A DNA stretch of 64,000 nt from Candidatus Woesearchaeota archaeon. Its GTDB lineage: Archaea > Nanobdellota > Nanobdellia > SCGC-AAA011-G17 > ARS1403. Of the stretch, positions 1 through 64,000 are shown piece after piece. The stretch lies in NCBI GenBank assembly GCA_016188065.1, contig JACPIN010000001.1:17661-81660 (forward strand). The letters run 5' to 3'. A program made the translations under genes and the position numbers. Every line of letters begins with the position of its first letter. Within the stretch, counting starts at the first letter, position 1. The notes beneath the pieces were generated by a model. That model had not been told where the DNA came from and did no database searches. It saw only the letters and a program-made list of their open reading frames with translations.

Positions 1-57
1 AAAGACTTATAAAGTAATTACTGCGTATTATACTAAGCCAGAGAGGTATATTTAAAA

Positions 58-261
58 ATGAAAATAAATTTTGATCCAAAAAATGATATAATGCGTATAA
101 AATTCCAGGAAGGAAAGTATGAAATAAGTAAAGAGATAGATGAAAATATGATAATTGATATGACTAAAGACAATAAGATTATGGCTATTGAAATTATAAA
201 CGTATCTCAAAGGATTCCAATAAGAGAAATGAGGGAAATTACTGTAGGGGTCTCCAGTTAA
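58..261 (+). CDS. DUF2283-like small protein
   Basis: 67 aa. The pattern MKINFDPKNDIMRIKF...IMAIEII resembles the DUF2283 family (MKIxYDxEAD.L.I.F...G.EIL). Confidence 0.4.
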   Translation: MKINFDPKNDIMRIKFQEGKYEISKEIDENMIIDMTKDNKIMAIEIINVSQRIPIREMREITVGVSS

Positions 262-315
262 TATTGTTTCTCAAGTCTTCTTAAAGCATGTATGGTTAAA
301 TCCTCATCATTGGAG

Positions 316-654
316 TTATAATTTCATAAGCTCAGAAGTTTTATCAGGAAGATAGTCAATTCCATCAAATTCTTTTATTAGTATTGATTTAATTTTCTTT
401 TTAACTTTAGGTTTTACATGAGTAATTATAATCTTATCTATCCCACCAATGCTTTCGCAGTCATCTTCAACAAAAACATCAGGAATAATTCTTTCAACAA
501 TATCTTTATACAGTTCATTTTTTCTGCGAGACAATAATTGACCATGCGGAAATTTGTATTTTTTAAGGACATTTTGGATTTCTTGAATTTCCTCAGGTTT
601 TCTACGAGAAGTCAAATATAAAATTTCTACGCCCTTGCTCGCCCAGCTTTGCAA
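316..654 (-). CDS. hypothetical protein, possibly a fragment (non-ATG TTG start)
   Basis: 112-aa ORF beginning at TTG. The frame continues upstream with no ATG before a stop. Nothing recognisable; it could be a gene remnant. Confidence 0.2.
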   Translation of the reverse strand: MQSWASKGVEILYLTSRRKPEEIQEIQNVLKKYKFPHGQLLSRRKNELYKDIVERIIPDVFVEDDCESIGGIDKIIITHVKPKVKKKIKSILIKEFDGIDYLPDKTSELMKL

Positions 655-797
655 TTTTTTAACTGCATTATTGATGGGAACGTAGGTTCATAATCATGCA
701 CAGATTTTTCTTTTTCTTAAAGTACCAAAATTTTCTGCAAATTTAAAAATAAAATAAGAAAGAGCACCAGAAGATATAAGAAGTTGGAGAAAAAATT

Positions 798-1049
798 TCA
801 GTTCTCATAAATATTCTTTCTATGTCCTGCTTTCAAAATTATTAAAATTTTAGTAGAATCATCAACATCAATTATCAGTCTGTAATCCCCAACTCTTAAC
901 TTAAATCCTTCTATGTCTTCAAGATGCTCAAGAAAGTGAAAAGGATTTTCCTTGCATTGTTGGAGTTTATTCCAAATTCTTTCTTTATCCTTCCTCTCTA
1001 ATTTATTCAAGAAATCTATAGCTTTCCTATCAAATCTAAGCTCATACAT
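798..1049 (-). CDS. RelE/ParE-family type II toxin
   Basis: 83 aa with the motif ...FKLRVGDYRLIIDVDD...ILKAGHRK typical of RelE/ParE. It sits immediately downstream of a small antitoxin-like ORF. Confidence 0.6.
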   Translation of the reverse strand: MYELRFDRKAIDFLNKLERKDKERIWNKLQQCKENPFHFLEHLEDIEGFKLRVGDYRLIIDVDDSTKILIILKAGHRKNIYEN

Positions 1050-1051
1050 TT

Positions 1052-1294
1052 TTACAAGCCAAGAATCTTCTTAACTTCATCTTCTGTATAGAACTCACCT
1101 TTCTTAATTCGTTCCCTTGCTTCTTTTATCTCGAGAATAGTTTTTTGGCTGAGTCTTGGCTTTTTTTCAGTTAATTTAACTAAATAAATAAGTTTTCTAA
1201 CCAGCTCATCATAACTCTCACTCTTATATTGTTTGAATTGATCAAGTTCTGCTTTTGTTGTTTGATTTAGTCTTATTGTCGTTTCCATATACAA
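1052..1294 (-). CDS. putative antitoxin partner of the RelE/ParE toxin
   Basis: 80 aa, charged/helical, ends 3 nt before the toxin start. Position and size fit an antitoxin. Confidence 0.4.
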   Translation of the reverse strand: MYMETTIRLNQTTKAELDQFKQYKSESYDELVRKLIYLVKLTEKKPRLSQKTILEIKEARERIKKGEFYTEDEVKKILGL

Positions 1295-1451
1295 TCATAT
1301 ACAAATGTAGATTATATAAAACTTCTGGTTAGGCAAAATCTTTTAGGCGAACTAAATTTCCTGTATTAATTGAATATTAAAAAAATAATAAAAAGAAAGG
1401 GCACCAAAGCTATAGGGGGTTAAAGAAGCCAAGTAGGTGCCCTTGGAAACA

Positions 1452-2531
1452 TTAAACTATATCAATCCCTAATTCCTCGCTGAATTGGATCTTCCTGACA
1501 CGCTCGTTAGCTGCCCTATCAACCTTGCCTAGGATATACGGCGAAGTAACACCTGCAATTATTGTCATCACTCTTAATTTGCCTTTCATATCCTCATTGA
1601 TCCTTGCTCCCCAGATTACATTCGCATCTTTGTCCAAGCTCTCAGTTACAATGTCTCCGATCCTGCTTACGTCATCAAGTGTCAAGTCATTTCCGCCTTC
1701 AACATGTATCAAAGCTCCAGTAGCTCCTTTGTAACTTATGTCTAATAAAGGATTTGTTAATGCCCTTCTTGTAGCCTCTTCCACTTTGTGCTCTGTATTT
1801 GACTCTCCAACACCAATGCTGCATACTCCGCAGTCGCTCATTATTGCTTTTACATCTGCATAATCCAGGTTTACCAAGCTAGGAACAGCAATAGTTTCAA
1901 CAATGCCCCTTATCATAGTGCTTATCAGCTCATTAGCAACTGCAAAGGCCTGTTGAATAGGCAAATTTCCTGCAATTGATACTAATCTATTATTATCAAT
2001 TACAATTACAGAATCACTTACTTGTCTTAGCTCTTGCAGGCCAAATTCAGCTTTATCAATCCTTGCTCTCTCAAGAGAGAATGGCATTGTAACCGTCCCA
2101 ATAACAATAGCACCAGATTCCTTAGCTATTTTCGCACAAACAGGAGCAGCTCCAGTTCCAGTTCCTCCTCCCTCTCCAGCACAGACAAATACCATGTCAG
2201 CATCTTTCAAGGTTTCTTTTATCTCCTGCACACTTTCTCTTGCAGCCTCTAACCCCTTTTGGGGAAATCCTCCTGCACCAAGGCCCCTAGTAACATCCCT
2301 TCCAATCAATATCTTTCTATCAGCGTTATGCACGTCCAAGTGTTGCTTATCAGTATTAACTGCAATAATCTCAGCACCCTGAACACCCTTTTTGTAAAGC
2401 CAGTTGACCATATTGCCCCCAGCTCCTCCGACACCAATCACTTTTATGTTGGCTTGCCCAACAGTCACATCACTAGAGTATTTATTTTGTTTAGAACTCT
2501 CACTTATAGCATTCTGCACAATAAATTCCAT
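1452..2531 (-). CDS. ftsZ: cell division GTPase FtsZ
   Basis: 359 aa. Tubulin signature GGGTGTG (AGEGGGTGTGAAP), N-terminal GVGGAGGN, and a full-length FtsZ-like fold pattern. Confidence 0.95.
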   Translation of the reverse strand: MEFIVQNAISESSKQNKYSSDVTVGQANIKVIGVGGAGGNMVNWLYKKGVQGAEIIAVNTDKQHLDVHNADRKILIGRDVTRGLGAGGFPQKGLEAARESVQEIKETLKDADMVFVCAGEGGGTGTGAAPVCAKIAKESGAIVIGTVTMPFSLERARIDKAEFGLQELRQVSDSVIVIDNNRLVSIAGNLPIQQAFAVANELISTMIRGIVETIAVPSLVNLDYADVKAIMSDCGVCSIGVGESNTEHKVEEATRRALTNPLLDISYKGATGALIHVEGGNDLTLDDVSRIGDIVTESLDKDANVIWGARINEDMKGKLRVMTIIAGVTSPYILGKVDRAANERVRKIQFSEELGIDIV

Positions 2532-2632
2532 TTTTGTTCCCCCATCCTTTTTTTATTTTCGATTGTTATTCCCCGAAAGCCGAAAGCTTTATATATAACA
2601 TAGCCTCCATACTCTCTAAGTTTTTATAGAAA

Positions 2633-2717
2633 TCGCCAATACATCAAACCCTATAGAAATGCCAAATTCAGATTGTCTCGCCAAAGACAATTAAAATCGC
2701 CAATTTGAGTTCGCCAA
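2633..2717. repeat. four exact copies of TCGCCAA in the divergent ftsZ/gatD-like intergenic region
   Basis: TCGCCAA occurs at 2633, 2678, 2697 and 2711. AAATCGCCAAT occurs twice (2630 and 2693). Confidence 0.5.
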
Positions 2718-2881
2718 AACTCAAACTAATTCTTGTTTATTTTTAATTAAGGTCGATAAAAGGAACCGCCGATTTAAATAGACTGTCATCTCACAACATA
2801 TATATTATAAAAGAATATTCTATAAAGTATATTATTAACTATATAATAACGTTTTTATACAACAAAGCTTTTCATAGAGTT

Positions 2882-3970
2882 ATGAAGACAATTTCTATCC
2901 TGCACACAGGAGGGACAATCGCCTCAAAAGTAAGCAAAAAAGGGGGGGTAGAAGCACAGTATACTGCAAAAGAAATTCTAGATTTATATCCAGAGATAAA
3001 AGAACTGGCAAACATAAGATCCCGCTTAGTCGCAAATATCCTGTCAGAAAACATGAACTTCTCACATTATAATCTTATTGCAAAAGAAATAAAGAAAGAG
3101 ATAGCCGAGGGAGTTGACGGAATTATAATTACACATGGAACAGACACCCTGCATTATACATCCGCTGCATTATCTTTCATACTAGAAAATCTTCCAATTT
3201 CAGTCATACTTGTTGGAGCCCAAAGATCTTCAGACAGAGGCAGCACAGATGCATCATTAAATCTTGTATCTGCAGTAAACTTCATTAACAAGGCCGATTT
3301 CGCTGAAGTAGCCGTTTGCATGCATGCCACGATGGAAGATACTCATTGCTCTATACTTCCAGCTTCAAAAACAAAAAAGCTTCACACCTCAAGGAGAGAT
3401 GCATTCAAATCAATAAATGCAAAACCATATGCATTCGTTTATCACGACAAAGGCATAGACCTATTAAGAAAGGATTTTAGAAAAGTAAACAAGAAAGCAA
3501 AATTAAATCTAAAATTGTTCAATCCAAAAATAAAAGTCGGAATCTTAAAAACACACCCCAACATGTCAGCAGAAGAAATAAGTTTCTACAAAAATTTTCA
3601 CGGTTTGATATTGGAAGGTACTGGTATGGGGCATGCACCAATAGAAAAAATTGACAAGTTCACATCTGAAAATAAAAAAATTCTAAACGAGATAAAAAAA
3701 TTAGCAAAAAAAATTCCAGTGGTTATGGCTTCGCAATGTATTTTCGGCAGAATTAACATGAACGTGTATGCTCCAGGAAGAAAACTTCAGGAAATAGGAG
3801 TTCTCGGCAACCTCGCAGATATGACAGCAGAAACAGCATTTATAAAATTAGTATGGCTGTTGTCCAATTACAAAAAGCCGGATATTAAAGATTTAATGTC
3901 AGAAAATCTAAGAGGAGAGATTTCTGACAGAACTTCTGCTGAGTTTTTGGAAGATGATTTCAATAAATAA
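2882..3970 (+). CDS. gatD: L-asparaginase-family protein / GatD-like
   Basis: 362 aa. The asparaginase catalytic motifs TGGTIA and HGTDT are present. It lacks the long N-terminal domain of canonical GatD, but a gatE gene lies 2.5 kb downstream. Confidence 0.7.
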   Translation: MKTISILHTGGTIASKVSKKGGVEAQYTAKEILDLYPEIKELANIRSRLVANILSENMNFSHYNLIAKEIKKEIAEGVDGIIITHGTDTLHYTSAALSFILENLPISVILVGAQRSSDRGSTDASLNLVSAVNFINKADFAEVAVCMHATMEDTHCSILPASKTKKLHTSRRDAFKSINAKPYAFVYHDKGIDLLRKDFRKVNKKAKLNLKLFNPKIKVGILKTHPNMSAEEISFYKNFHGLILEGTGMGHAPIEKIDKFTSENKKILNEIKKLAKKIPVVMASQCIFGRINMNVYAPGRKLQEIGVLGNLADMTAETAFIKLVWLLSNYKKPDIKDLMSENLRGEISDRTSAEFLEDDFNK

Positions 3971-3994
3971 TTCAAAAAAGAAAGGAGGTTAAAA

Positions 3995-4156
3995 ATGGAT
4001 AAGATAACTGTGGGAGTTATGGTTGGGATATTAGGTTTGGTTTCATTTATACAATCCTTTGCCACTCAAGGAACAGCTCAATACATATACTTTGGAGTCG
4101 GAATAGTACTAGCCATAGGAGGCACCATTTATGCAGCAAAGCAAATTAGAGATTGA
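3995..4156 (+). CDS. small membrane protein (53 aa)
   Basis: A strong GGAGG lies 8 nt upstream of the ATG. The product, MDKITVGVMVGILGLVSF..., is hydrophobic. It is below the ORF-track size cutoff. Confidence 0.35.
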   Translation: MDKITVGVMVGILGLVSFIQSFATQGTAQYIYFGVGIVLAIGGTIYAAKQIRD

Positions 4157-4412
4157 AAAAAATATTAAAGATCTAGAACATAGAAAGCTTATTAGCGATT
4201 ACAATGCTTCATTAGCAGCAATTATTTCTGCAACAATCGGAATTACAGGAATCAGCTATCAAGTCTTTAAAAATTGGATAATCTCCCTTTTCATAGGAGC
4301 CTTCGTATTTTTAATGATCAACATGATAAGAAAAAATATAAACAGAAAACTAAAAGAAAAAATAATAGAAATAAAAAATCTTGCTAATGATAAAGATTCT
4401 CAATTTGCTTAA
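4131..4412 (+). CDS. hypothetical membrane protein
   Basis: 93 aa with two predicted TM helices. No recognisable family. Confidence 0.3.
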   Translation: MQQSKLEIEKNIKDLEHRKLISDYNASLAAIISATIGITGISYQVFKNWIISLFIGAFVFLMINMIRKNINRKLKEKIIEIKNLANDKDSQFA

Positions 4413-4521
4413 CGGTACCCTTAATCTTTTTCTTTAGTTTTTTTAGTAGATTTTCAACTAAGCCTTCGTGAAATTTATCCAGCCCATCTAACATTTGTTT
4501 ATCGAATCCGCATATTGGCAT
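4384..4521 (-). CDS. small MPxCGF-family paralog (45 aa)
   Basis: MPICGFDKQMLDGLDKFHEGLVE... shares its N-terminus with the 132-aa protein upstream. Its start immediately follows a GGAGG. Confidence 0.3.
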   Translation of the reverse strand: MPICGFDKQMLDGLDKFHEGLVENLLKKLKKKIKGTVKQIENLYH

Positions 4522-4522
4522 T

Positions 4523-4921
4523 TTAACCTCCTATCTTAATTTTATTAAGATGCTCAACTAATTTCTTCATGTCATCCTTTTTTCCTTCAAGCTCTTTGTA
4601 ATACTTTCTATCCATTTCAAAATAAATTTTGTTTAATGAACTAATTATCTCTTGATATTTATCCAAACCAATTTTATTGATTAATAAATAAAATGATCTT
4701 GCATATTTAGTTAGATTCCCTATAATTTCTCTAATTTCTGAATCTTTTATATTTTTAGTTTCCTTCAAGAATCTATCCATGTCTCTAATTTCATTTTCAA
4801 TAATATCACTAGCAGTTTTATTTTTCAATTTTGATCTATCTATGATTCCATGCTCTACTAAACCCTTATGGAAACCTTTTAATCCATCCAACATATTTTC
4901 ATTAAATCCGCATAATGGCAT
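4523..4921 (-). CDS. MPxCGF-family protein (132 aa)
   Basis: N-terminus MPLCGFNENMLDGLKGFHKGLVEHG..., followed by a helical, charged C-terminus. Confidence 0.4.
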   Translation of the reverse strand: MPLCGFNENMLDGLKGFHKGLVEHGIIDRSKLKNKTASDIIENEIRDMDRFLKETKNIKDSEIREIIGNLTKYARSFYLLINKIGLDKYQEIISSLNKIYFEMDRKYYKELEGKKDDMKKLVEHLNKIKIGG

Positions 4922-4932
4922 TTTGCTCCTTT

Positions 4933-5103
4933 CTAAAGTTTAAATTTAGCCAAGTGTTTGTTAATGTTATCTAATTCTTGTTTTATTGCTTCTCCTTCCG
5001 TTTTCTTTCCTTCTTTAATCTCCTTAAGCAAGTCTTCGTAACAAGCTCCTACAAACATTAACAATCCATTGATTGCTTTTTGACTAAATCCACTTGGTGG
5101 CAT
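4933..5103 (-). CDS. small MPxSGF-family paralog (56 aa)
   Basis: MPPSGFSQKAINGLLMFVGACYEDLLKEIK... This is a third member of the same N-terminal motif family. Confidence 0.3.
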   Translation of the reverse strand: MPPSGFSQKAINGLLMFVGACYEDLLKEIKEGKKTEGEAIKQELDNINKHLAKFKL

Positions 5104-5633
5104 ATTCTTTTACCTCTTAAATTTTTTATTTTATTAAAAACATTTTTTGTTTTACTCATCAAACTATTAACCCTAGGAGCAACTACTCCAGTAAAAGCGG
5201 AATAAACTATTCCAGAAGTAATCCCTGCTATTGCTCCGGTTAACATTGGAGACGCATTGGATCTAATTGCAAGTTCGCTAGATAATCCGTAAGTTCCAGC
5301 CCAAACTTTATTTCCAACACGATCAGAAACCATAACTGAACTAATTTCTTTACCATAATCTCCCCATTTTACTCTACCATTTTCAATCAGTCTGTCTCGA
5401 TTGATACATAAGTAAGAAGCAAAATAAGTGCCATAACCTCCAATATACTGTCCAATTAATCCAGCAGTTGTAAGTGCTTCTGGGTTTGAAGTATATTCGG
5501 AAGCTAATTCTTGTGAACCCATAGAAGCAACAGTCCCAACTATGACTGAAGGGATCATAGACTTATAGACTGAGCCGAAAGTCATATTATTCTCTTTTTC
5601 ATTAACTTTATTTTCAATTGTTTCTTGTTTCAT
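5058..5633 (-). CDS. hypothetical Gly-rich protein
   Basis: 191 aa with Gly/Ala/Ser/Thr-rich hydrophobic segments. No recognisable family. Confidence 0.3.
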   Translation of the reverse strand: MKQETIENKVNEKENNMTFGSVYKSMIPSVIVGTVASMGSQELASEYTSNPEALTTAGLIGQYIGGYGTYFASYLCINRDRLIENGRVKWGDYGKEISSVMVSDRVGNKVWAGTYGLSSELAIRSNASPMLTGAIAGITSGIVYSAFTGVVAPRVNSLMSKTKNVFNKIKNLRGKRICHQVDLVKKQSMDC

Positions 5634-5738
5634 TTTTATTATCTTTACTAAAATGTCGAAAAAACACTTTTTAAAGTTTATTACCCCTGTACAGGATATA
5701 TAATAGAAAGATTTAAAACCTCAAACTACAATGATTTA

Positions 5739-6464
5739 ATGATGAATAAAGATATTCTGATCAAATTAGGATTAACGGATGGAGAATCTAAAGTCTACTT
5801 ATCTTTACTAAAAATAGGATCATCTACAGTAGGACCAATAGTTAAAGAAGCAGATGTAGCATATTCCAATGTTTATGATATCCTAGCCAGATTATTAGAA
5901 AAAGGATTAATCTCATTTATAATTAAAGAAAAGACAAAACATTTTCAAGCAGTCCCACCTTCTAGATTAAATGAGTTTTTGAATAAAAAAGAAGAAAAAT
6001 TACAAGAAGAGAAACTGGCCTTAAAATCGTTAATTCCTGAATTAGAAAAAATACAGAATCCAGAATCAAAACAAGAGGCTGAAATTTTTATAGGGTTAAA
6101 AGGGATCAAAACTGCATATCACAAGATGATAGAAGAAAGTAACAAGAAAGAAGAATGGTTATTTTTTTATGTGGATGAGGGCCAAAAAACAGATGAGTTT
6201 TATGCAAGCATGTATCCAAAATTCAAAAAAATTCCTTCAAAAGGAATAGCAAATAAGGATTATAAAAAATCCAAATTTATCCAGAGAACCAATTTTAAGA
6301 TGAAATACGTAAACTTCCCATTTCCAGGAACAATAGATATTTATAACGATAAAATTTTATTTATTTCATGGAAACCGGTTCCAACAGGAATCTTAATAAC
6401 TTCAGAAGATATAACTCAAAAATTCAAAGATTATTTTTATTCAATATGGAATCAAAAAGTTTAA
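5739..6464 (+). CDS. TrmB-family transcriptional regulator
   Basis: N-terminal wHTH LGLTDGESKVYLSLLKIG...VYDILARLLEKGLI is typical of archaeal TrmB. Confidence 0.7.
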   Translation: MMNKDILIKLGLTDGESKVYLSLLKIGSSTVGPIVKEADVAYSNVYDILARLLEKGLISFIIKEKTKHFQAVPPSRLNEFLNKKEEKLQEEKLALKSLIPELEKIQNPESKQEAEIFIGLKGIKTAYHKMIEESNKKEEWLFFYVDEGQKTDEFYASMYPKFKKIPSKGIANKDYKKSKFIQRTNFKMKYVNFPFPGTIDIYNDKILFISWKPVPTGILITSEDITQKFKDYFYSIWNQKV

Positions 6465-6509
6465 TATAACCTAAATGATGATTATCATAACCATAATGCA
6501 GGTTACAAA

Positions 6510-7916
6510 ATGCTAAACTACAAAAGCCTCGGATTCAAAGCTGGACTAGAGATCCATCAGCAAATAGATTCCCACAAATTATTCTGCAAATGCCCGTCAA
6601 TAACAAACAAGCGGGAAGCTCCTGATCTAACAATAAAAAGAAAATTAAGAGCAGTGGCAGGTCTGTCAGGGCAAAAAGATATAGCAGCTCTGCATGAGCA
6701 GCAAAAAGATAGAACTTTCCATTACGAATTTTATAATGATTGCAATTGTCTGGTTGAACTGGACGAATCTCCTGCAGAAAAGCTGAATAAAGAAGCTTTA
6801 GAAATTGCATTGCAACTCTCTCTCTTGCTAAATGCAAAAATAGTTCCAAAAATAAAAGTCATGAGGAAAATAGTTATCGATGGCAGTAACGTTTCAGGCT
6901 TTCAAAGAACAGCATTAATTGCAAAAGATGGAAAAATAAAAACATCAAGAGGAATTGTCAAGATCCCAACAATTTTCCTGGAAGAAGAAGCAGCCAAAAA
7001 AATCAAAGTTTCAGGGAAAGAGGTAACATACAGGTTAGACCGGCTGGGAATTCCATTAGTTGAAATTGGAACTTCTCCAGACATACAAGACCCTGAACAT
7101 GCAAAGGAAACAGCAGAAATTATCGGAACAATATTGCGGGCTGCAAAAGTTAGGCGCGGTTTAGGCACAATACGGCAGGACGTAAATCTATCAATAAAAA
7201 ATTCTCCAAGAATGGAAATTAAAGGATTTCAGGATTTGAAATCAATACCAAAAATTATCGAATATGAAGTCTCTCGTCTACTAAAAGAAAAGACTAAGCA
7301 GCCGGAAGTAAGAAAAGCAGAGCCTAATTTGACTACTTCATTTCTAAGGCCGCTGCCAGGAGAAGCAAGAATTTATCCTGAGACCGATGTTTCAGAAATA
7401 GAAACAAAGCATTTGATGAAAAAGATCAAAATTCCTGAATTAATAACAGAAAGATCGCTTGTACTTGAAAAGCAATTCAATCTGCAGCCGGAATTAGCTA
7501 AAGAAATAATAGAAAAGAAAATTAATTTTGGATCATTGGTAAAAAAATATCCAAGAATCTCTCCAAAATTCATAGCCCAAATAATCATTGAAATGCCAAA
7601 AGAGCTTAAAACGAGGTTCAATATAAAATATAATTTCACATTAAGCGAATTTGAAAACGCCCTTGAGTTGGCAAACGATCATAACCTGCAAAAGGAAGCT
7701 GTGTCCGATATCCTGATAAAAATGGCAAATGGAAAGAAAATAAATCCAGAAGGCTACAGGCAGTTATCTTTCGCAGAGATAGAGCAAGAAATAAAAAAAA
7801 TATTTCAGAGCAATCCGTCTCTTACGCCAAATGCAGCCATGGGGATAATAATGAAAAAATACTCTGGAAAAATAAATCCTAAGGAGGTATACGATTTTAT
7901 TAAAAAAATGCAATGA
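6510..7916 (+). CDS. gatE: Glu-tRNA(Gln) amidotransferase subunit E-like (GatB/GatE family, short form)
   Basis: The N-terminus LGFKAGLEIHQQIDSHKLFCKCPS matches the GatE signature GLEIHQQL. There is a GatB/YqeY-like tail. At 468 aa it is shorter than canonical GatE (about 620 aa). Confidence 0.65.
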   Translation: MLNYKSLGFKAGLEIHQQIDSHKLFCKCPSITNKREAPDLTIKRKLRAVAGLSGQKDIAALHEQQKDRTFHYEFYNDCNCLVELDESPAEKLNKEALEIALQLSLLLNAKIVPKIKVMRKIVIDGSNVSGFQRTALIAKDGKIKTSRGIVKIPTIFLEEEAAKKIKVSGKEVTYRLDRLGIPLVEIGTSPDIQDPEHAKETAEIIGTILRAAKVRRGLGTIRQDVNLSIKNSPRMEIKGFQDLKSIPKIIEYEVSRLLKEKTKQPEVRKAEPNLTTSFLRPLPGEARIYPETDVSEIETKHLMKKIKIPELITERSLVLEKQFNLQPELAKEIIEKKINFGSLVKKYPRISPKFIAQIIIEMPKELKTRFNIKYNFTLSEFENALELANDHNLQKEAVSDILIKMANGKKINPEGYRQLSFAEIEQEIKKIFQSNPSLTPNAAMGIIMKKYSGKINPKEVYDFIKKMQ

Positions 7917-8773
7917 ACAAATTATTAGCAACAATAATGAAAAAAAGAAAGTTTCTTTCAGCAATAATTGTCATAGTCTTCATAGCAATTTTAAGCAGGG
8001 CAGTCAATGAGCTTGGAGTTAATTACGTCGCAAACCAGCAAGAAAGAAAAAACGGAATAATAGTAGGGGCAGAGCCGATTTTTATTCAAAAAAATAATGA
8101 CATCGGCATACTTCTTATACACGGTTTTACATCTTCGCCTGGAGATTTTCGTGAGCTCGCAAATTTCCTTGCAGAAAAAAACATAACAGTCTACGTCCCG
8201 CTTCTTCCTGGGCATGGCACCCACCCAAGAGATTTAAAAAAAATAGAATATCAAGACTGGATAAATTCAGCGCAGCAATCATTAAACCTGCTGGATACGA
8301 AAAAGAAATTTGTTTTAGGCTATTCAATGGGGGGAACATTGGCATTATCATTGGCAGCAGAAAATAATCTTGAGGGGGTAATATCAATAAACTCTGCGAT
8401 TTTCCTGGCAAACAGATATGTTCCGTTTATCCCTTTAATGAAGCTTGTGCAGGCTTACACTGCAAAGAGGGCAGAAGACATAATCCAATTTATCGACGAG
8501 AAAAGAGTTGTTTATGATTCCATGCCGTTGGGCAGTGTAACAGAGCTTCAGAAGCTGATCAACACAGTTCAACTGAGAAAAATATCAGAGCCGATTCTAA
8601 TCTTCCAATCTGATCATGATAAAATCATATCTCCGGAATCAGCAGATTATATTTACAATGAAGTAAGTTCAAAAGATAAGGCACTAATCTCTCTAGAAAA
8701 TTCAACGCACAGCAAGCTAAGCAATCAGGAGGAAGCTTTCAACACGGTATATGAATTCATCTTAGCGCATTAG
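7913..8773 (+). CDS. alpha/beta-hydrolase (esterase/lipase-like)
   Basis: Oxyanion-hole region HGFTSS and nucleophile elbow GYSMGG (GxSxG). A signal/TM segment lies at the N-terminus. Confidence 0.75.
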   Translation: MNKLLATIMKKRKFLSAIIVIVFIAILSRAVNELGVNYVANQQERKNGIIVGAEPIFIQKNNDIGILLIHGFTSSPGDFRELANFLAEKNITVYVPLLPGHGTHPRDLKKIEYQDWINSAQQSLNLLDTKKKFVLGYSMGGTLALSLAAENNLEGVISINSAIFLANRYVPFIPLMKLVQAYTAKRAEDIIQFIDEKRVVYDSMPLGSVTELQKLINTVQLRKISEPILIFQSDHDKIISPESADYIYNEVSSKDKALISLENSTHSKLSNQEEAFNTVYEFILAH

Positions 8774-8777
8774 ATCA

Positions 8778-9029
8778 TCAGCCCATCAGTAATCTCTTCA
8801 TCCGATCTTTTTCCTTCTTGCTTTTTTTAATTAAGTCGCTTACTAATTTTCTTCCTTCTTTTTCATTTAGCCTTCCTTTTCTTACAAGCTCCCTTGCTAT
8901 CTTCTCAGCATTCTCCTTTGCAATAGAAGCAATCCCTACACTCAGCAAGAATCCAGTATTCAAGGCTTTTTTCACGCTGGAAATGCTTTTAGATTTTTTC
9001 ATAGTTTTTCTGGCCATTTTAAACAACAA
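8778..9029 (-). CDS. small basic protein, phasin-like
   Basis: 83 aa. The segment ...ENAEKIARELVRKGRLNEKEGRKLVSDLIKK resembles phasin-family helical proteins. It overlaps the end of the UbiB gene by 11 nt. Confidence 0.3.
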   Translation of the reverse strand: MLFKMARKTMKKSKSISSVKKALNTGFLLSVGIASIAKENAEKIARELVRKGRLNEKEGRKLVSDLIKKSKKEKDRMKRLLMG

Positions 9030-10752
9030 TCCTCCTCTCTTTTATTGCAGATATAAATAAGTTTATAGTTAAAAATATTGCTATCAAAAAGCCGGCAACA
9101 GCAAGCCATTTTCCATTCCTGATTTGAAGAACAAGCGCGCTTGCAACAATCAATGCAGCTATAATTACCCCCAAGCTTACCCTGCTGCTGCTTCTATCAA
9201 TCTCTCTTTCAAGCTGCACAAGATCCTTTCTCTCAAAATGCACTCCAAGCTCTCCTCTTTTTAATTTAAACAGGATCTCATTGATCTGCCTAGGGACTAG
9301 CTTCACATTATCGCGGAAATTAGAAACATCATCGACAAAGGATTTAATTATATGGCTCGGCCTTAATTTCTTAGAGGTTAGATCATCAACGTACTCATGC
9401 AATGTAGATCCTAAATTAAAATCTGGATTCAGCTGTTGCCCGACGCCTTCAATGGTTACTATCGCTTTCGCTAAAAGGATGAAATCAACAGGAAGAGAAA
9501 GATTATACTTTCTTGCAACAAAAACCATGTCATAAAACAAGTGGGGGAAATTAATCTGGTCAATGTCAGAATCCGCATATTCTTCGACGATCGTCTCTAG
9601 CTCATTGACTAAGTTTGGATCTTTCTCTTCAGCAACGCCTATTCCCATGAATTCATCGGCTACGCGGTTAATTTTCCGATGGACTAGAGCAATAAGTATT
9701 CTATCAAGCCTGTCTTTCAAATCCTCGCTCAGATTCCCGCATATCCCGTAATCAAGCAGTGCAATTTTATTTTCAGGAAGAGCAAAAATATTCGCGGGAT
9801 GGGGATCAGCATGAAAAAATCCGTCTTCAAAAACCTGTTTCAAAAAGCAGTCTGCCAGGTTCTTGGAAATAGTTTTCTCATCGCAGTTCCAATCCCTCAA
9901 GCCATCTTTATCATCAATAGGTATGCCATCAACATAACTCATCACCAGCACTTTCTTCGTCGTGAAATCCCAATGCACCTTAGGAATTTTAACTGTTTTG
10001 CTTCCTAAAAAATTCTTGTAGAACCTGTCAATGTTTCTGCCTTCTTTCAGGTAATCCAGCTCATTTAGTGTATACCTCTTGAACTCGTCTATGATGCTCT
10101 TCAAGTTATAATCTTTCAGCTCTTCAACATGATTCTGTAATAATTCAGCAAGATGATAAAGAAGGTCAATATCTGTATCCATCAGCTCTTTCATATTCGG
10201 CCTTTGTACTTTCACAACAACCCTGGTTCCATTCATCAATCTAGCTTTATGCACCTGCCCGATACTGGCGCTGGCAATAGGCTCTTTTTCAAAATTAGAA
10301 AAAATATCTCTTATGCTCTGCTTTAATTCTGTCTCGACTATGTCTCTTACTTTTTCATAAGGGAATCCAGTCACATTGTCCTGCAGTCTGCTAAACTCGT
10401 CACAATACTCTTTAGGGATTAAGTCTGGTCTTAAGCTAAGCAGCTGCCCCAATTTGATAAATGTCCCTCCAAGCTCGTCCATTGCAATTCGAATTTTAAC
10501 AGGCAGTTCAGAAGGCTTCTCAGGACTAGCAGTTTTTTGATGCCAATGCAAATGCTGCCCTAACTCAAGTTTATAGATATAATATCCCAGCCCAGATTTC
10601 AACAAAGCAGCTGCAATTTGTTTTAATCTCTGCACATCTCTATAAGCATGCTTAATGCCAATCATGTTCAAATCTATCATAAACAGGTATAAATAACTTT
10701 TGAAACAAAACCCTTGTGCGATATCTAAGATGAGTATTCTATTCTGACCCAA
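9019..10752 (-). CDS. UbiB/ABC1-family atypical protein kinase
   Basis: ELGGTFIKLGQLLSLRPDLIPKEYCDEFSRLQD and FHADPHPANI are ABC1/AarF kinase motifs. Two C-terminal TM helices. Confidence 0.8.
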   Translation of the reverse strand: MGQNRILILDIAQGFCFKSYLYLFMIDLNMIGIKHAYRDVQRLKQIAAALLKSGLGYYIYKLELGQHLHWHQKTASPEKPSELPVKIRIAMDELGGTFIKLGQLLSLRPDLIPKEYCDEFSRLQDNVTGFPYEKVRDIVETELKQSIRDIFSNFEKEPIASASIGQVHKARLMNGTRVVVKVQRPNMKELMDTDIDLLYHLAELLQNHVEELKDYNLKSIIDEFKRYTLNELDYLKEGRNIDRFYKNFLGSKTVKIPKVHWDFTTKKVLVMSYVDGIPIDDKDGLRDWNCDEKTISKNLADCFLKQVFEDGFFHADPHPANIFALPENKIALLDYGICGNLSEDLKDRLDRILIALVHRKINRVADEFMGIGVAEEKDPNLVNELETIVEEYADSDIDQINFPHLFYDMVFVARKYNLSLPVDFILLAKAIVTIEGVGQQLNPDFNLGSTLHEYVDDLTSKKLRPSHIIKSFVDDVSNFRDNVKLVPRQINEILFKLKRGELGVHFERKDLVQLEREIDRSSSRVSLGVIIAALIVASALVLQIRNGKWLAVAGFLIAIFLTINLFISAIKERRIVV

Positions 10753-10774
10753 GACAGGAAGATTATTAAAATAT

Positions 10775-11242
10775 ATGCAGTCTAGTAGGTTAATAATGAA
10801 TTTGAATAATGCTTTGAAGATATTAGAAAAGTATAGGATTAATAAAAATTTATTAAGTGGAGATATTCTTTACAGTAGTCAGTATGTATACGAGAATATC
10901 CGTAGAATGGGTGATCCACTTTCTGAAGAAGAACATATTGTCTTATTCGACACTTTTTGGAATTTAGGGATTAGGGATAGAAGAATCAATGTTACCATTA
11001 CACTCCCTGAACACCTGAAAATAAAGATTATAAGAAATAGGGATAAGCTTATGGATTTCCTGCCGGGTAGCAATGACATGGTGTACGCCAGGGTTGCTTA
11101 TTGTCTATATAACCCCACATGTATGCCATATGTTATAAAAAACTGTCAATTAAATGGTTCAGAGGAAGCTGAACTTTGGAATATTTTTCAGAGAATGAAG
11201 CTCCCAATCGCAGCAAGCTGCGGGGTATCCGTTAATGGTTGA
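10775..11242 (+). CDS. hypothetical protein whose 3' end runs into the IS200-like element
   Basis: 155 aa. The last residues (AASCGVSVNG) are encoded by the IS end hairpin. Confidence 0.3.
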   Translation: MQSSRLIMNLNNALKILEKYRINKNLLSGDILYSSQYVYENIRRMGDPLSEEEHIVLFDTFWNLGIRDRRINVTITLPEHLKIKIIRNRDKLMDFLPGSNDMVYARVAYCLYNPTCMPYVIKNCQLNGSEEAELWNIFQRMKLPIAASCGVSVNG

Positions 11243-11730
11243 ACTCATATAATGTCAACTGATTAACGTCCCTCCCTTGCTTTCTGACATACTCCTTTAC
11301 TTCATCAAGTCCTCTTCCATCTCCAACAGTATCGATATGGCCTCCGTCAGTCCAGAACTCACCACCCCATAATTCTTCTCTTATTTCTGGAAATTGCTTG
11401 AAGGTTTGAATTGCTATGATGCTTTTACAGATTTGCATAATTCTCGATGGAGAATATCTTGGAGCACCCTCTATGACAAGATGAACGTGATCAGATTCAT
11501 ATCCCAAAGCATCAAAGTAAAGATAGTATCTCTCTTGTATTCCTTTGCAAATAGTTTTCATAAAAGAAAACATTTCAGGAGTGATCAAATCTTTCCTGTA
11601 CTTGATTACAAAAACCATATGATAACGAATCCTATAGCTGCAATGTGATGCTTTTCTTACTCTCATGAAAAGCATAGATTGGAATTACCTTATTAGCATT
11701 ACGCAGCAAGCTGCGGGGTAATCCCCAAGT
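11200..11730 (-). mobile_element. IS200/IS605-family insertion sequence (TnpA only)
   Basis: A Y1 (HUH) transposase ORF is bracketed by the identical hairpin motif CGCAGCAAGCTGCGGGG at 11209-11225 and 11702-11718. Confidence 0.75.
11232..11675 (-). CDS. tnpA: IS200-type transposase TnpA (HUH/Y1)
   Basis: 147 aa. HUH motif DHVHLVIE and the catalytic-Tyr region ...VKEYVRKQ. The size is typical of IS200 TnpA. Confidence 0.8.
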   Translation of the reverse strand: MLFMRVRKASHCSYRIRYHMVFVIKYRKDLITPEMFSFMKTICKGIQERYYLYFDALGYESDHVHLVIEGAPRYSPSRIMQICKSIIAIQTFKQFPEIREELWGGEFWTDGGHIDTVGDGRGLDEVKEYVRKQGRDVNQLTLYEFNH

Positions 11731-11772
11731 AGGAATATATTTTATATAAAGCCCGCCCACATCTCTTCGATA

Positions 11773-12381
11773 ATGGTAAGATTAGATCTCAGGCATATCA
11801 ACAGAGAAATGCAGTTGTTTGACCAGAGAAGAGATGAAATGCTTCAAAAATGCCATGAGGCAATTAGGTTTTCTAAGCGCGTTATTTACGCAGTTCATAG
11901 AGATGATAAAAAAGTAGATGAATTGGCAAAAGAGCTAAAAGAAAAGATACAGAAGCTAAGAACAAGAGGCGAGCTCCAATTCTCTCCGACCTACAAGGTG
12001 GCAATGCAGGAATATGTTGAAGCCATCTGTTTATACGAATTTATCTATAAGAATAAAGTGCCGACACAGGGAGAATTGTACGTATCCGCTCCGGATTATC
12101 TCTCAGGATTATGCGATTTGACAGGAGAGTTAATGAGAAAAGCCAATTATTTTGCAATTAACGGAAATATAAATGAAGCAATAAGAGTAAAAGAGCTGGT
12201 GGATAAGATATATGAGCAGTTCTTGCATCTGGATATAAGGGATAACGAGCTGAGGAAAAAATTCGACTCAGTAAAATACAACCTTCAAAAGTTGGAAGAC
12301 CTTCTTTTGCATATGGAAAGAAGAAAAAGGGCTACAACCAGAGCGCATCATTCATCAGCAACAGTACATCATCAGCAATAG
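11773..12381 (+). CDS. translin-family protein
   Basis: PDYLSGLCDLTGELMRKA matches the translin signature DYLLGLADLTGELMR. About 200 aa, as in archaeal translins. Confidence 0.55.
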   Translation: MVRLDLRHINREMQLFDQRRDEMLQKCHEAIRFSKRVIYAVHRDDKKVDELAKELKEKIQKLRTRGELQFSPTYKVAMQEYVEAICLYEFIYKNKVPTQGELYVSAPDYLSGLCDLTGELMRKANYFAINGNINEAIRVKELVDKIYEQFLHLDIRDNELRKKFDSVKYNLQKLEDLLLHMERRKRATTRAHHSSATVHHQQ

Positions 12382-13398
12382 TCAAACATCATATCTTATT
12401 ATCTTATTTTTCTCAACATCCACAAGTTTCTTCATAAAGAATAGATTATGCATGCTCATTAATCTTTTTGCAAGCGGCTCTTTAATTTTTATAAGATGGT
12501 GCAAGTAAGCCCTAGAAAAATTTTTGCAGGTTTCACATTTGCATTTATTATCAATTTTGCTAAAATCATTTCTAAAGATTTTCTTATCGAGCTCCAAATT
12601 TCTCTCATGAGTAAAAACTAATCCATGCCTTCCAACTCTAGTAGGATAAGCAGAGTCAAAAATATCAACTCCCAATTTCGCAGCCCTTTTAACATCTTCA
12701 GGGCTTCCAATTCCCATCAAATATATTGGCTTATTTTTCGGCAGTAATTTGATTACGTTCTCGACAGCACCAAACATCTTATCCCTGCCCTCGCCAATTC
12801 CAAGCCCTCCAATAGCAAATCCGTCAAAATCTAAATTAATAATTAACTCGGCACTTCTCTCCCTTAAGTCCTCAAAAGTTCCGCCTTGAATAATTCCAAA
12901 TAATTTTCCATCCCCTGTATAGCTTTCTTTGCATCTTTTAGCCCACTGATAAGTAAGCTCGACACTTCTCTCAATATCTTTTTTCTTATCTCCATATCTA
13001 GGCATATAATCCAAGCACATCACAGCATCGCTTCCTAATGCAGCTTGAATCTCCATGCTTTTTTCAGGCGTTATCAAATGTATTTTTTTATCATAAGGGC
13101 TCCTCAGTTTTAATCCCTTCTCGCTAATTTCATAAAGAAAAACATCAGAAATCATCTGAAATCCGCCGGAGTCAGAAAAGAAGTTCAAATCGGTGTTCGT
13201 AAATTTTCTCATGCCGCCAGATTTCTTAATCAGCTCAAGTCCAGGATCTAAATACAAAAGAAATGAATTGCAGATCACCGTAGAAAATCCAATATCCTCA
13301 ATCTCCTGCAGGCTAATCAGTTTCGCACTTAGTTTTGTAGCAACAGGCATAAATAAAGGCAGTCCAGCTTGTTTATTGTTTAATATTAGCCTTTTCAT
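12382..13398 (-). CDS. tgtA: tRNA-guanine transglycosylase (archaeosine type, no PUA domain)
   Basis: LFMPVATK, SDSGGFQ, and the C-terminal Zn site CKCETCKNF...H. The ORF track extends to 13506, but that N-terminal 36 aa is hydrophobic junk overlapping another gene. Confidence 0.8.
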   Translation of the reverse strand: MKRLILNNKQAGLPLFMPVATKLSAKLISLQEIEDIGFSTVICNSFLLYLDPGLELIKKSGGMRKFTNTDLNFFSDSGGFQMISDVFLYEISEKGLKLRSPYDKKIHLITPEKSMEIQAALGSDAVMCLDYMPRYGDKKKDIERSVELTYQWAKRCKESYTGDGKLFGIIQGGTFEDLRERSAELIINLDFDGFAIGGLGIGEGRDKMFGAVENVIKLLPKNKPIYLMGIGSPEDVKRAAKLGVDIFDSAYPTRVGRHGLVFTHERNLELDKKIFRNDFSKIDNKCKCETCKNFSRAYLHHLIKIKEPLAKRLMSMHNLFFMKKLVDVEKNKIIRYDV

Positions 13399-13456
13399 TA
13401 AGAAAAAAGAAAGAAAAAGAGGTTTTAAAGTTATTTGGAAAATAGCTAAATAAAAG

Positions 13457-13776
13457 CTAAGAAGGAATAATTTTAATCCCCTCTTTATCCTTGGCAATAA
13501 ATCCACGGGCTCCAGGTATTATGTTGTAATCCTCGACAACATCGCTAGGAATCCTTACAGCAATGCTATCCCCCATTTTGCAAAAGTTATTTCTTTAGCG
13601 CCACTCATCTTTCTATATCTGCCTGCTAATACTCTAAGCTGTTTCATATCCATAATCTCCTCGCTACAAGTTCTGCATTTAAACGCCTCAAATTCCACTC
13701 CGCCTTGCTTGATAGCATCCTTAATTTTTTCCATTTCCCCTTTGTTACATATCGGACACCCCATCTTAATTTTCAA
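13457..13776 (-). pseudogene. Zn-ribbon + AbrB/MazE-like DNA-binding protein, split by a 1-nt frameshift in a G5 run
   Basis: 13555-13776 encodes CPICN...CRTCSE...ITFAKWG and then stops. Frame +1 (13457-13576) continues ...GDSIAVRIPSDVVEDYNIIPG, which is the AbrB/MazE KWGxSxAVRIP motif. The junction is a GGGGG run at 13570-13574. Confidence 0.5.
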
Positions 13777-14161
13777 GAAATTTCTCTGGTTTAACTATTT
13801 TTACATCCTTATATTCCTTGATTTTCAGCAGATGTTTATCATAAGTCAAAATATATTCCGACTTAGATTCCAAAGCACATTCAATTATGTTATTGTCATC
13901 AAGATCTTCTTTAACTGCTTCGATTTTTATTTTTGGAATTATTAATTTAGAAAAAGATAAAACCAGCTCAACAAACTCCTCAATTTTTTCATCTTGATAT
14001 TTAAAATCCCTTTGAAGAACTTTAGAAAACTCTTCAAGAATAAAATCAGTAACAAAAATCTCTGCATTCTTCTTTATTAATTCATTTAATAACTTATGAC
14101 TAACGCTGTAATCCCATTGTGTAGCAGAAATAAGAAAGTTGGTATCAACGGTAATCTTCAT
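13766..14161 (-). CDS. vapC: PIN-domain (VapC-like) toxin
   Basis: 131 aa. MKITVDTNFLISA...FVTDFILEEF...ILTYD shows PIN acidic-residue spacing. Confidence 0.65.
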   Translation of the reverse strand: MKITVDTNFLISATQWDYSVSHKLLNELIKKNAEIFVTDFILEEFSKVLQRDFKYQDEKIEEFVELVLSFSKLIIPKIKIEAVKEDLDDNNIIECALESKSEYILTYDKHLLKIKEYKDVKIVKPEKFLEN

Positions 14162-14439
14162 TTAACTCCTCTATCCTTATGTATCAAGTCCTGAACATCA
14201 GTTTCTTTTATGCCAGACTTCTCAGCATTTTTCCTGCCATCCTTGGCCATAGTATCTAATCTCTTCAAGATTTCTTCCTTAGAAGGAGCCTGTATCTTTT
14301 TCAAGATAATCGTATCCTTGTTTCCGACAACAGCAAATATGCTTCCCTCACTAGAATGGGTAGTCTTCCTTATGTTCTGAGGAATTACTATCTGACCTTT
14401 TGAACTCATTTTAACAGTATCAATCATTTTAACCTCCAA
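14158..14439 (-). CDS. vapB: AbrB/SpoVT-family antitoxin (VapB-like)
   Basis: SSKGQIVIPQNIRK is a swapped-hairpin AbrB motif. It overlaps the vapC start by 4 nt. Confidence 0.65.
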   Translation of the reverse strand: MEVKMIDTVKMSSKGQIVIPQNIRKTTHSSEGSIFAVVGNKDTIILKKIQAPSKEEILKRLDTMAKDGRKNAEKSGIKETDVQDLIHKDRGVK

Positions 14440-14554
14440 ATCTTACTTTCTTACAATAAGAATTTCTTACTTATAAATGTTTCGCTCTTAATCAACGATG
14501 AGAAAACATTTAAAAGACATGCTATCTATCAATTTCATAATGTTAAAAACATCA

Positions 14555-16309
14555 ATGAGAACGCATACTTGCGAGCAGTTAAGAAAAGGAGATGTAAACA
14601 AAGAGGTGACATTATGCGGATGGGTAAATAGCCGACGCGACCACGGTGGGATAATTTTCATAGATTTAAGGGATAGATATGGATTTACACAAATAGTATT
14701 CGATCCGGATTTTAACAAAGAAACGCACAAACTAGCTGATTCTTTAAAGCGTGAGTTTTGTATACAAGTTTCAGGAAAGGTAAAAGAAAGAAAGAAGGGA
14801 ATGGAAAATAAAAACCTGCCCACTGGAGATACAGAAGTTTTCGTCTCAAAATTAAACATTCTTGCAAAAGCAAAAACCCCGCCTTTTGAGATAGATGATC
14901 GAATCATTCCATCAGAAGAATTGAGGTTGAAATATCGTTATCTAGATTTGCGCAGGCCAATAATGCAGCATAATCTATTATTTAGGCAGAAAGTTACACA
15001 AGCAGCCCGCGAGTTCATGGAGCAGGAGCATTTCTTGGAAATTCAAACCCCAATGTTCGTAAAGCCGACACCGGAAGGGGCAAGGGATTATTTAGTGCCT
15101 TCACGTGTCAACCCTGGAAAATTCTACGCCCTTCCTCAGTCCCCTCAATTATACAAGCAGATATTAATGATAGCAGGAATAGACCGCTATTTTCAGCTGC
15201 CTGCAATCTGCATGAGAGATGAAGATTTAAGGAGTGACCGGCAGCCAGAGCACTCTCAGCTGGATTTAGAAATGTGTTTTGTAGACGAGCAGGACATAAT
15301 GAATTTGGTAGAAAGATTAATGAAGCACATTGTGAAAAAAAACTTAGGAAAAGAAATCAAGGAAGAGTTTAAAGTTCTAGATTACGAAGAGTCCATGGAA
15401 AGATTCGGCACAGAGAAGCCAGATCTGAGATATGGTTTAGAACTAGCCACCATAACAGATATCGTAAAGAAAGCAGACTTTGAAGTTTTCAAGAAAGCCG
15501 AAGTCGTAAAATCATTAGTAGTGGAAAAGGCGCTAGGAAGAAAAGAGATAGACTCATTAATAGATTTTTCGCAAAAAGAATTAGGCGCTAAAGGCCTGGC
15601 ATATATGAAATACGACGGAAAAATCCTGGAATCCTCAATAGTGAAGTATTTCCCTGAAAAAGTGCAAAAAGAATTATTAAGCGTATTAAAGCCAAAAAAT
15701 GATTCAACAATTTTCTTTATAGCCGACAAGAAGAAGAAAGCAAATGAAATTCTCTCAGGGTTAAGAAGAGAATTAGCAAAGAGATTAGATCTTATAAACA
15801 AAGACGAATTAAAATTCTGCTGGATTGCTCGCTTTCCGTTATTTGAATGGAATGAAGAGGAAAATAAATGGGAGGCAATGCATCACATTTTCTCTCGCCC
15901 GACAAAAGACACAGAAAAATTCATAGAAAAAGATCCTTCAAAAGTCTATGGTAATCTATTCGATTTGGTCTTGAACGGAACTGAATTAGCATCAGGCTCA
16001 ATAAGGATCTCTAATCCTGACCTGCAGGAAAAAATGCTGAAGATAGTTGGGATAAAAAAAGAAGAAGCAATGGAAAAGTTTGGATTTTTATTAGATGCAT
16101 ATCACTATGGAAGTGGAGACCATGGGGGGATGGGAATTGGTTTTGATAGAGTTGTAGCAATGCTTCTAGGCATAACAGACATAAGAGAAGTAATTGCATT
16201 CCCGAAAAACAAAGCTGCGCAGAATCCAATGGACGGCTCTCCGTCAGAGGCAACACCTCAACAGCTTTCAGATTTACATATAAAAATAGATATAGCAAAA
16301 AAGAGGTAA
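14555..16309 (+). CDS. aspS: aspartyl-tRNA synthetase, bacterial type (likely non-discriminating)
   Basis: MRTHTCEQLRKGDVNKEVTLCGWVNSRRDHGGIIFIDLRDRYG is a bacterial AspRS N-terminus. About 585 aa with a GAD insertion, and followed directly by gatC. The ORF track starts at an upstream in-frame M (14498). Confidence 0.9.
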   Translation: MRTHTCEQLRKGDVNKEVTLCGWVNSRRDHGGIIFIDLRDRYGFTQIVFDPDFNKETHKLADSLKREFCIQVSGKVKERKKGMENKNLPTGDTEVFVSKLNILAKAKTPPFEIDDRIIPSEELRLKYRYLDLRRPIMQHNLLFRQKVTQAAREFMEQEHFLEIQTPMFVKPTPEGARDYLVPSRVNPGKFYALPQSPQLYKQILMIAGIDRYFQLPAICMRDEDLRSDRQPEHSQLDLEMCFVDEQDIMNLVERLMKHIVKKNLGKEIKEEFKVLDYEESMERFGTEKPDLRYGLELATITDIVKKADFEVFKKAEVVKSLVVEKALGRKEIDSLIDFSQKELGAKGLAYMKYDGKILESSIVKYFPEKVQKELLSVLKPKNDSTIFFIADKKKKANEILSGLRRELAKRLDLINKDELKFCWIARFPLFEWNEEENKWEAMHHIFSRPTKDTEKFIEKDPSKVYGNLFDLVLNGTELASGSIRISNPDLQEKMLKIVGIKKEEAMEKFGFLLDAYHYGSGDHGGMGIGFDRVVAMLLGITDIREVIAFPKNKAAQNPMDGSPSEATPQQLSDLHIKIDIAKKR

Positions 16310-16316
16310 AAAATCA

Positions 16317-16601
16317 ATGCAGATAGACCGGCAATTAATAGAAAAAGTAGCAAAAAATGCAAGATTGAAGTTGACAGAGCAGGAAATAAAAGAATTTCTT
16401 CCAGAACTAAAAGATATCATAGCTTATTTCTCTGAAATAGAAAAAGCACCAACAAGCAATTTGCTTCCGTCATTCCATCCGATAGAAATCAAAAATATAA
16501 CTAGAGAAGATATTCCAAAAGAAGGTTTAAAGCAGGAAGAAGCATTACAAAATACAAAGCATAAGCAAGATGGTTACTTCAAAGGCCCAAAAACAATATG
16601 A
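16317..16601 (+). CDS. gatC: Asp/Glu-tRNA amidotransferase subunit C
   Basis: 94 aa. LTEQEIKEFLPELKDIIAYFSEI is a GatC pattern. Located between aspS and gatA. Confidence 0.8.
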   Translation: MQIDRQLIEKVAKNARLKLTEQEIKEFLPELKDIIAYFSEIEKAPTSNLLPSFHPIEIKNITREDIPKEGLKQEEALQNTKHKQDGYFKGPKTI

Positions 16602-16951
16602 AAGAAAAACAAAAGTTTATCCTAGTATTTTTATTGACTATCTTAATAACAAGGATGATTATCTTTTTTATCCCTAGAACAAATTTTATATACACAGATC
16701 AATTTCATCATTCATTTATAGGTATAATTCTGTTAATCATTTATATTTTCATAAGAAATCAGCATCTATTAGCCATTTTATTAGGATTAATAGTAGACCA
16801 GATAACCTCTGCTCCATTTTATATTACAAGTTTATTTAATTATAATTTCGTAGAAAAATCATTCTGGAGTTATTGGTCAAACTATTCAGTTATCTCAACA
16901 GTGTTCGCAATAATAGTCTCAATCTACTTGATTAAAAAGTTACACAGGTGA
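16598..16951 (+). CDS. hypothetical membrane protein
   Basis: 117 aa, 3-4 TM helices. It overlaps gatC by ATGA. Confidence 0.3.
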   Translation: MKEKQKFILVFLLTILITRMIIFFIPRTNFIYTDQFHHSFIGIILLIIYIFIRNQHLLAILLGLIVDQITSAPFYITSLFNYNFVEKSFWSYWSNYSVISTVFAIIVSIYLIKKLHR

Positions 16952-16954
16952 TAT

Positions 16955-17752
16955 ATGTATCTATCAAAAAAGAAAAAAATTTCCTACAATTATATAAACA
17001 AAGATTCAAAAAAGCCAGTATTAGTTTTCTTGCATGGGCTTGGAGCAAATTCAACAACGTGGAAAGGGGTTATAAGCAACCTGAAAAATAAAAACTTGCC
17101 AATACTATATCAGGATTTAAGAGGTCATGGTAAAAGCGAAATCTTTAGTAATTATGAACTTGAAGAATTTGCAAAGGATTTAAATGAAATTTTAAAAAAA
17201 GAAAAAATAAAAAAAATTATTTTGATAGGTCACAGCTTAGGGGGTATGATCTCACTAGTTTTTTATAAATTATTTAAAAATAAAGTAAGAAAAATAATTT
17301 TAATAGATACAACCTATAAAAATCCCGTACCTGTATGGTATCGTTATTTTTTTTATGTGATTGACAAGTCAATGACGAAAATAATCAACAAAATACATCT
17401 TCTAAAAAAGTCCCTAAATAAATACAGAGATTTTTATCAATTAAAAAACCAGCCAAATTTTTCAATTGTGCTAAAAACGATGTTTTACAGAAGAGATAAA
17501 GTCCAATTAAAGTGTATAAAAAACTTAACAAATTTTGATGCCACAAATATAATCAAATCCATTGAGATTCCAACATTAATCATAGGAAGCAAATATGATG
17601 AATTATTCCCTCCAAAAATACAAAAAGAAATGCATAAATACATAAAAGCAAGCAAATTAGAAATAATGAAAGGGACCCATGCAATTATTATAAAAAATCC
17701 AGATATAATTTCAAGAGAAATTTCGAGCTTCATAAAAGATGAAAATCAATGA
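16955..17752 (+). CDS. alpha/beta-hydrolase
   Basis: VLVFLHGLGAN, GHSLGG (GxSxG), and a C-terminal H region. Confidence 0.7.
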   Translation: MYLSKKKKISYNYINKDSKKPVLVFLHGLGANSTTWKGVISNLKNKNLPILYQDLRGHGKSEIFSNYELEEFAKDLNEILKKEKIKKIILIGHSLGGMISLVFYKLFKNKVRKIILIDTTYKNPVPVWYRYFFYVIDKSMTKIINKIHLLKKSLNKYRDFYQLKNQPNFSIVLKTMFYRRDKVQLKCIKNLTNFDATNIIKSIEIPTLIIGSKYDELFPPKIQKEMHKYIKASKLEIMKGTHAIIIKNPDIISREISSFIKDENQ

Positions 17753-19085
17753 ATATCTAGAAAAAGTAAAATCAAAAGAAATCTCCGTAGTTAAGACAGT
17801 AGAAAAAATTCTTCAGGAAGCAAAAAACTCGCCAAACCATTTTACAGCAATCTCAAGATCATATGCATTAGAGCAGGCAGAAAAAATAGAAAAAAATCCA
17901 GAAGGAAGATTAGCAGGCCTTCCAATTTCAGTTAAAGACGGTGTTTGTGTAAAAAATATAGAATCATCAGCAGGCTCGGAAATATTGAAAAACTACAGGC
18001 CTCCGTTTTCAGCTACTGTAATCAACAAATTAGAAAAAGAAGGGGCAATCATCATAGGAAAAACATCCCAGGATGAATTTGGTTTTGGAGGATTCTCAGT
18101 GAACACAAAAAAGATTCCAAAAAACCCTCATGATTTAGCAAGATCCTGTGGAGGAAGCTCAGGTGGAGCAGCAGGTTTTACATCATTCGCAACGCAGCCG
18201 CATATCGCATTGGGAGAATCTACAGGGGGAAGCATAGCAAATCCAGCATCTTTCTGCGGAGTGGCAGGATTAACTCCAACTTATGGCTTAGTTTCAAGAT
18301 ATGGTTTAATTGATTACGCTAATTCTCTAGATAAGATAGGGACTATTGCAAAAACCGTATCAGATGCTTTCCTAGGTTTATATCATATAGCAGGCTACGA
18401 CGAAAAAGATTCAACTTCATTGCCTCAAAAAATGCTTCAAGAAAAAAAAGTAAAAAAAATAGCAGTCATAAAAGAATCATTAAATGTAGATAAAGAAATA
18501 AAAGATATTATTTTAAGTAAATTAAAAAACTATGATACGATCTCGCTTCCATCGATAAAAAAGTATTCTCTTCCAGCATATTATCTAATAGCCTTGTCAG
18601 AAGCATCAACAAATCTGGCAAAGTATTGTGGCTTAAGATATGGTCAGACTCTTCCATTACAAGGAGGTTATAATGAATTTTTCACAGAAGTCAGAAGCAA
18701 GTATTTCTCAAAAGAGGCAAAGCGCAGAATTATCCTAGGAACTTTCGCAAGAATGTCGGGTTTCAGGGATGCCTATTATCTTAAAGCTTTAAAGGCAAGA
18801 ACACTAATAATTAAGGAATACAAGAAAGCATTCAAGAAATATGATATTCTAGTTTCCCCAACTATGCCAGTCACAGCTCCAAAGTTTTCAGAAATAGAAA
18901 AATTATCTCCATTAGAAAATTATATGATGGATATTTTAACAGTGGGTCCAAATCTAGCAGGTCTTCCCCACTTATCTCTAAATGCGGGCTTCAAAAACAA
19001 GCTTCCAGTTGGAATCATGCTAACAGCAAACCATTTAGAAGAGGAAAAATTAAGGGCTTTAGGTGAGGAAGTTGAGAATGACTGA
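17739..19085 (+). CDS. gatA: Asp/Glu-tRNA amidotransferase subunit A (amidase)
   Basis: Amidase signature GGSSGGAAG, a Ser-cisSer-Lys region, 448 aa. Confidence 0.9.
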   Translation: MKINEYLEKVKSKEISVVKTVEKILQEAKNSPNHFTAISRSYALEQAEKIEKNPEGRLAGLPISVKDGVCVKNIESSAGSEILKNYRPPFSATVINKLEKEGAIIIGKTSQDEFGFGGFSVNTKKIPKNPHDLARSCGGSSGGAAGFTSFATQPHIALGESTGGSIANPASFCGVAGLTPTYGLVSRYGLIDYANSLDKIGTIAKTVSDAFLGLYHIAGYDEKDSTSLPQKMLQEKKVKKIAVIKESLNVDKEIKDIILSKLKNYDTISLPSIKKYSLPAYYLIALSEASTNLAKYCGLRYGQTLPLQGGYNEFFTEVRSKYFSKEAKRRIILGTFARMSGFRDAYYLKALKARTLIIKEYKKAFKKYDILVSPTMPVTAPKFSEIEKLSPLENYMMDILTVGPNLAGLPHLSLNAGFKNKLPVGIMLTANHLEEEKLRALGEEVEND

Positions 19086-19515
19086 TCACATAGCAATAAT
19101 GAAAAAATCCTGGAATTTAACAGAAAAAATACTAACAAGAGAAAAAACCATAGAATCGAGATGGTACAAAAACAAATATCCTCCCTGGAATAAAATCAAA
19201 CCTGGAGAAACAATTTACTTCAAAAATTCTGGAGAACCTGTTACAATAAAGACTGAAGTAGAAAAAGTTTTACAATTTTCAGATTTAAACAAAAACAAAG
19301 TCGAAGAAATATTAGAAAAGTATGGAGCAGAAGATGGAATTAAAAAAGAAAAGATTCAAGAATTTTTTAGTTTATTCAAAGATAAAAAATATTGTATTCT
19401 AATATATTTAAGAAATCCAGAAAAGATAATCCCTTTTGGAATAAACAAGAAAGGTTTCGGATTAATGTCCGCATGGTTGTGCGTAGATAATATTGAGAGG
19501 TTAAAAATAAATTAA
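19078..19515 (+). CDS. hypothetical small protein, possibly ASCH/PUA-like
   Basis: The start overlaps the gatA stop (ATGA). KTIESRW...KPGETIYFK weakly resembles an ASCH beta-barrel. Confidence 0.3.
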   Translation: MTDHIAIMKKSWNLTEKILTREKTIESRWYKNKYPPWNKIKPGETIYFKNSGEPVTIKTEVEKVLQFSDLNKNKVEEILEKYGAEDGIKKEKIQEFFSLFKDKKYCILIYLRNPEKIIPFGINKKGFGLMSAWLCVDNIERLKIN

Positions 19516-19519
19516 TAAA

Positions 19520-19568
19520 ATTTCAACTGACATACTTGCCATATACCCGCACAGGGTTTATAAACAAA
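19520..19568 (+). promoter_or_regulatory. conserved ~49-bp upstream element plus TATA (copy 1)
   Basis: ATTTCAACTGACATACTTGCCATATACCCGCACAGGGTTTATAAACAAAA is about 88% identical to 28997-29045. The TTTATAAA box sits about 25 nt upstream of the ATG at 19587. Confidence 0.55.
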
Positions 19569-19586
19569 AAATAATCAAAATTTAGC

Positions 19587-21629
19587 ATGAAATCGACAGA
19601 ATATATTACAGAAATAGACATAGGGGATATGCCTTACTTATCCAGGGGAATAAGAACTTATTTAGGATATGGACTTTTAGACACTAAAAAAATAGGGTTA
19701 TATCATGGTTTGGTTGGAAATTGGGAGTGCGGATCAAACCTTCCAAATAAAGAGAATTGGAATAGAATTAAACAATTGGTAAAATCCTCTGGAAAGTCTT
19801 ATGATGAGCTAATAGGATTAGGGAAGAAGAATTTTGGAGATTTGATAGGAGAGCTGTCAACAAAATCCAAAATACCAGAACAAATTTTTCTGAGATATGT
19901 AATATCAAAATGTCTCCATTTGAATTCGTCAAAAAAATTGGAAGACATTAAAAAAGGTAAGAGTAACTTATCAAAGAAAACAAAAAAGAAAGTATTAGAG
20001 ATATGGAAATATATTGAAGAGAATCAAGATAAAGATCCTAGGAGGATTATTATAGATTTACAAAGGAGATCAATTTTCTCGGATAGAAATCTTTTCTTAA
20101 AGATATTATTTTCAGGGTATATAAAGAGTCAAAAAAAAATCCTCGAAGATATCGGTATAAACTTCAGTAGTGGGTACATTAGTTCAATGTTTCATGATAG
20201 AAGACCCGTACCAAACATATTAATAAAAAAATTAAAAATGAATAATCCAAAAACAATATCAGAGATAGAAGAAAAAATAAATAGTAAAGATTCAAGAATT
20301 CATCAACAATGGCAGAGAGTGTCAAGATATAATTCAGTAATAGATTTACATTATAAGAACGAGGAATTTGAAGAAAAAGTTTTCAATATCATAGACAAGA
20401 TAGGGAAATACACAGTCAAAAATGGAATTGTTTCAGATAATGGTTTTAACTATATTGGAGAAGTGGATATAATCAGTAAAATAAATGGAAAAACAATTTT
20501 CTTTCTTTGCAAAAATACTAATAGTAGAAAATTAATTAACATAAAAAGGGATATAGTTAAGAAATCAATATTATTGCAGAAATACATTAATCCATATAAA
20601 ATTATTTTGGTTACCTCTTGCCTAGTAAGCAAAAAGGATTATTTTGAAAGAAACAAACTCTTAGTAATAGATAAGAAGAAACTATATAAGATACAAAATA
20701 ATCTAGAAGGCTTAGTTGAATTTGTTAAAAACAAAGGAAACTATCGCAGAACTAAAGAAAAAATAGATTTTGGAAGAGAAATCCCCACTATACTAAAAAA
20801 ATACAAATTATCCAAATACCAATTAGGCTCATTATTAAACATGAATGGAGGATATCTATCAAAAATTATCAAGACCGGCACAGAATTAAATAAAACAAGC
20901 AAACTAAAAAAGAGACTAGAAAAATTCCTTAAAGAATCAAAAAACAAAACAATAAGAGAGGTGCATCTATTATCAAACAGAAAGATACACCTAAAAAAGG
21001 AGGAATTTATTCTAAAGTATGTAAGGAAGAAACTAGGATTAAGTCAACAAAAGGTTTCAAAAGATCTAAAAACAAACCCTTCCAATATTGGAAATCTAGA
21101 AAGGGGCTTAGTAAAGAGAATAAAATTCAAACATACATATATACAATATTTAAAGTCGTTTAATAGTTATAATAAACTCAAAAAACAAGGAGAAAAAGAA
21201 TTTGTAAATTATAAGAAAAAATGGAATCACTTACCGAAATCTGGAAAAATAACAAAGATAAGGGACGAGCCAGTAAGAGGAAGAGAATTAGAAGAATTTA
21301 CAACAAAAATATTAGAAAATAACGGATTTTTTGTAATTAGGAACGTAGTTGTTACAAATAAAGACTTAACACTAAAACAAGAAATAGATATTTATGCAAA
21401 AAGAAAAAATAGGGAAATCGTTATAGAATGCAAAGATACTAAGATGTCAACAAAATGGCAAGATATTTCATATATCCTTAAAGATATAAAAACAGAAGTT
21501 CCTATTGATGAGGTAATATATTTGTCTCCACACATAACAAAACTAGGAAAAGATATACTTAAAGAGATAGGAATCATAGGATTAACCACGAAAGAATTAA
21601 AGAACTATTTGTGTGGTGGATCGTCATGA
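19587..21629 (+). CDS. large Lys-rich protein with HTH motifs and a C-terminal PD-(D/E)xK nuclease-like domain
   Basis: 680 aa. XRE-like HTH segments (LSKYQLGSLLNMNGGYLSKII; LGLSQQKVSKDLKTNPSNIGNLERG). The C-terminal ...EEFTTKILENNGFFV...QEIDIYAK...IVIECKD is a D...ExK core of restriction-endonuclease-like fold. Confidence 0.45.
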   Translation: MKSTEYITEIDIGDMPYLSRGIRTYLGYGLLDTKKIGLYHGLVGNWECGSNLPNKENWNRIKQLVKSSGKSYDELIGLGKKNFGDLIGELSTKSKIPEQIFLRYVISKCLHLNSSKKLEDIKKGKSNLSKKTKKKVLEIWKYIEENQDKDPRRIIIDLQRRSIFSDRNLFLKILFSGYIKSQKKILEDIGINFSSGYISSMFHDRRPVPNILIKKLKMNNPKTISEIEEKINSKDSRIHQQWQRVSRYNSVIDLHYKNEEFEEKVFNIIDKIGKYTVKNGIVSDNGFNYIGEVDIISKINGKTIFFLCKNTNSRKLINIKRDIVKKSILLQKYINPYKIILVTSCLVSKKDYFERNKLLVIDKKKLYKIQNNLEGLVEFVKNKGNYRRTKEKIDFGREIPTILKKYKLSKYQLGSLLNMNGGYLSKIIKTGTELNKTSKLKKRLEKFLKESKNKTIREVHLLSNRKIHLKKEEFILKYVRKKLGLSQQKVSKDLKTNPSNIGNLERGLVKRIKFKHTYIQYLKSFNSYNKLKKQGEKEFVNYKKKWNHLPKSGKITKIRDEPVRGRELEEFTTKILENNGFFVIRNVVVTNKDLTLKQEIDIYAKRKNREIVIECKDTKMSTKWQDISYILKDIKTEVPIDEVIYLSPHITKLGKDILKEIGIIGLTTKELKNYLCGGSS

Positions 21630-22987
21630 AGATAGGAATAGAGGCGCATATCCAGCTCTCAACTCTCAGTAAAATCTTTTGTTCTTGTCCAACATCTGGC
21701 TCAGAAAATCCAAATACTCTCACTTGTCCTACATGTTTGGGATTACCAGGTTCAAAGCCAGTTTTAAATAAAGAAGCGCTACATCAAGCAATAAAAGTAG
21801 CTCTCGCTTTAAATTGCTCAATGCCAACAGAAACTTTTTTCTCTCGTAAGAACTACTTTTTCCCAGATTTACCAAAGTCATATCAAATCTCCCAGTATGA
21901 AATCCCGATAGGGATAAATGGAAAATTAGAGAATATAAGAATGAGAAGGATTCATTTAGAAGAAGATCCAGGAGCATTAATTCATAAAGGCAACACAACT
22001 TTAATCGACTATAACAGATCAGGGATTCCTTTAATAGAAATTGTAACAGAGCCAGATTTTAAATCTCCCAATGAAGTTCGTTTGTTTCTAAGAAAATTAA
22101 TCACAATTCTAGAATATTTAAGCATCTACACCAGAAAGTCAGAAGCCACTATGAAAGCAGATGCAAATATCTCGACAACAGGAGAAAAAGTAGAAATAAA
22201 AAACATAACAGGGCTAAAGGAAATTGAACGCGCTTTGGAATATGAAGCAGCAAGGCAGAAAAAAGAGCCAGCTGAACAGCAAGAAACTCGCGGCTGGAAT
22301 TCAGAAAAAGGAATCACTTTTCTACAAAGAACAAAAGAGGAAGAAAGTGATTATGGGTATATCTTCGATTCTGATTTGCCAAAGATAGAAATTTCAAAAA
22401 GTCTACAAGAAGAAATTAAGAAACAAATTCCAGAATTATTTTTAGAAAAAGTTTCAAGATTCAAAACGCAATATAAGCTGCAGGCAGAGGATGCAGAAAC
22501 ATTGGCAGCAGAAAAAGAACTAGCAGAATTATTCGAGCAAGTAGCAACAAATATAGATCCTTTATTAGCAGCAAAATGGCTTAGAAGAGATTTGATGAAA
22601 GTTCTGCATTACAATAAAAAAGAATTGAAAGAAATAAAAATAGATGCCATGCACATTATCGAATTATTAACATTAGTAAAAGAAAGAAAAATAAATGATG
22701 CAACCGCAAAAGAGCTTCTAATAAAATTAATTGAAAAGCCATTCTCTCCAAGAGAGCAGGTAAAAAAACATAGTTTAGAAATGCTTTCTTCAGAAACAGA
22801 AATAGAAGATATGTGTAAAGAAGTAATAAAAAATAATAAAAGTGTTGTAGAAGATTACAAAAAAGGAAAGCAGGAAGCACTGCATTATTTAATCGGACAG
22901 GTTATGCGCTTGTCAAAAGGAAAGGCAGATCCAAAAGAAACAGAAAAAATATTGAAGAGATTATTGCAAAAAACTGTAGTATCCTAA
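21611..22987 (+). CDS. gatB: Asp/Glu-tRNA amidotransferase subunit B
   Basis: MKIGIEAHIQLSTLSKIFCSCPT is a GatB N-terminus, followed by the cradle domain and a YqeY-like tail. 458 aa. Confidence 0.9.
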   Translation: MWWIVMKIGIEAHIQLSTLSKIFCSCPTSGSENPNTLTCPTCLGLPGSKPVLNKEALHQAIKVALALNCSMPTETFFSRKNYFFPDLPKSYQISQYEIPIGINGKLENIRMRRIHLEEDPGALIHKGNTTLIDYNRSGIPLIEIVTEPDFKSPNEVRLFLRKLITILEYLSIYTRKSEATMKADANISTTGEKVEIKNITGLKEIERALEYEAARQKKEPAEQQETRGWNSEKGITFLQRTKEEESDYGYIFDSDLPKIEISKSLQEEIKKQIPELFLEKVSRFKTQYKLQAEDAETLAAEKELAELFEQVATNIDPLLAAKWLRRDLMKVLHYNKKELKEIKIDAMHIIELLTLVKERKINDATAKELLIKLIEKPFSPREQVKKHSLEMLSSETEIEDMCKEVIKNNKSVVEDYKKGKQEALHYLIGQVMRLSKGKADPKETEKILKRLLQKTVVS

Positions 22988-22989
22988 AT

Positions 22990-23433
22990 TCATTTATATT
23001 TGGGCTTTAATTCATTTAACAGCCTTTTAACTCTTTGAATGAATTCTTCTGCAATTGATAAATTATGCTCAGCAATGTCTTTAGAGTATACGTAGTGATA
23101 ATCTGCATCTTCTCTTGATGACATCGCCGCATTAAAGTCATTAATAAATCTCATCTCAAGTTTTCCTTTTTTATTTAATTCTTCTAAAACAACCCTCACA
23201 GCAAAATGCCTTTTTTCTCTATAGCCGAGTTCAAATAAAACCGCCCTTGCAGCATGAAAAAGGGAATAATAAGATTTGACAATGCCCCACTTAAAGTCCC
23301 CTTCTTCAAATGCCTTTTTTGCACTTTCCAGGTCATAATAGGCTTCATTTATCTCTTTCTGAACAAGTTTCTCATCGACATTAATCTTTTGCAGGATCCC
23401 TTTCTCCAAACAATCATTTATGTCCATCAGCAC
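22990..23433 (-). CDS. HEPN-domain protein (partner of the upstream nucleotidyltransferase)
   Basis: 147 aa helical protein with the ...ELGYREKRHFA region (R-x-H-like HEPN motif). It overlaps the MNT gene. Confidence 0.5.
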   Translation of the reverse strand: MLMDINDCLEKGILQKINVDEKLVQKEINEAYYDLESAKKAFEEGDFKWGIVKSYYSLFHAARAVLFELGYREKRHFAVRVVLEELNKKGKLEMRFINDFNAAMSSREDADYHYVYSKDIAEHNLSIAEEFIQRVKRLLNELKPKYK

Positions 23434-23975
23434 AGCCTTATTTTATCTTTTTCAACCCTTTCATAAAAAGCGGCATCCTTTTTTGAGAACTGAGACCATT
23501 CCAGTGGTGTAAAAGAAATAAATTTTATTTCTCTCCCTATTTGCCTCGATATCCTATCAAGATCAGGAAAAATTTGCTCCTTTTTTATTTTCCCGATTAT
23601 TAACAAGTCGATATCACTGCTTTCCACATCATCTCCTCTTGACGAGCTTCCATAGAGATAAATCTCAATGCCATATTTATTTCCCAAGAGATTAATCTTA
23701 TTCAGAATTAACAGGTTATCCAGAACTTTAAACTGTTTAACTATAGAATTATTTTTATTAAGCTGATAAATCTTATTTAATCCTATTTTCTCCATTGTTA
23801 TTAAATTTTCCTTCAAAAGAAACCTCAGATATTTTGTCAGAGTGGCTTTGGCTATTTTAACACTCTTCTTCAAATTTGTATATGAAATCTGGCTTCTCGG
23901 ATTCCTAATAAAGTATTTCAGAACCCTAAGTAACGCTCTATTTCCAAGTTCATCTAATTGAACCATATGTATCAA
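23427..23975 (-). CDS. wHTH-fused minimal nucleotidyltransferase (MNT)
   Basis: An N-terminal winged helix is followed by the NTase motif YLYGSSSRGDDVESSDIDLLI (GS...DxD). Confidence 0.65.
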   Translation of the reverse strand: MIHMVQLDELGNRALLRVLKYFIRNPRSQISYTNLKKSVKIAKATLTKYLRFLLKENLITMEKIGLNKIYQLNKNNSIVKQFKVLDNLLILNKINLLGNKYGIEIYLYGSSSRGDDVESSDIDLLIIGKIKKEQIFPDLDRISRQIGREIKFISFTPLEWSQFSKKDAAFYERVEKDKIRLC

Positions 23976-24060
23976 TTAGTTGATAATAGGGATACTTATT
24001 TAAACCTTTTGGTTCAAATTATTAGAACAAGATTTAACTTAATAATATAAGTTTTACAAA

Positions 24061-26952
24061 TCACTCTAATCTTTTCAATTCCTCTTTTAATCTCTCTTTC
24101 TCTTCTCCTTTAGCATTTAAATATTTCTGCGCCAGCTCCAAAAATTTATTATAAGAATTCTTCTCAAGTATAACAACTATCTCATCTCTAACGCATTTAT
24201 TCGGATCTTGGCTAGAAGTTCTAAATCCGAATGGGCAACAAATCTCAGGCTTGTTTACTAAAACACAATTAAATCTGCTTGAGCTTCCAGTAGTAGTATC
24301 TTGAACAACATTCCCTGTAACATCTGTGAAACCAACATCCCAAACTGTGCTTCCAGTAACAGCAGGAATTTCAGAACTGCTTTTAACACCTGAAACAGCC
24401 AACACAGAATCCTTGCTAATCTTTTTTCCTTTATATTCAAACACAACAGGAAGATTAACACCGCTTCCCTTTCCAGCATTTACCTTAACATTAAATTCAA
24501 CCTCGCATTTCTCTCCATACCCCAAATTCTTGCAAGCTTTACTTTTCTCTTTAGCATCCAAGCATTTCTTACAATCCTTCCCGCCACAATCGACATATTC
24601 TTCATCCTTATTTTGTGTTCCATCCTCGCAATGATTAGGCTCAGTAAAAATATTCTTAACAGTTTCTACTATTCTCTCAACAGCAGTTTTCTCCTCTGGC
24701 TTTTTATCGCCGCAAGTTTGCCCCTGCTCAATATTTCCGTAGACACAATTGTTCAAGCAATTACACCCGTCAACATCATCGCATTTTACATTGCAGTTAT
24801 TTAAGCTGCTTTTTGCACCATCGCCTAGAACCTCACTACATACATCTCTTCCAAATTCAAGTGCAAACATAAAGAAATCCTCTAAGTCTATTTTTCCACT
24901 ACCATCCAAATCAAATTTCTCAGTTTCATTATTTATTCCCTTGCCAAATTCATTTGCAAACAAGAAATAATCATCCATATCCACCTTCCTGTTTTTGCTA
25001 AAGTCTACTCTCTTATTCGGTGTACATTCAAGAACATCAGAAGTCTTGGCTAAAGCTCCAGAAGTAACTTTAGTGGCTCTACATTTACTTCCCTTGCCAA
25101 ATTCGTCTGTAAAAATAAAAAAATCATTAAAGTTAATCTCATTGTTGGAATCCATATCATACTTTTTTGTCTCTGCAACAGTAGGTTTCCCAAAATTTTC
25201 TTTAAACAAATTAAAGTCGCCCATATCAAAACAATCGTTATTATCAAAGTCACCTTTTAAAGTTGGGCGAGGAGGTTCTGCAGGTTTTGTAGGCTGCTCT
25301 ACTCGTTTAACTGAACTGCATTTAACTATCAACCTTCCTTTCTTATCAATTCCAGGACAAGGATCTGGTTTGCAGACATTGTTATCGAAATAATATTCAA
25401 CTTCTTTCTCTCCTACCCCCCCATCTATAATTCCGCTTCCTGCTCTTTGAATCTTCTCAACTGAACAAGAAGATTTTCTGACATTATCAGCAGGATCCTG
25501 AGGACAATAATAATAAGACTGAATTTTTTCAATTACACTGCCTGCAGGGCAATTAAATTTTGCACGTCTGTTTCCTTCCATAGCATCTTTAGCCGAAAGA
25601 AACCCACCATCAGGAGTTGTTTCTATCTTTTCATTTACACCTAGATAAAGACCAGCGAAAATAAAAAAATCTTCAAAATCAATATCCCTATCTCTATCCA
25701 AATCAAACTTAGCATTTTCCTGCACTACTTGCTTTGCAAAATTCTGAGAAAATAATTTAAAATCTTCAACATTAACCACATTATTATTGTCAAAATCAGC
25801 ACCGACTTTCGGATATTCAATCCCGCACTTTGCAATTAACTTTCCCTTCTTCACAAATCCTGGACAAGGATCTCCGCATATTTCATTGCTAAAGGTATAT
25901 CTTACTGAGAGACTTCCTTTTCCACCGACATTTAACCCCAACCCGCCATAAGTGTTAAGGGGGCAAAATTTAGATTTCCCCAATAAAGCAGCATTGTTAT
26001 CTCCACTTTTATCCCTATCAGATCTATCTTCAACATTCAAACAGTAATAATAGGCTTGCAATTCAGTAATAATTTTCCCAGAAGGACAAAAAACATCAGC
26101 ATCATAATTTCTATCAGCAATACCACTTTCAACGACGTCACCCCCAGTTAGCAGAACAATAGGTTCATCCTTTTTAGGCAGAGGAAGAGTTTCAATAGTT
26201 GGACATACTTGATATTTAATTTCCTCAAGGTTAAAGGGGTTGCATTTATTCACATCTTTACAGCTTCTAGATTGGACAATTCCTGGTTTACATTCACTCC
26301 ATACCCCACAATCTGTAAATTTGGGAACGCAACATCCAGTCACTGTGCATATACCAGACAAAAGACAAGGATCACTACCGGTTTTCCAACATTTCTTATC
26401 CTGTCCAAGTTGAGAGCAAGCAAGATCACCGCCTGTTTCTCTAACAGGATAATTACAAACTCCTCTTCCAAAATCCATGCTTGGAGACACTAATCCAATG
26501 CTACTTCCAGTACACCAACCACCAAAATCACCACAACTTGGAATCTTAGATGGAACAGGTTTAGTAGAAGATAGTGATTCCTGCGAAGGGAGGGTTGGCG
26601 GAGGAGAAGTTGTTTGAGTGCTTTCAGATTTTACACATCCAGTAGCAGTACATTTTTCATTTTCTCCACATGGTCTTCCCACTGTAGCCCAACATCTTCT
26701 TTGATCATTCTTAGGAATAGTTCTTTTTGCACAGGCCTCAGAGTCATCTTTGACTTCTTGTTTATAATAACAATATCCTCCTCGAAGATAAAGTTGTGTC
26801 TGCCCGCCATTGTCATGTATAGAACAATATTCGTCCTCTTCAAACTCGCAATTAGTTCCAGCTCCTACATTAACAGAAAAATACACACTAACTAAAAACA
26901 AAATAATTAGACTAAAACAAATTCTCTTTCCATAAAATTTTCTATTTATCAT
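24061..26952 (-). CDS. secreted Cys-rich protein with at least 3 dockerin-like double-repeat modules
   Basis: 963 aa with a signal peptide. Repeated modules of the form DFDNNNVVNVEDFKLF...FDLDRDRDIDFEDFFIF (dockerin Ca-binding loops). Repeated GDPCPG...KCG motifs. Confidence 0.6.
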   Translation of the reverse strand: MINRKFYGKRICFSLIILFLVSVYFSVNVGAGTNCEFEEDEYCSIHDNGGQTQLYLRGGYCYYKQEVKDDSEACAKRTIPKNDQRRCWATVGRPCGENEKCTATGCVKSESTQTTSPPPTLPSQESLSSTKPVPSKIPSCGDFGGWCTGSSIGLVSPSMDFGRGVCNYPVRETGGDLACSQLGQDKKCWKTGSDPCLLSGICTVTGCCVPKFTDCGVWSECKPGIVQSRSCKDVNKCNPFNLEEIKYQVCPTIETLPLPKKDEPIVLLTGGDVVESGIADRNYDADVFCPSGKIITELQAYYYCLNVEDRSDRDKSGDNNAALLGKSKFCPLNTYGGLGLNVGGKGSLSVRYTFSNEICGDPCPGFVKKGKLIAKCGIEYPKVGADFDNNNVVNVEDFKLFSQNFAKQVVQENAKFDLDRDRDIDFEDFFIFAGLYLGVNEKIETTPDGGFLSAKDAMEGNRRAKFNCPAGSVIEKIQSYYYCPQDPADNVRKSSCSVEKIQRAGSGIIDGGVGEKEVEYYFDNNVCKPDPCPGIDKKGRLIVKCSSVKRVEQPTKPAEPPRPTLKGDFDNNDCFDMGDFNLFKENFGKPTVAETKKYDMDSNNEINFNDFFIFTDEFGKGSKCRATKVTSGALAKTSDVLECTPNKRVDFSKNRKVDMDDYFLFANEFGKGINNETEKFDLDGSGKIDLEDFFMFALEFGRDVCSEVLGDGAKSSLNNCNVKCDDVDGCNCLNNCVYGNIEQGQTCGDKKPEEKTAVERIVETVKNIFTEPNHCEDGTQNKDEEYVDCGGKDCKKCLDAKEKSKACKNLGYGEKCEVEFNVKVNAGKGSGVNLPVVFEYKGKKISKDSVLAVSGVKSSSEIPAVTGSTVWDVGFTDVTGNVVQDTTTGSSSRFNCVLVNKPEICCPFGFRTSSQDPNKCVRDEIVVILEKNSYNKFLELAQKYLNAKGEEKERLKEELKRLE

Positions 26953-28439
26953 CCTAAACTTACCTTAACATCTCCGCATCCATCTTTCTCAGAGCAAATA
27001 AAGCTAGCTTTAACAGTAACTTCCTCATTGCTATTAACATTTATCGCGCCTTCCGCATTATTTACAAAAACACTAGGCTCGCAAGAGCTGCTTGGAATTC
27101 TCTGCTTCTCCCAAACATTTCCACTCACACAAGCCTCTCTGCCATCACCGCATAACCCAGTTCTTCTAACCTCTCCAGGGATACAGCTGCATATGCTTTC
27201 ATCTATTTCACCATTGCAATTATCATCTATTTTATTAGCACAAAATTCGCCGCTATTTTTCAGCAAAGTTACCTGCTCAACTTGCTTTCCTGTACAAGCA
27301 CATCCCTGTAAATTTTCATCGATAACACCATTGCAGTTATTATCAACCCCATCGCAAATTTCTTTAGCATTAGGATTTATCTTTCCATTGAAATCATTGC
27401 AGTCATCCCCTCCAATTAATTTGCAGAAAGCCCTTTTATTATCTCTAAACCCATCTCCATCAGCATCGCAGGTTGCAGTGCAGTCCAAATCTTTCCCATC
27501 GCAGTTCTCATCTATCCCATTATTATTATTAACATCAGGATTGCATCTCTCAGTAGCACTAGGATTTATCAAAGCATTATTATCATTGCAGTCAGTTCCG
27601 CCTTGAAAAGCATTTGAATCATATCCGTCTCTATCATTATCTAATTCTTGCCCAGTTTTTAAGCTGCATTCACAATATCCTGCAAAGAAAGTGCTTTTCA
27701 AATCCCCAAGCAATCCGGGAACTGCCATGTTAGCGCATATTTTATCAGGAATTATTTGAGAAGCACCGGCAAAAACACATCCTATTTTTTCAATAACGGT
27801 TTTTTCCTTAGGAATTTCACCGACAGGCTTTTCAGTTACCTTAACATCTTTCTGCAATTTCTCAGCTCCAGGCTTTACACACTCTCCTAATCTCCCTTTG
27901 CACTCAGCTAAATTTTCATTGGTGCAGCATATCTGCTCACTGCTCGGGCATCCGCAAAATCCAGGACCGGCACATCTTGGAACAATCTTTTGATTGCTGC
28001 AGAACAAGGGCTTGTCATTCGCATTATTCGTAAATTTAGAAACACATTCATTATTTTTAATAGCAGTCCCTTTATAATCACAGCTCAATAAATTCTCAAA
28101 GTTTAACACGAAATCTATCCGGTTAGGATTCTGGTTCACATCTCTAACAACAAAGTAATAATCTCCAGGCTCATGTATCTTCAGCGAATCAAAAGAAACT
28201 GGATCACAAACACCATTAGAATTACAGCTCAACAAAGAAGATGCTTTAAATTTTTCTATAGGATCAGCCCCGCCTTGATATTTCCCCTTGTAGAATTCAG
28301 CAGTTTTAGAAAAATCTCCTTTAATTGTAATTTGAATATTTCCTTTAGCAAGAACATATTGAATATTCAAAGTAGACTGGCTAAATGATGAAGAAGCTAT
28401 CAAGAGAAAAATTAAAATTAAAATTAACTTGCTGAGCAA
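26949..28439 (-). CDS. secreted Cys-rich protein with MopE-like putative metal-binding repeats
   Basis: 496 aa with a signal peptide. Repeats of DCNDxNxxINPxAxExCDGxDNxCxGxIDE type. Confidence 0.5.
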   Translation of the reverse strand: MLSKLILILIFLLIASSSFSQSTLNIQYVLAKGNIQITIKGDFSKTAEFYKGKYQGGADPIEKFKASSLLSCNSNGVCDPVSFDSLKIHEPGDYYFVVRDVNQNPNRIDFVLNFENLLSCDYKGTAIKNNECVSKFTNNANDKPLFCSNQKIVPRCAGPGFCGCPSSEQICCTNENLAECKGRLGECVKPGAEKLQKDVKVTEKPVGEIPKEKTVIEKIGCVFAGASQIIPDKICANMAVPGLLGDLKSTFFAGYCECSLKTGQELDNDRDGYDSNAFQGGTDCNDNNALINPSATERCNPDVNNNNGIDENCDGKDLDCTATCDADGDGFRDNKRAFCKLIGGDDCNDFNGKINPNAKEICDGVDNNCNGVIDENLQGCACTGKQVEQVTLLKNSGEFCANKIDDNCNGEIDESICSCIPGEVRRTGLCGDGREACVSGNVWEKQRIPSSSCEPSVFVNNAEGAINVNSNEEVTVKASFICSEKDGCGDVKVSLG

Positions 28440-28936
28440 TTTCTCACCTCTATTTTTTTCTTTTTGTCAACGCAAAATTGAAATCCCTCTCCAGATTTTA
28501 CTCTCGGAACAACTTCCAAAAATTGTATTGCTTTATATTTTGTAATATCCTCGCCTAATAAGCCTTTTGCTTCATAAGTCGGTCTTGATATGCCTATAGC
28601 CTTCACCTCATAAGCATTTAACCGAGTATCATATAAAAAACTTCCTACGCCCCAATCATTTTCATTGGGATGAAAAAACCTGACAGCAAACCCATCTTTG
28701 AAATCAATCTTTTTCTCATTCTTAACTTTTACAATTACTAATCCCCCTTCACAATAAGCATCTTCAATAAAGAACTTCACCTCATCGCAATTAGAAAACC
28801 CCTCAAAGACCTTTTGTCCTTTTTCAAATCCAGATTCAACTGTTTCTCTAGTTAAATTAAAAATAACAACAAGCATAGTAACAACAAACACAATTAATAA
28901 AACAGAAGCTATTAACGGAGAGATACCTCTTTTCAT
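28424..28936 (-). CDS. archaeal type IV pilin-like protein (class III signal peptide)
   Basis: The N-terminus MKRGISPLIASVLLIVFVV is a canonical (K/R)G(I)SP prepilin motif followed by a hydrophobic helix. 170 aa. Confidence 0.6.
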   Translation of the reverse strand: MKRGISPLIASVLLIVFVVTMLVVIFNLTRETVESGFEKGQKVFEGFSNCDEVKFFIEDAYCEGGLVIVKVKNEKKIDFKDGFAVRFFHPNENDWGVGSFLYDTRLNAYEVKAIGISRPTYEAKGLLGEDITKYKAIQFLEVVPRVKSGEGFQFCVDKKKKIEVRNCSAS

Positions 28937-28996
28937 ACAAACCTTTAAAAGATTAAAATATATAAAACTTTACAAGGGCCTATAGTACATAGTGCA

Positions 28997-29045
28997 ATTT
29001 CAACTGACACACTTGCCATATACCCAGACAGCATTTATAAACAAA
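28997..29045 (+). promoter_or_regulatory. conserved ~49-bp upstream element plus TATA (copy 2)
   Basis: ATTTCAACTGACACACTTGCCATATACCCAGACAGCATTTATAAACAAAAG has the same architecture as 19520-19568. TTTATAAA sits about 25 nt upstream of the ATG at 29064. Confidence 0.55.
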
Positions 29046-29063
29046 AGAAAATAGTTCTTAATT

Positions 29064-29792
29064 ATGAAAATCACGCCAGAATTATCAGAAATAAGTGGGA
29101 TCCATAGTGGAGATGGACACTTAAGGAGGGATAAAGAACTCGAAATTAGCGGGAGCTTTGAAGAAAAAGAATATTATGACACGAGGGTCATTCCTTTATT
29201 TAATAATTTCTTTAATTTATCTATAAAGGGAAGGTTTTTTACAAGTAAAGGAACATATGGTTTTTGGGTAGTCAACAAAGAAATAGGAAATACATTAAAG
29301 GAAATAGGATTCCCTTCAGGTAACAAAACCAAAACTGTAAAAGTCCCTAACATCATATTGAAGTCTAACAACAGTTCTATTAGAAGATCCTTCCTAAGAG
29401 GTTTATTTGACACAGATGGTTGCATGAGTTTTAATAAAAGAATTTATAATAAAAATCATTTCAAAAAAACCAAAAATTTCTATCCTACCATACTAATCGT
29501 GAGTATATCCAAAAATCTGATTAAGGGAGTAGATTTATTATGTAAAAAAGAAGGTTTTGAATCAAAAGTATACCTCCACATACCAAAAAAGAAAACAGAA
29601 AACATCCGTTATATAATGCAAATATCTGGGGAAAAATCTCTTCTAGATTGGATGGAAAAAATCTCCCCTAAAAATCAAATAAAAGTTTCTAGATTTAAGG
29701 TCTGGGAAAAATTTGGGCACTGTCCATCAAAAGCAACCTATAAAGAAAGACTAGAAATACTTAAAAGCCAGCAAATTAAAGATTTCTTGTAG
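29064..29792 (+). CDS. double-motif LAGLIDADG homing endonuclease-like protein (free-standing)
   Basis: Two LAGLIDADG motifs: ISGIHSGDGHL and FLRGLFDTDGCM. 242 aa. The stop codon overlaps the first nt of the tRNA. Confidence 0.7.
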   Translation: MKITPELSEISGIHSGDGHLRRDKELEISGSFEEKEYYDTRVIPLFNNFFNLSIKGRFFTSKGTYGFWVVNKEIGNTLKEIGFPSGNKTKTVKVPNIILKSNNSSIRRSFLRGLFDTDGCMSFNKRIYNKNHFKKTKNFYPTILIVSISKNLIKGVDLLCKKEGFESKVYLHIPKKKTENIRYIMQISGEKSLLDWMEKISPKNQIKVSRFKVWEKFGHCPSKATYKERLEILKSQQIKDFL

Positions 29793-29894
29793 GGCCTGTA
29801 GTATAACCTGGATAGTATATTCGGCTTCAAAGATTAACACTTTGTTAACTTGGCCAAGGACCGAAAGATCTCGGTTCAAATCCGGGCAGGCCCG
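29792..29894 (+). tRNA. tRNA-Arg(TCG) with a 29-nt intron at non-canonical position 35/36 (anticodon assignment tentative)
   Basis: Acceptor GGGCCTG/CAGGCCC, D-stem GTAT/GTAT (two G.U pairs), anticodon stem TTCGG/CCGAA, T-arm CTCGG-TTCAAAT-CCGGG. The insert 29829-29857 forms a relaxed BHB (H = GGCT/GGCC, plus a TTAACA/TGTTAA hairpin), giving loop CTTCGGA. Confidence 0.65.
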
Positions 29895-29901
29895 AAACAA
29901 A

Positions 29902-30143
29902 TGAATCACGATATATTTTTATACAATAAAAACAACCAATGCAAGATGCAACCAGAAAGAATAACCGCATTATCAACAGCAATAATAGCCTTTGTAACGA
30001 TAATCGGTTTAATGTTCGGATTTTATTATAATTTAAAATTATCAGGATTTGAATCAAGGGAAATATTTTTATTTGAAATAATTTTTATCGTGTCTGTATG
30101 GATATTTTTAATATGGCTAAGGAGGAAAATAAAAAATGAATAA
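29902..30143 (+). CDS. small membrane protein
   Basis: The ORF-track start (29850) lies inside the tRNA. The first ATG after the tRNA is at 29902. Two TM helices. Confidence 0.25.
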
Positions 30144-30314
30144 AATTATATCCTGGATAAAAGAGAATTGGCTAATAATCCTTGTATTAATTATAATCTT
30201 ATTCTTAATTTCAAGAATACAGGTTAGATAAAAAGTATAAAAATGCCAAAGGAAACTCAAGAAGAAATAACAGCAAGAACAAATTTTATAAAGAGGAACA
30301 TGCCCATATAAACT

Positions 30315-30512
30315 ATGACCTTCCAAATCCAAGAATATAAAGAGAATCTAGAAATATTTCAAAAAAGGATAGAATTATTAATTGGAAATCGATTAAGATT
30401 AAATGACAAAATCAGAAATGCGGTTGCTATACAAGATGCTGCTAGATCAAAAATAAAAGGATGGGATGGAACAAAAGAAATCAGAAAATGGAGAGAAAGA
30501 AGAGCAAGTTAG
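30315..30512 (+). CDS. putative antitoxin upstream of the PIN toxin
   Basis: 65-aa charged helical protein overlapping the start of the PIN gene. Confidence 0.3.
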   Translation: MTFQIQEYKENLEIFQKRIELLIGNRLRLNDKIRNAVAIQDAARSKIKGWDGTKEIRKWRERRAS

Positions 30513-30930
30513 AAACCGTGTCATTGATAGTTCTGTTGTAATTAAATGGTTTTCTGAAGAAGAAAGTACAGAAAAGGCATTGAAAATAAGAGAAGATTTC
30601 ATTAAGGGAAAAAACATAATTGCAGTGCCAGATATACAAATTTATGAGATAGCAAATGCACTGAGATACAACAAGAAACTTTCAAAAGAAGAGGTTATAA
30701 ATTACACAAAAAGTTTAATTGATATTGGAATAATCATAATGATTCCGACAGAAGATACGATTAGGTCAGCTGTAGAAACAGCATTTCAGCATGATATTAC
30801 AATTTATGATGCATATTTTGTATCATTAGCCAAAGAATTAGATTTCGATTTTATAACAGCCGATGAAAAGTTTTATAGAAAAATAGAAAAGTTAAAATCT
30901 ATAAACTTACTTAAGAATTTGAGGATATAA
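30466..30930 (+). CDS. PIN-domain (VapC-like) toxin
   Basis: VIDSSVVIKWF...IYDAYFVSLAKELDFDFITADEKF shows PIN acidic residues. Confidence 0.6.
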   Translation: MEQKKSENGEKEEQVRNRVIDSSVVIKWFSEEESTEKALKIREDFIKGKNIIAVPDIQIYEIANALRYNKKLSKEEVINYTKSLIDIGIIIMIPTEDTIRSAVETAFQHDITIYDAYFVSLAKELDFDFITADEKFYRKIEKLKSINLLKNLRI

Positions 30931-30932
30931 GC

Positions 30933-32366
30933 ATGTCAAAAGAAACGCAAGAAGGGATCACAGTAAAGAAAGAAGAGAATTTCTCAGAGTGGTACACTCA
31001 AATAATTCAGAAAGCGGATCTGGCAGATTATTCAAAAGTAAAAGGATGCATGGTAATCAAGCCAAATGCTTATTTCATATGGGAGCAGATACAGGATTAT
31101 TTCAATAAAAGGTTAAAACTATTAAAAGTGAGAAACGCATATTTCCCATTATTCATTCCAGAATCATTTTTCCAAAAAGAAGCAGAGCATGCCCAAGGAT
31201 TTAAGCCGGAAGTTGCATGGATTGAAAAAGAGGAAGAGGGAGAAAGATTAGCAGTAAGGCCAACATCAGAGACGGTAATATATGATTCATATTCAAAGTG
31301 GATTCGTTCTCATAGAGACTTGCCATTAAGAATTAATCAGTGGGCAAACATCGTTAGATGGGAAACGAAGGCAACAAGGTTATTTATCAGAACAAGAGAA
31401 TTTCTTTGGCAGGAAGGCCATTGTGTGTATGAAACAGAAGAGGAGTGTGATAAAGAGGCTGTGCAGTTTCTTAATGAATATAAAAAACTCTGCGAGGATC
31501 TTTTAGCGATTCCAGTAATAACGGGAAAGAAGTCAGAAAAAGAAAAATTTGCAGGAGCATACTACACATTAAGTATAGAATCAATAATGCCTGACGGCAG
31601 AGCCTTGCAGATGGGAACCTCTCATAATCTTGCTCAAAATTTTTCGAAATCATTTAATATAAAATTCCTGGATCAATCTGGAAAAGAAAAGTTGCCTTGG
31701 CAGAATTCGTGGGGGATCTCAACAAGATTAATAGGGGCATTGGCAATGTTCCATGGAGACGATAAAGGGCTTGTTTTGCCGCCTAAAGTAGCATTTTCAA
31801 AAATAGTCATCATCCCAATATTATTCAAAGAAACAGAAGAAAAAGTTTTGAAAAAAGCAAAGGAAATTGAAAATAAATTAAAAAAATATAACCCTATTTT
31901 AGATGATCGTAATTATTCTCCAGGCTGGAAATTCAACGAATGGGAATTAAAAGGCACCCCTATAAGATTAGAAATCGGGCCAAAAGAGATTGATAAAAAA
32001 CAGGTTGTTTTAGTAAGAAGGGACAATAACAAAAAAGAATTTGTAAAAATCTCTTCAATAACGAAAAAAATAGAAGAATCATTGGAAGATATGCAGAAGA
32101 ATATGCTGGAAAAGGCGCGAAAAGAAATGCAGTCTAAAGTAGTAAAAGTCAGCTCATTTGCAGAATTCCAAAAAGCAATCAAAGGTAAAAAAGCAGTTCT
32201 AGTTCCTTGGTGTGGATTAAGAAAATGTGAAGAGGAAATTCGAGAGAAATCAGATGGAGCAAAATCAATTAATATGCCATTTGACCAGCCAAAAGATCTC
32301 AAGGAAAAATGTTTCAATTGTAATGATATGTCATTAGGGTTGTGGTATTTTGCTAAATCATACTAA
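30933..32366 (+). CDS. proS: prolyl-tRNA synthetase (archaeal/eukaryotic type)
   Basis: Class II motifs, VRPTSETVIY, and a C-terminal Zn-binding domain ending ...GLWYFAKSY. 477 aa. Confidence 0.9.
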   Translation: MSKETQEGITVKKEENFSEWYTQIIQKADLADYSKVKGCMVIKPNAYFIWEQIQDYFNKRLKLLKVRNAYFPLFIPESFFQKEAEHAQGFKPEVAWIEKEEEGERLAVRPTSETVIYDSYSKWIRSHRDLPLRINQWANIVRWETKATRLFIRTREFLWQEGHCVYETEEECDKEAVQFLNEYKKLCEDLLAIPVITGKKSEKEKFAGAYYTLSIESIMPDGRALQMGTSHNLAQNFSKSFNIKFLDQSGKEKLPWQNSWGISTRLIGALAMFHGDDKGLVLPPKVAFSKIVIIPILFKETEEKVLKKAKEIENKLKKYNPILDDRNYSPGWKFNEWELKGTPIRLEIGPKEIDKKQVVLVRRDNNKKEFVKISSITKKIEESLEDMQKNMLEKARKEMQSKVVKVSSFAEFQKAIKGKKAVLVPWCGLRKCEEEIREKSDGAKSINMPFDQPKDLKEKCFNCNDMSLGLWYFAKSY

Positions 32367-32451
32367 ACAATAAAAGCATTATTCTCTTTCTCTTCTTTAA
32401 CAGTTGTAGTAGGGCCATGTCCTGGAAAAATAAAATAATCATCTAGAAATT

Positions 32452-33093
32452 TTAAGATTTTATTAGCTGATTCCAATAGTTTACTATAAGAATAATTACC
32501 ACTTCCAGGCTTCCAGCAAAAATCAAATCACCAACGAATAAAAACATTCCAATAGAATAAGTTACAGAATCTTTACTATGTCCTGGAGTTTTAACAGCTT
32601 TTATTTTTCTATCATCAAGTTTTAATTCTTGATTATTCTTCAAATCATCTCCAGAATAAATTCCGATTCCGAATTCTTTCACGATTTTTTCTTTTCCATA
32701 AACATGATCGCCGTCTCCATGAGTCAGCAAAATAAATCTAGGGTTTAATTTTCTTTCTTTAATTTCTTTTATTATTCTTTCAGGAGATTGTGCAGTATCA
32801 ACAATGGCACAATTTTTGTCTTCATCAAAAACAACATACGCATTAACATGTCTACCATAAAATTCATTTCTAATATTGACAACCTTTAATCCGTCGTAGT
32901 TTTTTCCATAATCAAATGCTTTTGGTTTGTATTTTCCATCCTTAATTTTCTTCAAAGCCCTAACATTCAAATTCAGTTCTCTTGCAACTTCATCAATATC
33001 GCTGCTATCAATTTTCTTGTTCAAGCCTCTTTCAGCTTTCCTTATTATATCCTCGTAATTATCCTCTAAATCCATATCAAAATAAATTATCAA
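32452..33093 (-). CDS. metallo-beta-lactamase-fold hydrolase
   Basis: LLTHGDGDH (a variant of HxHxDH) and TPGHSKDS are MBL motifs. Confidence 0.6.
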   Translation of the reverse strand: MIIYFDMDLEDNYEDIIRKAERGLNKKIDSSDIDEVARELNLNVRALKKIKDGKYKPKAFDYGKNYDGLKVVNIRNEFYGRHVNAYVVFDEDKNCAIVDTAQSPERIIKEIKERKLNPRFILLTHGDGDHVYGKEKIVKEFGIGIYSGDDLKNNQELKLDDRKIKAVKTPGHSKDSVTYSIGMFLFVGDLIFAGSLEVVIILIVNYWNQLIKS

Positions 33094-34498
33094 GAAGCAT
33101 TAAAATCTTTCTGAATACTCCAATCTCTTCTCTATCCTCAGCATTTTCATCTTCTACCTTAACAAAAGAAATTTCATTTTCATATTTTTCAGTGATATTA
33201 GTTTTATTCTCGCTCAACATTTTTTCAGCCTCGTCTTTATCGCGAAATTCAAATTTATCATCAATTAGAATCTCATCTTTGCTTTCGCTTCCAAAGCTTT
33301 CAGAAACCTTGATTTCAGATTTATAGGTAAAATCTCCATTCAATTGCGGAACAGTTAAAATCCAATTAATCTTCTTTTCCTCATACGGCTTGAGTAAAAC
33401 AGCTTTGCTATTATCTCCTACAACTCCAGGAGCGCTTGTTACATAAACTAAAGTTGATAAATAATAATTCTGCAAATTTTTCACACTAACTTCGAAAGGT
33501 ACAAAGCTCCCTCCTTTAATTTTATCAAAAATAGCATCAGCTTTCAGCTCGACAAGAGGCAAAACTCTGTCCCCTTTTTCAACTATGCTTGTATTTAATT
33601 CTAAATTCTTCTCCTTTAAGCCGACTTTAATCGCCTTCCAAGAATATTCAACGCTTGGATCATTTGCACTTACCCCCTCGCTTAATTTCACATGCCCGGT
33701 ATCAACCCATCCATATTGCCCAAAAGTTACGTCAAAAGGAACCCAGCCATATCCTTGAAAATAAACTTCAGCCCATGCATGTGGAGCCCATCCTTCAGCA
33801 ACAGCGTCGCTATAGGCAATTCCGACAACGTATCTCACAGGAATATTCATGCTCCTCAAAAAGCTCACAAATAAATTAGTAATTTCATCGCAAACCCCCT
33901 GCCTGTTTTCCAAAACCCAGCTGCTCTTCTGTGTAGCATCTTCAGTTAAAGTGTTCAAGTCATATTTCACATTTATTCTAACCCATTCTGCAAGTTTGAA
34001 AGCTGCATCGTACAAGCTATCACTTCCTCTAGTTATCTCAATTGCCTTTTCTCTTATTTCATTGTTAATGTCGACTAGTTCAGTCTCTCTCACATAATTC
34101 TTGTGCTCTCTTATCAAAACAAGATTAGCAAATGGAACATCAGCAGGAATCTTAAATATCCTGTTCCACACTTTAACCTTGCTAGTGTACCCGAAATTTA
34201 TTCTTTCAGAGTCATCATCCCATTTGTATTCAATGTTATTTTTCATAACAACGCTGGCGCTTGGGTTATGAACCAAATTAAATTCAATCACATCCTGCCT
34301 GTAAGAGCTCTTTGGAAAAAGTCTTAAGTCAGCTGAAAAATAATCAAGCCTCGAGTTGGAAGTCCAGTAATCCAGAAGCACATCTCCATCAAGCCTCACT
34401 TCGATTACTTGGTGATCTAATTCGCTTTGGGCATAAACAGAAGGAAGAATTAATACATGCAATACAAGCAAAACTAAAATAGCTTTTTTTTCAAGCAT
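33077..34498 (-). CDS. secreted transglutaminase-like cysteine protease superfamily protein
   Basis: Signal peptide. A Cys-His-Asp triad context: GVCDEITNLF, HAWAEVY, PFDVT. Confidence 0.65.
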   Translation of the reverse strand: MLEKKAILVLLVLHVLILPSVYAQSELDHQVIEVRLDGDVLLDYWTSNSRLDYFSADLRLFPKSSYRQDVIEFNLVHNPSASVVMKNNIEYKWDDDSERINFGYTSKVKVWNRIFKIPADVPFANLVLIREHKNYVRETELVDINNEIREKAIEITRGSDSLYDAAFKLAEWVRINVKYDLNTLTEDATQKSSWVLENRQGVCDEITNLFVSFLRSMNIPVRYVVGIAYSDAVAEGWAPHAWAEVYFQGYGWVPFDVTFGQYGWVDTGHVKLSEGVSANDPSVEYSWKAIKVGLKEKNLELNTSIVEKGDRVLPLVELKADAIFDKIKGGSFVPFEVSVKNLQNYYLSTLVYVTSAPGVVGDNSKAVLLKPYEEKKINWILTVPQLNGDFTYKSEIKVSESFGSESKDEILIDDKFEFRDKDEAEKMLSENKTNITEKYENEISFVKVEDENAEDREEIGVFRKILMLLDNLF

Positions 34499-35543
34499 AT
34501 TTCCTCAGCAAATTGATAAATTTCTTATAATCATCTTTATGTATTTCAACAGCAGCAGCATGCTCATGCCCTCCTCCGCTTCCTTTCATCTCACTAAAAA
34601 TTTTCTCAATAATCTTAGGCAGCTCAACATCATTTAGAGAGCTTCTCAAGCTAATTCTCATCATCTCTTCTTTTATTCTGCCAACAGCAATTATCTTTAC
34701 AGGAAATTTATGAATCATCTCATTCGCCAAATCACTTGTAAAGCTTATATCATCAGCTATGTATGAAAAGGCAATAATCCTTCCTCTTGTTCTCTTGCCT
34801 GTACTAATAGCCTTCTTCAGAAATAGATTGTATTTGTTTTTTATTTTTTCAGCGCCTTCAAAGAGAATTTTTCCATTCTCACTTTCCTTGTTTAGTATCT
34901 CATAAGGATCATCGATTTTCAAAAGCATCTCGATATTCTTTTTCACGTCTTTCGTCCTGCCTTTTAATATGAAAGAAAAAATCCTGACAAGCTCTCCAAG
35001 TTTAGTATTATACAAAACATCATCAGCTTTAATATTTTTAAAATTTTTAACATCCCCAACCAAATCACCATATCTTTTTTTAAAGCTATTAAATAAAACC
35101 AAGCTCCAATCAGCAACAGAACCCACTGTACCGAGCCATAAATCTTTTTTAGTTATTTTATAGCAGAGATAGCTGGTTGGTTTATTATTTTTCTTATTTC
35201 GCATCCGGGGATTATAATAATAGACTCCTTTCACATCAACAACATCATGATGGTCTATCCAGATTTTCTTGACATTGATTTTATCAAAAACATCTTGGTT
35301 TAAAGTGGGCTTGTCCAAGAACACAACCAAGTCAGGATTATACTCTTCAATCTTCCTAAGATATAATTCCTCCTCATTCAAGGAAGTTCCCCTGACCCTT
35401 ATGATAATTCCATTTCCTTTTCCAAATCCCTTCCTTAGCAAGAGGTAGCTGACTAAGCCATCAGGATCATCGTCGTAAAAATACAGCGGGTTACTGCTTT
35501 CCTTCAGCAACTTCCTGATCATCTCCAGGGTTGTCATCTCCAT
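34491..35543 (-). CDS. DHH/DHHA1-family phosphoesterase (NrnA/RecJ-like)
   Basis: DHH motif (IWIDHHDVV) and a DHHA1 GGGH motif (KGSGGGHEHAAA). Confidence 0.6.
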   Translation of the reverse strand: MEMTTLEMIRKLLKESSNPLYFYDDDPDGLVSYLLLRKGFGKGNGIIIRVRGTSLNEEELYLRKIEEYNPDLVVFLDKPTLNQDVFDKINVKKIWIDHHDVVDVKGVYYYNPRMRNKKNNKPTSYLCYKITKKDLWLGTVGSVADWSLVLFNSFKKRYGDLVGDVKNFKNIKADDVLYNTKLGELVRIFSFILKGRTKDVKKNIEMLLKIDDPYEILNKESENGKILFEGAEKIKNKYNLFLKKAISTGKRTRGRIIAFSYIADDISFTSDLANEMIHKFPVKIIAVGRIKEEMMRISLRSSLNDVELPKIIEKIFSEMKGSGGGHEHAAAVEIHKDDYKKFINLLRKYA

Positions 35544-36618
35544 CTCCTATTTTGCCGAGTGCATTATCAACCTGCTCCTGGGTCCATCCCTGCTGCAGCG
35601 CTTGTTTCACAAGGTCTTCTTTTTTATATCTCCCAAGATTGTTCTTGAAATAAACAACAAGTGGATTCAAGTCAACTTCTTCTATTTTTTCAGCTCTCTC
35701 TTCTTCAATTTTAATTTCTTCTATTTTTTCTTTTTTAAAAAATGATTTAATTTTATCAAAAGCTCCAGCCCCAATGTTTTTTTTCTTCAGCAAGATGATG
35801 CCCATTACAATAAACACAATAGAAACTGCGAGTACACCAAGCCACAAAATCAATTTACTTTTCTGCTTGGCAGGAACGCAAATCCCATTTAAGCATTTAG
35901 TATTGGTGCTGCACTTAACATCGCTGGCGCAATTGCTGCAGTTCTCCCCAGTTTCTCTTACATTGTTTCCGCAAACAGGGCCTTGCTGCTCCACTTCCTC
36001 AAGCACAACAGGAGGGGGGGATGTAACAGCACTCGACAAAACAGAAACATTCCAAGTTTTCTCCTCGCCATCAACAGCAGCTTTAACAGTATGCAGTCCA
36101 ACTTCTCCACTAAAATCGTAAACATTCGCAGTATGATTCAATTTCACGTTGTCAACATGCCACTCAACGCTTTTGTTTCCAGAGACAGCAAATACCTGGC
36201 TTTTATTTTCTTCTATCTGCACACTGTCAGTATTGGGGGAAAAGCTTGTTTTAGCAATCGCCTCTCCAGTTATTTTTATCTTCGCATCATTGCTCTCCGC
36301 AGCAGTTATATCATCATCAGCAACAAATATGGCAGACCTGCTTCCAGGGTCATTTGCCTCGATATTAACTCTCCCCTCGCTGCTTATCTCAATAACAAGC
36401 CCCTCAATGCCGTCACTTCCAGATTTATATTTATAAGTAAGGGTATTATTGCTCGAAAAATATTCGCTCAAATTCAAAATATTTCTATTAAACCCTGTTT
36501 TTATTGTCAGCTCAGGAATTGTCCCGTTGAAAGTAACAGTATTTTCCTGGGCATAAACTGAAGCACTAGCAAAAAATAACAGCAATAGAAAAACTAAATT
36601 CCAAAAACCTCTTTTCAT
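35491..36618 (-). CDS. type-I membrane surface protein (signal peptide, Cys-rich stalk, TM, charged tail)
   Basis: N-terminal signal peptide, a CGNN...CSNC...CLNGIC module, the TM helix LILWLGVLAVSIVFIVMGIILL, and a coiled-coil tail. Confidence 0.35.
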   Translation of the reverse strand: MKRGFWNLVFLLLLFFASASVYAQENTVTFNGTIPELTIKTGFNRNILNLSEYFSSNNTLTYKYKSGSDGIEGLVIEISSEGRVNIEANDPGSRSAIFVADDDITAAESNDAKIKITGEAIAKTSFSPNTDSVQIEENKSQVFAVSGNKSVEWHVDNVKLNHTANVYDFSGEVGLHTVKAAVDGEEKTWNVSVLSSAVTSPPPVVLEEVEQQGPVCGNNVRETGENCSNCASDVKCSTNTKCLNGICVPAKQKSKLILWLGVLAVSIVFIVMGIILLKKKNIGAGAFDKIKSFFKKEKIEEIKIEEERAEKIEEVDLNPLVVYFKNNLGRYKKEDLVKQALQQGWTQEQVDNALGKIGDGDDNPGDDQEVAEGKQ

Positions 36619-36658
36619 ATATTAACACAAAAGAAAATTTCTATATAAAATTACCTAT

Positions 36659-37222
36659 TTATTTCCCTCTTTCTCTATGCGCCCTAATGCTTGGTCTTAT
36701 CTTTTCAGCGCCTTTCCCTTTATTTCGCAACCCTCTTGATTTCCTTCCCTGGCTTGTCAATCCTCTAAAAACCCTTCCTCTTTGTGCAGCCACATTCCTC
36801 AAAATAGAATCGCTCAAAACACTTGGATGATTTCTGTCAATTAATATTACCTCGGCCCAAAAATATCTCCCGTCTTTCAGCAAAGGATAGCTTCCAAGAA
36901 CCTCGCAATTCTTATATTTTCTATTCGCTCTTTGTTCACAGATCCACAGATAGCTCATCTTCACTACTTTCCTTGATGTGGCTCTCCTGCTTCTCCTCCC
37001 TGCTTTAGTTGGCCTTTCTCTTTTTCTTCCGCCGCGTGGCACTCTTACTCTAACAACCAAAACTCCTTGTTTAGCCCTATACCCTAAGCTTCTTGCCCTG
37101 TCTAATCTTGTAGGTCGTTCAATTCTGACAATGCTATTCTCTCTCCTCCAAGAAATCAGTCTCTCAAGCCTTAGTCCGCTGCTTAAATTTCCCCAATTTT
37201 CCTTGACTCTCTGATAGAACAT
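36659..37222 (-). CDS. rpl15e: 50S ribosomal protein L15e
   Basis: ...GYRAKQGVLVVRVRVPRGGRKRERP...YLWICEQRANRKYKNCEVLGSY... is the L15e signature (archaeal/eukaryal only). Confidence 0.85.
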   Translation of the reverse strand: MFYQRVKENWGNLSSGLRLERLISWRRENSIVRIERPTRLDRARSLGYRAKQGVLVVRVRVPRGGRKRERPTKAGRRSRRATSRKVVKMSYLWICEQRANRKYKNCEVLGSYPLLKDGRYFWAEVILIDRNHPSVLSDSILRNVAAQRGRVFRGLTSQGRKSRGLRNKGKGAEKIRPSIRAHRERGK

Positions 37223-37270
37223 TGTTTGATTTCCAGAATTTCAACTTTTAAATCTTTCTCTTTCTATTTT

Positions 37271-38392
37271 CTATAAGAGCATATACAGCAGGCTAAACAA
37301 ACTGGCAAGCAGGAAGCTGCTTTTCAGGCTCCCAATCCATAGAACAAGAAGCAGGATCACTATCCTTCCAAGTGAGAAATAAAACCCCCTCATTATAAAA
37401 TACTCCCCCCTATTTTTAGATTTGTCATACATCAATGCAGAAAATGGAAGCTCGGCAGTCATGGAGCTAAATCCTCCAAACAGGTACAAGCCAACTAGCT
37501 GGAATAAATTTTTGATGAAGATTTTCAAAATCCATGAAATGCAGTTAAATGCTGTTCCGATTTTCACAATCATTCTTCTGCTATAGCCGTCAGTTAATTT
37601 CCCTATTAATATAGTGAATAGCAAAGTGAACAGAGAAATAATTGTAGCCAAACTCCCTAACTTAAGATATCCCTGTAAAAATGAAAAAACAAATATCGGC
37701 CAAAAAACTCCTGCAACAATTCCAGCTCCCCCATTTCCAAAATACGCAATCCCGTCTCTTAAGAATTTAATGCTGAAAATTTCTCTCAGTTTAACTTCCA
37801 TCCTTTTATTTTTATACTTGCAGAAAAACATCGGAACAGCGCTCCCAAATATTAATACAGAAACAATGAAGAATAGCAGATCAAATCCGGAAGCCAGCAG
37901 CAAGCTTCCTCCCATCAATGGGCCGACAAGGCCGGAAAACAAGCTTAAGTTAAACCAGTTGCCAATTTCTTTCCCCCTATCTTTATAGTCGCTTGCTCCG
38001 GCAAACTCAAAGTGAAACCCGAGCCAAAAGAAAGAATCAGCAACGCCAAGTAAAAAAGGAACTAGATAAAACAGCCACGAATATGATGGGATAAAATCCA
38101 GCAGTACAAAATAGGAGATATACAGCGGGCAAGATATTAGTGTGATATACTTAAAAGAAAACAAGTCAACTAGTTTCGAGCTGGGAAAGATAAACAATAA
38201 GTATGCCAGGCTATAAATCACATAAAACAGGATCACATTGCTCAAGCTGTATTTCAATTCTATTAAGAGGTAAAGCGGGACGAAAATGCCAACCATGCTA
38301 AAAGCAAGATCCCGAAGAACAATGGACGTATATAAAGCATTCAGCTCTTTCTTCAAAAAAAACCTCATGTAGTGTATTGGATGTTCAAGCAT
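37271..38392 (-). CDS. polytopic membrane protein, MFS-like transporter
   Basis: 373 aa, about 10-12 TM helices. No diagnostic motif. Confidence 0.35.
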   Translation of the reverse strand: MLEHPIHYMRFFLKKELNALYTSIVLRDLAFSMVGIFVPLYLLIELKYSLSNVILFYVIYSLAYLLFIFPSSKLVDLFSFKYITLISCPLYISYFVLLDFIPSYSWLFYLVPFLLGVADSFFWLGFHFEFAGASDYKDRGKEIGNWFNLSLFSGLVGPLMGGSLLLASGFDLLFFIVSVLIFGSAVPMFFCKYKNKRMEVKLREIFSIKFLRDGIAYFGNGGAGIVAGVFWPIFVFSFLQGYLKLGSLATIISLFTLLFTILIGKLTDGYSRRMIVKIGTAFNCISWILKIFIKNLFQLVGLYLFGGFSSMTAELPFSALMYDKSKNRGEYFIMRGFYFSLGRIVILLLVLWIGSLKSSFLLASLFSLLYMLL

Positions 38393-38399
38393 CTTCTAT

Positions 38400-39230
38400 T
38401 CAAATCTCCATCAGTCTTCCAGCTATCAAGCCGCTTACATCAATGCAGTTGCTCTCATGCTCTACTGTATTGCAGCTGACAATTCTTTCAGTATAATTTT
38501 TCAATTTTGAATAAGAGTCGCCGTTAAATAATCCATGTACAGTCAAAATATTAATCTTGTCAGCTTTCAAGTTGCTTAAATTGGCCATCATGCTGTTGCC
38601 GCTGGAGATTATATCATCGACAACCAATACATTATCATCGTATTTAACCCTCTCTCCTTTATCATACAAGGCAGAGTTCTTATCAATATGCCTGGCCAAT
38701 TTCCATGCCCTCTCGCCAAATCCGATAATTTTGCATCCGGAAAATTTTTCTTTGGCATACTTTCTCAGAATCTCATTGCACTCCAGCCTATAAAACGGCA
38801 CAGAAAACAGCTTGCTGGCAAGATTATGCTGATGAAGGTGCGGCTCAACGCTGACAACCGCATCAACATTTCTGCTCAATAGATCGGCAACAATGTTTTG
38901 CTGGACGCATTCCCCTTTAATTTTCCTGCTATCCTCCCTGAAGAAAGCAAGATAAGGAGCAACATATATTATCTCTTTCGCTCCAAGGTCTCTGGCAGCG
39001 GATGAAGCATACATCACCTCAAACAAAGAGTGGTTCGGATTTGGGTACAGGCTCTGAACAAGAACAACTTTTTTTCCCTTTACATCAGAATTAAAATTGG
39101 CATGCAGTTCGCCATCAGGAGAATCTCTCAAAAGCAAATCGTCATAGTCTACGTTTAGTCTTCTCGCAATTTTCTCGGATAAATATTTGCTATTGCCAAT
39201 TCCAACAATTATCATAGCCTTAAGTAACAA
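38400..39230 (-). CDS. prs: ribose-phosphate pyrophosphokinase
   Basis: PRPP-binding loop VLVVDDIISSGNSM plus the N-terminal Prs fold pattern. Confidence 0.85.
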   Translation of the reverse strand: MLLKAMIIVGIGNSKYLSEKIARRLNVDYDDLLLRDSPDGELHANFNSDVKGKKVVLVQSLYPNPNHSLFEVMYASSAARDLGAKEIIYVAPYLAFFREDSRKIKGECVQQNIVADLLSRNVDAVVSVEPHLHQHNLASKLFSVPFYRLECNEILRKYAKEKFSGCKIIGFGERAWKLARHIDKNSALYDKGERVKYDDNVLVVDDIISSGNSMMANLSNLKADKINILTVHGLFNGDSYSKLKNYTERIVSCNTVEHESNCIDVSGLIAGRLMEI

Positions 39231-39604
39231 CTATGAGCTATTTAAATTTAATCTGCCAAGTTTCACCAAATAGTTTAAATAATCCAAGATCGTAATCTGC
39301 GCTATGGCAGAAAAGCTAACAGAAGTTGATAAGATAATAAGGGTTATCATATCCTTGCTAATCCTTTTCATAATTATGAAATTATTTCAAATAATATGAG
39401 CGAAAGTCATTTGATTATAATAGCAAAATTACTTTCAGAAGGTTTACTTTTTGTTATAATAACAATAATATTATTTAACGAATTCACACAATTATTAAAA
39501 ACTATGAATCTTTTCACAGAGAAAAGTATTAATCTAATTGGTATAATCTCGCTCCCTAGCCACAGATAATCTATTATCAAAAAGGTTTCTGAGCATCGAC
39601 ATCT

Positions 39605-40870
39605 TCAAATGAACTCAATCAACTTTCTCTGAGTTTTCAATTTTCTCAGCAAAAGACTCTGATTGTAAACTCTTTCAATGTTGAAATTAAATTTCCTGAT
39701 AATTAATTGCTTGATATGTTCCAGCATTTGCTCTCTATTTTCAAATTCAAGAGGTTTATTTTCCAAAGCCTTTCTTGCACATTGGCGAACCACCCACACT
39801 CCAAGACTGTCCGTGTATTCGGGAGTTTCAAATCTTATTACTAGCACAGAAGCCTGTCTTCTAATTTTAGATAAATATTCCGTTACTGGCAGCCTTGCTG
39901 CGTAGTATCCTCCAGAACAATTTTCTGCATAACTTTTCCTTCCATCATACCACTCATTATCCGTTGCAAATTCAATTTTCCCGGAAAAATTCCAAACAGC
40001 CCCAGGCAAATAGCCTTCAAATAATTCATAGCTCCAGACTTCAGGAAATAGCATAATATAATAATAATTTCCAAAAAAGCTTCCAACAAAAAGCTGAAAT
40101 TTATCAACAGTCTGAAAATCTTTTATCGTATCAATTAATCTTTTTCCGATTGTATCGTCGACAGCTGTTATGCTCCATCTCGTGCTCACAAGTTTTCTAT
40201 TTTTCTTCAACCCAAGAGTGCCGACACTCAGCAGCTTGGTCAAAAAATTCTCGTCGGTGTTTTCAGAATACAAATAAGTTATAGCATCAGCAGCTTTCAA
40301 GTCTGTGTCCTCAAAAACTTTCTCGATGCTGCTTAGCACTTTTACATTGTCAGCTATCTTGATATTTCTCAATGCTGCAGAGGGGCCGGCAGGCATGGTT
40401 ATCCTATCCTTGTAGTCTTGCAGGTTCGGCTTCTTCTTCAAGTAAATCTCGACGTCAACAGGCTTATACCCCATAGCAATCTCTTTTGCAATGTCCAAAA
40501 ATTTATTCTCCTTTCTGGCGTCTTTAACGCTGCTCTTGAACCTGGAATTAATCAGGCTCCCTCTGTAATTGACAACGTCTTTTATTGTAGTTTCAGAACT
40601 AGCCCAGTATCTGGGGCTATCCAGTATCCATGAATCCTCGTCGTAAACAGGCGGGCTTAAAATCCCAACGTTTACATTCGGATACTTCAATTTGCTCCCG
40701 ACAAAAACGCTTGGCGGGCTGCTTCCAAAGAAATTATCTTTCCCAAATTCAGAAATAGAGCTGAACATGCTTTTCACTTTCAGCTGCAGTTCAACATCCT
40801 TCCATTTTGGCCTAGAAACAAACATAAATCTATAATAAGATAAAAAGTTATATATCTCTTGCGTATCCAT
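39605..40870 (-). CDS. hypothetical protein, possibly Nre-family DNA-repair protein with a C-terminal PIP-like motif
   Basis: 421 aa. The C-terminus QRKLIEFI fits QxxLxxF(F/I). The size is that of archaeal NreA. The family assignment is an inference. Confidence 0.3.
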   Translation of the reverse strand: MDTQEIYNFLSYYRFMFVSRPKWKDVELQLKVKSMFSSISEFGKDNFFGSSPPSVFVGSKLKYPNVNVGILSPPVYDEDSWILDSPRYWASSETTIKDVVNYRGSLINSRFKSSVKDARKENKFLDIAKEIAMGYKPVDVEIYLKKKPNLQDYKDRITMPAGPSAALRNIKIADNVKVLSSIEKVFEDTDLKAADAITYLYSENTDENFLTKLLSVGTLGLKKNRKLVSTRWSITAVDDTIGKRLIDTIKDFQTVDKFQLFVGSFFGNYYYIMLFPEVWSYELFEGYLPGAVWNFSGKIEFATDNEWYDGRKSYAENCSGGYYAARLPVTEYLSKIRRQASVLVIRFETPEYTDSLGVWVVRQCARKALENKPLEFENREQMLEHIKQLIIRKFNFNIERVYNQSLLLRKLKTQRKLIEFI

Positions 40871-41034
40871 GTCACATGAATGAAGTCATGTTATCATTTT
40901 TCTTTGGACACGATTTCTTTTTTCTAAAAAGAAAGTGTGAGAGGAAAGGCAAATGGAAAACGCAGTTGTTCATAAGAGCAAAGCGTTTTAAAAAACAAAA
41001 AACTATTTATACTAAATAGCAAATTTCAATAAAA

Positions 41035-41484
41035 ATGAACGGGCTTGGAAAATATACAAGAGCACTGCACTACATAAACGCATTGGAAGAATCTTCAAAG
41101 ATAAATATAGAAGACTTCAAGAAGGTGCAAGAGCTAAAGGAAAGATTAAAGCACACCGGGTTGAAGCTGAGATCATTTGAAACGACAAGAATAATCTTCT
41201 TCATAATTTTATATTCATCAGTCGTGTCTGCATTTGCATCAGCAATCCCCGGACTAGAAATCATAGCAGGAAAATTAGTAAAATTTGGATCTGTAATAGG
41301 ATCGACGATTAGCCTGATAATAATAGCAATATCATCAAAAGCAATCTCGACTTACTCGCTAGATTTAAATATTATAAGCTCGCATTTAATTTCAATATAC
41401 ACAAAAAATGGCGCAAGAACCCAGCTACGAAAAAAGAAAAAGCAAAAGAGACAAGAAGGCAAAAAGGCGGTTCAGAGTATATAA
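41035..41484 (+). CDS. hypothetical membrane protein with a Lys-rich tail
   Basis: 149 aa, two TM helices, and a C-terminus RKKKKQKRQEGKK. Confidence 0.25.
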   Translation: MNGLGKYTRALHYINALEESSKINIEDFKKVQELKERLKHTGLKLRSFETTRIIFFIILYSSVVSAFASAIPGLEIIAGKLVKFGSVIGSTISLIIIAISSKAISTYSLDLNIISSHLISIYTKNGARTQLRKKKKQKRQEGKKAVQSI

Positions 41485-41515
41485 GAGAGGCGGCAAATTT
41501 AGGTCAGAAAAATAG

Positions 41516-42175
41516 TTATTTTTTCAGCTTCTTTTTCGCAGCATTCTTGTTTCTATTAATTTTATTTCTAGGCTTAGGTTTTTTAGCAGTATCAGTTTTT
41601 TTTGGTTTGTTCTTTTCTTCCTTCTTGGGTTTTTTCACACGTTTTTCCTTTCTCTCAACAACAATGCCCTTTCCGTTTTTAACCTCTTCTTCAAGCTCAC
41701 TTATAGTCTTAGTTATCCTCTGTATCTTCCTCGCATTATTATCCTGTACTAGCACTTTATCGCATTCAGGGCACTTAAATCCATGCTCAATAGCCTGCTC
41801 AAACCCAAGCCTTACATCATTATCAGGGCAGCTGAAGTATTGTCCAGTTTCTTCTTTTTTCAATAAATCCTTCAGCACTTCCAGCCTTTTCTCCTTATGG
41901 GCCATTGCAGCATCAAACGCCCTTTTTAAATAAAAGTCCCAATAATAAATATACCATCCCTTTTTCTTGTCCTTTTTTCTCGTAAAATCTACCAAGCTAT
42001 GGGCATACAGCCTATACAGCATATTCCTGATCTGGTTCACAGTCAAGTTGAAATGCTCAGCTATCTTAAACTCGCTCACGTTTTGCTTTTTCCTCAGATA
42101 ATGGACAAGCTCAAGAACATCCTTCCCTATCTCTTCAGAAATGAAGTCATCTACTATTTTATCTAAAATGTCCAT
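41516..42175 (-). CDS. tfe: transcription factor E (TFIIE-alpha homolog) with a Lys-rich C-terminal extension
   Basis: N-terminal winged helix plus the Zn ribbon FSCPDN...FKCPECD. The length and architecture are those of archaeal TFE. Confidence 0.65.
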   Translation of the reverse strand: MDILDKIVDDFISEEIGKDVLELVHYLRKKQNVSEFKIAEHFNLTVNQIRNMLYRLYAHSLVDFTRKKDKKKGWYIYYWDFYLKRAFDAAMAHKEKRLEVLKDLLKKEETGQYFSCPDNDVRLGFEQAIEHGFKCPECDKVLVQDNNARKIQRITKTISELEEEVKNGKGIVVERKEKRVKKPKKEEKNKPKKTDTAKKPKPRNKINRNKNAAKKKLKK

Positions 42176-42302
42176 AAATAAAGATAAACCCCAAAGAGCA
42201 ATTTAAATAATTTTCGCTATGCTTTTGTGTTCACTACAGATTAATAATAAGAAAAGTTTAATAAAGAATGAAATTTTCAGTAATCATTAGGAGGTTACAC
42301 TA

Positions 42303-42704
42303 ATGGCATTATTCAAAAAGAAAAGAGATGATATGAAGCAAAAGATTAAGCCCCCGACGTTTCCAGGTCTTCCAGAGCATAATTTTCCAACATATGAGCC
42401 GGCTTTTCCTTCATCATTAGATAATATTAAAAGGGCTGTGCAGGACATACCAGATTTTGAGCGCGAGGAAAGACCATTGGCGATTCCAGAAGAAAAGGCG
42501 ATTTTTGTAAAAATTGACAAATACAAGGAAGCAATTGACACGCTAGAAATAATAAAAGAAAAATTAAAGACAGCTCAGGCAGTTCTGAATGAATTAAAAG
42601 AGTTAAAAAGAAAAGAAGAAGCAGAGCTTGAAGAATGGCAGGGCAGCATCAATGATATAAAAGAAAAGCTGACGCTAGTCGACAACAACCTGTTCGAAAT
42701 ATAA
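42303..42704 (+). CDS. coiled-coil protein, hypothetical
   Basis: 133 aa, heptad-rich. Confidence 0.25.
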   Translation: MALFKKKRDDMKQKIKPPTFPGLPEHNFPTYEPAFPSSLDNIKRAVQDIPDFEREERPLAIPEEKAIFVKIDKYKEAIDTLEIIKEKLKTAQAVLNELKELKRKEEAELEEWQGSINDIKEKLTLVDNNLFEI

Positions 42705-42705
42705 C

Positions 42706-43095
42706 ATGATGCAGAAGAAATTATTGCACGCGCAGATAAAGAACCCTCTTCTTGTTAGAAAAACTCTGCTGGAGTCAGCAATATCGACGGCAGAAATTCT
42801 TAGGTCAATGCAGGTTCTAAGAAAAATCAAGGCAGAAGAAAACAGGAAAAAAGCAGAATTAAAAGGATTATTCGAGGAAGTGAGGATTTTAAGGGCAAAA
42901 TTAGAGGAAAAAGAGCTCCCCCCATTAGGAGAGATAAAACACGAAAAAATAAATAAGAATGTTCCTAAGAAAATTCTGATAAGGGAAGAAGTCAGGAAGC
43001 AGAGAAATCAAGAAAGGATATTAGGAAAAGAAACAGAAAAATCAGGAATAGATTTAGAGATCGATAATTTAAGAGAAAAAATAAGGAATTTATAA
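42706..43095 (+). CDS. coiled-coil protein, hypothetical
   Basis: 129 aa, charged heptads, adjacent to the previous ORF. Confidence 0.25.
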   Translation: MMQKKLLHAQIKNPLLVRKTLLESAISTAEILRSMQVLRKIKAEENRKKAELKGLFEEVRILRAKLEEKELPPLGEIKHEKINKNVPKKILIREEVRKQRNQERILGKETEKSGIDLEIDNLREKIRNL

Positions 43096-43202
43096 TAGAG
43101 AAGATTCTAAGTGGTCATACAGTTTATTTTAAATATTTTCCTGTGACTAATCACATAAATTATGCTACGCAACACATAATAGAAATGTTTCTCATTATGA
43201 GT

Positions 43203-45302
43203 TTATTCAAGCACAGCCTTTATCCTTCTCACACCAGAGCTAGAGCTTTCCTCTTTAATTATCTTAAATCTTCCAATTTCCTTAGTATTAGAAACATGAG
43301 GCCCACCACATAATTCCTTGCTATAGTCGCCAATGAAATAAACTTTTACAATATCGCCGTATTTGTGTTCAAAAACTCCGGTAATTCCTTTCTTCTTAGC
43401 GTCATCAAGTTTCATCTCTTCACATCTCACATTCAATTTTTTCTTTATCTGCACATTCACTTCATTTTCGATTTTTTTTAATTCCGCTTCAGTTATTTTT
43501 CTGGGAAGGTTAAAATCAAATCTCAGCCTCTCATGAGTTATGTTGCTCCCTCTTTGAGTTATATTTTTATCCTTCAAGACATTTTTCAAAGCCTGCAGTA
43601 ATAAATGCGTCGCTGTATGCAGCCTTGTGGTTTCCTCAGAATGATCGGCAAGCCCGGATTTAAATTTTCCTTCAGTGGCGGTTCTGCTCAGTTCTTTGTG
43701 TTTCTCAAATTCTTTTTCATAGCCTTTAATATCGACTTTCATTTTCTTTTCATTCGCCAGTTCCCGAGTCATCTCAATGGGAAACCCATAGCTGGTAAAC
43801 AAAATAAAAGCAACTCTTCCAGGCAATACTTTTTTTTTCAATTTTTTGGTCTCTTTTTCAAACACCTGCAATCCAATATTCAAGCTTCTATCAAATTTTT
43901 CCTCTTCTTTAGCAGTTTCATTTAAGATAAAATCTTCTCTGAAGAAATAATTCCATTTATAAGTAATAAAAACTTCCTTGATAATATCTGAGCAGAACCT
44001 GTGTTGAATTCCTAATAGCCTTCCATGCCTTATCGCTCTTCTTATTAATCTTCTCAGCACATATCCTCTCTCAAGATTGCTAGGAGCAACCCCCTCATTC
44101 AAAATAAAAGCTGCAGCCCTTAAATGATCAACAACTATCCTTTTGCTTCTGATATCATTTTTCTTTGCAAGCTTATTGACGCATTCCATTAAAGGCTTCA
44201 AAGTATCTATTTCATAAACATCAGAAAATCCATTCAGCGCAGCAAGAGTTCTCTCTACACCCATTCCAGTATCGACGTTTTTCTGTTTAAGCGTGTCATA
44301 ATATTCCAAATTATTTTTTATAAATTCCTCAATTTTCTTGATCTTGCCGTCATATAATAAGGCATTTTTTATCCCCATTTTTTCAGCTGCTTCAAGATTG
44401 CTCCCATCATGGTCAAAATATATTATCTCATCCTTGCCTAGATGATATTTCTCCATAAGTTTCCCAAAAAAAGCTTCATTATTTTTCAAAATCTTTCCAT
44501 TAAAAGAAAAGATCTCGTAATTATATCCTTTTAGTAATTCCTCAGCCTTCTCCTTAAAATTATTTACTACCAAAATTTTTTTAGCGTTAATGGATTGTAA
44601 TACATCAAATAACTTCCTATTAATGTTAAAACCATCATCATACAAACAGTGCATGCCGTCTATTAATAGGATTCTTTTTTTCTTGTTATATTCCATAAAC
44701 ACATCATTCCAGATCTCAATCCAATTCTTGTCTTTAGGATCAAATTTTCCTGGAATCTTCTTTCCAACATAATAGAACATTTCTGTGTCTGGTCCGCATG
44801 GTCCAGTGTTTCCAGCAGGCCCCCACCAGTTATCGTCTCTGCCTAAAAAAAATATCCTCTCTTTAGGAATTCCAATTCTCTCCCAAATCTCAGCAGAAAC
44901 AGAATCTCTTTCAGCAGTTTTATCTCCAGAAAAACAAGTAATTCCAATCCTATCTTTATTTAATCCCAAAGCCTCAGTCAAAAACTCAAAGCTCATCTCA
45001 ATTGCTTCCTCCTTAAAATAATCGCCCAGGCTCCAGTTGCCAAGCATCTCAAAAAGTGTCAGATGAAAATTATCTCCAACTTCCTCAATGTCCCCGGTTC
45101 TAATGCATTTCTGCACATTTACTAATCTCCTTCCAGCAGGATGCCTCTCTCCCAATAAAAATGGAACCAGTGGATGCATGCCGGCAGTTGTAAATAGGAT
45201 AGTAGGATCATTCTCAGGAATCAAGCTCGCATTCATAATCTCTCTATGTCCTTTTTTCCTGAAGAATTCAATATATTTTTTCTTTAAATCAATTGACTTC
45301 AT
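43203..45302 (-). CDS. alaS: alanyl-tRNA synthetase (compact, with a ~130-aa insertion)
   Basis: AlaRS motifs: N-terminal ...FTTAGM..., WNDVFMEYN, DTGMGVER, the editing HTATHLL region and GGPHVSNT. 699 aa. An extra segment lies between FMEYN and DTGMG. Confidence 0.85.
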   Translation of the reverse strand: MKSIDLKKKYIEFFRKKGHREIMNASLIPENDPTILFTTAGMHPLVPFLLGERHPAGRRLVNVQKCIRTGDIEEVGDNFHLTLFEMLGNWSLGDYFKEEAIEMSFEFLTEALGLNKDRIGITCFSGDKTAERDSVSAEIWERIGIPKERIFFLGRDDNWWGPAGNTGPCGPDTEMFYYVGKKIPGKFDPKDKNWIEIWNDVFMEYNKKKRILLIDGMHCLYDDGFNINRKLFDVLQSINAKKILVVNNFKEKAEELLKGYNYEIFSFNGKILKNNEAFFGKLMEKYHLGKDEIIYFDHDGSNLEAAEKMGIKNALLYDGKIKKIEEFIKNNLEYYDTLKQKNVDTGMGVERTLAALNGFSDVYEIDTLKPLMECVNKLAKKNDIRSKRIVVDHLRAAAFILNEGVAPSNLERGYVLRRLIRRAIRHGRLLGIQHRFCSDIIKEVFITYKWNYFFREDFILNETAKEEEKFDRSLNIGLQVFEKETKKLKKKVLPGRVAFILFTSYGFPIEMTRELANEKKMKVDIKGYEKEFEKHKELSRTATEGKFKSGLADHSEETTRLHTATHLLLQALKNVLKDKNITQRGSNITHERLRFDFNLPRKITEAELKKIENEVNVQIKKKLNVRCEEMKLDDAKKKGITGVFEHKYGDIVKVYFIGDYSKELCGGPHVSNTKEIGRFKIIKEESSSSGVRRIKAVLE

Positions 45303-45369
45303 TTTAAAAATAATTAAAGAGGAAGTTTAAAAACATTATGCTAAAAAATTATTTTAACTTTTTCAGATT

Positions 45370-45957
45370 TTATTCCCAGAAATACGTCTTCTCAGCATCC
45401 TGTAAGAAATTTCTTCCGCCTTCCTCACTCAAACACTCATTGCTGATGCATAAATTGCTTTTACATTCATAACTGTTCTCACAGCTTCCTTCTTTCTGAA
45501 CTCTTAAAGCCTGGGTAAAGTCACAATATCTTCCAGCAACCCTCATGCCTACAGGCAGGCATTCTCCATTATAGCTGCATCCCTGGCTGCATTTTAGCCC
45601 CTCGCTCTTTTCTTTCATTTTGCAAACACCAAAGCCCCCCTCGTCAACGCATCCAAACTCGCAAAAGATTTCCTCAATCTTGCCATCGCTCCTAGTAGCA
45701 TCGCAATAATACTCTCCAAGCGTAGTCGAATTAACGCAAAAATCCCTTCTTGCTTTAGTTGGATCAAAGCTTCCAATGACATTGCCTCCAACCTCTGCTT
45801 GTACACCGGCATCAGTATCAACACAATCTACAATGTTGGAAGATGCCCTTCCAGTAAACATGCTGCTAAAACTTCCAGTTAGTCCAAGAATAAGTATAAT
45901 TGCAAAAACAAGAACAGAAATACCAATTAATTTCCCCTTCTCCATAATTTTAAGCAA
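45370..45957 (-). CDS. secreted Cys-rich protein
   Basis: Signal/TM N-terminus and 14 Cys residues in 195 aa. Confidence 0.35.
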   Translation of the reverse strand: MLKIMEKGKLIGISVLVFAIILILGLTGSFSSMFTGRASSNIVDCVDTDAGVQAEVGGNVIGSFDPTKARRDFCVNSTTLGEYYCDATRSDGKIEEIFCEFGCVDEGGFGVCKMKEKSEGLKCSQGCSYNGECLPVGMRVAGRYCDFTQALRVQKEGSCENSYECKSNLCISNECLSEEGGRNFLQDAEKTYFWE

Positions 45958-45992
45958 AATAAATATCTATAAATATGTTTCGTTTTATTTTT

Positions 45993-46073
45993 TTCAGCAG
46001 CAGGCTTTTATGATGCAGAAAGACAATTCCAGATGAGAAGGGGGATTTATTTTCTTATAGCTTTCTCTAACAT
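45993..46073. repeat. degenerate copy of the 3' end of the giant gene (direct repeat A)
   Basis: About 85% identical to 47902-47982. It would encode SYKKIN..., but is frameshifted. Confidence 0.7.
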
Positions 46074-46214
46074 TTGTCTATTTCGCTTAATATTTCCAAT
46101 ATTTTAGAAATACAATCATTTATTTATAAATAAATTAGCTTATTTTCAATATTTTATAAATAGAAAGATTTATATAAGTAATATAATATCCATTTCCATT
46201 ATTTTAGAAATAAA

Positions 46215-46853
46215 ATGTTTATAGAAAATTTAATAGGCTCAAAGGCAAAAGTAAAGATATTAAGGGTTTTGTCAGAAACAAGAACAGCTTATAATCTTAA
46301 TAATCTCAAAGCCGAGACAGAATTAAGTTTAGGCATCGTCCATAAAGCATCTGAGGAGTTAACAGAAGAAGGTTTATTGCTAAAAATTAAAGGTAATAGA
46401 AAAGAAAGGCTTTACAAATTCAATACAGACAGTCCTTTTGCATCTTCAATATTTGAATTATTTAAAGTTGAAAAAACAAGACAGAGAAAGGAAATAATTT
46501 TTATGCATACATGGTCGATCCTAGAAGATATAGTATCAAAAATAAAGAGTAAATCAATTTTGATAATTCTTTTTGGCAGTCAGGCGAGGGGAGATGCCAC
46601 GTTAAATAGCGATATAGATCTGCTCATCATGTCAAAAAATTCCAAAGAGGAAATCCTGGATTTAATAAGGGAAATAAAGGTAAAAAACAAAATAAATCCT
46701 ACGCTGCTTAGCCAAGCTGAATTTAACGAAGAAATTAAAAATAATACCCTGTTTTACAGAAATATAAAAAAAGATTCTGTAATATTATATATAAATTCTA
46801 AAATTAAAAAAACCATATCTGAATTTTTGGAAGATATACAATACAAAGGGTAA
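46215..46853 (+). CDS. wHTH-fused minimal nucleotidyltransferase (MNT)
   Basis: Winged helix plus LFGSQARGDATLNSDIDLLI. It is a paralog of 23427-23975. Confidence 0.65.
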   Translation: MFIENLIGSKAKVKILRVLSETRTAYNLNNLKAETELSLGIVHKASEELTEEGLLLKIKGNRKERLYKFNTDSPFASSIFELFKVEKTRQRKEIIFMHTWSILEDIVSKIKSKSILIILFGSQARGDATLNSDIDLLIMSKNSKEEILDLIREIKVKNKINPTLLSQAEFNEEIKNNTLFYRNIKKDSVILYINSKIKKTISEFLEDIQYKG

Positions 46854-46859
46854 TCGAAA

Positions 46860-47348
46860 ATGGAGATAGATAAAGAATTCAAAGAAAAATGTTTAAGTAA
46901 GAGAACAATAACTCAAGAGCCGAATGTAAGCCTTATAGCAGAAAAAGGATTAAGGAAAACGATAGCAGAACAGCATAAGAGCAATGCAGAATATTTTCTT
47001 GAAGCTGCCAAAAATCTGCTGAAAGGCCCGACCCCATTGCTTTCTATTCTAATAGGGCATTTTGCGATGGAGCATAAAGCTAATCAATTGCTTGCTCTGC
47101 ATGGCTATAAAGTCGAAAGCCATATCTGCACACAGATCGGTTTAAGCAGAATAGTGGAAAGGAAAGATTTAGCAAAAAAACTTAGTGACATTTTTGCTTT
47201 AAGGCAAAGCATTGGATACAGAATGACCCTTAAACAGAGTGAGGAAAGCAGAAAAGAAACTGAAAAAGCCATCAACGAAACAATAATCCCTTTCTTTGAA
47301 CAGATTGACAAACTAGCAAATGAGATTAAAGTTCTTTATATTCTTTAA
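46860..47348 (+). CDS. HEPN-domain protein
   Basis: 162 aa, helical. It lies downstream of the MNT in the usual HEPN/MNT arrangement. Confidence 0.5.
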   Translation: MEIDKEFKEKCLSKRTITQEPNVSLIAEKGLRKTIAEQHKSNAEYFLEAAKNLLKGPTPLLSILIGHFAMEHKANQLLALHGYKVESHICTQIGLSRIVERKDLAKKLSDIFALRQSIGYRMTLKQSEESRKETEKAINETIIPFFEQIDKLANEIKVLYIL

Positions 47349-47607
47349 GATAAATTTTATCGTGATGATCATAGTCTAAAAATTGTATAAATTCTTCTTG
47401 CTTATTATATCTAAAAACTAACACAAAGGATTTTCTGATATGAACTCTTTTCAAATTTTTCAAATCATACCTTAAAGGCTTATAGTGCTCAGGGTCAGAA
47501 TTAACGATATCTTTAACTTTATTGATGATTGCTTTAAAAGTTTCATGATCTTTTTTCTTAAGCTTTTCTAATATTTTCTTAAGGTCATCAGAGAAATCAT
47601 ATCTCAT
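47326..47607 (-). CDS. RelE/ParE (YoeB-like) toxin
   Basis: ...YKPLRYDLKNLKRVHIRKSFVLVFRY...FIQFLDYDHHDKIY. Confidence 0.6.
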   Translation of the reverse strand: MRYDFSDDLKKILEKLKKKDHETFKAIINKVKDIVNSDPEHYKPLRYDLKNLKRVHIRKSFVLVFRYNKQEEFIQFLDYDHHDKIYLKEYKEL

Positions 47608-47809
47608 TGTCTAGAAATTCAATGAATTTCTCCTTAGAATCAAAGCTATGAAATTTTCCTTGCTGTATTTTCTCTAGTTTTTTAAGATACTCTGGCCTGA
47701 CTATATGCAGATCTTTGCTTATATCCTCAAGCTCATTATCCATAACAATAACTTTCTGCTTGATAAATTCTAAATCCTCATGAATTCTAAGTAAAACTTT
47801 ATTTTCCAT
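47597..47809 (-). CDS. putative antitoxin
   Basis: 70 aa. It overlaps the toxin start by 11 nt. Confidence 0.4.
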   Translation of the reverse strand: MENKVLLRIHEDLEFIKQKVIVMDNELEDISKDLHIVRPEYLKKLEKIQQGKFHSFDSKEKFIEFLDNEI

Positions 47810-47861
47810 TTTCTTGCAAAAGAGATATTAAGGTTTATATACGTATCGATGAGTTAATTCA

Positions 47862-50800
47862 TCAATTATCATTTTCTCCCACAACATCATTAACAAATAC
47901 ATTCAGCAGCAGGCTTTTATGATGAGGAAATACAATTCCAGACGGGAAAGGAGAATTTATTTTCTTATAGCTATCTATTACATCCTGCTCGACTTCGCTC
48001 CATAATATTTTGTCTTGCTTGCTTTTCTGTGCTATGCTTCTCATGATGTAAAATAAAACTCTATCATTAACATCTCCCTGCCCAATATTCTCATCACTCA
48101 CAAAGTAAGCTTTAGGAATTGTTCTTTGAACAGTGCAAACTCTTCCGAAGCCGCCACAGCCTCCCAAAAATATTAATTTCTTTTGCTGGCTTTGAACATC
48201 TGACGAAAATACCCTCAGCTCGCTAAAGCTATGTCCTCTATGAGAAACAATGTCTATATTAGGATCATTAACTGCTTCTTGCACATCATTCAAATCTTCA
48301 GTTAAAATAACCCTTAATTCAATTCCGTTATATCTTCCATTGCTCCTTCCATCAGTCAAGGTGCTATCGGGATTAACAGATATTACGGAAGTTTTTTCTT
48401 TCCGCTCAACAACTTTGAACTCAAATGACTTATCAAAGTTCCCCCGGGTTCTATCAATTTGCCCTTCTTGTGTAAAGTAAAGTTTTGCGGTCAACCGATT
48501 GTCCGAAAGCCATTCTTTAGGAACTACCGGCTCAAGAATTTCTGGCAACCTGCTTGAAATTTCAATTGCTCTCTGTTTATTCTTCTCGCTAAATTTATCT
48601 TTGTTTAGTTTTATGTGATAGCCAAAAACCGCTTTTTTTATTTTATCTGGAGGCAATTCTACAGTGTATTTAGCTGGATCATCAACACTAAGGTAGCCAT
48701 TCAATAAAAATTCCTCTATCTCTGGTTTGTATTGGGATAAATAAGGCTCATTAAATATAGCTTGGACAGTACTTACTAAAAGAACTCCATTATTTCTTAA
48801 TTTATCGATATCATCTTCTTGCAATGCTTTCTTTATAGAGCCAATCAAAAATTCAGGGTCTTTGTTAATAATGTCCTTCAGCTTGTTATAGTTAGCTAAA
48901 GTTAATGTGAATCCCAGAGCGTATTTCTGTTCAGGGTCAACTTCTTTTTTTATTTTGCTAATAAAGTCAGGATATCTTGGAGCAGGATAGTTTTGGCATT
49001 GCATAAGATTGTAACAATAAAGTTTTTCAAAACTGCTTGTATACAAATCTGCCCCGCCAAATGCCAATAAATAATAAACAGACCCTAAATCTAAATTCTG
49101 GCTTGTTGTAGTCCGGACAACATCGCTTCCATACTGTCCATCTTCCCTATTATGGAAACGATTAAGATTCACTGCCATATGTTTAAAAAACAAATCGTCT
49201 GGAACCTTTTTTCTATTAATTGCAGATGCCAGTGCTTCGCCTATCTGCTTAGAATACTGCGGGAGGGTATACCACGCTGAAAGTCGGGTTATGATAAGAC
49301 CAAGAATTTCATCTGTTTTTTCGTTTTTCAAGCCAGTAAGCAACACAGAGGTAACTTTGTCACTCCTTATGCCCTCCTCACCATGCAATGTCCTTCCCGT
49401 TAATAAAACTGCCATAGCCCTAACATTTGGGTCCTCACTCCTGATATCTTTATCCAAAGTATCATAGGTTATACGCTCCCCGGAGTAATATAATCTAATG
49501 TAAGCTAAAAGGTCAAGGATTACCTCTTTACTAATAGTTGGAAATTCAAAGCCCTCTTTTAGAATATTGGTCAATGCTGGATACGATTTATTAGACCAGA
49601 CCAGAGGAAGTAAGTTATTAAGAATGGAAGCTCTTACAGAATCCTCTTCTTTCTTGTCTTCCAAAAGTCTTAAGGCTATGCTTTCAATTTTTTCTCCTTG
49701 CAAAAATCCAGCAAAATTGTCTTCCTCTTCCTTTACGATATAGTGCGATAGAGGGATTACCCCATTAATTCTAATCTGTGAATCTTCATCTCGTAAATCG
49801 TGAAGAGACTTCAAAATTCCCTCATTATTTTGTAAATTTTTGCTCCACTTTATCTCCTCAAACTTCACACATTTATTAGTAACGCATAAGCTGTCCTCAT
49901 CCCAGCAATCCCTCTCTCCATTTTCAGTAACCAAAATAAAATCATCTTTGCAGTAAGGCAGGCAGACATTTTCTGTTTTAGCTAAACCAGCAACAGGCTT
50001 TCCCGCTCTCTTCTCAGTATTATATGGAACACAGCTTTCAGTTTCCTTTCCCAACAATCCATTCCAAATCTCCTTATTTATCATAACTAAAGAAACATAT
50101 TTTTTAGTTCCAAGAGGCAAATGGCATTTATTATTTGAATCTGGATTTGTAGTTATCTTTATTCTCTTATCAGCTAAAATCTCTTGCCATCCAGCATTTT
50201 CATTTCCAACACACTTCCTCCATCCCCCTACTCTCTTAGGCCCGGCATTGTAAGCGGCTAACGCTAACTCCTCACTTCCAAAAGCGTCTAATTGTTGTTT
50301 CAAATACAAAGAGCCAGCATGCAGTAAATTCATCCATTTAGCAGGTTTTTTATGGTGCTTGCCATCAAATAATTTGGCAGTATCGGGCAGGGTCTGCATT
50401 AAGCCATCAGCTCCAAATCCTCCTTTCGCATATTTTCTCCCGCTTGACTCTTTTGTAATAACAGCTAAAAGCAAAGATAAATCAATGTTCTCAATCTCAG
50501 ATACCTCTTTTATTTCATTAAATACTTCATTGTCTTTTTTTTCTAAATTCTTCTTGGTTTCTTCAACAATTCTCTGGCAGAACTCTTTTGGATTTCCGAA
50601 CACTTTAGCAAGACCTTTTACTGCTTTTCTTGCAAATGTAGGATTGTTTACATCGCATCCTATTTCATCTTTTCCATAATCAATAATAGCATTATAATCC
50701 TCCTCTGTTATCCATCTATGTTTTAAAGCTAAATCCAAATTCTCATTGTATAATTCAGCATTCCCATATTCTCCATTAATGGAATTATAAGCAATTTCAG

Positions 50801-53309
50801 GTTTGTATTTAATATGCTCTAATAAATAGGCAGCAAATTCCTCAATGTCTATGCACTGCGCAGGCCTGTAAGCTCCATTCATAGGGTTATCTTGGTTATT
50901 CTTCCATAAAGTAAAGCCTTCATAATCATTAAAAATATGCTCACTGCAAAAGTCTAGCGTCTCAAAAAATTCCTTATACTCCGGAATAAAATCAAATCTT
51001 AAACGTTCTCTGCTAACAAAATCCCTGATCAATTTATCCTTTATAAAAACATCAAATAAATCATTGCTTACAATAACATCAAACGCCTCTTCAGAGCTCA
51101 TTCCCTCTCTGTAAAAAGGCCTATACCGCAATACTTCTTTAAGAAACATCTTAGCAAGATTCTTTTCAATGGCAATTTGCTTAACCCTCTCATACACACC
51201 ATGGACATATTTTCCTTCTTCATCATAAATTATCTTATCATATTTCTCCCTCAGTTGATTTTGATAGGCATGAACATATTCGTGATATAGATCAGACTCT
51301 GGATTATAAGGATAGGTGCGCTCAGGATGCAGCAATGCATCTGACTCATAAAAGTCAACATATAATGTATTTTTACGAGGAATATAAAATGCCGCTACCG
51401 CCCCTCCTCTATCAACCGAGGATTTAGTCTCAAGCCTATAAAACATAGGCATCTCATCTTTAGTAACTAAATAAATCTTTAAGTTTTCAACCTTCAGCGG
51501 CTTGAACTTATTTTGGATAAGATAAAGAATGTCATCATTGAGCTGCTCAAGAACCTCTTTTTTAGCATCGTCTCTTGATACTCCATTAAGCACTATTCTT
51601 CTTTCAATATATCCCTCAGAATATCCGAGTTTAATAGAACATTTATTATCTTCAACAGTGCTTCCAGTAATCAAATCAGAATTTTTGTCATCGTAGCTGG
51701 CGCATAAAACATCAGTGGTTTTTATTTTGCTGGTATCTATCTCAGGCTCAAGAATTTTTCTTAATGATTCTAAATCGAGCTCGGCTTTTCTTTTATCGCT
51801 TTCAGGTTCAATGATTTCAAAAGTTTCAGGATCATAATAAATTCTGTCATAAATTTCAAAGGGTTTTCCAAAAAGACCCTCTTTTCCTTCTATACCAAAA
51901 GATTCTCCTTCCAGATTAAAAATATCATAATAAGAAATATACGAACCATTTTCATTTTGACTTTTAGACAATTTATATGTTCCCATAATCCCTACACTTC
52001 CTACAATCCCAAGTTCTTCTACAATCCCAAGTTCTTCTTCAATCCCACGTGCATCATAGAATCTAGCTTCACCACCGTATTTATCAATATAGTTAATTAG
52101 ATCCTGTAAAGATAGGTTTGTTCGAGTTTTATAATCGGGAATGTTTGCTTTAAATTGTGATATAAAATCATTTATTTTGTAATAATAGATTTCGTCTTTG
52201 CTATCACTTGGTCTATAATCAGATATACCGAAAGTATTATGCTGCTGTGGTAAACCTAAATAAAATCTCCATGCATCTTCACGTCGATTATTCGATAATT
52301 TCCTCTCTTTCAAAAGGTTAAAAACAAATTCTCTTAGTTTCTCATCTCTTCCTATTCCATACCCATAAGGTACAATTCCTTTATAAAGCAATTCGCTAAC
52401 ACATGGTAAATAAGCCTCTCTCTGCTCTCGAGTAATCCCCTTTTCAGCAAGTTCCTTCCTTGCACGTTCCTTCATCTCCTCAAAAGAATATTCAGAAGGT
52501 TTAAGATCAGAAAATACTCGTGTATTATCCACTTCAACAGGGCATGTCTCAACTAAAACTCCTTCCAAAGTTTTCCTCGGCTTCGCAATTCTCACAACCC
52601 CAGGAACAATCTCTTTCTGCGCAGGAATTAAAGAAACAGGTTTTCCTTCATTTCTATTATCAAAGAAAACCCTTATCTTAATTCCATAATCATTGTAGTC
52701 AGTATAGCTTCCTCTTTCATATCTTAAAATTCTCTTCTCATTCCTAGTTCCAGTTCCAAAAGGCAATGTATAAATTACTTCGGTATTGTCGTAAACTTCA
52801 ACAGACTCATCTTGCTTAGTAAACACACTTCTGTAAATTATCTTATCAGGAGTATGCACATAATATTTAGGATTGTTAGGAAATACAAATTTAGAATTAT
52901 CTTTAATCGTGATAGAGTAAGCATTTATGTTTTCAGCTCTCTCGCCAACAGGAACAGGCTGCGGAATTGCAATTGGTTTCATATTAATCGGATCAAGAAC
53001 TTGTTGAAATGATACAGTTACCTCAGTATTATGCTCATATGTCTCATACCATACAATAGAAAACTGTAAAATCTGTTTTCCTAAAGGTGGATTTATAAAA
53101 ATATATTGTCCGTTAGAATCTGTTACAGTTTTTTTATCAGTACCTTTAATAGCAACTTGAACTCCTTTTAGAGGTTGGTCATTCTCATCCAAAACTGTTC
53201 CACCAACAGCATGAGAGATCCCCTCAGGACTCTCTCCTACAATCTGGCTTTCGCTTAAAGGAATAAAAAATAACATCCCAAGAATTAAAATAAAAACTAA
53301 TTTATTCAT
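47862..53309 (-). CDS. giant secreted multidomain protein (CarboxypepD_reg-like, HExxH metalloprotease motif, lytic transglycosylase, HEAT-like repeats, C-terminal His/Cys module)
   Basis: 1815 aa. Signal peptide; GTVLDENDQPLKGVQVAIKG...DSNGQYIF; LYHEYVHAYQ; the SLT domain LLLAVITKESSGRKYAKGGFGADGLMQTLPD...AAYNAGP; and the C-terminal ...SHRGHSF...FLGGCGGFGRVC. Confidence 0.7.
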   Translation of the reverse strand: MNKLVFILILGMLFFIPLSESQIVGESPEGISHAVGGTVLDENDQPLKGVQVAIKGTDKKTVTDSNGQYIFINPPLGKQILQFSIVWYETYEHNTEVTVSFQQVLDPINMKPIAIPQPVPVGERAENINAYSITIKDNSKFVFPNNPKYYVHTPDKIIYRSVFTKQDESVEVYDNTEVIYTLPFGTGTRNEKRILRYERGSYTDYNDYGIKIRVFFDNRNEGKPVSLIPAQKEIVPGVVRIAKPRKTLEGVLVETCPVEVDNTRVFSDLKPSEYSFEEMKERARKELAEKGITREQREAYLPCVSELLYKGIVPYGYGIGRDEKLREFVFNLLKERKLSNNRREDAWRFYLGLPQQHNTFGISDYRPSDSKDEIYYYKINDFISQFKANIPDYKTRTNLSLQDLINYIDKYGGEARFYDARGIEEELGIVEELGIVGSVGIMGTYKLSKSQNENGSYISYYDIFNLEGESFGIEGKEGLFGKPFEIYDRIYYDPETFEIIEPESDKRKAELDLESLRKILEPEIDTSKIKTTDVLCASYDDKNSDLITGSTVEDNKCSIKLGYSEGYIERRIVLNGVSRDDAKKEVLEQLNDDILYLIQNKFKPLKVENLKIYLVTKDEMPMFYRLETKSSVDRGGAVAAFYIPRKNTLYVDFYESDALLHPERTYPYNPESDLYHEYVHAYQNQLREKYDKIIYDEEGKYVHGVYERVKQIAIEKNLAKMFLKEVLRYRPFYREGMSSEEAFDVIVSNDLFDVFIKDKLIRDFVSRERLRFDFIPEYKEFFETLDFCSEHIFNDYEGFTLWKNNQDNPMNGAYRPAQCIDIEEFAAYLLEHIKYKPEIAYNSINGEYGNAELYNENLDLALKHRWITEEDYNAIIDYGKDEIGCDVNNPTFARKAVKGLAKVFGNPKEFCQRIVEETKKNLEKKDNEVFNEIKEVSEIENIDLSLLLAVITKESSGRKYAKGGFGADGLMQTLPDTAKLFDGKHHKKPAKWMNLLHAGSLYLKQQLDAFGSEELALAAYNAGPKRVGGWRKCVGNENAGWQEILADKRIKITTNPDSNNKCHLPLGTKKYVSLVMINKEIWNGLLGKETESCVPYNTEKRAGKPVAGLAKTENVCLPYCKDDFILVTENGERDCWDEDSLCVTNKCVKFEEIKWSKNLQNNEGILKSLHDLRDEDSQIRINGVIPLSHYIVKEEEDNFAGFLQGEKIESIALRLLEDKKEEDSVRASILNNLLPLVWSNKSYPALTNILKEGFEFPTISKEVILDLLAYIRLYYSGERITYDTLDKDIRSEDPNVRAMAVLLTGRTLHGEEGIRSDKVTSVLLTGLKNEKTDEILGLIITRLSAWYTLPQYSKQIGEALASAINRKKVPDDLFFKHMAVNLNRFHNREDGQYGSDVVRTTTSQNLDLGSVYYLLAFGGADLYTSSFEKLYCYNLMQCQNYPAPRYPDFISKIKKEVDPEQKYALGFTLTLANYNKLKDIINKDPEFLIGSIKKALQEDDIDKLRNNGVLLVSTVQAIFNEPYLSQYKPEIEEFLLNGYLSVDDPAKYTVELPPDKIKKAVFGYHIKLNKDKFSEKNKQRAIEISSRLPEILEPVVPKEWLSDNRLTAKLYFTQEGQIDRTRGNFDKSFEFKVVERKEKTSVISVNPDSTLTDGRSNGRYNGIELRVILTEDLNDVQEAVNDPNIDIVSHRGHSFSELRVFSSDVQSQQKKLIFLGGCGGFGRVCTVQRTIPKAYFVSDENIGQGDVNDRVLFYIMRSIAQKSKQDKILWSEVEQDVIDSYKKINSPFPSGIVFPHHKSLLLNVFVNDVVGENDN
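47902..47982. repeat. direct repeat B (authentic 3' end of the giant gene)
   Basis: Partner of 45993-46073. Confidence 0.7.
51990..52050. repeat. in-frame 18-bp tandem repeat (about 3 copies) inside the giant gene
   Basis: ACAATCCCAAGTTCTTCT x2 plus partial copies. It encodes EELGIVEELGIV. Confidence 0.6.
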
Positions 53310-54658
53310 CTGCCGCCCCTTTCAACTATTTTCCAGTAGCCGCCTTTTGCAGGGCCAATTCTTTTTAACAGGCCTTTTTTCTTTAATTTTGAAATATTCT
53401 TATCAATTGCCGTAGTGCTGATTCCTATCCTCTCAGATAATTCTTGTTTTGAAATTTTTTGATTCTTTGAAATTAGGGATAAGATTTTTCTTTGAGTTTC
53501 TACCAACCCTTCTACCAACCCTTCTACCAACCCTTCTACTGCATCTATTTTTGGTCTATAAAAAATAATCCTGAAAAAATCATTAGTTTCAAATTTAACT
53601 TTTATTCCTCTTTGCTTAACAAGATTTTTGATTCTATTGATGCCAGAACCAACCTTTTCAATTAAATTCAACCTATGGAATATATCAAACAATAGGGGGT
53701 TTCTGGGAATGCTAATTTTGCCTAACTCTTTCCTATCAAAAAGAAGTTTTCCTTTATTTGTAATTTCAACCCTATCATCAAATATTTCCACAAATATACC
53801 AAACCTGTCTTCAAAATAATCCCTATGGATTATAGAGTTGATTATCGCTTCTCTTAAAGCCTCATAAGGTATTTCTGGAATTTCTTTTCTTGGGCCATAT
53901 CCCTTTATCTCATATTCCAATCTTAAATGCTGTTTTAAAAAAGCAAATGCATCTTCATAATTTCTTAGTAAATCATTTTTGAAATCTTTTCTATCAATAA
54001 TGTCTACCTTTTCTTCGCCTTTGAATAAAACACAAGTAATGAAATTTTGCCTAAAAAACTTTTCCGGATTCTTAGCAAACAATAAAACTCCCGAATTATT
54101 CAACATAAACCTTTTATTGAAAGACTCTCCAAAGGAAAGATTGATTAAAATCTCCTTGATAGGAATTACTTTAGAAATATTACTTCTTCTTAGAAACTCT
54201 TTGAATTTATTCTTATCAAAATCTTTTGGGAAATTGAACTCTTTATTTAGCTGCTCATCGAATTTAACTTTTCCAACCTCGCGAATTAGCTCAACAATTT
54301 CATCCCTCTTCATCTTCTGGGAATTTGGACCTTGCCTCAAGTAAAATCCTTCTTTGCATTTGTATGGTTTGTCTTTTCCTTCTTCAACATGGATTATCAA
54401 GATGTTTTCAAGTTCTTCCAATTTAATTTTTATCTTCGGATCGCAATTATTTGCTATATCCTGAATTTCCGATTTTATCTTATTTGTTGTTTTTATACCT
54501 TTTATGTTTCCATTATCTGTCACTCCCAAAAATATTCTTCCTCCTTCTGAGTTTGCAAAAGCAACAAGCTCTTTATCTAACTTATTTATCGATTCTTTGA
54601 ATTCTAACTTCAATCCTTCTCCTTCCTGCAGTATAAAATTTAATTCTTTTTTATCCAT
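53306..54658 (-). CDS. AlbA_2 (Schlafen-like) domain / HATPase / wHTH putative transcriptional regulator
   Basis: LKLEFKESINKLDKELVAFANSEGGRIFLGVTDNGNIKGI is the AlbA_2 signature. The C-terminal wHTH is ISKQELSERIGISTTAIDKNISKLKKKGLL. Confidence 0.6.
   Translation of the reverse strand: MDKKELNFILQEGEGLKLEFKESINKLDKELVAFANSEGGRIFLGVTDNGNIKGIKTTNKIKSEIQDIANNCDPKIKIKLEELENILIIHVEEGKDKPYKCKEGFYLRQGPNSQKMKRDEIVELIREVGKVKFDEQLNKEFNFPKDFDKNKFKEFLRRSNISKVIPIKEILINLSFGESFNKRFMLNNSGVLLFAKNPEKFFRQNFITCVLFKGEEKVDIIDRKDFKNDLLRNYEDAFAFLKQHLRLEYEIKGYGPRKEIPEIPYEALREAIINSIIHRDYFEDRFGIFVEIFDDRVEITNKGKLLFDRKELGKISIPRNPLLFDIFHRLNLIEKVGSGINRIKNLVKQRGIKVKFETNDFFRIIFYRPKIDAVEGLVEGLVEGLVETQRKILSLISKNQKISKQELSERIGISTTAIDKNISKLKKKGLLKRIGPAKGGYWKIVERGGR
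53501..53539. repeat. in-frame 12-bp tandem repeat (TACCAACCCTTC x3.25)
   Basis: It encodes (EGLV)4 in the linker before the C-terminal wHTH. Confidence 0.6.
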
Positions 54659-55663
54659 CTACACAACTCCTATCCTGTCAATATAGTAATAATACTGGCT
54701 TGCAGGCCAAGTACTTGTTCCAGAGCCAGCTATCAAGTATGCTTTTCCATTTTCAACAGGTACTTTAACCTCGCCGCTTCCAGCGCCGTATCCATTGAAA
54801 TTTATTCTAGTTTCTCCAATTTTGTATGCATAAGTATCAAATCCGTCTTTTAATTTGGGCCATAAACCAGCACCATATCCAACATTATGTCCAGATTTAA
54901 AAAGATAAGAAACAGTTATCTCTTTTGCACCATCAGGAGCTTGAAACACAAACAGCTCAGTATTGCTTCCTAAACTTTGAGCAACGAAACCATCTTCTCT
55001 AGCAATGGCCTCATATTCCTCATCGCTGAATTCAAATGTTTCATCATCTTTAATAACTTCATCAGCAGTTACCCTTAACCTATCTTTCTTCTGATCCCAC
55101 TTATCCCTGAATTTATCATAATTAAAGTGATATGCTCTTAATAACTTGAAGTCAGTTGGCTTAGTAGCCTCATCGCCCAAGCTGTAAATGCTTTTAGATT
55201 CCTCAGGTAGTTTACATCCCTCTCCAAAATAACTCCTTAAAACTTCTTTATCTTTTTCACTCCAAAATAATTTATCATTATCAAAATCATATTTTTTCAG
55301 CATATTTGCATAAGTTGAAGCAGACAATTTTCCAGCATTATATTGTTTTCTTAATTCTTCAATATCCGCATCAGCTTTTTCAAAATCCTTTTCATCTACG
55401 CATCCATTATTATCAAAGTCACCAATTAATTTTCCTTTATCAAAATCTTCAGCAAAAATAAAAAAGTCCTCAACATCTATTTTTCTGTTTTTATCCAGGT
55501 CAAATTTTTCATTATCTTTATTTACATTTTTCTGATAGTTATCGGCAAACAAAAAGAAATCATCAAAATCAACTTTCCCATCATTATTGAAATCGGAGTT
55601 TAAAGCAAAGGCTGCACTGATTAAAATTAAAAATATAAATATTAAAGCACCTTTTTTTAACAT
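54659..55663 (-). CDS. secreted dockerin-domain protein
   Basis: A signal peptide is followed by DFNNDGKVDFDDFFLFA...FDLDKNRKIDVEDFFIFA (a dockerin pair), a third DFDNNGCVDEKDF repeat, and a ~200-aa C-terminal domain. Confidence 0.55.
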   Translation of the reverse strand: MLKKGALIFIFLILISAAFALNSDFNNDGKVDFDDFFLFADNYQKNVNKDNEKFDLDKNRKIDVEDFFIFAEDFDKGKLIGDFDNNGCVDEKDFEKADADIEELRKQYNAGKLSASTYANMLKKYDFDNDKLFWSEKDKEVLRSYFGEGCKLPEESKSIYSLGDEATKPTDFKLLRAYHFNYDKFRDKWDQKKDRLRVTADEVIKDDETFEFSDEEYEAIAREDGFVAQSLGSNTELFVFQAPDGAKEITVSYLFKSGHNVGYGAGLWPKLKDGFDTYAYKIGETRINFNGYGAGSGEVKVPVENGKAYLIAGSGTSTWPASQYYYYIDRIGVV

Positions 55664-56263
55664 TCAACCAAACACCTCTATAGTTTTAGCTTTAACCTTA
55701 TACTTCTCCAGTAATTTAAAGATTTCTTTTCTGTATTGGACAGGCAGCATAATACAACTCTTGCCAAGCTTTTTGCCATCATACTTATTCAATATACCCT
55801 CATAAGATTTATTTCCGACTCTAAAGCCATAAAGCTTATTAAGAAAAGCCCCTCTATTTTTTCCTACCTCGTCCCAAAAAATAATAATAAATTTCTTTAC
55901 ATCAGAAGTTTTTTCTCTTAGTTCGTATGCTCCGTATAAAACAATGCCTGTAGAAGCAATTGAGGTATGAAGATCCTTCCATTCTTTCAAATCTCCTATT
56001 TTAATATCAAAATCATTGCTAATCCCCTTTAATTTAAACAGGGATGCCTCTCTGCTTTCATAAAATTTTTCCGAAACATCTCTTATCTCATTTTCAAATT
56101 TTTTGGTTTTCTTTTTCACCTCGATAAATAAATCAATATCGCTTTCCTTTGTCCCTTCATCTCTTGCAACAGAGCCGTAAAGGATTACTTTTTCTACATT
56201 GCCTACACTCTTTAGATTACTCAAAAGATAGGATACAAAATAACTAGCATATTGTTTCAGCAT
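55664..56263 (-). CDS. nucleotidyltransferase (MNT-like) with C-terminal extension
   Basis: VILYGSVARDEGTKESDIDLFI is the NTase GS...DxD motif. Confidence 0.6.
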   Translation of the reverse strand: MLKQYASYFVSYLLSNLKSVGNVEKVILYGSVARDEGTKESDIDLFIEVKKKTKKFENEIRDVSEKFYESREASLFKLKGISNDFDIKIGDLKEWKDLHTSIASTGIVLYGAYELREKTSDVKKFIIIFWDEVGKNRGAFLNKLYGFRVGNKSYEGILNKYDGKKLGKSCIMLPVQYRKEIFKLLEKYKVKAKTIEVFG

Positions 56264-56667
56264 TTCACAATCTCCTTCAATTTGAAAAATAAATTAATTT
56301 TGTCTTGTAAAACCGTCTCGCTTGCAGGAGCTCCATAAGCCAAATCATCTCTTTTTAGTTCAATTCTGCAGATGATCTCAACAACTTCGTCGATTTTTTC
56401 AAGCGACTTTATAGGAGAAGTTATCTGTTTTTGCAAGATCTCCAAAACCCTTTCTTTCTTTCTTTTAAACCATGTATGATCTATTTTAGATCCTTCTTTC
56501 ATCACATCCAGCTTATGAAAATACAACTCTAGAAGATTAACTGCTCCTAAAGAAAGGGAAAAAGCAAGCCTTCTCTGATGCATGAGCAATCCATTTTTAT
56601 CATTCAAGGCAACTTCTATTTCATCTAATACCTCTTTCAAAGCTTCTTCATGCCTTTCTCTCCTCAT
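56257..56667 (-). CDS. helical partner protein of the NTase (HEPN-like?)
   Basis: 136 aa, overlapping the NTase start. No clean Rx4-6H motif is visible. Confidence 0.3.
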   Translation of the reverse strand: MRRERHEEALKEVLDEIEVALNDKNGLLMHQRRLAFSLSLGAVNLLELYFHKLDVMKEGSKIDHTWFKRKKERVLEILQKQITSPIKSLEKIDEVVEIICRIELKRDDLAYGAPASETVLQDKINLFFKLKEIVKC

Positions 56668-56767
56668 TTTAAGTCATTTGTCTTAATAAGTTTAAGACAC
56701 TTGTCTTTATAAATTTTTCTGAAATTTTAAGTCATTTGTCTTAATAAGTTTAAGACACTTGTCTTTA
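56667..56767. repeat. two copies of a 43-bp unit (58-bp period) with internal dyad symmetry
   Basis: TTTTAAGTCATTTGTCTTAATAAGTTTAAGACACTTGTCTTTA x2. Each unit contains TGTCTTAA-N5-TTAAGACA and AAGACA-CT-TGTCTT. Confidence 0.6.
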
Positions 56768-56781
56768 AGAATTTTGGATAA

Positions 56782-59262
56782 TTATTCTAAATATATCGCA
56801 GGTTTCCCAGCTTTTGCTTTCGCAGCTTTCTTCTCAGGATCATATTTATTCTTGTCATTTACAGAAAATATTTTAATTTCAAGATTCGTTTTCATGGAAA
56901 TAGTTTCAATATTGTCCTTGTAAATTTTTTCTTCTTTCGGCAAAGTGTAAACAAAGCATTTCTTGACATCTTTCTTAATTAATTTAACAACATGGTTGAT
57001 GTCCTCGATAATTTTCTCAGTCTGCTCTTCCTCTTTCTCCAGGCTTTCATCAATCTTGCTTTCATCAACATCAGGCCATTCAGCGAGGCATACATACCCC
57101 TCTCCTTTCCATAGCTCCTCTGCAAGATGGGGAGCAAAACAGCTTAGCATAATCAAAATTTTTCCAAAGCTGGTTTCAAAAACTTTCAGGGATACATTTT
57201 CCTTATTGTTGTAAATAAAATTAGTAAGCTGCATTAATCTGCTGATAGCCAAATTGAATTTAAATTCTTCTATATCTAAAGCTACCTCCTTAATAGTTCT
57301 ATTTAATTTGCTTTCAAGTAATTTGTCTTTAATGCTTGATTTAACTTTTACTCTCTCTTTAAATGAATAAATTTTTCTTAAAAATCTGTAAACACCATCT
57401 ATAGCCTCATCATCCCATTCTTTATCCTTATCAGGGGCAGATAAAAACAGCAAATAAGTGCGCAGTGTGTCAGCGCCATAGTTATCAACAATGCTCATAG
57501 GATCCACTATGTTTCCCCGGCTCTTGCTCATTTTCTCCCCGCCTTTGTTTATCATGCCCTGATTAAAGAGATTTATCACAGGCTCATCAATCTTCAGCAA
57601 TCCCAAATCTCTCAAAGCCTTGGTAAAGAATCTGCAGTACAGCAAATGCATAACCGCATGCTCAGCGCCGCCAATATAATAATCAAGAGGAACCCAGTAA
57701 TCTACTTTTTTAGAATCAAAAATTTTTTTATCGTTTTTATTGTCGCAATATCTTAAGAAATACCAGCTAGAATCAATGAAGCTGTCCATTGTGTCTGTTT
57801 CTCTTCTCGCCTTTCCACTGCATTTACTGCATCGAGCATTCACAAACTTCTCATTTCTAGCCAACGGGTTCCCTTTCCCAGAAAATTTCACATCCTCAGG
57901 AAGTAAGACTGGAATCTCAGCAGGAACAGCACCGCATTTTTCACAGTAAATAATAGGTATTGGAGTGCCCCAGTATCTCTGTCTAGAAATAAGCCAATCT
58001 CTCAATTTATATTGTACCATTTTTCTTCCCAATTTTTTCTCTTCCAAGTATTTGGAAATCTCAGTAGAAGCTTCAAGGTTTTTCTTGCCGTTAAACTTTT
58101 TATCAGAGTTGACAATTATCCCTGGTTCAATATAAGCCTTCATCATTTTTTCAGGGTCTAAATCATGGTTTTCGGGTTTAATCACGATCTTTATCGGCAG
58201 CTTGTATTTCTTAGCAAATTCAAAATCTCTTTGGTCATGAGCAGGAACCGCCATCACTGCACCTGTCCCATATTCAAGTAAAACAAAATTAGCAATATAA
58301 ATAGGGACATCATCTCTATTAACAGGATTGATGGCATATTTTCCAATAAATAAGCCTTCTTTCTCTTTATCCTCGGCAGTTCTCTCAAACTTCTCTTCTA
58401 ATACAACTTTATCAATAAAGTCCTTAGTTTTTTTCTCATACATAGTTCCCTTAACAAGCTCAGTTACCAGGGGATTTTCAGGGGCTAAAACCATAAAAGT
58501 AACCCCCCATAAAGTATCAGGCCTAGTGGTAAATACTTTTAATTTTTCATTGCTTCCTTTTAGCTTGAAATCAATTTCAGTTCCCTGGCTTCTGCCGATC
58601 CAATTCTCTTGCATGAGCTTAATTCTATGTGGCCATCCATCTAATTTCTTCAAATCACTTAATAGCTCATCAGCATATTTTGTTATGCGCAAAAACCACT
58701 GCTCTAATTGCTTTATCTCGACTTTACTACGGCATCTCCAACACTCGCCGTCTTCAACCTGCTCATTGGCAAGCACAGTTCCGCAGCTATCACACCAGTT
58801 GGCAGGAGCTTTTGTTCTATAAGCCAGGCCTTTTTCAAAAAATTTCAAAAATAGCCATTGATTCCATTTGTAATATTTGACATCGCAAGTTTTAATCAGC
58901 CTATTCCAATCATAACTCAGCCCAAGCCTCTTCTGTTGATAAAGAAAATTTTGGATGCTTTTTTCAGTATATTTTCTAGGATGCACTCCTTCTTTTATCG
59001 CAGCATTTTCAGCAGGCAGGCCAAATGCATCATAGCCCATAGGATATAAAACAGAAAACCCTTTCAATCTTTTATACCTTGCAAAAACATCGCCTATAGA
59101 ATAATTAATAGCATGGCCCATATGTAAGCCGTAAGATGAAGGGTATGGAAAAAACTCAACTATGTAGCATTTTTCTTTCTTTCTATTTTCTTCAGCCTCA
59201 AATACTTTGTCTTTCTCCCATTTTTTCTGCCACTTCAATTCAATATCCCGAAACTCTTTCAT
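56782..59262 (-). CDS. leuS: leucyl-tRNA synthetase, bacterial type
   Basis: HMGH (PYPSSYGLHMGHAINYSIGD) and KMSKS (GGEKMSKSRGN). The N-terminal ~230 aa are near-collinear with bacterial LeuRS. 826 aa. Confidence 0.9.
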   Translation of the reverse strand: MKEFRDIELKWQKKWEKDKVFEAEENRKKEKCYIVEFFPYPSSYGLHMGHAINYSIGDVFARYKRLKGFSVLYPMGYDAFGLPAENAAIKEGVHPRKYTEKSIQNFLYQQKRLGLSYDWNRLIKTCDVKYYKWNQWLFLKFFEKGLAYRTKAPANWCDSCGTVLANEQVEDGECWRCRSKVEIKQLEQWFLRITKYADELLSDLKKLDGWPHRIKLMQENWIGRSQGTEIDFKLKGSNEKLKVFTTRPDTLWGVTFMVLAPENPLVTELVKGTMYEKKTKDFIDKVVLEEKFERTAEDKEKEGLFIGKYAINPVNRDDVPIYIANFVLLEYGTGAVMAVPAHDQRDFEFAKKYKLPIKIVIKPENHDLDPEKMMKAYIEPGIIVNSDKKFNGKKNLEASTEISKYLEEKKLGRKMVQYKLRDWLISRQRYWGTPIPIIYCEKCGAVPAEIPVLLPEDVKFSGKGNPLARNEKFVNARCSKCSGKARRETDTMDSFIDSSWYFLRYCDNKNDKKIFDSKKVDYWVPLDYYIGGAEHAVMHLLYCRFFTKALRDLGLLKIDEPVINLFNQGMINKGGEKMSKSRGNIVDPMSIVDNYGADTLRTYLLFLSAPDKDKEWDDEAIDGVYRFLRKIYSFKERVKVKSSIKDKLLESKLNRTIKEVALDIEEFKFNLAISRLMQLTNFIYNNKENVSLKVFETSFGKILIMLSCFAPHLAEELWKGEGYVCLAEWPDVDESKIDESLEKEEEQTEKIIEDINHVVKLIKKDVKKCFVYTLPKEEKIYKDNIETISMKTNLEIKIFSVNDKNKYDPEKKAAKAKAGKPAIYLE

Positions 59263-59337
59263 ATAATATTTCTATAAAAGATGTAATTTAAAAACTTTCG
59301 GTAATTTTAAAAACGAAATAAACAGCAGAATAAGCAT

Positions 59338-59425
59338 GGGCCCGTAGCTCAGTTTGGATAGAGCACTAGCCTTCTAAAGGTTTGATGAAAGCTAGGGGTC
59401 GCGCGTTCAAATCGCGTCGGGCCCG
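59338..59425 (+). tRNA. tRNA-Arg(TCT) with a 13-nt intron at canonical 37/38
   Basis: Acceptor GGGCCCG/CGGGCCC, D-arm GCTC-AGTTTGGATA-GAGC, anticodon stem CTAGC/GCTAG, T-arm GCGCG-TTCAAAT-CGCGT. The insert 59377-59389 has a BHB with a 3/4-bp central helix. Mature loop CTTCTAA. Confidence 0.7.
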
Positions 59426-59821
59426 AACATAAAAAGCTCAACGACTCTGAAGAAGATACCAAATTAAGATAGCTATCAAAATTATTATTATTACAAGTAC
59501 CAATGGAGTAATCCCTCTTTTATTCATAAAATTGTCTCCTCTCTAATTTCTGAATTCTTTTATCGAAATAATATATAGTAATAACTAACGCTAATATAAA
59601 TGTTATGGCCATCAACTGTTGTGACTCCTTAAATCAAATGAAATAAAATATCGAATCAGCCGCAGCAATAAAGCCTGTGCCTGTAGCCAAAGGGAGGTTT
59701 ATCAAATAGTTTCTTTCCATTAGCCATAATAGATTTAATCAGGTAATATATTTAAGGTTTCTTTTAGCAAAAACTTGCAAACAAAATTCTTTTAAACTGC
59801 TGTTGATATACTTTTTTTATA

Positions 59822-59895
59822 AGGGCAGATGCCGGAGTGGTCTAACGGGACCGCCTGCAGAGCGGTTATCCGGGGGTTCGAATCCCTCTCTGCCC
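59822..59895 (+). tRNA. tRNA-Cys(GCA)
   Basis: Acceptor GGGCAGA/TCTGCCC, anticodon stem ACCGC/GCGGT with loop CTGCAGA, T-arm GGGGG-TTCGAAT-CCCTC, and a 5-nt variable loop. Confidence 0.8.
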
Positions 59896-59907
59896 TCTCT
59901 CCTCAAT

Positions 59908-60411
59908 ATGAAAATCAAATCACTTTCAACAGCAACAATTAAACAAGCATCAGCATTAACATTAAAACTCTTCGAGCCTTCTCCAAAAGATGAAGATTAT
60001 CCGCCAAGATGGTTTTCAGCAAGCATTGATCCAAAAAAGCATTTGAATCTTTTTGAAGAATTTAAAGTGAAAAAGCTAAAATATTATGTCGCAATAGATG
60101 AAAAAACCAAGAAGATAATTGGAACAACTGGATTCTATACTTCAAGCCAAGATGAAAAGGAAGCTTATTGGTTAGGTTGGTGGTGTGTTGATGAAAAGTA
60201 CAGGAACAAAGGGGTAGGTACAAAACTGCTTGAGTTCATTATAAATAAAGCAAGGAAAGCAAAGAAAAAATTTCTCAGGGCATATACTTCAACAGATCCC
60301 CATGAATATGAAGCCCAAAAAATATATGAAAAACATGGTTTTAAAGTTTTCAAAGAAGAATCAATCCCTGAAAAGCCTTACAAAAAGTTATATCGGGAAT
60401 TAAAATTATAA
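59908..60411 (+). CDS. GNAT-family N-acetyltransferase
   Basis: Acetyl-CoA-binding region WWCVDEKYRNKGVGTKLLEF. The ORF-track start (59803) overlaps tRNA-Cys, so the M at 59908 is used here. Confidence 0.6.
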   Translation: MKIKSLSTATIKQASALTLKLFEPSPKDEDYPPRWFSASIDPKKHLNLFEEFKVKKLKYYVAIDEKTKKIIGTTGFYTSSQDEKEAYWLGWWCVDEKYRNKGVGTKLLEFIINKARKAKKKFLRAYTSTDPHEYEAQKIYEKHGFKVFKEESIPEKPYKKLYRELKL

Positions 60412-60530
60412 AAGAAAAAAATAAAAAGAAAAATAATCTAAAGCGATTATTCAAAAATTATTCGGGAATTAAAATTATAAAAGAAAAAAATAAAAAGAAA
60501 AATAATCTAAAGCGATTATTCAAAAATTAT
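60393..60530. repeat. 69-bp tandem duplication x2 spanning the GNAT stop codon
   Basis: TCGGGAATTAAAATTATAAAAGAAAAAAATAAAAAGAAAAATAATCTAAAGCGATTATTCAAAAATTAT is repeated exactly. Confidence 0.7.
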
Positions 60531-60663
60531 TTCTTTCTCTTTTTTTTAGCTGCCATGGCAACACACCTCTTTTTTAAGTTTTAAAAACTGGAAAGCATTT
60601 GATGTTTATTAAGCTTTCTAAGAAAATAAGATAATAAAAAAAAGAAAAGGAAAGAATTTATCT

Positions 60664-62679
60664 TTATTTCTTCCTGAACAAAACAGATTTTATTACAAGC
60701 AAAGCAACTACAACTAAGATAACGTCGACGATAACCCAAAAGACAGTAGTTGAGCCGTTGCCATTAAGCAAACTTCCCAGCCCAAATCCTTCCTGCTTTC
60801 CTTTGACATCGAAGTTCAATGAAGTTGTCTTTGCATCAAAATCATTTCCAGCAGCAGGTCTTACAGTGACACTTGCTGAGTATGTTCCTTCCTCAATATC
60901 TTTCAGCTTCAAGTTAAAGTAGAGGTTGTTGTCGCCAGGATGCAAGCTAACAGTCTGTGCAGTCACAGGCTCAGCCCAGTCGCCGATGGTTTTTATATCG
61001 ACAACTGCAGTCAAATCCTTATTCTCGTTGTTTGTAAATAAGATATGCAGGTTCGCACTTCCCTTTGCAGCATCAATCTCTTTTGTCTGGCTGGCAATAT
61101 TCAGGTTGGCGCTTTTTCCAGTTCCAGTAGTTGTTGTCGTTCCTTCGCTCTTAACAGTCAAAGTAACAAAGCTCTGCCCGTTGTCATAAGTGTCATCATC
61201 CTCGTCGACAGCAGCTATGTCTATCAAGTAGTCTTTTTCAGCTGCATTCGCAGGAATGTTCAGGCTGAATCTCCTTGACAAATCATCGTCAGCATCTCCT
61301 GATTTATCCAGGTCAAATTCATTTGATCTTAGATTAATTCCAAGCTCGCTGCTGCTTACCTGAATATATAAATCTCTTTGATCATTTGAGCCGGTGTTTT
61401 CAACCTCGACAGTTAGTTCAACTATTTCTCCAGGTTTGGCAATAGTAGGATTCAAAGTTGCTTTTCTGACAATGACATCATCCTTCTCTCTTTTGAAGTC
61501 AAGTGTCTTGCTCTCGAAATTGCAATTCTGATCTTCGTCGCCGTCTTCAACAGCTTTCAAAAACAGGATATACCTATCATCTTCATCACCGTCAAAGTCT
61601 CTCGGCACTTCCAAATCAAATTCAAAAGTCTCGTCGTTTCCGTCCTTGATCTCTTGAGTGTCAGATTCAAAAGTAACGATTTCCTCGTCCTCGTCTAGAT
61701 TATAGAGGATTGCTTCAAGTGCTACATCTAAATTATCATCAGCATCGTTTTCAACATCAACCTCGATTTTAATTTCATCTCCTGGCTTGAAGTCATCTCC
61801 GTTGTCAGGCTCCTTAACATTTAATTGCAAAAATGCAGTTCCTCTTGAAGCCTTATCCCCATCTTTCACAATGCCATCCTCGCAAATCTCAGGGAAAACC
61901 TTCAAGTCTAATTTGAATGAGTCTAGTGTAGTGCTCCCAAATTTAACATTCACAGTTCCGCCATAAGTGTCTAAGTCAATGCTCTCTCCATAGTTAGCAG
62001 TTGCAGTGACCGTCTTTGTCTCTCCAGCATTCACAGTTCCAGGATCGCTAAAAGTTAAAGTAATAACATGATTGCCGCTATCACTTAAATCTAAAGCAGT
62101 AGTATCAAAAACCAATGAAGATAATGCCTGGTTTCCTATATTCTTTATTTGGAAAGTCCCAGTCAAGTTAGTTTCTCCTTCTTCTCCAATTATCTCCAAA
62201 GCAGTTGCATTATCATAAGCTAAAACATCCAAAGCAGTAAGCGAATTGACTACAACGCTTAAAGTAAATGTCTTAGATACAGAAGCTCCACCTTCAGTGC
62301 CGCTGATAGTAACTGTCCCCTGATAAGTTTGGGCAGTTTGGCTGGCAGGGATTGCAACACTATTTACAATTGCTGAACTTGTAGTGCCATCAGCCAGGCT
62401 TGATATACTGGAAGGGTTGAATGAAACAGCGCTTCCAAGAATTGTTTTTGTAGCATCAGTCACACCAGTTAAAGTGCCCATAGAGAAGCTGATACCCGTA
62501 ACTGCGTCTGTATCTGCTCCAGAATCTGTATCCTGTACAGTGAAGCTCCCAGTTACCGTAGTGCCTGGATTTCCAGCAGTTGGATTCGTATTTGCCTCTT
62601 GCATTGAAGCCAAAGCACCATTAATACTCAGTAAAAGTAATGCTAATATAATACCTATAAAACTTATTTTTTTGTACAT
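60664..62679 (-). CDS. Thr/Asp-rich surface (S-layer-like) protein with C-terminal TM anchor
   Basis: Signal peptide (MYKKISFIGIILALLLLSING), long T/S/D/G-rich beta-type ectodomain, a C-terminal TM helix, then RKK. Confidence 0.4.
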   Translation of the reverse strand: MYKKISFIGIILALLLLSINGALASMQEANTNPTAGNPGTTVTGSFTVQDTDSGADTDAVTGISFSMGTLTGVTDATKTILGSAVSFNPSSISSLADGTTSSAIVNSVAIPASQTAQTYQGTVTISGTEGGASVSKTFTLSVVVNSLTALDVLAYDNATALEIIGEEGETNLTGTFQIKNIGNQALSSLVFDTTALDLSDSGNHVITLTFSDPGTVNAGETKTVTATANYGESIDLDTYGGTVNVKFGSTTLDSFKLDLKVFPEICEDGIVKDGDKASRGTAFLQLNVKEPDNGDDFKPGDEIKIEVDVENDADDNLDVALEAILYNLDEDEEIVTFESDTQEIKDGNDETFEFDLEVPRDFDGDEDDRYILFLKAVEDGDEDQNCNFESKTLDFKREKDDVIVRKATLNPTIAKPGEIVELTVEVENTGSNDQRDLYIQVSSSELGINLRSNEFDLDKSGDADDDLSRRFSLNIPANAAEKDYLIDIAAVDEDDDTYDNGQSFVTLTVKSEGTTTTTGTGKSANLNIASQTKEIDAAKGSANLHILFTNNENKDLTAVVDIKTIGDWAEPVTAQTVSLHPGDNNLYFNLKLKDIEEGTYSASVTVRPAAGNDFDAKTTSLNFDVKGKQEGFGLGSLLNGNGSTTVFWVIVDVILVVVALLVIKSVLFRKK

Positions 62680-62770
62680 TTTAAACCCCCTTAAAACTAA
62701 GTAATTATCCAAAAACTATGTTTATAAAGCTTTCGATTATACTCACTTTAAAATAACAACACTAAAACTT

Positions 62771-63337
62771 CTAAAATAAGCTCATTATCACCCCAGCAGC
62801 AACAGGTATAAGCAGATTGTCGTCGATTTTTCCATTGAATATGCTCAATTCTATTCCCTCAATCATCATAGCAATCAAGCTTCCAAAAAAAGCAACTTGC
62901 CATGAAACAAACAGGCTAGCTCCAAGTGTTCCGGCAATTACTCCAAAAAAAGTCCCTTCTAAAAACTTCTTATTGTTAAAGGGATTTTTTATTTTCCCGA
63001 AGCTTCCAAAGTGAGAAAAGCTGTCGCCAAGGGCAAGCACCATAATAGAGGCAAGTGCAATCTCTTTCCTGAACAAGCTAGCAGCAATTATGCTTCCAAG
63101 AAGATAAGTCAATACACCATAACCTAGAATGCTTTCATCTTTCCTGTCAAAATTCTTCAGCATCCAGCTTATCACAACAAGTTTATATTTTTTAGATAAA
63201 AATGAGATCCCAAACCCAATCAGCAGCAAAGCAAACATGAGCTGAATGTTTAATAAATTTTCATAGAGCAGATACACTAAAATTATTCCAAACACAGCAT
63301 GAAAAATCTGCCTTTTTAATTCTAAATACTCGCCCAT
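62771..63337 (-). CDS. CTP-dependent polyprenol (dolichol) kinase family membrane protein
   Basis: LGDSFSHFGSFGK...NKKFLEGTFFG fits the CTP_transf_1 motif GDxxAxxxGxxxGK...KTxEGxxxG of dolichol/phytol kinases. Confidence 0.45.
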   Translation of the reverse strand: MGEYLELKRQIFHAVFGIILVYLLYENLLNIQLMFALLLIGFGISFLSKKYKLVVISWMLKNFDRKDESILGYGVLTYLLGSIIAASLFRKEIALASIMVLALGDSFSHFGSFGKIKNPFNNKKFLEGTFFGVIAGTLGASLFVSWQVAFFGSLIAMMIEGIELSIFNGKIDDNLLIPVAAGVIMSLF

Positions 63338-63855
63338 CTTCTCAAAAGCAAATATAATCCAACTCCCAATAACCCCCCGCCAATAACGTCGCTTAAATAA
63401 TGAAGCCCAAGGTAAACTCTTGATAGCGCAACTAGAGCGGCAAGTGCAAAAAGCAGATATTTATATTTTTCAGATTGATCCGCAATGAATGCAAAAATAA
63501 AAAAATACACTGTCGCATGGCTGCTCGGAAAGCCGAAGCTGCTCAGCCCGCTTTCAATCGGCCTCACTTTTTGAACTAAAAACTTTAAGATAAAACTAAT
63601 AATATAGCTCAACCCCACCCCGCTGAATAGATACAAAATCTTTTTCTTATCTCTTAAGGCATAGCTGCAAGCAAGCAAGGTAATAAAAAAAAGAATCATG
63701 CTGCTTAGGGCAGTTGCAATAAAGCCTAGATTCCCATTCTCAATTCCAGAAGCAAGATTCAAAACATCCCTGTCAAAAAAGAAACTAAGAAGCATCAGCA
63801 CAAAAAATAAAGTCAGCAGCACATTACTCATCATAGCCATGGCATGAAAGAACAA
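63322..63855 (-). CDS. PAP2-family (polyprenyl-diphosphate) phosphatase
   Basis: The three PAP2 motifs are present: KFLVQKVRP, FPSSHA and SRVYLGLHYLSDV. Confidence 0.7.
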   Translation of the reverse strand: MFFHAMAMMSNVLLTLFFVLMLLSFFFDRDVLNLASGIENGNLGFIATALSSMILFFITLLACSYALRDKKKILYLFSGVGLSYIISFILKFLVQKVRPIESGLSSFGFPSSHATVYFFIFAFIADQSEKYKYLLFALAALVALSRVYLGLHYLSDVIGGGLLGVGLYLLLRRWASI

Positions 63856-64000
63856 GTACGTATTTAAATAAATGATGGTGAATAATTTCTCATGTATTAC
63901 ATTCAGTTAATCATCAGATTGCTAATTCCATTCATAGTCTCCTATAATTTCCTAGGAAAAATTTTCTATCCGTTAACAATACATTTTCCATATTATCTGT

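Follow-up and report, generated by a model that had tools for sequence, protein, structure and literature searches.

Results and discussion

Why should two nuclease-type genes in a Woesearchaeota archaeon, lying 9.5 kb apart, be preceded by nearly the same stretch of DNA? A preliminary description of the window (the whole stretch of 64 kb analysed here) had noted a repeat of about 49 bp ahead of both genes, and proposed that it was either the shared end of a mobile cassette or the binding site of a dedicated regulator.

A box held in fixed register with two TATA boxes

Both copies of the repeat are real. Positions 19520-19568 and 28997-29045 agree at 44 of 49 nucleotides (89.8%), and the maximal block extends to 51 nt (19519-19569 and 28996-29046, 46/51 or 90.2% identical). 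A 25-nt core occurs exactly twice in the 64-kb window when up to three mismatches are allowed, with a chance expectation of none (0 in 100 dinucleotide-preserving shuffles of the window). For a 26-nt core (TTCAACTGACAYACYTGCCAWATACC), which is common to the window copies and to the two related loci discussed below (L008 and L014), we found no further site with seven or fewer mismatches in the window and six loci (L008, L009, L011, L014-L016), and sites of intermediate similarity to the box were likewise absent from the window and the six related loci scanned. Both copies consist of an asymmetric box of 30 nt (AATTTCAACTGACAYACTTGCCATATACCC), then a variable spacer of 8 nt, a TATA box (TTTATAAA) and 22 nt that lead to the ATG, and copies A and B agree in the length and relative placement of all these parts:

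19519-19548, + strand: box, copy A, AATTTCAACTGACATACTTGCCATATACCC; 29/30 identical to copy B
19549-19556, + strand: variable spacer, copy A, 8 nt spanning the BRE position, GCACAGGG; 4/8 identical to copy B
19557-19564, + strand: TATA box, copy A, TTTATAAA; 22 nt 5' of the ATG at 19587
28996-29025, + strand: box, copy B, AATTTCAACTGACACACTTGCCATATACCC; 28/30 identical in the orthologous L008 promoter
29026-29033, + strand: variable spacer, copy B, AGACAGCA
29034-29041, + strand: TATA box, copy B, TTTATAAA; 22 nt 5' of the ATG at 29064

One account of such a pair would be that some 50 bp were copied between the loci by recombination or gene conversion, so that the two are alike simply because they descend from one plain promoter, with no dedicated factor involved. 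Only two copies, with the same orientation and about 90% identity, are what this predicts, and the element does hold a complete core promoter. The mismatches are nevertheless uneven: 4 of the 5 fall inside the 8-nt spacer (permutation P about 0.03), leaving a single difference among the 30 box positions. Conserved blocks around free positions are the pattern expected of a footprint, whereas a fresh duplicate would spread its differences evenly. Weaker similarity between the copies (73% over 98 nt) continues into the two genes, but it is not homology, because the two encoded proteins are unrelated (BLASTP, E = 0.26).

No inverted repeat was found inside the box, and inspection of the alignment by eye gave only a weak direct similarity (CTGACA and TTGCCA, 9 nt apart). 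A site without dyad symmetry is unusual among the dimeric HTH and wHTH factors that dominate archaeal regulation.

The core promoter is generic for this organism but, within the window, the box is not

Since 22 nt separate the TATA box from the ATG, its centre lies about 26 nt upstream of the start codon in both copies, which is the core-promoter geometry of leaderless archaeal genes and bears out what had been said of the TATA position. Both start codons are themselves supported, because the N-termini of homologues align from residue 1, and transcription of both genes probably starts at or next to the ATG. Many first genes of the window carry TTTAWAWA 22-30 nt before the ATG, often with GAAAG ahead of it; the two box promoters have ACAG at the position where the others often have this GAAAG-type BRE. 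The TATA box and its spacing are thus generic for the leaderless genes of this organism. Within the 64-kb window the box is not generic: it was not found before the other approximately 70 genes, which include those for ribosomal protein L15e and aminoacyl-tRNA synthetases as well as ftsZ. As the preliminary description had maintained, conservation reaches well beyond the BRE and TATA box; it peaks in the upstream block of 30 nt.

The same layout bears on two other conceivable roles of the box, one at the RNA level (in a leader, a small RNA or an antisense transcript) and one as an Orc1/Cdc6 origin-recognition box. Being upstream of the TATA box, the 30-nt box lies outside the predicted transcript; folding of either strand is no better than that of shuffled controls (z from -0.95 to +1.39), copies A and B are predicted to adopt different structures, the three variable positions follow no compensatory pattern, and the only Rfam matches in the window are tRNAs. 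Its length of 30 nt is that of a CRISPR repeat, but no repeat array surrounds the copies. An Orc1/Cdc6 gene does lie about 0.8 kb from the box in L014; the window, however, contains no such gene, and its copies are single and same-stranded rather than inverted around an AT-rich stretch. We hold both functions to be extremely improbable.

The downstream genes occupy positions typical of their families

Copy A is flanked upstream by gatA/ASCH and downstream, beyond a multidomain gene that we call gene X, by gatB:

19587-21629, + strand: gene X, 680 aa, several Xre-type HTH modules and two PD-(D/E)xK-like nuclease domains (Pfam, family profile)
21611-22987, + strand: gatB (Pfam GatB_N, GatB_Yqey); first 19 nt shared with the end of X

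The X protein matches HTH_3 in Pfam (E = 1.9e-5), and the profile of its family places HTH matches around residues 7-50, 388-446 and 472-520. As for the putative nuclease domains, E262/D294 and E599/D601 are invariant in the family, and the C-terminal domain combines E569, the invariant D601 and an IECK motif. The Hjc match of the window protein falls below the Pfam cut-off (19.6 versus 21.1 bits); other family members match Hjc (1.7e-6) and NERD (1.7e-9), and also Mrr_cat and Card1. The family is rare, with 19 matches among 1.84 billion cluster representatives. Given the 19-nt overlap, and since nothing resembling a promoter was seen within 70 nt upstream of gatB, the latter is probably co-transcribed with X from the copy A promoter.

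Copy B lies between a free-standing LAGLIDADG endonuclease gene and a divergent gene, and the intron-bearing tRNA follows the former just as had been described:

28424-28936, - strand: divergent 170-aa gene, membrane protein with a pilin-like signal peptide; heads a surface-protein operon
29064-29792, + strand: two-domain LAGLIDADG endonuclease gene, free-standing, 242 aa (Pfam LAGLIDADG_3); probably leaderless
29792-29894, + strand: tRNA-Arg(UCG), intron of 29 nt at 29829-29857, following position 35 (Rfam tRNA, 49 bits)

The LAGLIDADG family counts at least 160 proteins in DPANN archaea. The copy B gene has the two motifs of a LAGLIDADG homing endonuclease, each ending in an acidic residue (D17 in a G-D-G and D118 in a T-D-G motif, both invariant in 25 sequences), and its product comes closest, among solved structures, to LAGLIDADG endonucleases of inteins and introns (PI-PfuI and an intron-encoded endonuclease in the PDB). 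In the four genomes compared the gene is not inside an intron or intein, always lies 5' of tRNA-Arg(UCG) and appears to lack a patchy, horizontally transferred distribution. The tRNA, whose intron was placed by alignment with the intron-less tRNA-Arg(TCG) of L009, shares its first base with the end of the LAGLIDADG stop codon, and the tRNA and the endonuclease gene are possibly co-transcribed. The TATA box of the divergent gene (about 28957-28968) is only about 27 nt beyond the copy B box, so the box could act on that promoter as well; in L008, the 30-nt surroundings of this TATA box are unchanged (100% identity). We found no similarity of the box to the flanking tRNA or gatB sequence.

Could both nuclease genes then have arrived on a mobile cassette, with the repeat as its end or as an att-like site of recombination? 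Both downstream genes are indeed nuclease-like, X is rare and patchily distributed, and a conserved translation gene follows each of the two directly. A cassette, however, should have a second end, and we found no matching sequence at the 3' ends of the genes, no inverted or direct terminal repeat, no target-site duplication, no integrase, transposase or other recombinase adjoining either copy, and no matches in viral contigs. The supposedly insertion-like positions are instead typical of each family. X lies directly 5' of gatB in four genomes, at 26-40% identity (the overlap with gatB recurs in L015 and L017, and in L016 gatB comes straight after X), and the LAGLIDADG gene abuts tRNA-Arg(UCG) on its 5' side, also in four genomes, most of these loci being without the box. 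The divergence of X roughly tracks that of GatB, and LAGLIDADG identity (81%) is in line with that of neighbouring genes (59-75%), which fits long residence and not recent insertion. Because the genes hold family-typical positions at which distant relatives have no box, the box is not a cassette end; that proposal is largely refuted and very unlikely.

The box is selectively conserved and recurs in a third promoter

The orthologous LAGLIDADG promoter of L008, a related organism at about 70% protein identity, retains the box at 28 of 30 positions. The sequence that follows it (window positions 29026-29063) is identical at 33/38, and the roughly 19 nt immediately 5' of the copy B box are scrambled and carry an indel in L008. 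In the adjacent gene the two organisms agree at 55% of four-fold degenerate sites and 67% of third codon positions, and with a neutral identity of 0.55-0.67 the probability of at least 28/30 matches would be 5e-6 to 7e-4. Judged by this comparison, the box is under purifying selection.

A further instance occurs in L014, a different Woesearchaeota MAG, where the 26-nt core (0 mismatches to the consensus) is followed by 9 nt and then by GATATAAA. The operon behind this box comprises three tiny ORFs, is led by a Shine-Dalgarno sequence and has a 44-nt leader, from which it follows that the box keeps its register relative to the TATA box rather than the ATG. Nothing besides the box/TATA layout is shared with the window; flanks, spacer and leader all differ. 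The arrangement of core, 9 nt and TATA box is therefore found in copy A, copy B, L008 and L014, ahead of three unrelated downstream genes.

These data also weigh against simple copying of a promoter between the two window loci. Copy B and L008 still share 7 of 8 spacer positions, compared with 4 of 8 for copies A and B, so at free positions A and B look older than the species split, yet the box has been kept. Its selective conservation in L008, and its recurrence in L014 amid different surroundings, are likewise not expected of a plain duplicated promoter, and we regard that account as unlikely. Orthologous promoters from farther relatives, in which the LAGLIDADG protein is 50-58% and X 26-40% identical, are without the box, which is therefore young and lineage-restricted. 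With four instances from three organisms, two of them orthologous, the definition of the motif and of any regulon is thin.

Comparison with known promoter elements

Among characterized archaeal elements, the GvpE-dependent UAS of haloarchaeal gvp promoters spans 20 nt, includes a pair of conserved portions of 8 nt each, and adjoins the BRE on its upstream side (PMC2241852). Like it, the box is of similar size (26-30 nt, versus about 20 nt), sits directly 5' of the BRE/TATA in few promoters, and can lie between divergent promoters, as copy B does. It differs in showing no sequence similarity, in belonging to a DPANN Woesearchaeota host with no gvpE-like gene evident, in having a two-portion substructure that CTGACA and TTGCCA suggest only weakly, and in having a function that is predicted. 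The Ptr2/Lrp-type upstream sites of Methanocaldococcus studied by Ouhammouch and Geiduschek reportedly act by TBP recruitment. Like the box, they lie upstream of core promoters with sub-optimal elements, to which the lack of a GAAAG-type BRE in the box promoters would correspond, but they are palindromic and come in pairs, whereas the box is asymmetric and single.

Other precedents come from nuclease-linked regulation. The C-boxes of restriction-modification controller (C) proteins are tandem palindromes of about 35 bp that overlap the bacterial -35 region. Here, too, an Xre-type HTH protein linked to nuclease function is encoded directly 3' of a conserved operator-like sequence; in contrast, X fuses its HTH modules to the nuclease, the promoter is archaeal and there is no methyltransferase partner. 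The homing endonuclease I-TevI, a GIY-YIG enzyme, represses its own promoter, and WhiA is a LAGLIDADG-derived DNA-binding regulator that has lost its catalytic residues and does not cut. Both are precedents for a homing-endonuclease-type protein acting at a long asymmetric site in its own promoter, although the LAGLIDADG protein of the window, unlike WhiA, keeps both catalytic aspartates.

A predicted regulatory site joining two transcription units

We consider it reasonably probable that the shared sequence is a cis-regulatory promoter element, predicted to be the site of one sequence-specific DNA-binding protein through which two transcription units would be coupled. Two marks of a binding site are found, namely conservation above the neutral rate beside an unconstrained flank and a fixed register before different genes; a third, dyad or tandem half-site symmetry, is absent from the box. 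Of the two natures first suggested for the element, the dedicated regulatory site fits the selection seen in L008, the L014 instance and the absence from other promoters of the window, and the mobile end has been given up. The element is of an ordinary gene-control kind, and lineage-specific.

In the mechanism that we propose, a candidate DNA-binding protein would probably recognise the asymmetric box of 26-30 bp at about -38 to -68 from the predicted transcription start; such candidates are linked to the box by proximity. The core ends 9 bp upstream of the TATA box, and so the box would abut the BRE position. Common control would extend to X with its overlapping gatB as one unit, and to the LAGLIDADG endonuclease gene with its abutting tRNA-Arg(UCG) as the other. 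Because the box is upstream of the BRE/TATA rather than overlapping it, and because both promoters lack a GAAAG-type BRE, we favour an activator that may help to recruit TBP/TFB; the choice over repression through BRE occlusion is made from position.

A special case of this predicted regulatory site names the binder: the box may be an operator bound by X or by the LAGLIDADG protein, with both nuclease genes auto- and cross-regulated. An asymmetric site of 26-30 bp would suit a monomeric LAGLIDADG enzyme or a multi-HTH protein, X has at least three Xre-type HTH modules with weak PDB and PADLOC matches that include restriction-modification controllers (C.BclI and 'control protein' models), and both box promoters of the window precede nuclease-type genes. 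The L014 box, however, precedes neither gene but the three tiny ORFs, no homologue of X or the LAGLIDADG protein was seen in the 4.9 kb of that locus, and homologues of both occur elsewhere without the box. Moreover, a LAGLIDADG protein with its catalytic aspartates intact would risk cleaving its own promoter. Self-control of this kind is doubtful.

Taken further, X and the LAGLIDADG gene would be long-resident, site-specific selfish nuclease genes, parked directly 5' of two essential translation genes, gatB and tRNA-Arg(UCG), and now leading their transcription, and one of the nucleases would control both by way of the box as operator. We think this quite unlikely; the most plausible controller under it would be the Xre-type HTH array of X, by analogy with restriction-modification controllers. 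If true, it would mean that a DPANN archaeon has host translation genes tied to a small 'nuclease regulon' that regulates itself.

Anatomy and setting of the repeated promoter element

The preliminary description had reported a 49-bp repeat ahead of two nuclease-like genes, and both stretches are present as described, with 44 of 49 positions identical; the maximal repeat block spans 19519-19569 versus 28996-29046 (46/51 identical). Copy A precedes X, the 680-aa multi-HTH/PD-(D/E)xK gene just before gatB, and copy B precedes the 242-aa LAGLIDADG endonuclease gene that adjoins tRNA-Arg(UCG). The proteins encoded downstream of the two copies bear no relation to each other. The repeat is therefore non-coding, and a duplicated gene start could be ruled out. 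The copies are laid out alike, as a 26-nt core, 9 nt and the TATA box (TTCAACTGACAYACYTGCCAWATACC-N9-TATA):

19519-19548, copy A, 30-nt box
19557-19564, copy A, TATA box TTTATAAA, after an 8-nt spacer
19587, copy A, ATG of X, 22 nt past the TATA box
28996-29025, copy B, 30-nt box
29034-29041, copy B, TATA box TTTATAAA, after an 8-nt spacer
29064, copy B, ATG of the LAGLIDADG gene, 22 nt past the TATA box

Four of the five mismatches between the copies fall in the spacer (P about 0.03). A search for the 25-nt core at up to 3 mismatches returned these 2 sites in the window and none in 100 dinucleotide-preserving shuffles, while profile and mismatch scans of the window and six related loci found no further site within 7 mismatches of the 26-nt core. 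The adjoining 2.35 kb past the left end of the window (L018) also contains no box.

To place the element among the promoters of this organism (G+C of the window 34.6%), whose lineage is known for small genomes, we listed the 70 nt upstream of every window ORF. Many first genes carry TTTAWAWA 22-30 nt before the ATG, often with GAAAG ahead of it, and internal genes carry GGAGG ribosome-binding sites. The TATA box and its spacing are thus commonplace and represent the ordinary leaderless promoter of the organism. The 30-nt block upstream of the TATA box is absent from the rest of the window, and at the BRE position both box promoters read ACAG rather than the common GAAAG.

Copy A lies within the cluster aspS-gatC-(117 aa)-hydrolase-gatA-ASCH-X-gatB, and copy B between the LAGLIDADG gene and a divergent surface-protein operon. 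On the 3' side of the LAGLIDADG gene follow the tRNA with its intron, then a PIN toxin pair, then proS. The window belongs to an 86.6-kb contig of a Candidatus Woesearchaeota MAG (NCBI tags HYV89_00275 and HYV89_00310), and several groundwater runs yielded an assembly of this sequence. The first gene of the divergent operon was considered as a regulator and rejected, as it encodes a pilin-like 170-aa membrane protein. We likewise reject an RNA function for the box: on both strands its folding is no better than that of shuffled sequence, the two copies are predicted to fold differently, and the only Rfam matches in the window are tRNAs. A repeat search of the window disposed of a CRISPR-repeat reading.

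Several other repeats were observed in the window. A dispersed pair of 81 nt (45993-46073 and 47902-47983, about 85% identity) has one copy upstream of a 195-aa gene (45370-45957, minus strand) and the other near the 3' end of a 1815-aa ORF, upstream of a DUF2683/ParE-like pair. Three sets lie in promoter regions (56666-56775, 46092-46216 and 60393-60530): two 52-nt copies (96% identical, 58-nt spacing) upstream of 56257-56667 (minus strand), each holding the palindrome TAAGACA...TGTCTTA; three copies of 25 nt, spaced 50 nt apart, ahead of a nucleotidyltransferase/HEPN pair; and a 69-nt exact tandem duplication.

Conservation of the box in a second species

The closest orthologue of the LAGLIDADG protein (P0003, 81% identity) comes from a different groundwater metagenome (locus L008), and its promoter carries the element. 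Proteins encoded nearby share 59-75% identity with their L008 counterparts, so the window and L008 clearly represent different species. The box is identical at 28 of 30 positions and the stretch 29026-29063 at 33 of 38, compared with 55% identity at four-fold degenerate sites and 67% at third codon positions of the LAGLIDADG gene. Directly upstream of the box some 19 nt are scrambled, with an indel, and beyond this linker the divergent promoter is perfectly conserved. The comparison therefore marks the box as one of two footprints in the intergenic region (P 5e-6 to 7e-4). Within the spacer, 4 of 8 positions differ between copies A and B, whereas 7 of 8 are common to copy B and L008; the spacers of A and B thus look to have diverged earlier, which speaks against recent copying and in favour of the box being kept by selection at each locus. 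Six strain-level Logan contigs (L002-L007) match the window at 99.97-100% identity and are uninformative on constraint.

Two further differences from L008 were seen nearby. ProRS (window 30933-32366, L008 1072-2628) is only 40% identical and 41 aa longer in L008, against 59-81% for the flanking syntenic genes, and proS has probably been replaced (xenologously) in one of the two lineages; horizontal transfer, considered from the contrast of LAGLIDADG (81%) with ProRS (40%), was dropped because ProRS is the outlier, the other neighbours being 59-75% identical. The window also holds about 650 extra bases between tRNA-Arg and proS (about 30277-30926), with a 65-aa ORF and a PIN-domain gene (30466-30930) that look like an inserted toxin-antitoxin pair.

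The two downstream units

The family profile bears out the HTH/PD-(D/E)xK description of X, with Xre-type HTH modules around residues 7-50, 388-446 and 472-520 and two predicted PD-(D/E)xK-like domains (invariant E262/D294 and E599/D601); other members match Hjc, NERD, Mrr_cat and Card1. Relatives are rare (19 among 1.84 billion cluster representatives). Family members of 570-680 aa were observed directly upstream of gatB in 4 genomes (26-40% identity), overlapping its start in 3:

19587-21629 and 21611-22987, window, X and gatB
5001-8458, L015, homologue (40% identity) overlapping the gatB start
232-2559, L016, homologue (40%) between the gatA C-terminus and gatB
6001-9061, L017, homologue (26%) overlapping the gatB start

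The X and GatB identities run in parallel (40/50%, 41/55% and 26/44%), and the neighbour upstream of X varies among genomes. X and gatB are presumably co-transcribed, given their 19-nt overlap and the lack of promoter-like sequence upstream of gatB. Genes for a GatD-like asparaginase and a GatE-like protein, separated by one for a TrmB regulator, also lie in the window (2882-3970, 5739-6464, 6510-7916), besides the complete aspS-gatC-gatA-gatB set at 14498-22987, and therefore both archaeal tRNA-dependent amidation routes lie within 20 kb.

The free-standing, catalytically intact LAGLIDADG family numbers at least 160 proteins in DPANN archaea, about 245 aa in length, and both motif aspartates are invariant in 25 sequences; the nearest solved relatives of the window protein are intein and intron endonucleases. 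In four Woesearchaeota genomes the gene directly precedes tRNA-Arg(UCG), with its 3' end at the tRNA boundary or within the tRNA:

29064-29894, window
121-951, L008
6001-6880, L009
78-875, L020

In the window the final nucleotide of the LAGLIDADG stop codon is also the first of the tRNA, which suggests co-transcription. The L020 ORF extends into the tRNA 5' end (GGGCCTGT...), and the C-termini GPV(A/M/V) of several other family members suggest the same. The family could represent an endonuclease that has been domesticated, or a free-standing homing endonuclease with site specificity for the tRNA-Arg locus. Comparison with an intron-less orthologue points to tRNA-Arg(UCG) at 29792-29894, its 29-nt intron (29829-29857) inserted after position 35; this site is non-canonical and lacks a clean bulge-helix-bulge motif. 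The tRNA at 59337-59426 is probably tRNA-Arg(UCU), interrupted at position 37/38 by an intron of 13 nt (59377-59389). ARAGORN had called these two as tRNA-SeC(tca) and tRNA-Pyl(cta); we reject them as stop-codon suppressors, the calls being apparent artefacts of intron placement.

From the sequence, it had been proposed that the repeat is either the end of a mobile cassette or the site of a dedicated regulator. The latter gains from the selective conservation of the box in L008, and the former is not supported: neither copy is accompanied by a second end, a target-site duplication or a recombinase, and the more distant X and LAGLIDADG promoters are without the box, L020 keeping at most a trace. 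The X and LAGLIDADG genes are not recent insertions. A fixed site beside a conserved gene is also expected from site-specific homing, so that they may be selfish but old. PHROGs and PADLOC placed X, the LAGLIDADG protein and the ORFs of locus L014 in no known virus or defence family.

A third context of the box

A strict 21-nt pattern gave no match in GTDB species-representative genomes or IMG/VR, and its single match in JGI metagenomes (L001), within GC-rich bacterial coding sequence, was dismissed as chance. A relaxed pattern, also without a match in viral contigs, returned a single match among one genome per GTDB species, in another Woesearchaeota MAG (L014, CAYIWL01). There the 26-nt core, with 0 mismatches to the consensus, is followed by 9 nt and GATATAAA. 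Further downstream, a 44-nt leader that includes a Shine-Dalgarno sequence leads into three tiny ORFs (about 45, 36 and 33 aa). This arrangement indicates that the TATA box, rather than the start codon, sets the register of the box. Nothing else is common to the window and L014. The box is thus found in three unrelated gene contexts (four instances in three organisms).

In L014 (910-1721, minus strand) the box lies between a 110-aa winged-helix-like gene and the tiny-ORF operon; the region may be an integrated element or lie close to an origin. Each tiny ORF has a Shine-Dalgarno sequence ahead of it, and one ends in CTHCGG. The winged-helix gene was considered as the shared factor and set aside, since no window ORF is a convincing homologue and its Pfam matches are all sub-threshold. 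An orc1/cdc6 gene 0.8 kb from the L014 box might suggest an origin recognition box, but the window is without orc1/cdc6, and its two copies of this asymmetric box lie on the same strand 9.5 kb apart; we reject this reading.

It is also conceivable that the box is a self-operator, bound by the multi-HTH array of X or by the monomeric LAGLIDADG protein, either of which its asymmetry and length would suit. In L014, however, the box precedes neither gene, and we consider this unlikely.

A candidate regulatory site shared by two nuclease-type units

Judged on sequence, the box is probably a lineage-specific transcription factor-binding site abutting the BRE and TATA box, placing the X-gatB and LAGLIDADG-tRNA-Arg units under common control. 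The predicted factor would help to recruit TBP/TFB and so activate both units. Activation is favoured because the box lies upstream of the BRE and TATA box and the BRE is non-consensus; repression through the box is possible. In type the element is familiar; only the instance is new. According to PMC2241852 the GvpE UAS is 20 nt long and sits immediately 5' of the BRE, and this shared position offers a precedent for activation.

For researchers on homing endonucleases or on tRNA-dependent amidation, the pairings of LAGLIDADG with tRNA-Arg(UCG) and of X with gatB may be of greater interest than the box. DPANN archaea are uncultured and have few recognisable regulators, and to our knowledge almost nothing is known of their transcriptional regulation. 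Being sharply defined, under selection and in register with the TATA box, the box lends itself to binding assays and in vitro transcription as a concrete, inexpensive target. Its confirmation would tie the expression of two nuclease-type genes, and probably of gatB and tRNA-Arg as well, to one factor.

Follow-up and report, generated by a model that had tools for sequence, protein, structure and literature searches.

We found that a 680-codon gene directly upstream of gatB in the chromosome of a Candidatus Woesearchaeota archaeon encodes a tandem duplication of a module made up of a helix-turn-helix (HTH) array and a PD-(D/E)xK nuclease domain, and that the gene is an old, often-lost companion of gatB and not a fresh insertion. 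Our preferred reading, a tentative one with somewhat less than even confidence, is that the product acts as a pseudo-dimer within one chain and cuts DNA at a specific site, probably by nicking, and that its gene is inherited with gatB, often lost and possibly homing-like.

The 680-codon gene and its surroundings

The gene runs from ATG to TGA within the window, the whole 64,000-nucleotide stretch of DNA that was analysed (Table 1); an ORF of 2 kb in DNA of 28% G+C is no chance feature. The earlier note had called the protein Lys-rich, and its composition is indeed 16.3% Lys, with 11.5% Ile and 0.1% Ala. An identical protein is recorded at NCBI as HYV89_00275 (Candidatus Woesearchaeota), and the ORF is also carried by six identical Logan contigs. 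The start codon of gatB lies on the stop codon of the ORF in an ATGA overlap, from which we infer that the two genes are probably co-transcribed and translationally coupled. A second gene, an ASCH-like ORF absent from the earlier note, also separates gatA from gatB in the window; it falls outside the conserved pair formed by the 680-codon ORF and gatB, and was found neither beside the homologues in other carrier loci nor in L034, the nearest sequenced relative.

Table 1. Features of the gatB region, in coordinates of the window.
Feature	Position	Strand	Description
aspS	14498-16309		
gatC	16317-16601		
117-aa membrane ORF			between gatC and the alpha/beta hydrolase gene
alpha/beta hydrolase	16955-17752		
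gatA	17739-19085	+	NCBIfam gatA E 1.1e-128; 429.9 bits, under the cut-off of 481.1
ASCH-like ORF	19063-19515	+	145/150 aa (145 aa from ATG 19078); Pfam ASCH 22.1 bits, cut-off 21.2
putative promoter region	19534-19564	+	ACTTGCCATAT, ACCCGCACAG (19545-19554) and TATA-like box tttataaa (19557-19564), read from the sequence
680-aa ORF	19587-21629	+	tandem duplication of HTH array + PD-(D/E)xK domain
N-terminal DNA-binding region	19620-20321	+	three helical bundles, residues 12-80, 83-165 and 168-245 (AF2)
nuclease-like domain N1	20322-20729	+	residues 246-381; E262, E292, D294, L307-C308-K309
second DNA-binding region	20772-21227	+	two XRE-type bundles, residues 396-468 and 471-547 (AF2)
nuclease domain N2	21228-21626	+	residues 548-680; Mrr/Hjc-like PD-(D/E)xK, full motif
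N2 motif codons	21291-21293; 21387-21389; 21426-21428; 21432-21434	+	E569; D601; E614; K616
gatB	21626-22987	+	NCBIfam GatB 528.6 bits; ATG at 21626

Architecture and internal duplication

AlphaFold, profile comparison and Foldseek gave a concordant order of domains, in which three HTH bundles and a first nuclease-like domain (N1) are followed by two HTH bundles and a second nuclease domain (N2). The duplication was also detected as an internal repeat (residues 103-311 versus 410-618, BLASTP E 4e-7), and hhalign aligned N1 with N2 over 119 columns (probability 96.5%, E 8.5e-10). The AF2 model, built from an 18-sequence alignment (pLDDT 87.6, pTM 0.56; pLDDT 36 from the single sequence alone), has the element order alpha-beta-beta-beta-alpha-beta in both N1 and N2. 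The restriction-endonuclease fold proposed in the earlier note is present, and present twice: the C-terminal D...(E)CK core that it pointed out corresponds to E569...D601...E614-C615-K616, and the nuclease fold that it suspected at residues 250-340 is a degenerate second copy.

The first N-terminal bundle carries a conserved GNWECG XRE-like signature, residues 17-57 fall opposite canonical HTH_3 segments in an alignment with the family members P0010, P0012 and P0013, and the N-terminal DNA-binding region holds most of the invariant residues of the gatB subfamily. Within the second region, residues 396-440 likewise fall opposite XRE HTH segments in P0010, P0012 and P0016, and Pfam HTH_3 rose above its cut-off at residues 476-509 only (25.1 versus 23 bits). 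The other four bundles had no Pfam match and were assigned by alignment to Pfam-matching members and from the AF2 model; among the family members, 11 of 18 match HTH_3, with a best E of 3.6e-20. XRE-type HTH, as proposed in the earlier note, is present, but the model and the family alignment give five helical bundles and not two. No model in Pfam, NCBIfam, PADLOC or PHROGs spans the architecture, in agreement with the earlier impression that it belongs to no named family. A C-terminal PIP-box-like motif, picked out by eye as a candidate, was dropped.

Nuclease domains and active sites

The catalytic motif, consisting of a Glu in helix 1, an Asp in strand 2 and (D/E)xK in strand 3, is complete in N2 and incomplete in N1, where a Leu (L307) occupies the beta3 glutamate position and makes the domain probably non-catalytic. 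N1 had no direct Pfam match. Isolated N2 scored 21.2 bits against Mrr_cat, marginal to the cut-off of 21, and also matched Hjc, NERD and Card1_endonuc; the Hjc scores of the whole protein (19.6) and of isolated N2 (18.9) were both under the cut-off of 21.1. The best values among family members were 3.8e-8 for Mrr_cat, 1.4e-8 for Hjc and 1.7e-9 for NERD. Profile matches of N2 in the PDB were to Can2-like 8bao, Hjc and AF1548, and all high-probability matches in a domain-level Foldseek search were PD-(D/E)xK nucleases (AF1548, Can2, Hjc, NucS and Bax1), the match to AF1548 covering 124 columns with an rmsd of 4.6 and a probability of 1.0. The nickase Nt.BspD6I appeared in the Foldseek list at a lower probability of 0.60-0.75, and a search against a viral library gave similar results.

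Every full-length member of the family has at least one near-complete nuclease site. The window protein, P0002, P0003, P0005, P0006 and L099 all retain the acidic residues E...D...E in N2, and the beta3 Glu is missing from most N1 domains; P0007 has the reverse arrangement, with ECK in N1 and MCT in N2, and both sites are intact in the RFC-linked paralogues. Most gatB-linked members have Ser, Thr or Glu (ECS, ECT or ECE) in place of the catalytic Lys in N2, a change that could reflect relaxed selection on catalysis, and the ECS and ECT members keep a Lys or Arg five residues past the Glu.

A rare, lineage-restricted family

The protein is rare and restricted to the Woesearchaeota/DPANN lineage. 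An exhaustive HMMER search of 1.84 billion proteins matched 19 cluster representatives, while a word-indexed search with the full protein, its C-terminal 149 aa or the family profile returned the protein itself only, or nothing. A locus search with a six-sequence alignment added one further metagenome locus, L099. Our literature search found no paper on the family.

No relatives were found in viral contigs, plasmids or phages, and PADLOC yielded no defence model: what matched was generic HTH or, weakly, the nuclease core of Cas4/CARF-PDDEXK models, at E values of at least 4.7e-4. Searches of Pfam, PHROGs and NCBIfam gave no match to LAGLIDADG, GIY-YIG, HNH or other homing endonucleases. We saw no integrase, transposase or DNA methyltransferase next to the ORF among its partly annotated neighbours. 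DNA methyltransferases were likewise absent from the Pfam-checked neighbours in the window, L001, L007, L010 and L015 (those of L016 and L099 are annotated only in part), and the sole methyltransferases seen, in L015 and L014, were of PCMT or small-molecule types.

Conserved linkage to gatB

A homologue lies directly upstream of gatB in eight divergent lineages (the window, L007, L008, L009, L010, L015, L016 and L099) at 24-49% identity. The neighbours further upstream vary (gatA, GNAT, MgtE, RlaP or DUF7523). Seven of the junctions could be read; at six of them the stop codon of the family gene and the start of gatB overlap, and in L008 the stop is followed by a short gap. Breaks in the L016 gene are more likely assembly errors, since gatA and gatB on the same contig are also broken, and its status as a pseudogene was rejected.

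The earlier note had itself named a position conserved across the lineage as the result that would refute an insertion, and its suggestion that the gene was inserted into a contiguous gatA-gatB run is not supported in that form, but part of the idea survives in the absence of the gene from close relatives. The nearest sequenced relative, L034 (GatB 81%, GatA 88%), lacks the gene and its gatA overlaps gatB, and none of 16 related species genomes, L034 included, carries a family gene; the presence/absence polymorphism at the gatB site is therefore real, although the 16 non-carriers and eight carriers were ascertained by different routes and give no frequency. Either repeated loss or site-specific gain would explain it.

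A nuclease of a mobile element or of anti-phage defence that had recently entered the gatA-gatB interval, the leading idea of the earlier note, would account for the empty junction of L034 and for a short duplicate of the gatA/gatB overlap segment that flanks the 2.54 kb block of the ASCH-like gene and the ORF, in which the end of gatA (19063-19085) is the counterpart of the L034 segment overlapping the gatB start. HEPN/NTase and PIN toxin-antitoxin-type genes also lie close by, and the overall G+C content of the ORF is 27.7% versus 35.1 +/- 4.0%. However, this low G+C content follows from an amino-acid composition rich in Lys, Ile and Asn, whereas GC3 (24.4%) is like that of gatA (25.2%) and gatB (25.5%) and the RSCU distance, at 0.96, is close to the mean of 1.01. 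The deviation in codon usage for which the earlier note had proposed a check did not appear, and a foreign origin by composition was rejected. Synteny and codon usage thus largely refute recent insertion, the searches described above gave no defence or mobile-element context, and we consider this explanation very unlikely. A defence island was also rejected, there being no support from PADLOC or PHROGs and no plasmid or phage relatives.

In neighbour-joining (NJ) trees, computed with numpy distance and NJ bootstrap routines from sequences that are divergent and compositionally biased, GatB of the carriers branches as a basal grade, which speaks for an old association. L099 and L015 were joined at 100% bootstrap in the family tree and are more alike in the family protein (49% identity) than in GatB (45%), a hint of possible movement; in all other pairs family identity is 3-19 points below GatB identity, and the two trees are otherwise broadly congruent. 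No co-conversion signal was found in GatB between L099 and L015.

Distant paralogues have other partners. P0010 (L011) and P0016 (L017 and L018) lie next to RFC small and large subunits, P0016 overlapping the RFC start, and P0017 (L014) is directly upstream of a ResIII/DEAD helicase, a pairing that recalls XPB-Bax1 operons. Together with the nearness of the nuclease domains to Hjc, NucS, Bax1 and AF1548, these contexts would suit a structure-specific host repair or recombination nuclease resembling Hjc, XPF-ERCC1, NucS or Bax1, in which one nuclease domain is active and the other structural; replication and repair factors would be its partners, and its adjacency to gatB would be incidental operon hitch-hiking. 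A pair of one active and one degenerate domain is the pattern of XPF-ERCC1 and Mus81-Eme1. We nevertheless regard such a role as improbable: five sequence-reading XRE HTH bundles are unusual for structure-specific nucleases, the small number of clusters and the absence from most relatives are odd for a core function, and the tight linkage to gatB in eight lineages is left unexplained.

The pairing with gatB is kept, with overlapping reading frames, even where gatA lies elsewhere, which would fit an RNA-directed partner of GatB whose domains act on tRNA or other RNA, for instance in processing or as an accessory to the transamidosome. The RNA-cutting PD-(D/E)xK enzymes Can2 and Card1 are among the Foldseek matches, and in its alpha'2 form the tRNA splicing endonuclease combines an active and an inactive unit in tandem. 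Against this, XRE HTH domains are readers of double-stranded DNA, the distant paralogues pair with RFC or a helicase and not with tRNA genes or enzymes, GatCAB runs without the family gene in most relatives, and no RNA-binding domain was detected by Pfam in the protein or in family members; we give this possibility very little credence.

A putative promoter and operator

The earlier note had reported that the gene carries its own promoter element, and a TATA-like box is indeed present 22 nt 5' of the ATG. Upstream of it, ACTTGCCATAT is a degenerate half of the palindrome CTTGNCAAG, so that the window promoter has a half-site only; the full ACTTGACAAG is found in L011 and L016, approximately 11 nt 5' of the TATA box, and in inverted orientation in L017. 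A 32-nt stretch of the window promoter matches that of the distant paralogue P0010 (L011) at 25 of 32 positions without gaps, and TATA boxes and the common palindrome are found in both subfamilies. Elsewhere in 345 kb of archaeal loci, inspected by eye, the palindrome motif has no downstream TATA box and is coding-like (CTT GAC AAG). From its sequence, the region is a putative promoter/operator. An upstream k-mer, ACCGACGATA, that had seemed common to L013, L016 and L017 was reduced to the L013/L017 pair because in L016 it belongs to the beginning of the coding sequence (ATGACCGACGAT).

These elements, the XRE-type HTH bundles and the position of the gene as the first of a two-gene unit with its own TATA box would all agree with a non-catalytic transcription factor whose HTH arrays bind an operator in its own promoter and control the unit formed with gatB, both nuclease-fold domains serving only for intramolecular dimerisation or as ligand- or metal-sensing modules. 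The loss of the Lys from many N2 domains and of the Glu from most N1 domains points the same way. On the other hand, irrelevant catalysis would predict decay of both copies, whereas the E...D...E set persists in at least one domain of every full-length member, P0007 shows the reciprocal swap and the paralogues are intact; a simple autorepressor would hardly need 680 aa and five HTH bundles, and most relatives express gatB without the gene. We rate a pure regulator as rather unlikely, though it is the main rival to our preferred reading.

Comparison with known nucleases

N2 has the core fold and motif layout of Mrr_cat, Hjc and AF1548 (PF04471, PF01870; PDB 1y88, 4tkd, 2eo0), but the 680-aa protein scores at or under the Mrr_cat and Hjc family cut-offs and, unlike all three, has the nuclease domain twice per chain, each behind an XRE HTH array. 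The N-domain of Mrr is of the winged-helix type, and no DNA-reading domain is present in Hjc, a small homodimer. The Cys of the E-C-K motif is typical of the Mrr-like subgroup.

FokI and Nt.BspD6I (Foldseek match 6qnz_B, E 5e-3) resemble the protein in having HTH-type recognition subdomains followed by a PD-(D/E)xK cleavage domain. Mva1269I, BsmI and BsrI have two catalytic sites per chain and act as monomers. The type IIS/nicking group includes two nuclease domains per polypeptide, with nicking if one site works (PMC3017599). In contrast to type IIS enzymes, the 680-aa protein duplicates the whole HTH and nuclease module and not the catalytic domain alone, its similarity is confined to the nuclease core, and it has no nearby methyltransferase (neighbours partly annotated); the adjacent cognate DNA methyltransferase of type II and IIS systems was not found among the checked neighbours. 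Its gene is also chromosomal, archaeal and locked to gatB, unlike those of type IIS or nicking enzymes.

Free-standing homing endonuclease genes are alike in occupying a fixed intergenic site by a highly conserved essential gene, in having their own promoter and a presence/absence polymorphism and, if N1 and N2 do pair, in single-chain pseudo-dimer logic. The union of L099 with L015 is one strong conflict between gene and host trees, in NJ trees whose order is otherwise broadly congruent. Single-chain LAGLIDADG enzymes arose by duplication of a homodimer. The sporadic presence at a fixed site that is expected of homing was found here, and repeated loss fits it equally. The 680-aa protein differs in lying outside known families, in its long intact ORFs, in its broadly host-like phylogeny and codon usage, and in that no co-conversion tract was seen in GatB for L099 and L015.

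In XPF-ERCC1, Mus81-Eme1, Sau3AI and the alpha'2 tRNA splicing endonuclease a complete and a degenerate copy act together. The window protein, with N2 intact and Leu at position 307 of N1, fits this pattern of one dead partner, and P0007 does so in reverse. These nucleases are structure- or palindrome-specific and have no XRE HTH arrays. Likeness to Can2, Card1 and Cdn1 is limited to the nuclease domain (Foldseek 8q43_A, E 7.8e-4; profile 8bao, E 8.9e-4): unlike CARF nucleases, the 680-aa protein has no CARF sensor domain and no CRISPR context. No CARF match was found in Pfam, and the regions ahead of N1 and N2 are all-helical HTH bundles in the AF2 model.

Proposed mechanism

If the protein is a single-chain site-specific endonuclease, N1 and N2 would pair within one chain as a pseudo-dimer, for which XPF-ERCC1, Sau3AI and the single-chain LAGLIDADG enzymes offer precedents. 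The five HTH bundles would read a long asymmetric DNA site, and, with N2 as its single intact site, the enzyme would nick one strand there; the distant paralogues have two intact sites and could make a cut in each strand. Autoregulation is also probable, through binding of the HTH domains to the palindrome conserved in the promoter of the gene. Transcription of gatB from the promoter that the ORF carries, together with purifying selection that preserves one active site or more, would explain why the gene has been inherited vertically for so long ahead of an essential gene. The gene would then be a dispensable, semi-selfish resident, lost often and possibly regained at the same site in the manner of a homing endonuclease. 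The usual course of homing endonucleases is a cycle of invasion and decay. The persistence of full-length ORFs at one site at their present level of divergence, and the broad congruence of the trees, count against the homing-like part of this proposal.

A bolder extension, which we think doubtful, is that the family represents an unrecognised class of archaeal free-standing, single-chain PD-(D/E)xK endonucleases of homing type, found 5' of conserved information-processing genes. Such enzymes would park with their own promoter before gatB in one subfamily and before RFC or helicase genes in others, and would persist as the transcriptional and translational lead of an essential gene. An equally unconventional alternative is that the protein derives from a nuclease and now cooperates physically with GatB.

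Significance

Proteins that combine HTH and PD-(D/E)xK domains are common. Distinctive here are the duplication of the whole module into a putative single-chain pseudo-dimer with five HTH bundles, the tendency for exactly one nuclease site to stay intact, and the fixed position of the gene at the start of gatB, an essential gene for a tRNA amidotransferase, in deeply divergent lineages, even though the gene itself is dispensable. For annotation, the locus teaches that a gene inserted in an operon need not be a recent mobile or defence element. If the protein is a regulator only, it would be a case of exaptation of the nuclease fold; if it nicks DNA at a specific site, it would offer a new natural scaffold that recognises a long, asymmetric sequence; and if it is homing-like, it would be a selfish nuclease that persists in reduced DPANN genomes as the promoter-bearing leader of an essential gene.

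Gene neighbourhood of the 680-codon ORF

The product of the 680-codon ORF comprises 16% Lys, 11.5% Ile and 0.1% Ala, and is exactly NCBI HYV89_00275 from a Candidatus Woesearchaeota MAG. It was also found unchanged, with identical gene order, on six Logan contigs, all of them from a single sample series. One of these otherwise identical contigs (L002, 1-975) has a gatA segment with 92% protein identity to the window and is 100% identical from the ASCH ORF onward, which points to a boundary shortly before that ORF, left either by recombination at strain level or by chimeric assembly. Annotation bore out the surroundings described in the earlier note (aspS, gatC, membrane protein, hydrolase, gatA and gatB) in the correct order, but the list had left out an ASCH-like ORF, the second gene between gatA and gatB, whose start overlaps the end of gatA. 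Since this ORF is missing beside the homologues in other carrier loci and from L034, the closest sequenced relative lacking the family gene, it seems to have joined the site separately and more recently.

The asp/gat cluster is bracketed by two toxin-antitoxin-like pairs, and the 93-aa ORF of the PIN pair (SSKGQIVIPQNIRK) putatively resembles an AbrB/SpoVT-type antitoxin. Just past the HEPN/nucleotidyltransferase pair are two large ORFs that probably encode secreted or surface proteins. The same genome has a candidate free-standing homing endonuclease, a LAGLIDADG_3 ORF that lies in a housekeeping region some 1.1 kb ahead of the prolyl-tRNA synthetase gene.

Features of the window, of the 680-aa protein and of loci carrying or lacking relatives
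Feature	Location	Strand	Remarks
PIN-domain gene and 93-aa ORF	window 13766-14439	-	toxin-antitoxin-like pair; PIN E 9.3e-14
aspS	window 14498-16309		
gatC	window 16317-16601		
Membrane ORF	between gatC and hydrolase		117 aa
Alpha/beta hydrolase	window 16955-17752		
gatA	window 17739-19085		
ASCH-like ORF	window 19063-19515	+	Pfam ASCH 22.1 bits, cut-off 21.2
tttataaa	window 19557-19564		22 nt before ATG
680-aa ORF	window 19587-21629	+	ATG to TGA
gatB	window, ATG at 21626		overlaps stop of 680-aa ORF as ATGA
HEPN and nucleotidyltransferase genes	window 22990-23975	-	toxin-antitoxin-like pair; HEPN E 3.3e-18; nucleotidyltransferase with N-terminal wHTH
963-aa and 496-aa ORFs	window 24061-28439	-	weak Dockerin_1 (963 aa); MopE-type metal-binding motif, E 4.4e-21 (496 aa)
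LAGLIDADG_3 ORF	window 29064-29792	+	242 aa; E 6.3e-9
Prolyl-tRNA synthetase	window 30933-32366		
Three helical bundles	residues 12-80, 83-165, 168-245		AlphaFold model
N1	residues 246-381		alpha-beta-beta-beta-alpha-beta; AlphaFold model
Disordered linker	residues 385-390		AlphaFold model
Two helical bundles	residues 396-468, 471-547		AlphaFold model
N2	residues 548-680		alpha-beta-beta-beta-alpha-beta; AlphaFold model
P0010	L011 2588-4147		after RFC small and large subunit genes
P0016 (single-module)	L017 10001-10924, also L018		overlaps RFC-small start
P0017	L014 486-2480		directly upstream of, abutting, ResIII/DEAD helicase
gatA, as two ORFs	L016 4832-6201		
Family gene, as P0004 and P0018	L016 6761-8846		
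Gap with 80-codon open frame	L099 4869-5369	-	between gatA and family gene

Domain anatomy and nuclease fold

The two halves of the protein are an internal repeat (residues 103-311 and 410-618, 23% identity, E 4e-7 by BLASTP). An AlphaFold model built from an 18-sequence family alignment (pLDDT 87.6, pTM 0.56; single-sequence model, pLDDT 36) places one alpha-beta domain, N1 or N2, after each series of helical bundles, and the N1 and N2 family profiles match each other over 119 columns (probability 96.5%, E 8.5e-10). Only residues 476-509 exceed the Pfam cut-off for HTH_3 (25.1 against 23 bits), and isolated N2 barely reaches Mrr_cat (21.2 against 21 bits). Among 24 family nuclease domains, recurring matches were to Mrr_cat (10), Hjc (9), NERD (7) and Card1_endonuc (5); against the PDB, the family profile retrieved Can2-like 8bao, Hjc-like ST1444, Hjc and AF1548 (E about 1e-3). 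All high-probability domain-level Foldseek matches were PD-(D/E)xK nucleases (Can2, Cdn1, VC1899, AF1548, Bax1, NucS, Hjc and the R2 endonuclease domain), Nt.BspD6I matched with lower probability, and a viral structure library returned Mrr-like restriction endonucleases. The nuclease fold on which the earlier note had staked its proposal is therefore present, and twice, by model, Foldseek and profiles alike. The protein has a duplicated HTH-array/PD-(D/E)xK architecture, its nuclease domains belonging to the PD-(D/E)xK superfamily near Mrr_cat, Hjc and AF1548 and its HTH segments to the XRE class.

No CARF domain was present in the protein, which matched neither homing-endonuclease family signatures nor defence models; no methyltransferase partner was seen among the annotated neighbours of the gene. 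An RNA- or tRNA-directed role as a partner of GatB is most improbable, there being no domain to support it.

Family and active sites

An exhaustive HMMER search of 1.84 billion proteins returned 19 cluster representatives (E <= 1e-3). Full-length relatives have 39-40% (P0002, P0003, P0004), 38% (P0005), 35% (P0006) or 26% (P0007) identity; a distant group (P0010, P0012, P0013, P0017) has 22-25%, P0016 is a single-module form of 307 aa, and the remaining matches are fragments. In the window protein N2 carries E569, E599, D601 and E614-C615-K616, and N1 carries E262, E292, D294 and L307-C308-K309, the strand-3 glutamate having gone, so that one nuclease site is canonical and one degenerate. When all nuclease domains are aligned together, the Glu of helix 1 is invariant, an Asn, the strand-2 Asp and the Cys of (E)CK are at least 90% conserved, and the E-x-K positions vary. 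Close relatives, including the metagenomic carrier L099, have LCK, SCK, QCK, MCK or LCS in N1 and ECK, ECS, ECT or ECE in N2; P0007 has ECK in N1 and MCT in N2; and in the distant group both domains are intact. Members without the canonical Lys have a Lys/Arg five residues past the Glu. Because no complete protein lacks the acidic set in both domains, although which domain retains it can swap, we read these patterns as suggesting that one working site per chain is under selection, the main doubt being the frequent loss of the Lys.

The breaks in the 2014-era contig L016, which include a stretch of 15-18% identity in GatB (~8950-9100), are more likely multiple frameshift errors than real pseudogenes.

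Conserved linkage to gatB

On contigs encoding close relatives, gatB lies immediately 3′ of the family gene in every case (P0002, L007; P0003, L008; P0006, L009; P0007, L010; P0005, L015; P0004, L016; and L099), the carrier GatBs being 42-55% identical to that of the window. Of the seven junctions read, six have the family-gene stop at the gatB start or within it; L008 has a short gap past the stop. Upstream neighbours vary, comprising gatA plus about 0.5 kb (L099, L016), gatA plus five unrelated genes (L007), MgtE (L015), RlaP (L009) or a DUF7523 gene (L010); the conserved unit is therefore the family gene with gatB, not gatA-X-gatB. By eye, the 80-codon frame in the L099 gap (LHPDKTKILDLGRGIPFVGFRIFYY) resembles part of a reverse transcriptase of group II intron or retron type.

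G+C content of the 680-aa ORF is low (27.7% against 35.1 ± 4.0%), and its GC3 (24.4%) is like that of gatA (25.2%) and gatB (25.5%). The codon-usage deviation that the earlier note had proposed to look for did not appear (RSCU distance 0.96, window mean 1.01), and composition and codon usage agree with long residence. The ORF occupies a conserved leader position before gatB, with its own promoter element and host-like codon usage. Synteny overturns the idea of an ORF inserted between gatA and gatB, and a recent mobile or defence insertion, which synteny and codon usage both contradict, is very hard to credit.

The distant group adjoins genes other than gatB, namely RFC and helicase genes; a convergent M48 peptidase gene also lies beside the RFC-linked paralogues P0010 and P0016. 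These neighbours would suit a structure-specific repair nuclease, a role that the rarity of the family and its HTH arrays nevertheless make unlikely.

Promoters

A 71-nt spacer precedes the 680-aa ORF, and the position of its tttataaa motif would fit an archaeal TATA box serving an mRNA with a short leader or none. In most family genes a TATA-like box stands 20-35 nt ahead of the start codon. The window and L011 represent different organisms and different subfamilies (proteins 24% identical) among different neighbours, yet their promoters (19534-19564 and ~2534-2565) match ungapped at 25/32 positions, a match that takes in ACCCGCACAG directly 5′ of the TATA. In L011 and L016 (~6698-6735) the TATA is preceded, at a distance of about 11 nt, by the palindrome ACTTGACAAG, which L017 (~9945-9975) has in inverted form; the window copy is a half-site only. 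Promoters had seven G+C-containing 10-mers in common, where shuffling led one to expect 0.85 and gave 6 at most. The other occurrences of CTTGNCAAG in 345 kb of archaeal loci had no TATA box after them and resembled coding DNA (CTT GAC AAG), both judged by eye from printed contexts. These sequences suggest a putative family-specific operator and autoregulation. That the protein is a non-catalytic autoregulator of the family-gatB unit is possible but doubtful: the operator-like palindrome and the Lys loss speak for it, and the retention of one acidic site everywhere against it.

Distribution and phylogeny

The family gene is absent from most relatives. In a GatB-based scan with one genome per species, none of 16 Woesearchaeota/Nanoarchaeia loci (GatB identity 49-81%) had a member within 6 kb. 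In L034, the closest non-carrier (GatB 81%, GatA 88%), the junction has neither the ASCH nor the 680-aa gene, and gatB, which starts with GTG, begins within the final eight codons (26 nt, 5992-6017) of gatA. This overlap segment occurs twice in the window, as TTGAGAATGACTGA at the gatA end (19063-19085) and ATGAAGATAGGAATAGA at the gatB start (21626-21642), bracketing the 2.54 kb ASCH and 680-aa ORF block; the copies fit either insertion with junction (target) duplication or short-repeat deletion in the L034 lineage. Other non-carriers (L019-L033) have gatA-gatB spacers of about 30 nt to 1.2 kb with unrelated ORFs resembling, by eye, GNAT, Maf-like, IMPase-like and membrane proteins, and the site is generally permissive. 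Different unrelated genes break the gatC-gatA-gatB cluster in different lineages of these archaea; where the window has the membrane ORF and hydrolase (16598-17752), L034 has three small ORFs instead (3432-4671). In general, the cluster is a place where genes land or are retained.

In the GatB tree (NJ, 200 bootstraps) the carriers make up a paraphyletic grade at the base, in the order L010; L009 with L099; L007; window with L034; L015; and a crown clade including L016. This order is most simply read as that of a gene present in the ancestor and lost repeatedly. Broadly the same picture emerges from the family tree, in which L010 and L009 are most divergent and L099 pairs with L015 at 100% support. 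Because this pair is so joined and has family identity (49%) above GatB identity (45%), with family identity 3-19 points below GatB in all other pairs, one horizontal movement into the same site is credible from these comparisons; no co-conversion signal is visible between the two GatBs. No relatives were found in IMG/VR contigs, plasmids or phages, and PADLOC and PHROGs gave nothing beyond generic HTH or nuclease-core matches.

Proposed mode of action

XPF-ERCC1 and Sau3AI are pseudo-dimers with one dead partner, an arrangement that the 680-aa protein resembles. In design, its closest functional parallels would be type IIS and nicking enzymes. HTH-type recognition subdomains are combined with one cleavage domain in FokI and Nt.BspD6I; Mva1269I, BsmI and BsrI act as monomers with two catalytic sites per chain, and the large subunits of the heterodimeric enzymes nick when isolated (PMC3017599). 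The protein is a member of none of these families.

The reading that we prefer, tentatively and at a little under even confidence, is a gatB-leading single-chain nickase that is a semi-selfish resident. N1 and N2 would pair within one chain, the five HTH bundles would read a long asymmetric DNA site, and N2 would nick one strand; the HTH domains may also bind the gene's own promoter. The family gene would supply the gatB promoter and be translationally coupled to gatB, persisting as a dispensable resident that is often lost and perhaps occasionally re-acquired site-specifically. What is unexpected is that a gene so easily dispensed with by relatives should be coupled so deeply and tightly to gatB.

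Follow-up and report, generated by a model that had tools for sequence, protein, structure and literature searches.

A conserved gene cassette of a Woesearchaeota archaeon encoding a pilin-like protein, a MopE-type repeat protein and a protein with lectin-like and dockerin-type modules, with a possible role in surface adhesion

Non-cellulosomal dockerins often occur without a recognisable cohesin, and many are not known to have a partner. A survey reviewed them in bacteria, archaea and eukaryotes (Peer et al. 2009, as cited in PMC10066038), and an adhesive role has been suggested for them in ultrasmall bacteria (Omnitrophota giant ORFs; PMC10066038). Tandem lectins resembling the rhamnose-binding lectins (RBL) were listed as absent from Archaea in a 2024 survey (PMC11186620). 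Cluster-2 DPANN, Woesearchaeota among them, have conserved type-IV-pilus loci with a proposed role in host interaction (bioRxiv 10.1101/2023.02.24.529834). Here we describe a three-gene cassette, P1-P2-P3, in which modules resembling those of all these systems are found together. As in the non-cellulosomal dockerin surface proteins of archaea and ultrasmall bacteria (as far as cited in PMC10066038), P3 is secreted, carries double Ca-loop modules and lacks a cellulolytic context, adhesion being the role proposed for such proteins. Unlike in those proteins, the dockerins of P3 take turns with SUEL-like lectin domains, the two having been duplicated as one cassette, and the P3 gene is locked to a gene for a MopE-type partner and usually to a pilin-like gene as well.

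The cassette was analysed within a stretch of 64,000 nucleotides, referred to as the window, from a Candidatus Woesearchaeota metagenome-assembled genome (MAG); the window also encodes ribosomal protein L15e. An initial annotation, made from the letters of the DNA, had placed three co-directional, overlapping genes at 24061-28936 in a DPANN-like archaeon and treated them as one operon. The coordinates proved exact, both junctions overlap (16 nt for P1/P2 and 4 nt, ATGA, for P2/P3), and the host is indeed a DPANN archaeon. The genes and their putative signals are as follows.

28959-28966, minus strand: TATA-like box TTTATATA, 30 nt before the P1 start codon (ATG); putative promoter of the operon, giving a leaderless transcript or a short leader
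28424-28936, minus strand: P1, 170 aa, begins MKRGISPL
28444-28450, minus strand: Shine-Dalgarno-like GAGGTGA, separated by 4 nt from the P2 start codon (TTG), within the 3' end of P1
26949-28439, minus strand: P2, 496 aa, TTG start
24061-26952, minus strand: P3, 963 aa (NCBI HYV89_00295)

P1, P2 and P3 very probably form one transcript, because a TATA box is present only at P1, the junctions overlap and TATA-like sites are depleted inside the operon. The box lies exactly at -30 of the P1 ATG, and TATA-like boxes at -29 to -31 also precede other first-in-operon genes of the window (HTH680, NTase182, LAGLIDADG, unk375 and LeuRS); the same scan showed none upstream of P2 or P3. The sequence TTTAWAWW occurs once in the 4.9-kb coding strand of the operon, compared with a window mean of 1.14 per kb, so the operon proposed initially is retained. 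In P1, P2, P3 and the second dockerin protein of the window, P334 (see below), a hydrophobic segment is found at the N-terminus only.

P1 is pilin-like by sequence and by the architecture of its model, and filament formation is predicted at most. It shares with the archaeal type IV pilin/archaellin superfamily (TIGR02537/PF07790; Pyrobaculum pilus 8FK7; FlaF 4P94) a [KR]G class-III signal peptide, a hydrophobic N-terminal helix and an Ig-like beta-sandwich head. The cleavage motif MKRG/ISPLIASVLLIVFVVTMLVVIF, that is MKRG/IS followed by 22 hydrophobic residues, fits the pattern [KRDE][GA][ALIFQMVED][ILMVTAS] plus helix and is kept in 14 members of the P1 family. The prepilin signal peptide noted in the initial annotation is recognised by TIGR02537, the archaellin/type IV pilin N-terminal domain (22.2 bits, cut-off 20); Pfam Pilin_N matches P1 family members below threshold, with a best E of 0.085. 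The AF2 model (pLDDT 76.5) has a lollipop fold with a helix at residues 7-42 and a beta-sandwich at 55-163, and its best Foldseek match is the archaeal T4P 8fk7_A (E=1.9e-3). The head is an Ig/FN3-like beta-sandwich with four conserved Cys; taken on its own it is generic FN3-like and is matched by many unrelated FN3/Ig domains. Two conserved disulfides in the head set P1 apart from the superfamily, as does the absence of assembly genes near P1: scans of window ORFs and of the 5.7 kb past the right end of the window revealed neither a prepilin peptidase (PibD/Peptidase_A24) nor a gene for a pilus ATPase or platform protein.

P2 is a Sec-secreted protein with 36 Cys (7.3%). Its conserved N-terminal domain leads into a CAGPGFCGCPSSEQICCTNEN motif, after which come the D/N-rich MopE-type repeats and, last, a C-terminal domain rich in Cys.

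27195-27647, minus strand: MopE-type/DxDxDG-type repeat region of P2, about aa 265-415, from Pfam and a motif scan

These repeats have the same DC[ND]D...INP.A.E.C[DN]G.DN[DN]C[DN]G..DE pattern as MopE and other PF11617 proteins. PF11617 (Cu-binding_MopE) scores 75.3 bits on P2 against a cut-off of 27, in three stretches of which the best lies at 346-375, and its motif is also found in P2 orthologues. P2 had been described as packed with the repeats; they are present, yet they make up only about 30% of the 496 residues, and the N- and C-terminal domains have no known relatives, with a PDB search finding none for the N-terminal domain. The repeats had also been called a putative metal- or calcium-binding motif. 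A MopE-type copper site, built from two His and a Trp-derived kynurenine, was considered and rejected: unlike MopE, P2 lacks the copper-ligand residues, having one His and one Trp, and such a site therefore cannot form in the repeats. Copper binding of the MopE kind is thus unlikely, and judged by composition the repeats resemble calcium sites. Against the MopE structure 2VOV, P2 gives a weak match (E=0.12), over residues 16-43 of the 2VOV chain only.

P3 is a Sec-secreted, modular protein with 55 Cys (5.7%) and without a C-terminal membrane anchor. A signal peptide and two Cys-rich modules of about 70 aa precede two successive units of a SUEL-like lectin plus a dockerin, which are followed by a third dockerin and a conserved C-terminal domain whose last element is a charged helix.

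25810-26163, minus strand: SUEL/rhamnose-binding-lectin-like module 1, P3 aa 264-381
25633-25806, minus strand: dockerin-type module 1, P3 aa 383-440, loops at 386 and 417
25303-25623, minus strand: SUEL/rhamnose-binding-lectin-like module 2, P3 aa 444-550
25078-25260, minus strand: dockerin-type module 2, P3 aa 565-625, best Pfam Dockerin_1 stretch 566-611
24832-25014, minus strand: dockerin-type module 3, P3 aa 647-707, matched by 2Y3N_B
24064-24660, minus strand: conserved C-terminal domain, P3 aa 765-963

The lectin and dockerin are duplicated as one cassette with 39% identity over about 180 aa; the AF2 model of this cassette is of low confidence (pLDDT 42). The C-terminal domain combines a C.DG.QN.DE..VDCGG.DC..C motif, a beta-rich region, SRFNCVL...CCPFGF and the terminal charged helix. 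It is common to more than 20 representative proteins that differ in their N-terminal parts, no relative was found in a PDB search, and it may serve in anchoring or assembly.

The GDPCPG-KCG modules of P3, already recognised in the initial annotation, can now be given an identity: at E values of 1e-3 to 1e-6 they appear to be divergent SUEL/rhamnose-binding-lectin-like domains, each duplicated together with a dockerin. A profile built from 16 P3-type modules, with canonical SUEL sequences excluded, has among its best PDB matches the L-rhamnose-binding lectin 5H4S (E=2.5e-4), the full-length RBL domain of the latrophilin-like 8SUF_E (E=2.7e-3) and the lectin 5IAZ (E=0.045), and besides these SUEL/RBL lectins it also matches 9mzg_B (E=0.0041). 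In addition, the related protein P0023 combines one P3-type module with a Pfam-positive SUEL_Lectin domain (37.9 bits, cut-off 31.4), and the profile recognises this domain with an i-E of 1e-6. Compared with the SUEL/RBL lectins (PF02140; CSL3, latrophilin RBL domain, 5H4S, 8SUF), the modules are equally long (about 95 aa), are likewise repeated in tandem, and have the same CP.G..I start and the same conserved DPC.G..K...C end, in which the Lys of KYL is retained; among P3-type modules, DPC.G..K..L..C is nearly invariant. They differ in that YGR is replaced by YYC (YY[YF]C across P3-type modules), in having six invariant Cys rather than the eight that form four disulfides, in falling below the Pfam threshold, as PF02140 gives no match on P3 at E<=1, and in their archaeal host. 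A lectin with a dockerin is also found in the small secreted proteins P0030, P0052 (annotated Nanoarchaeota archaeon) and P0092, and the lectin-like module recurs in the subtilase-containing relative P0051.

The cassette is conserved in related loci. P2 is followed by a P3-like gene in all 10 related loci compared (10/10), and P1 immediately precedes P2 in about 10 of 13. All compared loci come from related groundwater-type MAGs, and part of this synteny therefore reflects shared ancestry. P2 orthologues are 39-80% identical across the related loci. P3 is remodelled quickly relative to P1: in locus L004, P1 and P2 are 81% and 78% identical and the housekeeping neighbours 65-79%, compared with 53% for P3, in which modules have been gained or lost, and in L014, where P1 is 93% identical, P3 has 592 aa instead of the 963 aa seen here. 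The protein at the P3 position in L011 carries He_PIG, TSP1, cadherin-like, MopE and dockerin modules, which, together with the divergence of P3, suggests that the P3 slot holds interchangeable adhesin-type heads. An SLT-domain giant protein neighbours the cassette here and adjoins it in L010.

Whether the pilin-like protein belongs physically with its neighbours can be weighed from the same loci. P1 could be an independent core pilin or a FlaF-type archaellum/pilus accessory, and P2-P3 a separate secreted unit that merely sits behind the P1 promoter in many lineages. In GCA_018302705.1, the P1 orthologue is found by itself, flanked by ProRS and GatB in what is taken as the ancestral position, with P2-P3 on another contig that has no P1 coding sequence in the available 166 nt upstream. 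P1 is likewise missing upstream in L017, where P2-P3 lies behind a divergent NTase gene, and in L005 a 518-nt spacer with its own TATA-like box separates P1 from P2. Such independence would also suit the FlaF soluble domain, which is among the best structural matches of P1, and the rates of change, P1 evolving like the housekeeping neighbours and P3 not. Yet the 16-nt P1/P2 overlap is kept in L004, L007, L010, L014 and L020, in L010 together with the internal Shine-Dalgarno although P1 is only 45% identical there, and P1-P2 adjacency persists despite flanking genes that vary between loci. The absence of any physical pilus coupling is considered unlikely, if quite credible. The initial annotation had an operon coupling a pilin to P2 and P3: as a frequent arrangement this stands, but it is not obligatory, the parts being separate in at least two lineages, so that pilin and adhesin need not be physically linked.

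The dockerin-type modules invite a second alternative. Six EF-hand-type loops, at 386/417, 568/599 and 650/681, fit D.[DNS].[DNSG]......[DE], and the 31-aa spacing within each pair gives three complete double-loop modules, in agreement with the at least three first reported. PF00404 (Dockerin_1) matches two stretches of P3 with 25.9 bits against 22.9, so that P3, like P2 with PF11617, passes a curated Pfam cut-off. Module 3, the P3 stretch matched most often in an exhaustive search, aligns (residues 650-708) over the full length of the solved B. cellulosolvens dockerin 2Y3N_B (E=0.002) and scores 18.9 bits with NF041540 (dockerin_GC), under the cut-off. As in the cellulosomal type I/II dockerins, such as that of B. 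cellulosolvens Cel48 (2Y3N), the modules have two loop-helix segments with the same Ca-ligand positions 1, 3, 5 and 12. Unlike these, they have the helix motif DF..FA..FG rather than the clostridial pattern, pass the Pfam threshold marginally and sit in a protein that carries no enzyme, and no scaffoldin or cohesin (PF00963) was found among the window ORFs scanned, with several small ORFs of at least 110 aa read by eye. The missing cohesin had been noticed initially, together with the claim that dockerins imply a cohesin-bearing partner; that claim is not safe, since non-cellulosomal dockerins are known from Bacteria, Archaea and Eukarya alike (Peer et al. 2009, as cited in PMC10066038). The modules could instead be EF-hand-pair calcium clamps that stabilise extracellular proteins rich in disulfides or bind an S-layer or polysaccharide, with no cohesin partner at all. 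The wide occurrence of non-cellulosomal dockerins and the lack of a cohesin among the window ORFs scanned would fit such clamps, as would the marginal Pfam scores, the additional matches of EF-hand models and the presence of the module in hundreds of otherwise unrelated representative proteins. The P3-like proteins of relatives score 13-18 bits with PF00404, below the cut-off. However, the full duplicated loop-helix architecture with its fixed spacing, the end-to-end alignment with a solved cohesin-binding dockerin and the placement of the modules at protein termini or between functional domains, like true dockerins, argue against clamps, which we regard as distinctly improbable.

The window holds a second protein of this kind.

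54659-55663, minus strand: P334, 334 aa, Sec-secreted, with an N-terminal dockerin-type module (aa 21-77) and a C-terminal domain

The earlier identification of P334 as a dockerin protein is supported by homology: P334 matches the dockerin region of the L007 P3 orthologue (E=3e-13), and its homologue in L007 is 57% identical to P3 dockerin module 3 (E=2e-14). It is not supported by Pfam, which gives no dockerin match and weak EF-hand matches only. In L004 and L007 a P334 homologue follows P3 at a distance of 2.6 kb, and in L010 one comes immediately after the P3-like gene; P334 is probably an accessory member of the system.

A role in nutrient acquisition, as a mini-cellulosome-like complex for polysaccharide degradation or a MopE-like scavenger of copper or other metals, would suit the Pfam names and the module in the subtilase-containing P0051, but is very improbable given that glycoside hydrolase, CBM and protease domains are all missing from P1, P2, P3 and P334, that P2 has a single His and a single Trp and that MopE is matched over a short N-terminal stretch only.

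Surface adhesion, favoured over a cellulosome from the outset, remains the better fit, and we see roughly an even chance that P1-P2-P3 is a conserved surface cassette forming a calcium-dependent, glycan-binding adhesion complex of Woesearchaeota-type DPANN archaea. Expressed from the one promoter upstream of P1, the three proteins would act as follows. P1 would be cut at KRG/I by a prepilin peptidase, and its N-terminal helix would stay in the membrane or polymerise, displaying the Ig-like head. P2 and P3 would leave the cell through Sec and acquire many disulfides on folding, P2 serving as the conserved partner, with probable calcium sites in its repeats, and P3 as the variable effector. The two lectin-like domains of P3 may bind sugars on the envelope of a host cell or on a substrate, for example glycans of the rhamnose or galactose type, while the dockerin-type modules and the C-terminal domain of P3 would hold P3 and P334 on the cell's own surface via a putative partner. 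It could further be speculated, as a long shot when its parts are taken jointly, that P1, P2, P3 and P334 make up a previously undescribed, cohesin-independent Woesearchaeota "adhesosome". Here, the dockerin-type modules would plug P3 and P334 onto P2 or the Ig-like head of P1, an archaea-specific, divergent SUEL/RBL branch would read glycans of the host envelope, shuffling of the lectin-dockerin cassette in P3 would set host range and, with the SLT-domain giant protein, the complex would fasten onto a bacterial host and break through its peptidoglycan wall. For the surface adhesion complex itself, the SUEL/rhamnose-binding-lectin-like identity of the P3 modules would provide a concrete class of ligands through which these archaea may attach to their hosts.

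Three minus-strand open reading frames (ORFs) lie exactly at 28936-24061, where the initial annotation had placed a pilin gene and the genes for two large Cys-rich secreted proteins, in a window that comes from a Candidatus Woesearchaeota metagenome-assembled genome (MAG) and also encodes ribosomal protein L15e. These and other genes referred to below are:

28936..28424, minus strand: P1, pilin-like protein, 170 aa
28439..26949, minus strand: P2, MopE-repeat protein, 496 aa, TTG start
26952..24061, minus strand: P3, lectin-like and dockerin protein, 963 aa (NCBI HYV89_00295)
54659-55663, minus strand: P334, 334-aa protein
6510-7916, 17739-19085 and 21611-22987, plus strand: GatB-family/GatA genes

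The P2 stop and the P3 ATG overlap as ATGA, and a Shine-Dalgarno-like GAGGTGA lies inside the end of P1, 4 nt ahead of the P2 TTG. Scans for sigma-70 promoters and intrinsic terminators gave chance-level counts and are inapplicable to archaea; TATA-box position analysis was used instead. Here, TTTATATA is located exactly 30 nt 5' of the P1 ATG, the position at which such a box is seen 5' of several other first genes in the same window, while no TATA-like box occurs within 70 nt upstream of P2 or P3. The 4.9-kb coding strand holds a single TTTAWAWW site, where the average over the window is 1.14 per kb and strand, and the NTase/HEPN gene pair downstream of P3 has its own TATA-like box at -29. 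The box positions and the scarcity of TTTAWAWW sites support co-transcription of P1-P2-P3 well at sequence level, and the single transcript proposed earlier is probable.

The class-III (prepilin) signal ascribed to P1 is borne out by a match to TIGR02537, the archaellin/type IV pilin N-terminal model (22.2 bits, cut-off 20). The N-terminus reads MKRG/ISPLIASVLLIVFVVTMLVVIF, a class-III cleavage motif that leads into a hydrophobic helix of 22 residues. An AF2 model built from a 15-sequence family alignment (pLDDT 76.5) places a helix at residues 7-42 and a beta-sandwich at 55-163; among PDB structures, Foldseek ranks the archaeal type IV pilus subunit 8fk7_A of Pyrobaculum first (E=1.9e-3) and the FlaF soluble domain third. 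The predicted fold agrees with membership of the pilin superfamily, although the head by itself is not discriminating. Among 18 P1 homologues, the two named by source are Woesearchaeota MAG proteins, and the others are metagenome sequences.

Related loci in other MAGs and metagenomes (L-numbers) were collected from P1-homologue contigs and from genome and metagenome collections scanned with a P2 alignment, and their genes were identified by BLAST comparison with the proteins of the window. Groundwater samples of the Hainich and Rifle type contain L004, L014 and L015. P2 orthologues in these loci are 39-80% identical, and a P3-like gene follows P2 in 10/10 loci with the downstream region present (window, L004, L005, L007, L008, L010, L011, L012, L014 and L017). 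P1 lies directly 5' of P2 in ~10/13 loci with a visible upstream region, and the 16-nt P1/P2 overlap is common to the window, L004, L007, L010, L014 and L020. The coupling of a pilin to P2 and P3 described in the initial annotation holds as a frequent arrangement, but it is not obligatory. GCA_018302705.1 carries a lone P1 orthologue between ProRS and GatB (L003), whereas its P2-P3 genes sit on another contig (L008) with 166 nt upstream that contain no P1 coding sequence; L017 has a divergent NTase gene 5' of P2, and L005 has a 518-nt spacer carrying its own TATA-like box. These separated arrangements favour a reading in which P1 works independently of P2-P3, and the common adjacency and shared overlap weigh against it; we regard it as possible, if unlikely.

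The flanks of the P1-P2-P3 cassette vary from locus to locus. The window order is ProRS-PIN ... P1-P2-P3-NTase-HEPN-GatB and that of L014 is NTase-HEPN-P1-P2-P3-GatB, while L005 is flanked by a giant CarboxypepD_reg protein and toxin-antitoxin genes, and L010 has P334-like and SLT-related genes downstream. The window holds three NTase/HEPN pairs, at 22990-23975 (-), 46215-47348 (+) and 55664-56667 (-), with one NTase gene adjoining P334 at zero gap, and five related loci (L004, L005, L014, L020 and L021) have a 4-nt overlap between the HEPN stop and the P1 start; from these positions, toxin-antitoxin-like modules recur beside these surface-protein genes. Two GatB-family paralogues (one possibly GatE-like), GatA and AspRS share one 16-kb stretch. 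A 147-aa ORF with an HVHLVI motif (11232-11675, minus strand) resembles, on inspection by eye, the Y1 transposase TnpA of IS200/IS605. The ProRS at 30933-32366 (+) is 38% identical to the ProRS of L004/L001 in the same syntenic position, where neighbours reach 56-82%, and is of the same type as that of L011 (74%); it looks like an in-place displacement by a distant ProRS. A 103-nt tRNA found by Rfam (49 bits, 29792-29894, plus strand), overlooked by ARAGORN and directly abutted by a LAGLIDADG-domain ORF (29064-29792, plus strand), is probably an intron-containing archaeal tRNA, and the 90-nt "tRNA-Pyl (cta)" called by ARAGORN at 59337-59426 is probably a mis-typed intron-containing tRNA.

Each of P1, P2, P3 and P334 has a hydrophobic segment at the N-terminus only, so P2 and P3 are predicted to be Sec-secreted, without a C-terminal membrane anchor. 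P2 contains 36 Cys, and its MopE-like motif is recovered as a PF11617 match at 75 bits; a profile search with its N-terminal domain gave nothing significant among PDB sequences. P3 contains 55 Cys and matches PF00404 Dockerin_1 (25.9 bits, cut-off 22.9), and its residues 650-708 align with the entire Bacteroides cellulosolvens dockerin of solved structure 2Y3N_B (E=0.002). It carries six EF-hand-type loops in three pairs with a 31-residue spacing within each pair, and hence three complete dockerin modules, in line with the at least three double-loop modules counted previously. The initial annotation also noted GDPCPG-KCG modules in P3; two are present (aa 264-381 and 444-550), each followed by a dockerin, and the whole lectin-plus-dockerin unit is duplicated (39% identity over ~180 aa). 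The dockerin-type modules of the cassette define a DF..FA..FG subfamily that is widespread among DPANN-type surface proteins.

The GDPCPG-KCG modules now have a probable identity. A three-module profile matched the L-rhamnose-binding lectin 5H4S (E=0.0019) on all three of its repeats. Further module copies were taken from an exhaustive search of 1.84 billion representatives and placed by local HMM search, giving a 16-module profile from which canonical SUEL sequences were deliberately left out. This profile has four PDB matches at E<=1, three of them SUEL/RBL lectins: 5H4S (E=2.5e-4), the latrophilin-like RBL domain 8SUF_E (E=2.7e-3, full domain length) and the beta-galactosidase SUEL domain 5IAZ (E=0.045); the remaining one, 9mzg_B (E=0.0041), is entered in the PDB as a G-protein beta subunit. 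One relative, P0023 (2090 aa), combines a P3-type module with a separate Pfam SUEL_Lectin domain (37.9 vs 31.4 bits) that the P3-type profile recognises (i-E=1e-6). From these matches, the P3 modules are called putative divergent SUEL/rhamnose-binding-lectin-like domains. They differ from canonical SUEL domains in having YY[YF]C in place of YGR and six rather than eight conserved Cys, and P3 itself has no Pfam SUEL match. Word-indexed homologue searches returned only P3 itself for P3 and nothing for the lectin alignment, which reflects word-index limits and not orphan status, as the exhaustive search finds relatives. An AF2 model of the lectin-plus-dockerin unit (2-sequence alignment) reached pLDDT 42 and was left out of the fold search. 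Two small lectin-plus-dockerin proteins of P3 type are annotated as Nanoarchaeota archaeon.

Between the window and L004, identity is 65-79% for housekeeping neighbours, 81% for P1 and 78% for P2; P3 shows 53% identity across its C-terminal half, with whole modules gained or lost. The L004 protein (614 aa) has one lectin and one dockerin, compared with two lectins and three dockerins in the 963-aa window protein. L014 is 93% identical to the window in P1 and 94% in GatA/AspRS, and its P3 has 592 aa, while in L011 the protein encoded at the P3 position has at least 1038 aa and combines He_PIG, TSP1, cadherin-like, MopE and dockerin modules. The last 200 aa of P3 recur as a shared domain in more than 20 representative proteins with differing N-terminal parts, and a profile search with this domain found no relative among PDB sequences. 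We infer that a constant C-terminal domain with a swappable adhesin-type head would be typical of surface proteins diversifying under host or environment pressure. The DNA repeats contain no near-identical template/variable pair of a diversity-generating retroelement and are solely old module duplications (62-84% identical).

P334, previously listed as a second dockerin protein, has no Pfam dockerin match, but the assignment finds support in L007: its P334 homologue is 57% identical to the third dockerin module of P3 (E=2e-14), and P334 matches the dockerin region of the L007 P3 orthologue (E=3e-13). A custom dockerin HMM confined such modules to P3 and P334; as it contained P3/P334 sequences, it shows solely that other window ORFs carry no such module. 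In both L004 and L007, a P334 homologue lies 2.6 kb 3' of P3, and in L010 one sits immediately 3' of the P3-like gene. Other secreted or candidate surface proteins are encoded in the window. An 1815-aa secreted archaeal protein (47862-53309, minus strand) has CarboxypepD_reg and SLT lytic-transglycosylase domains; an 854-aa protein immediately 3' of P1-P2-P3-P334 in L010 (4655-7219) resembles its residues 585-878 and shares 36% identity over 61 aa with a 195-aa secreted protein containing 14 Cys (45370-45957, minus strand). The SLT protein may be part of this surface system and is a hint of a partner with a peptidoglycan wall. A 682-aa protein without a Pfam family (60664-62712, minus strand), in which a signal peptide precedes a T/S/D/E-rich body and a C-terminal transmembrane anchor that ends in RKK, may be an S-layer or other major surface protein and could be a docking target.

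As the initial annotation had stated, no cohesin is found among the Pfam-scanned window ORFs, several small ones (at least 110 aa) having been read by eye, and neither the prepilin peptidase and pilus ATPase that it proposed to look for (Peptidase_A24, T2SSE ATPase) nor TadC is found among them. None of the four was found in the 5.7 kb past the right end of the window, where ribosomal protein genes alone were reached. Type-IV-pilus loci (CpaF, TadC, FlaF, PilA) are reported throughout cluster-2 DPANN, including Woesearchaeota (bioRxiv 10.1101/2023.02.24.529834), so the machinery may lie elsewhere in this genome. On the best explanation, judged about as likely as not, P1-P2-P3, with P334, would form a calcium-dependent, glycan-binding adhesion module, in which P1 would be a pilin-like component borne on membrane or filament, P2 a conserved Ca-repeat partner, P3 a variable lectin-bearing head kept on the cell via its dockerins and/or conserved C-terminal domain, and P334 a second dockerin-tagged cargo. 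The lack of a cohesin among the scanned window ORFs would suit dockerin-type modules that are mere Ca clamps or direct binders of S-layer or polysaccharide, and the full-length alignment with a solved dockerin speaks for true dockerins; we consider the clamp or direct-binder alternative quite improbable. A cellulosome is unlikely because the proteins have no catalytic or CBM domain and no cohesin is found among the scanned window ORFs, and its rejection in favour of adhesion is upheld. MopE-type copper binding by P2 is also unlikely, since P2 holds one His and one Trp, a composition on which the copper-scavenger reading is rejected.

Archaeal pilin-like proteins, non-cellulosomal dockerins, MopE-type repeats and eukaryotic and bacterial SUEL lectins are each already known singly. 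Three things appear new: P1-P2-P3(-P334) as a conserved arrangement of genes in Woesearchaeota-type DPANN, the cassette of lectin plus dockerin, and a putative archaeal branch of SUEL-like lectins that current models do not detect; according to a 2024 survey (PMC11186620), Archaea lack tandem RBL-like lectins. In the gene cassette, the pilin-like gene and the Ca-repeat partner are conserved, and the lectin-like head protein evolves fast. To our knowledge, Woesearchaeota have no cultured member, and we know of no account of how they attach to partners. While not categorically new, the cassette is a concrete, testable candidate for DPANN attachment. Judged from sequence, the lectin-like domains of P3 would suggest glycans of the rhamnose or galactose type as the class of ligand, and would extend SUEL/RBL-like lectins into Archaea in a form overlooked by current Pfam models. 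Should the lectins prove to bind glycans of the host, variants of P3 could serve for host prediction or capture.
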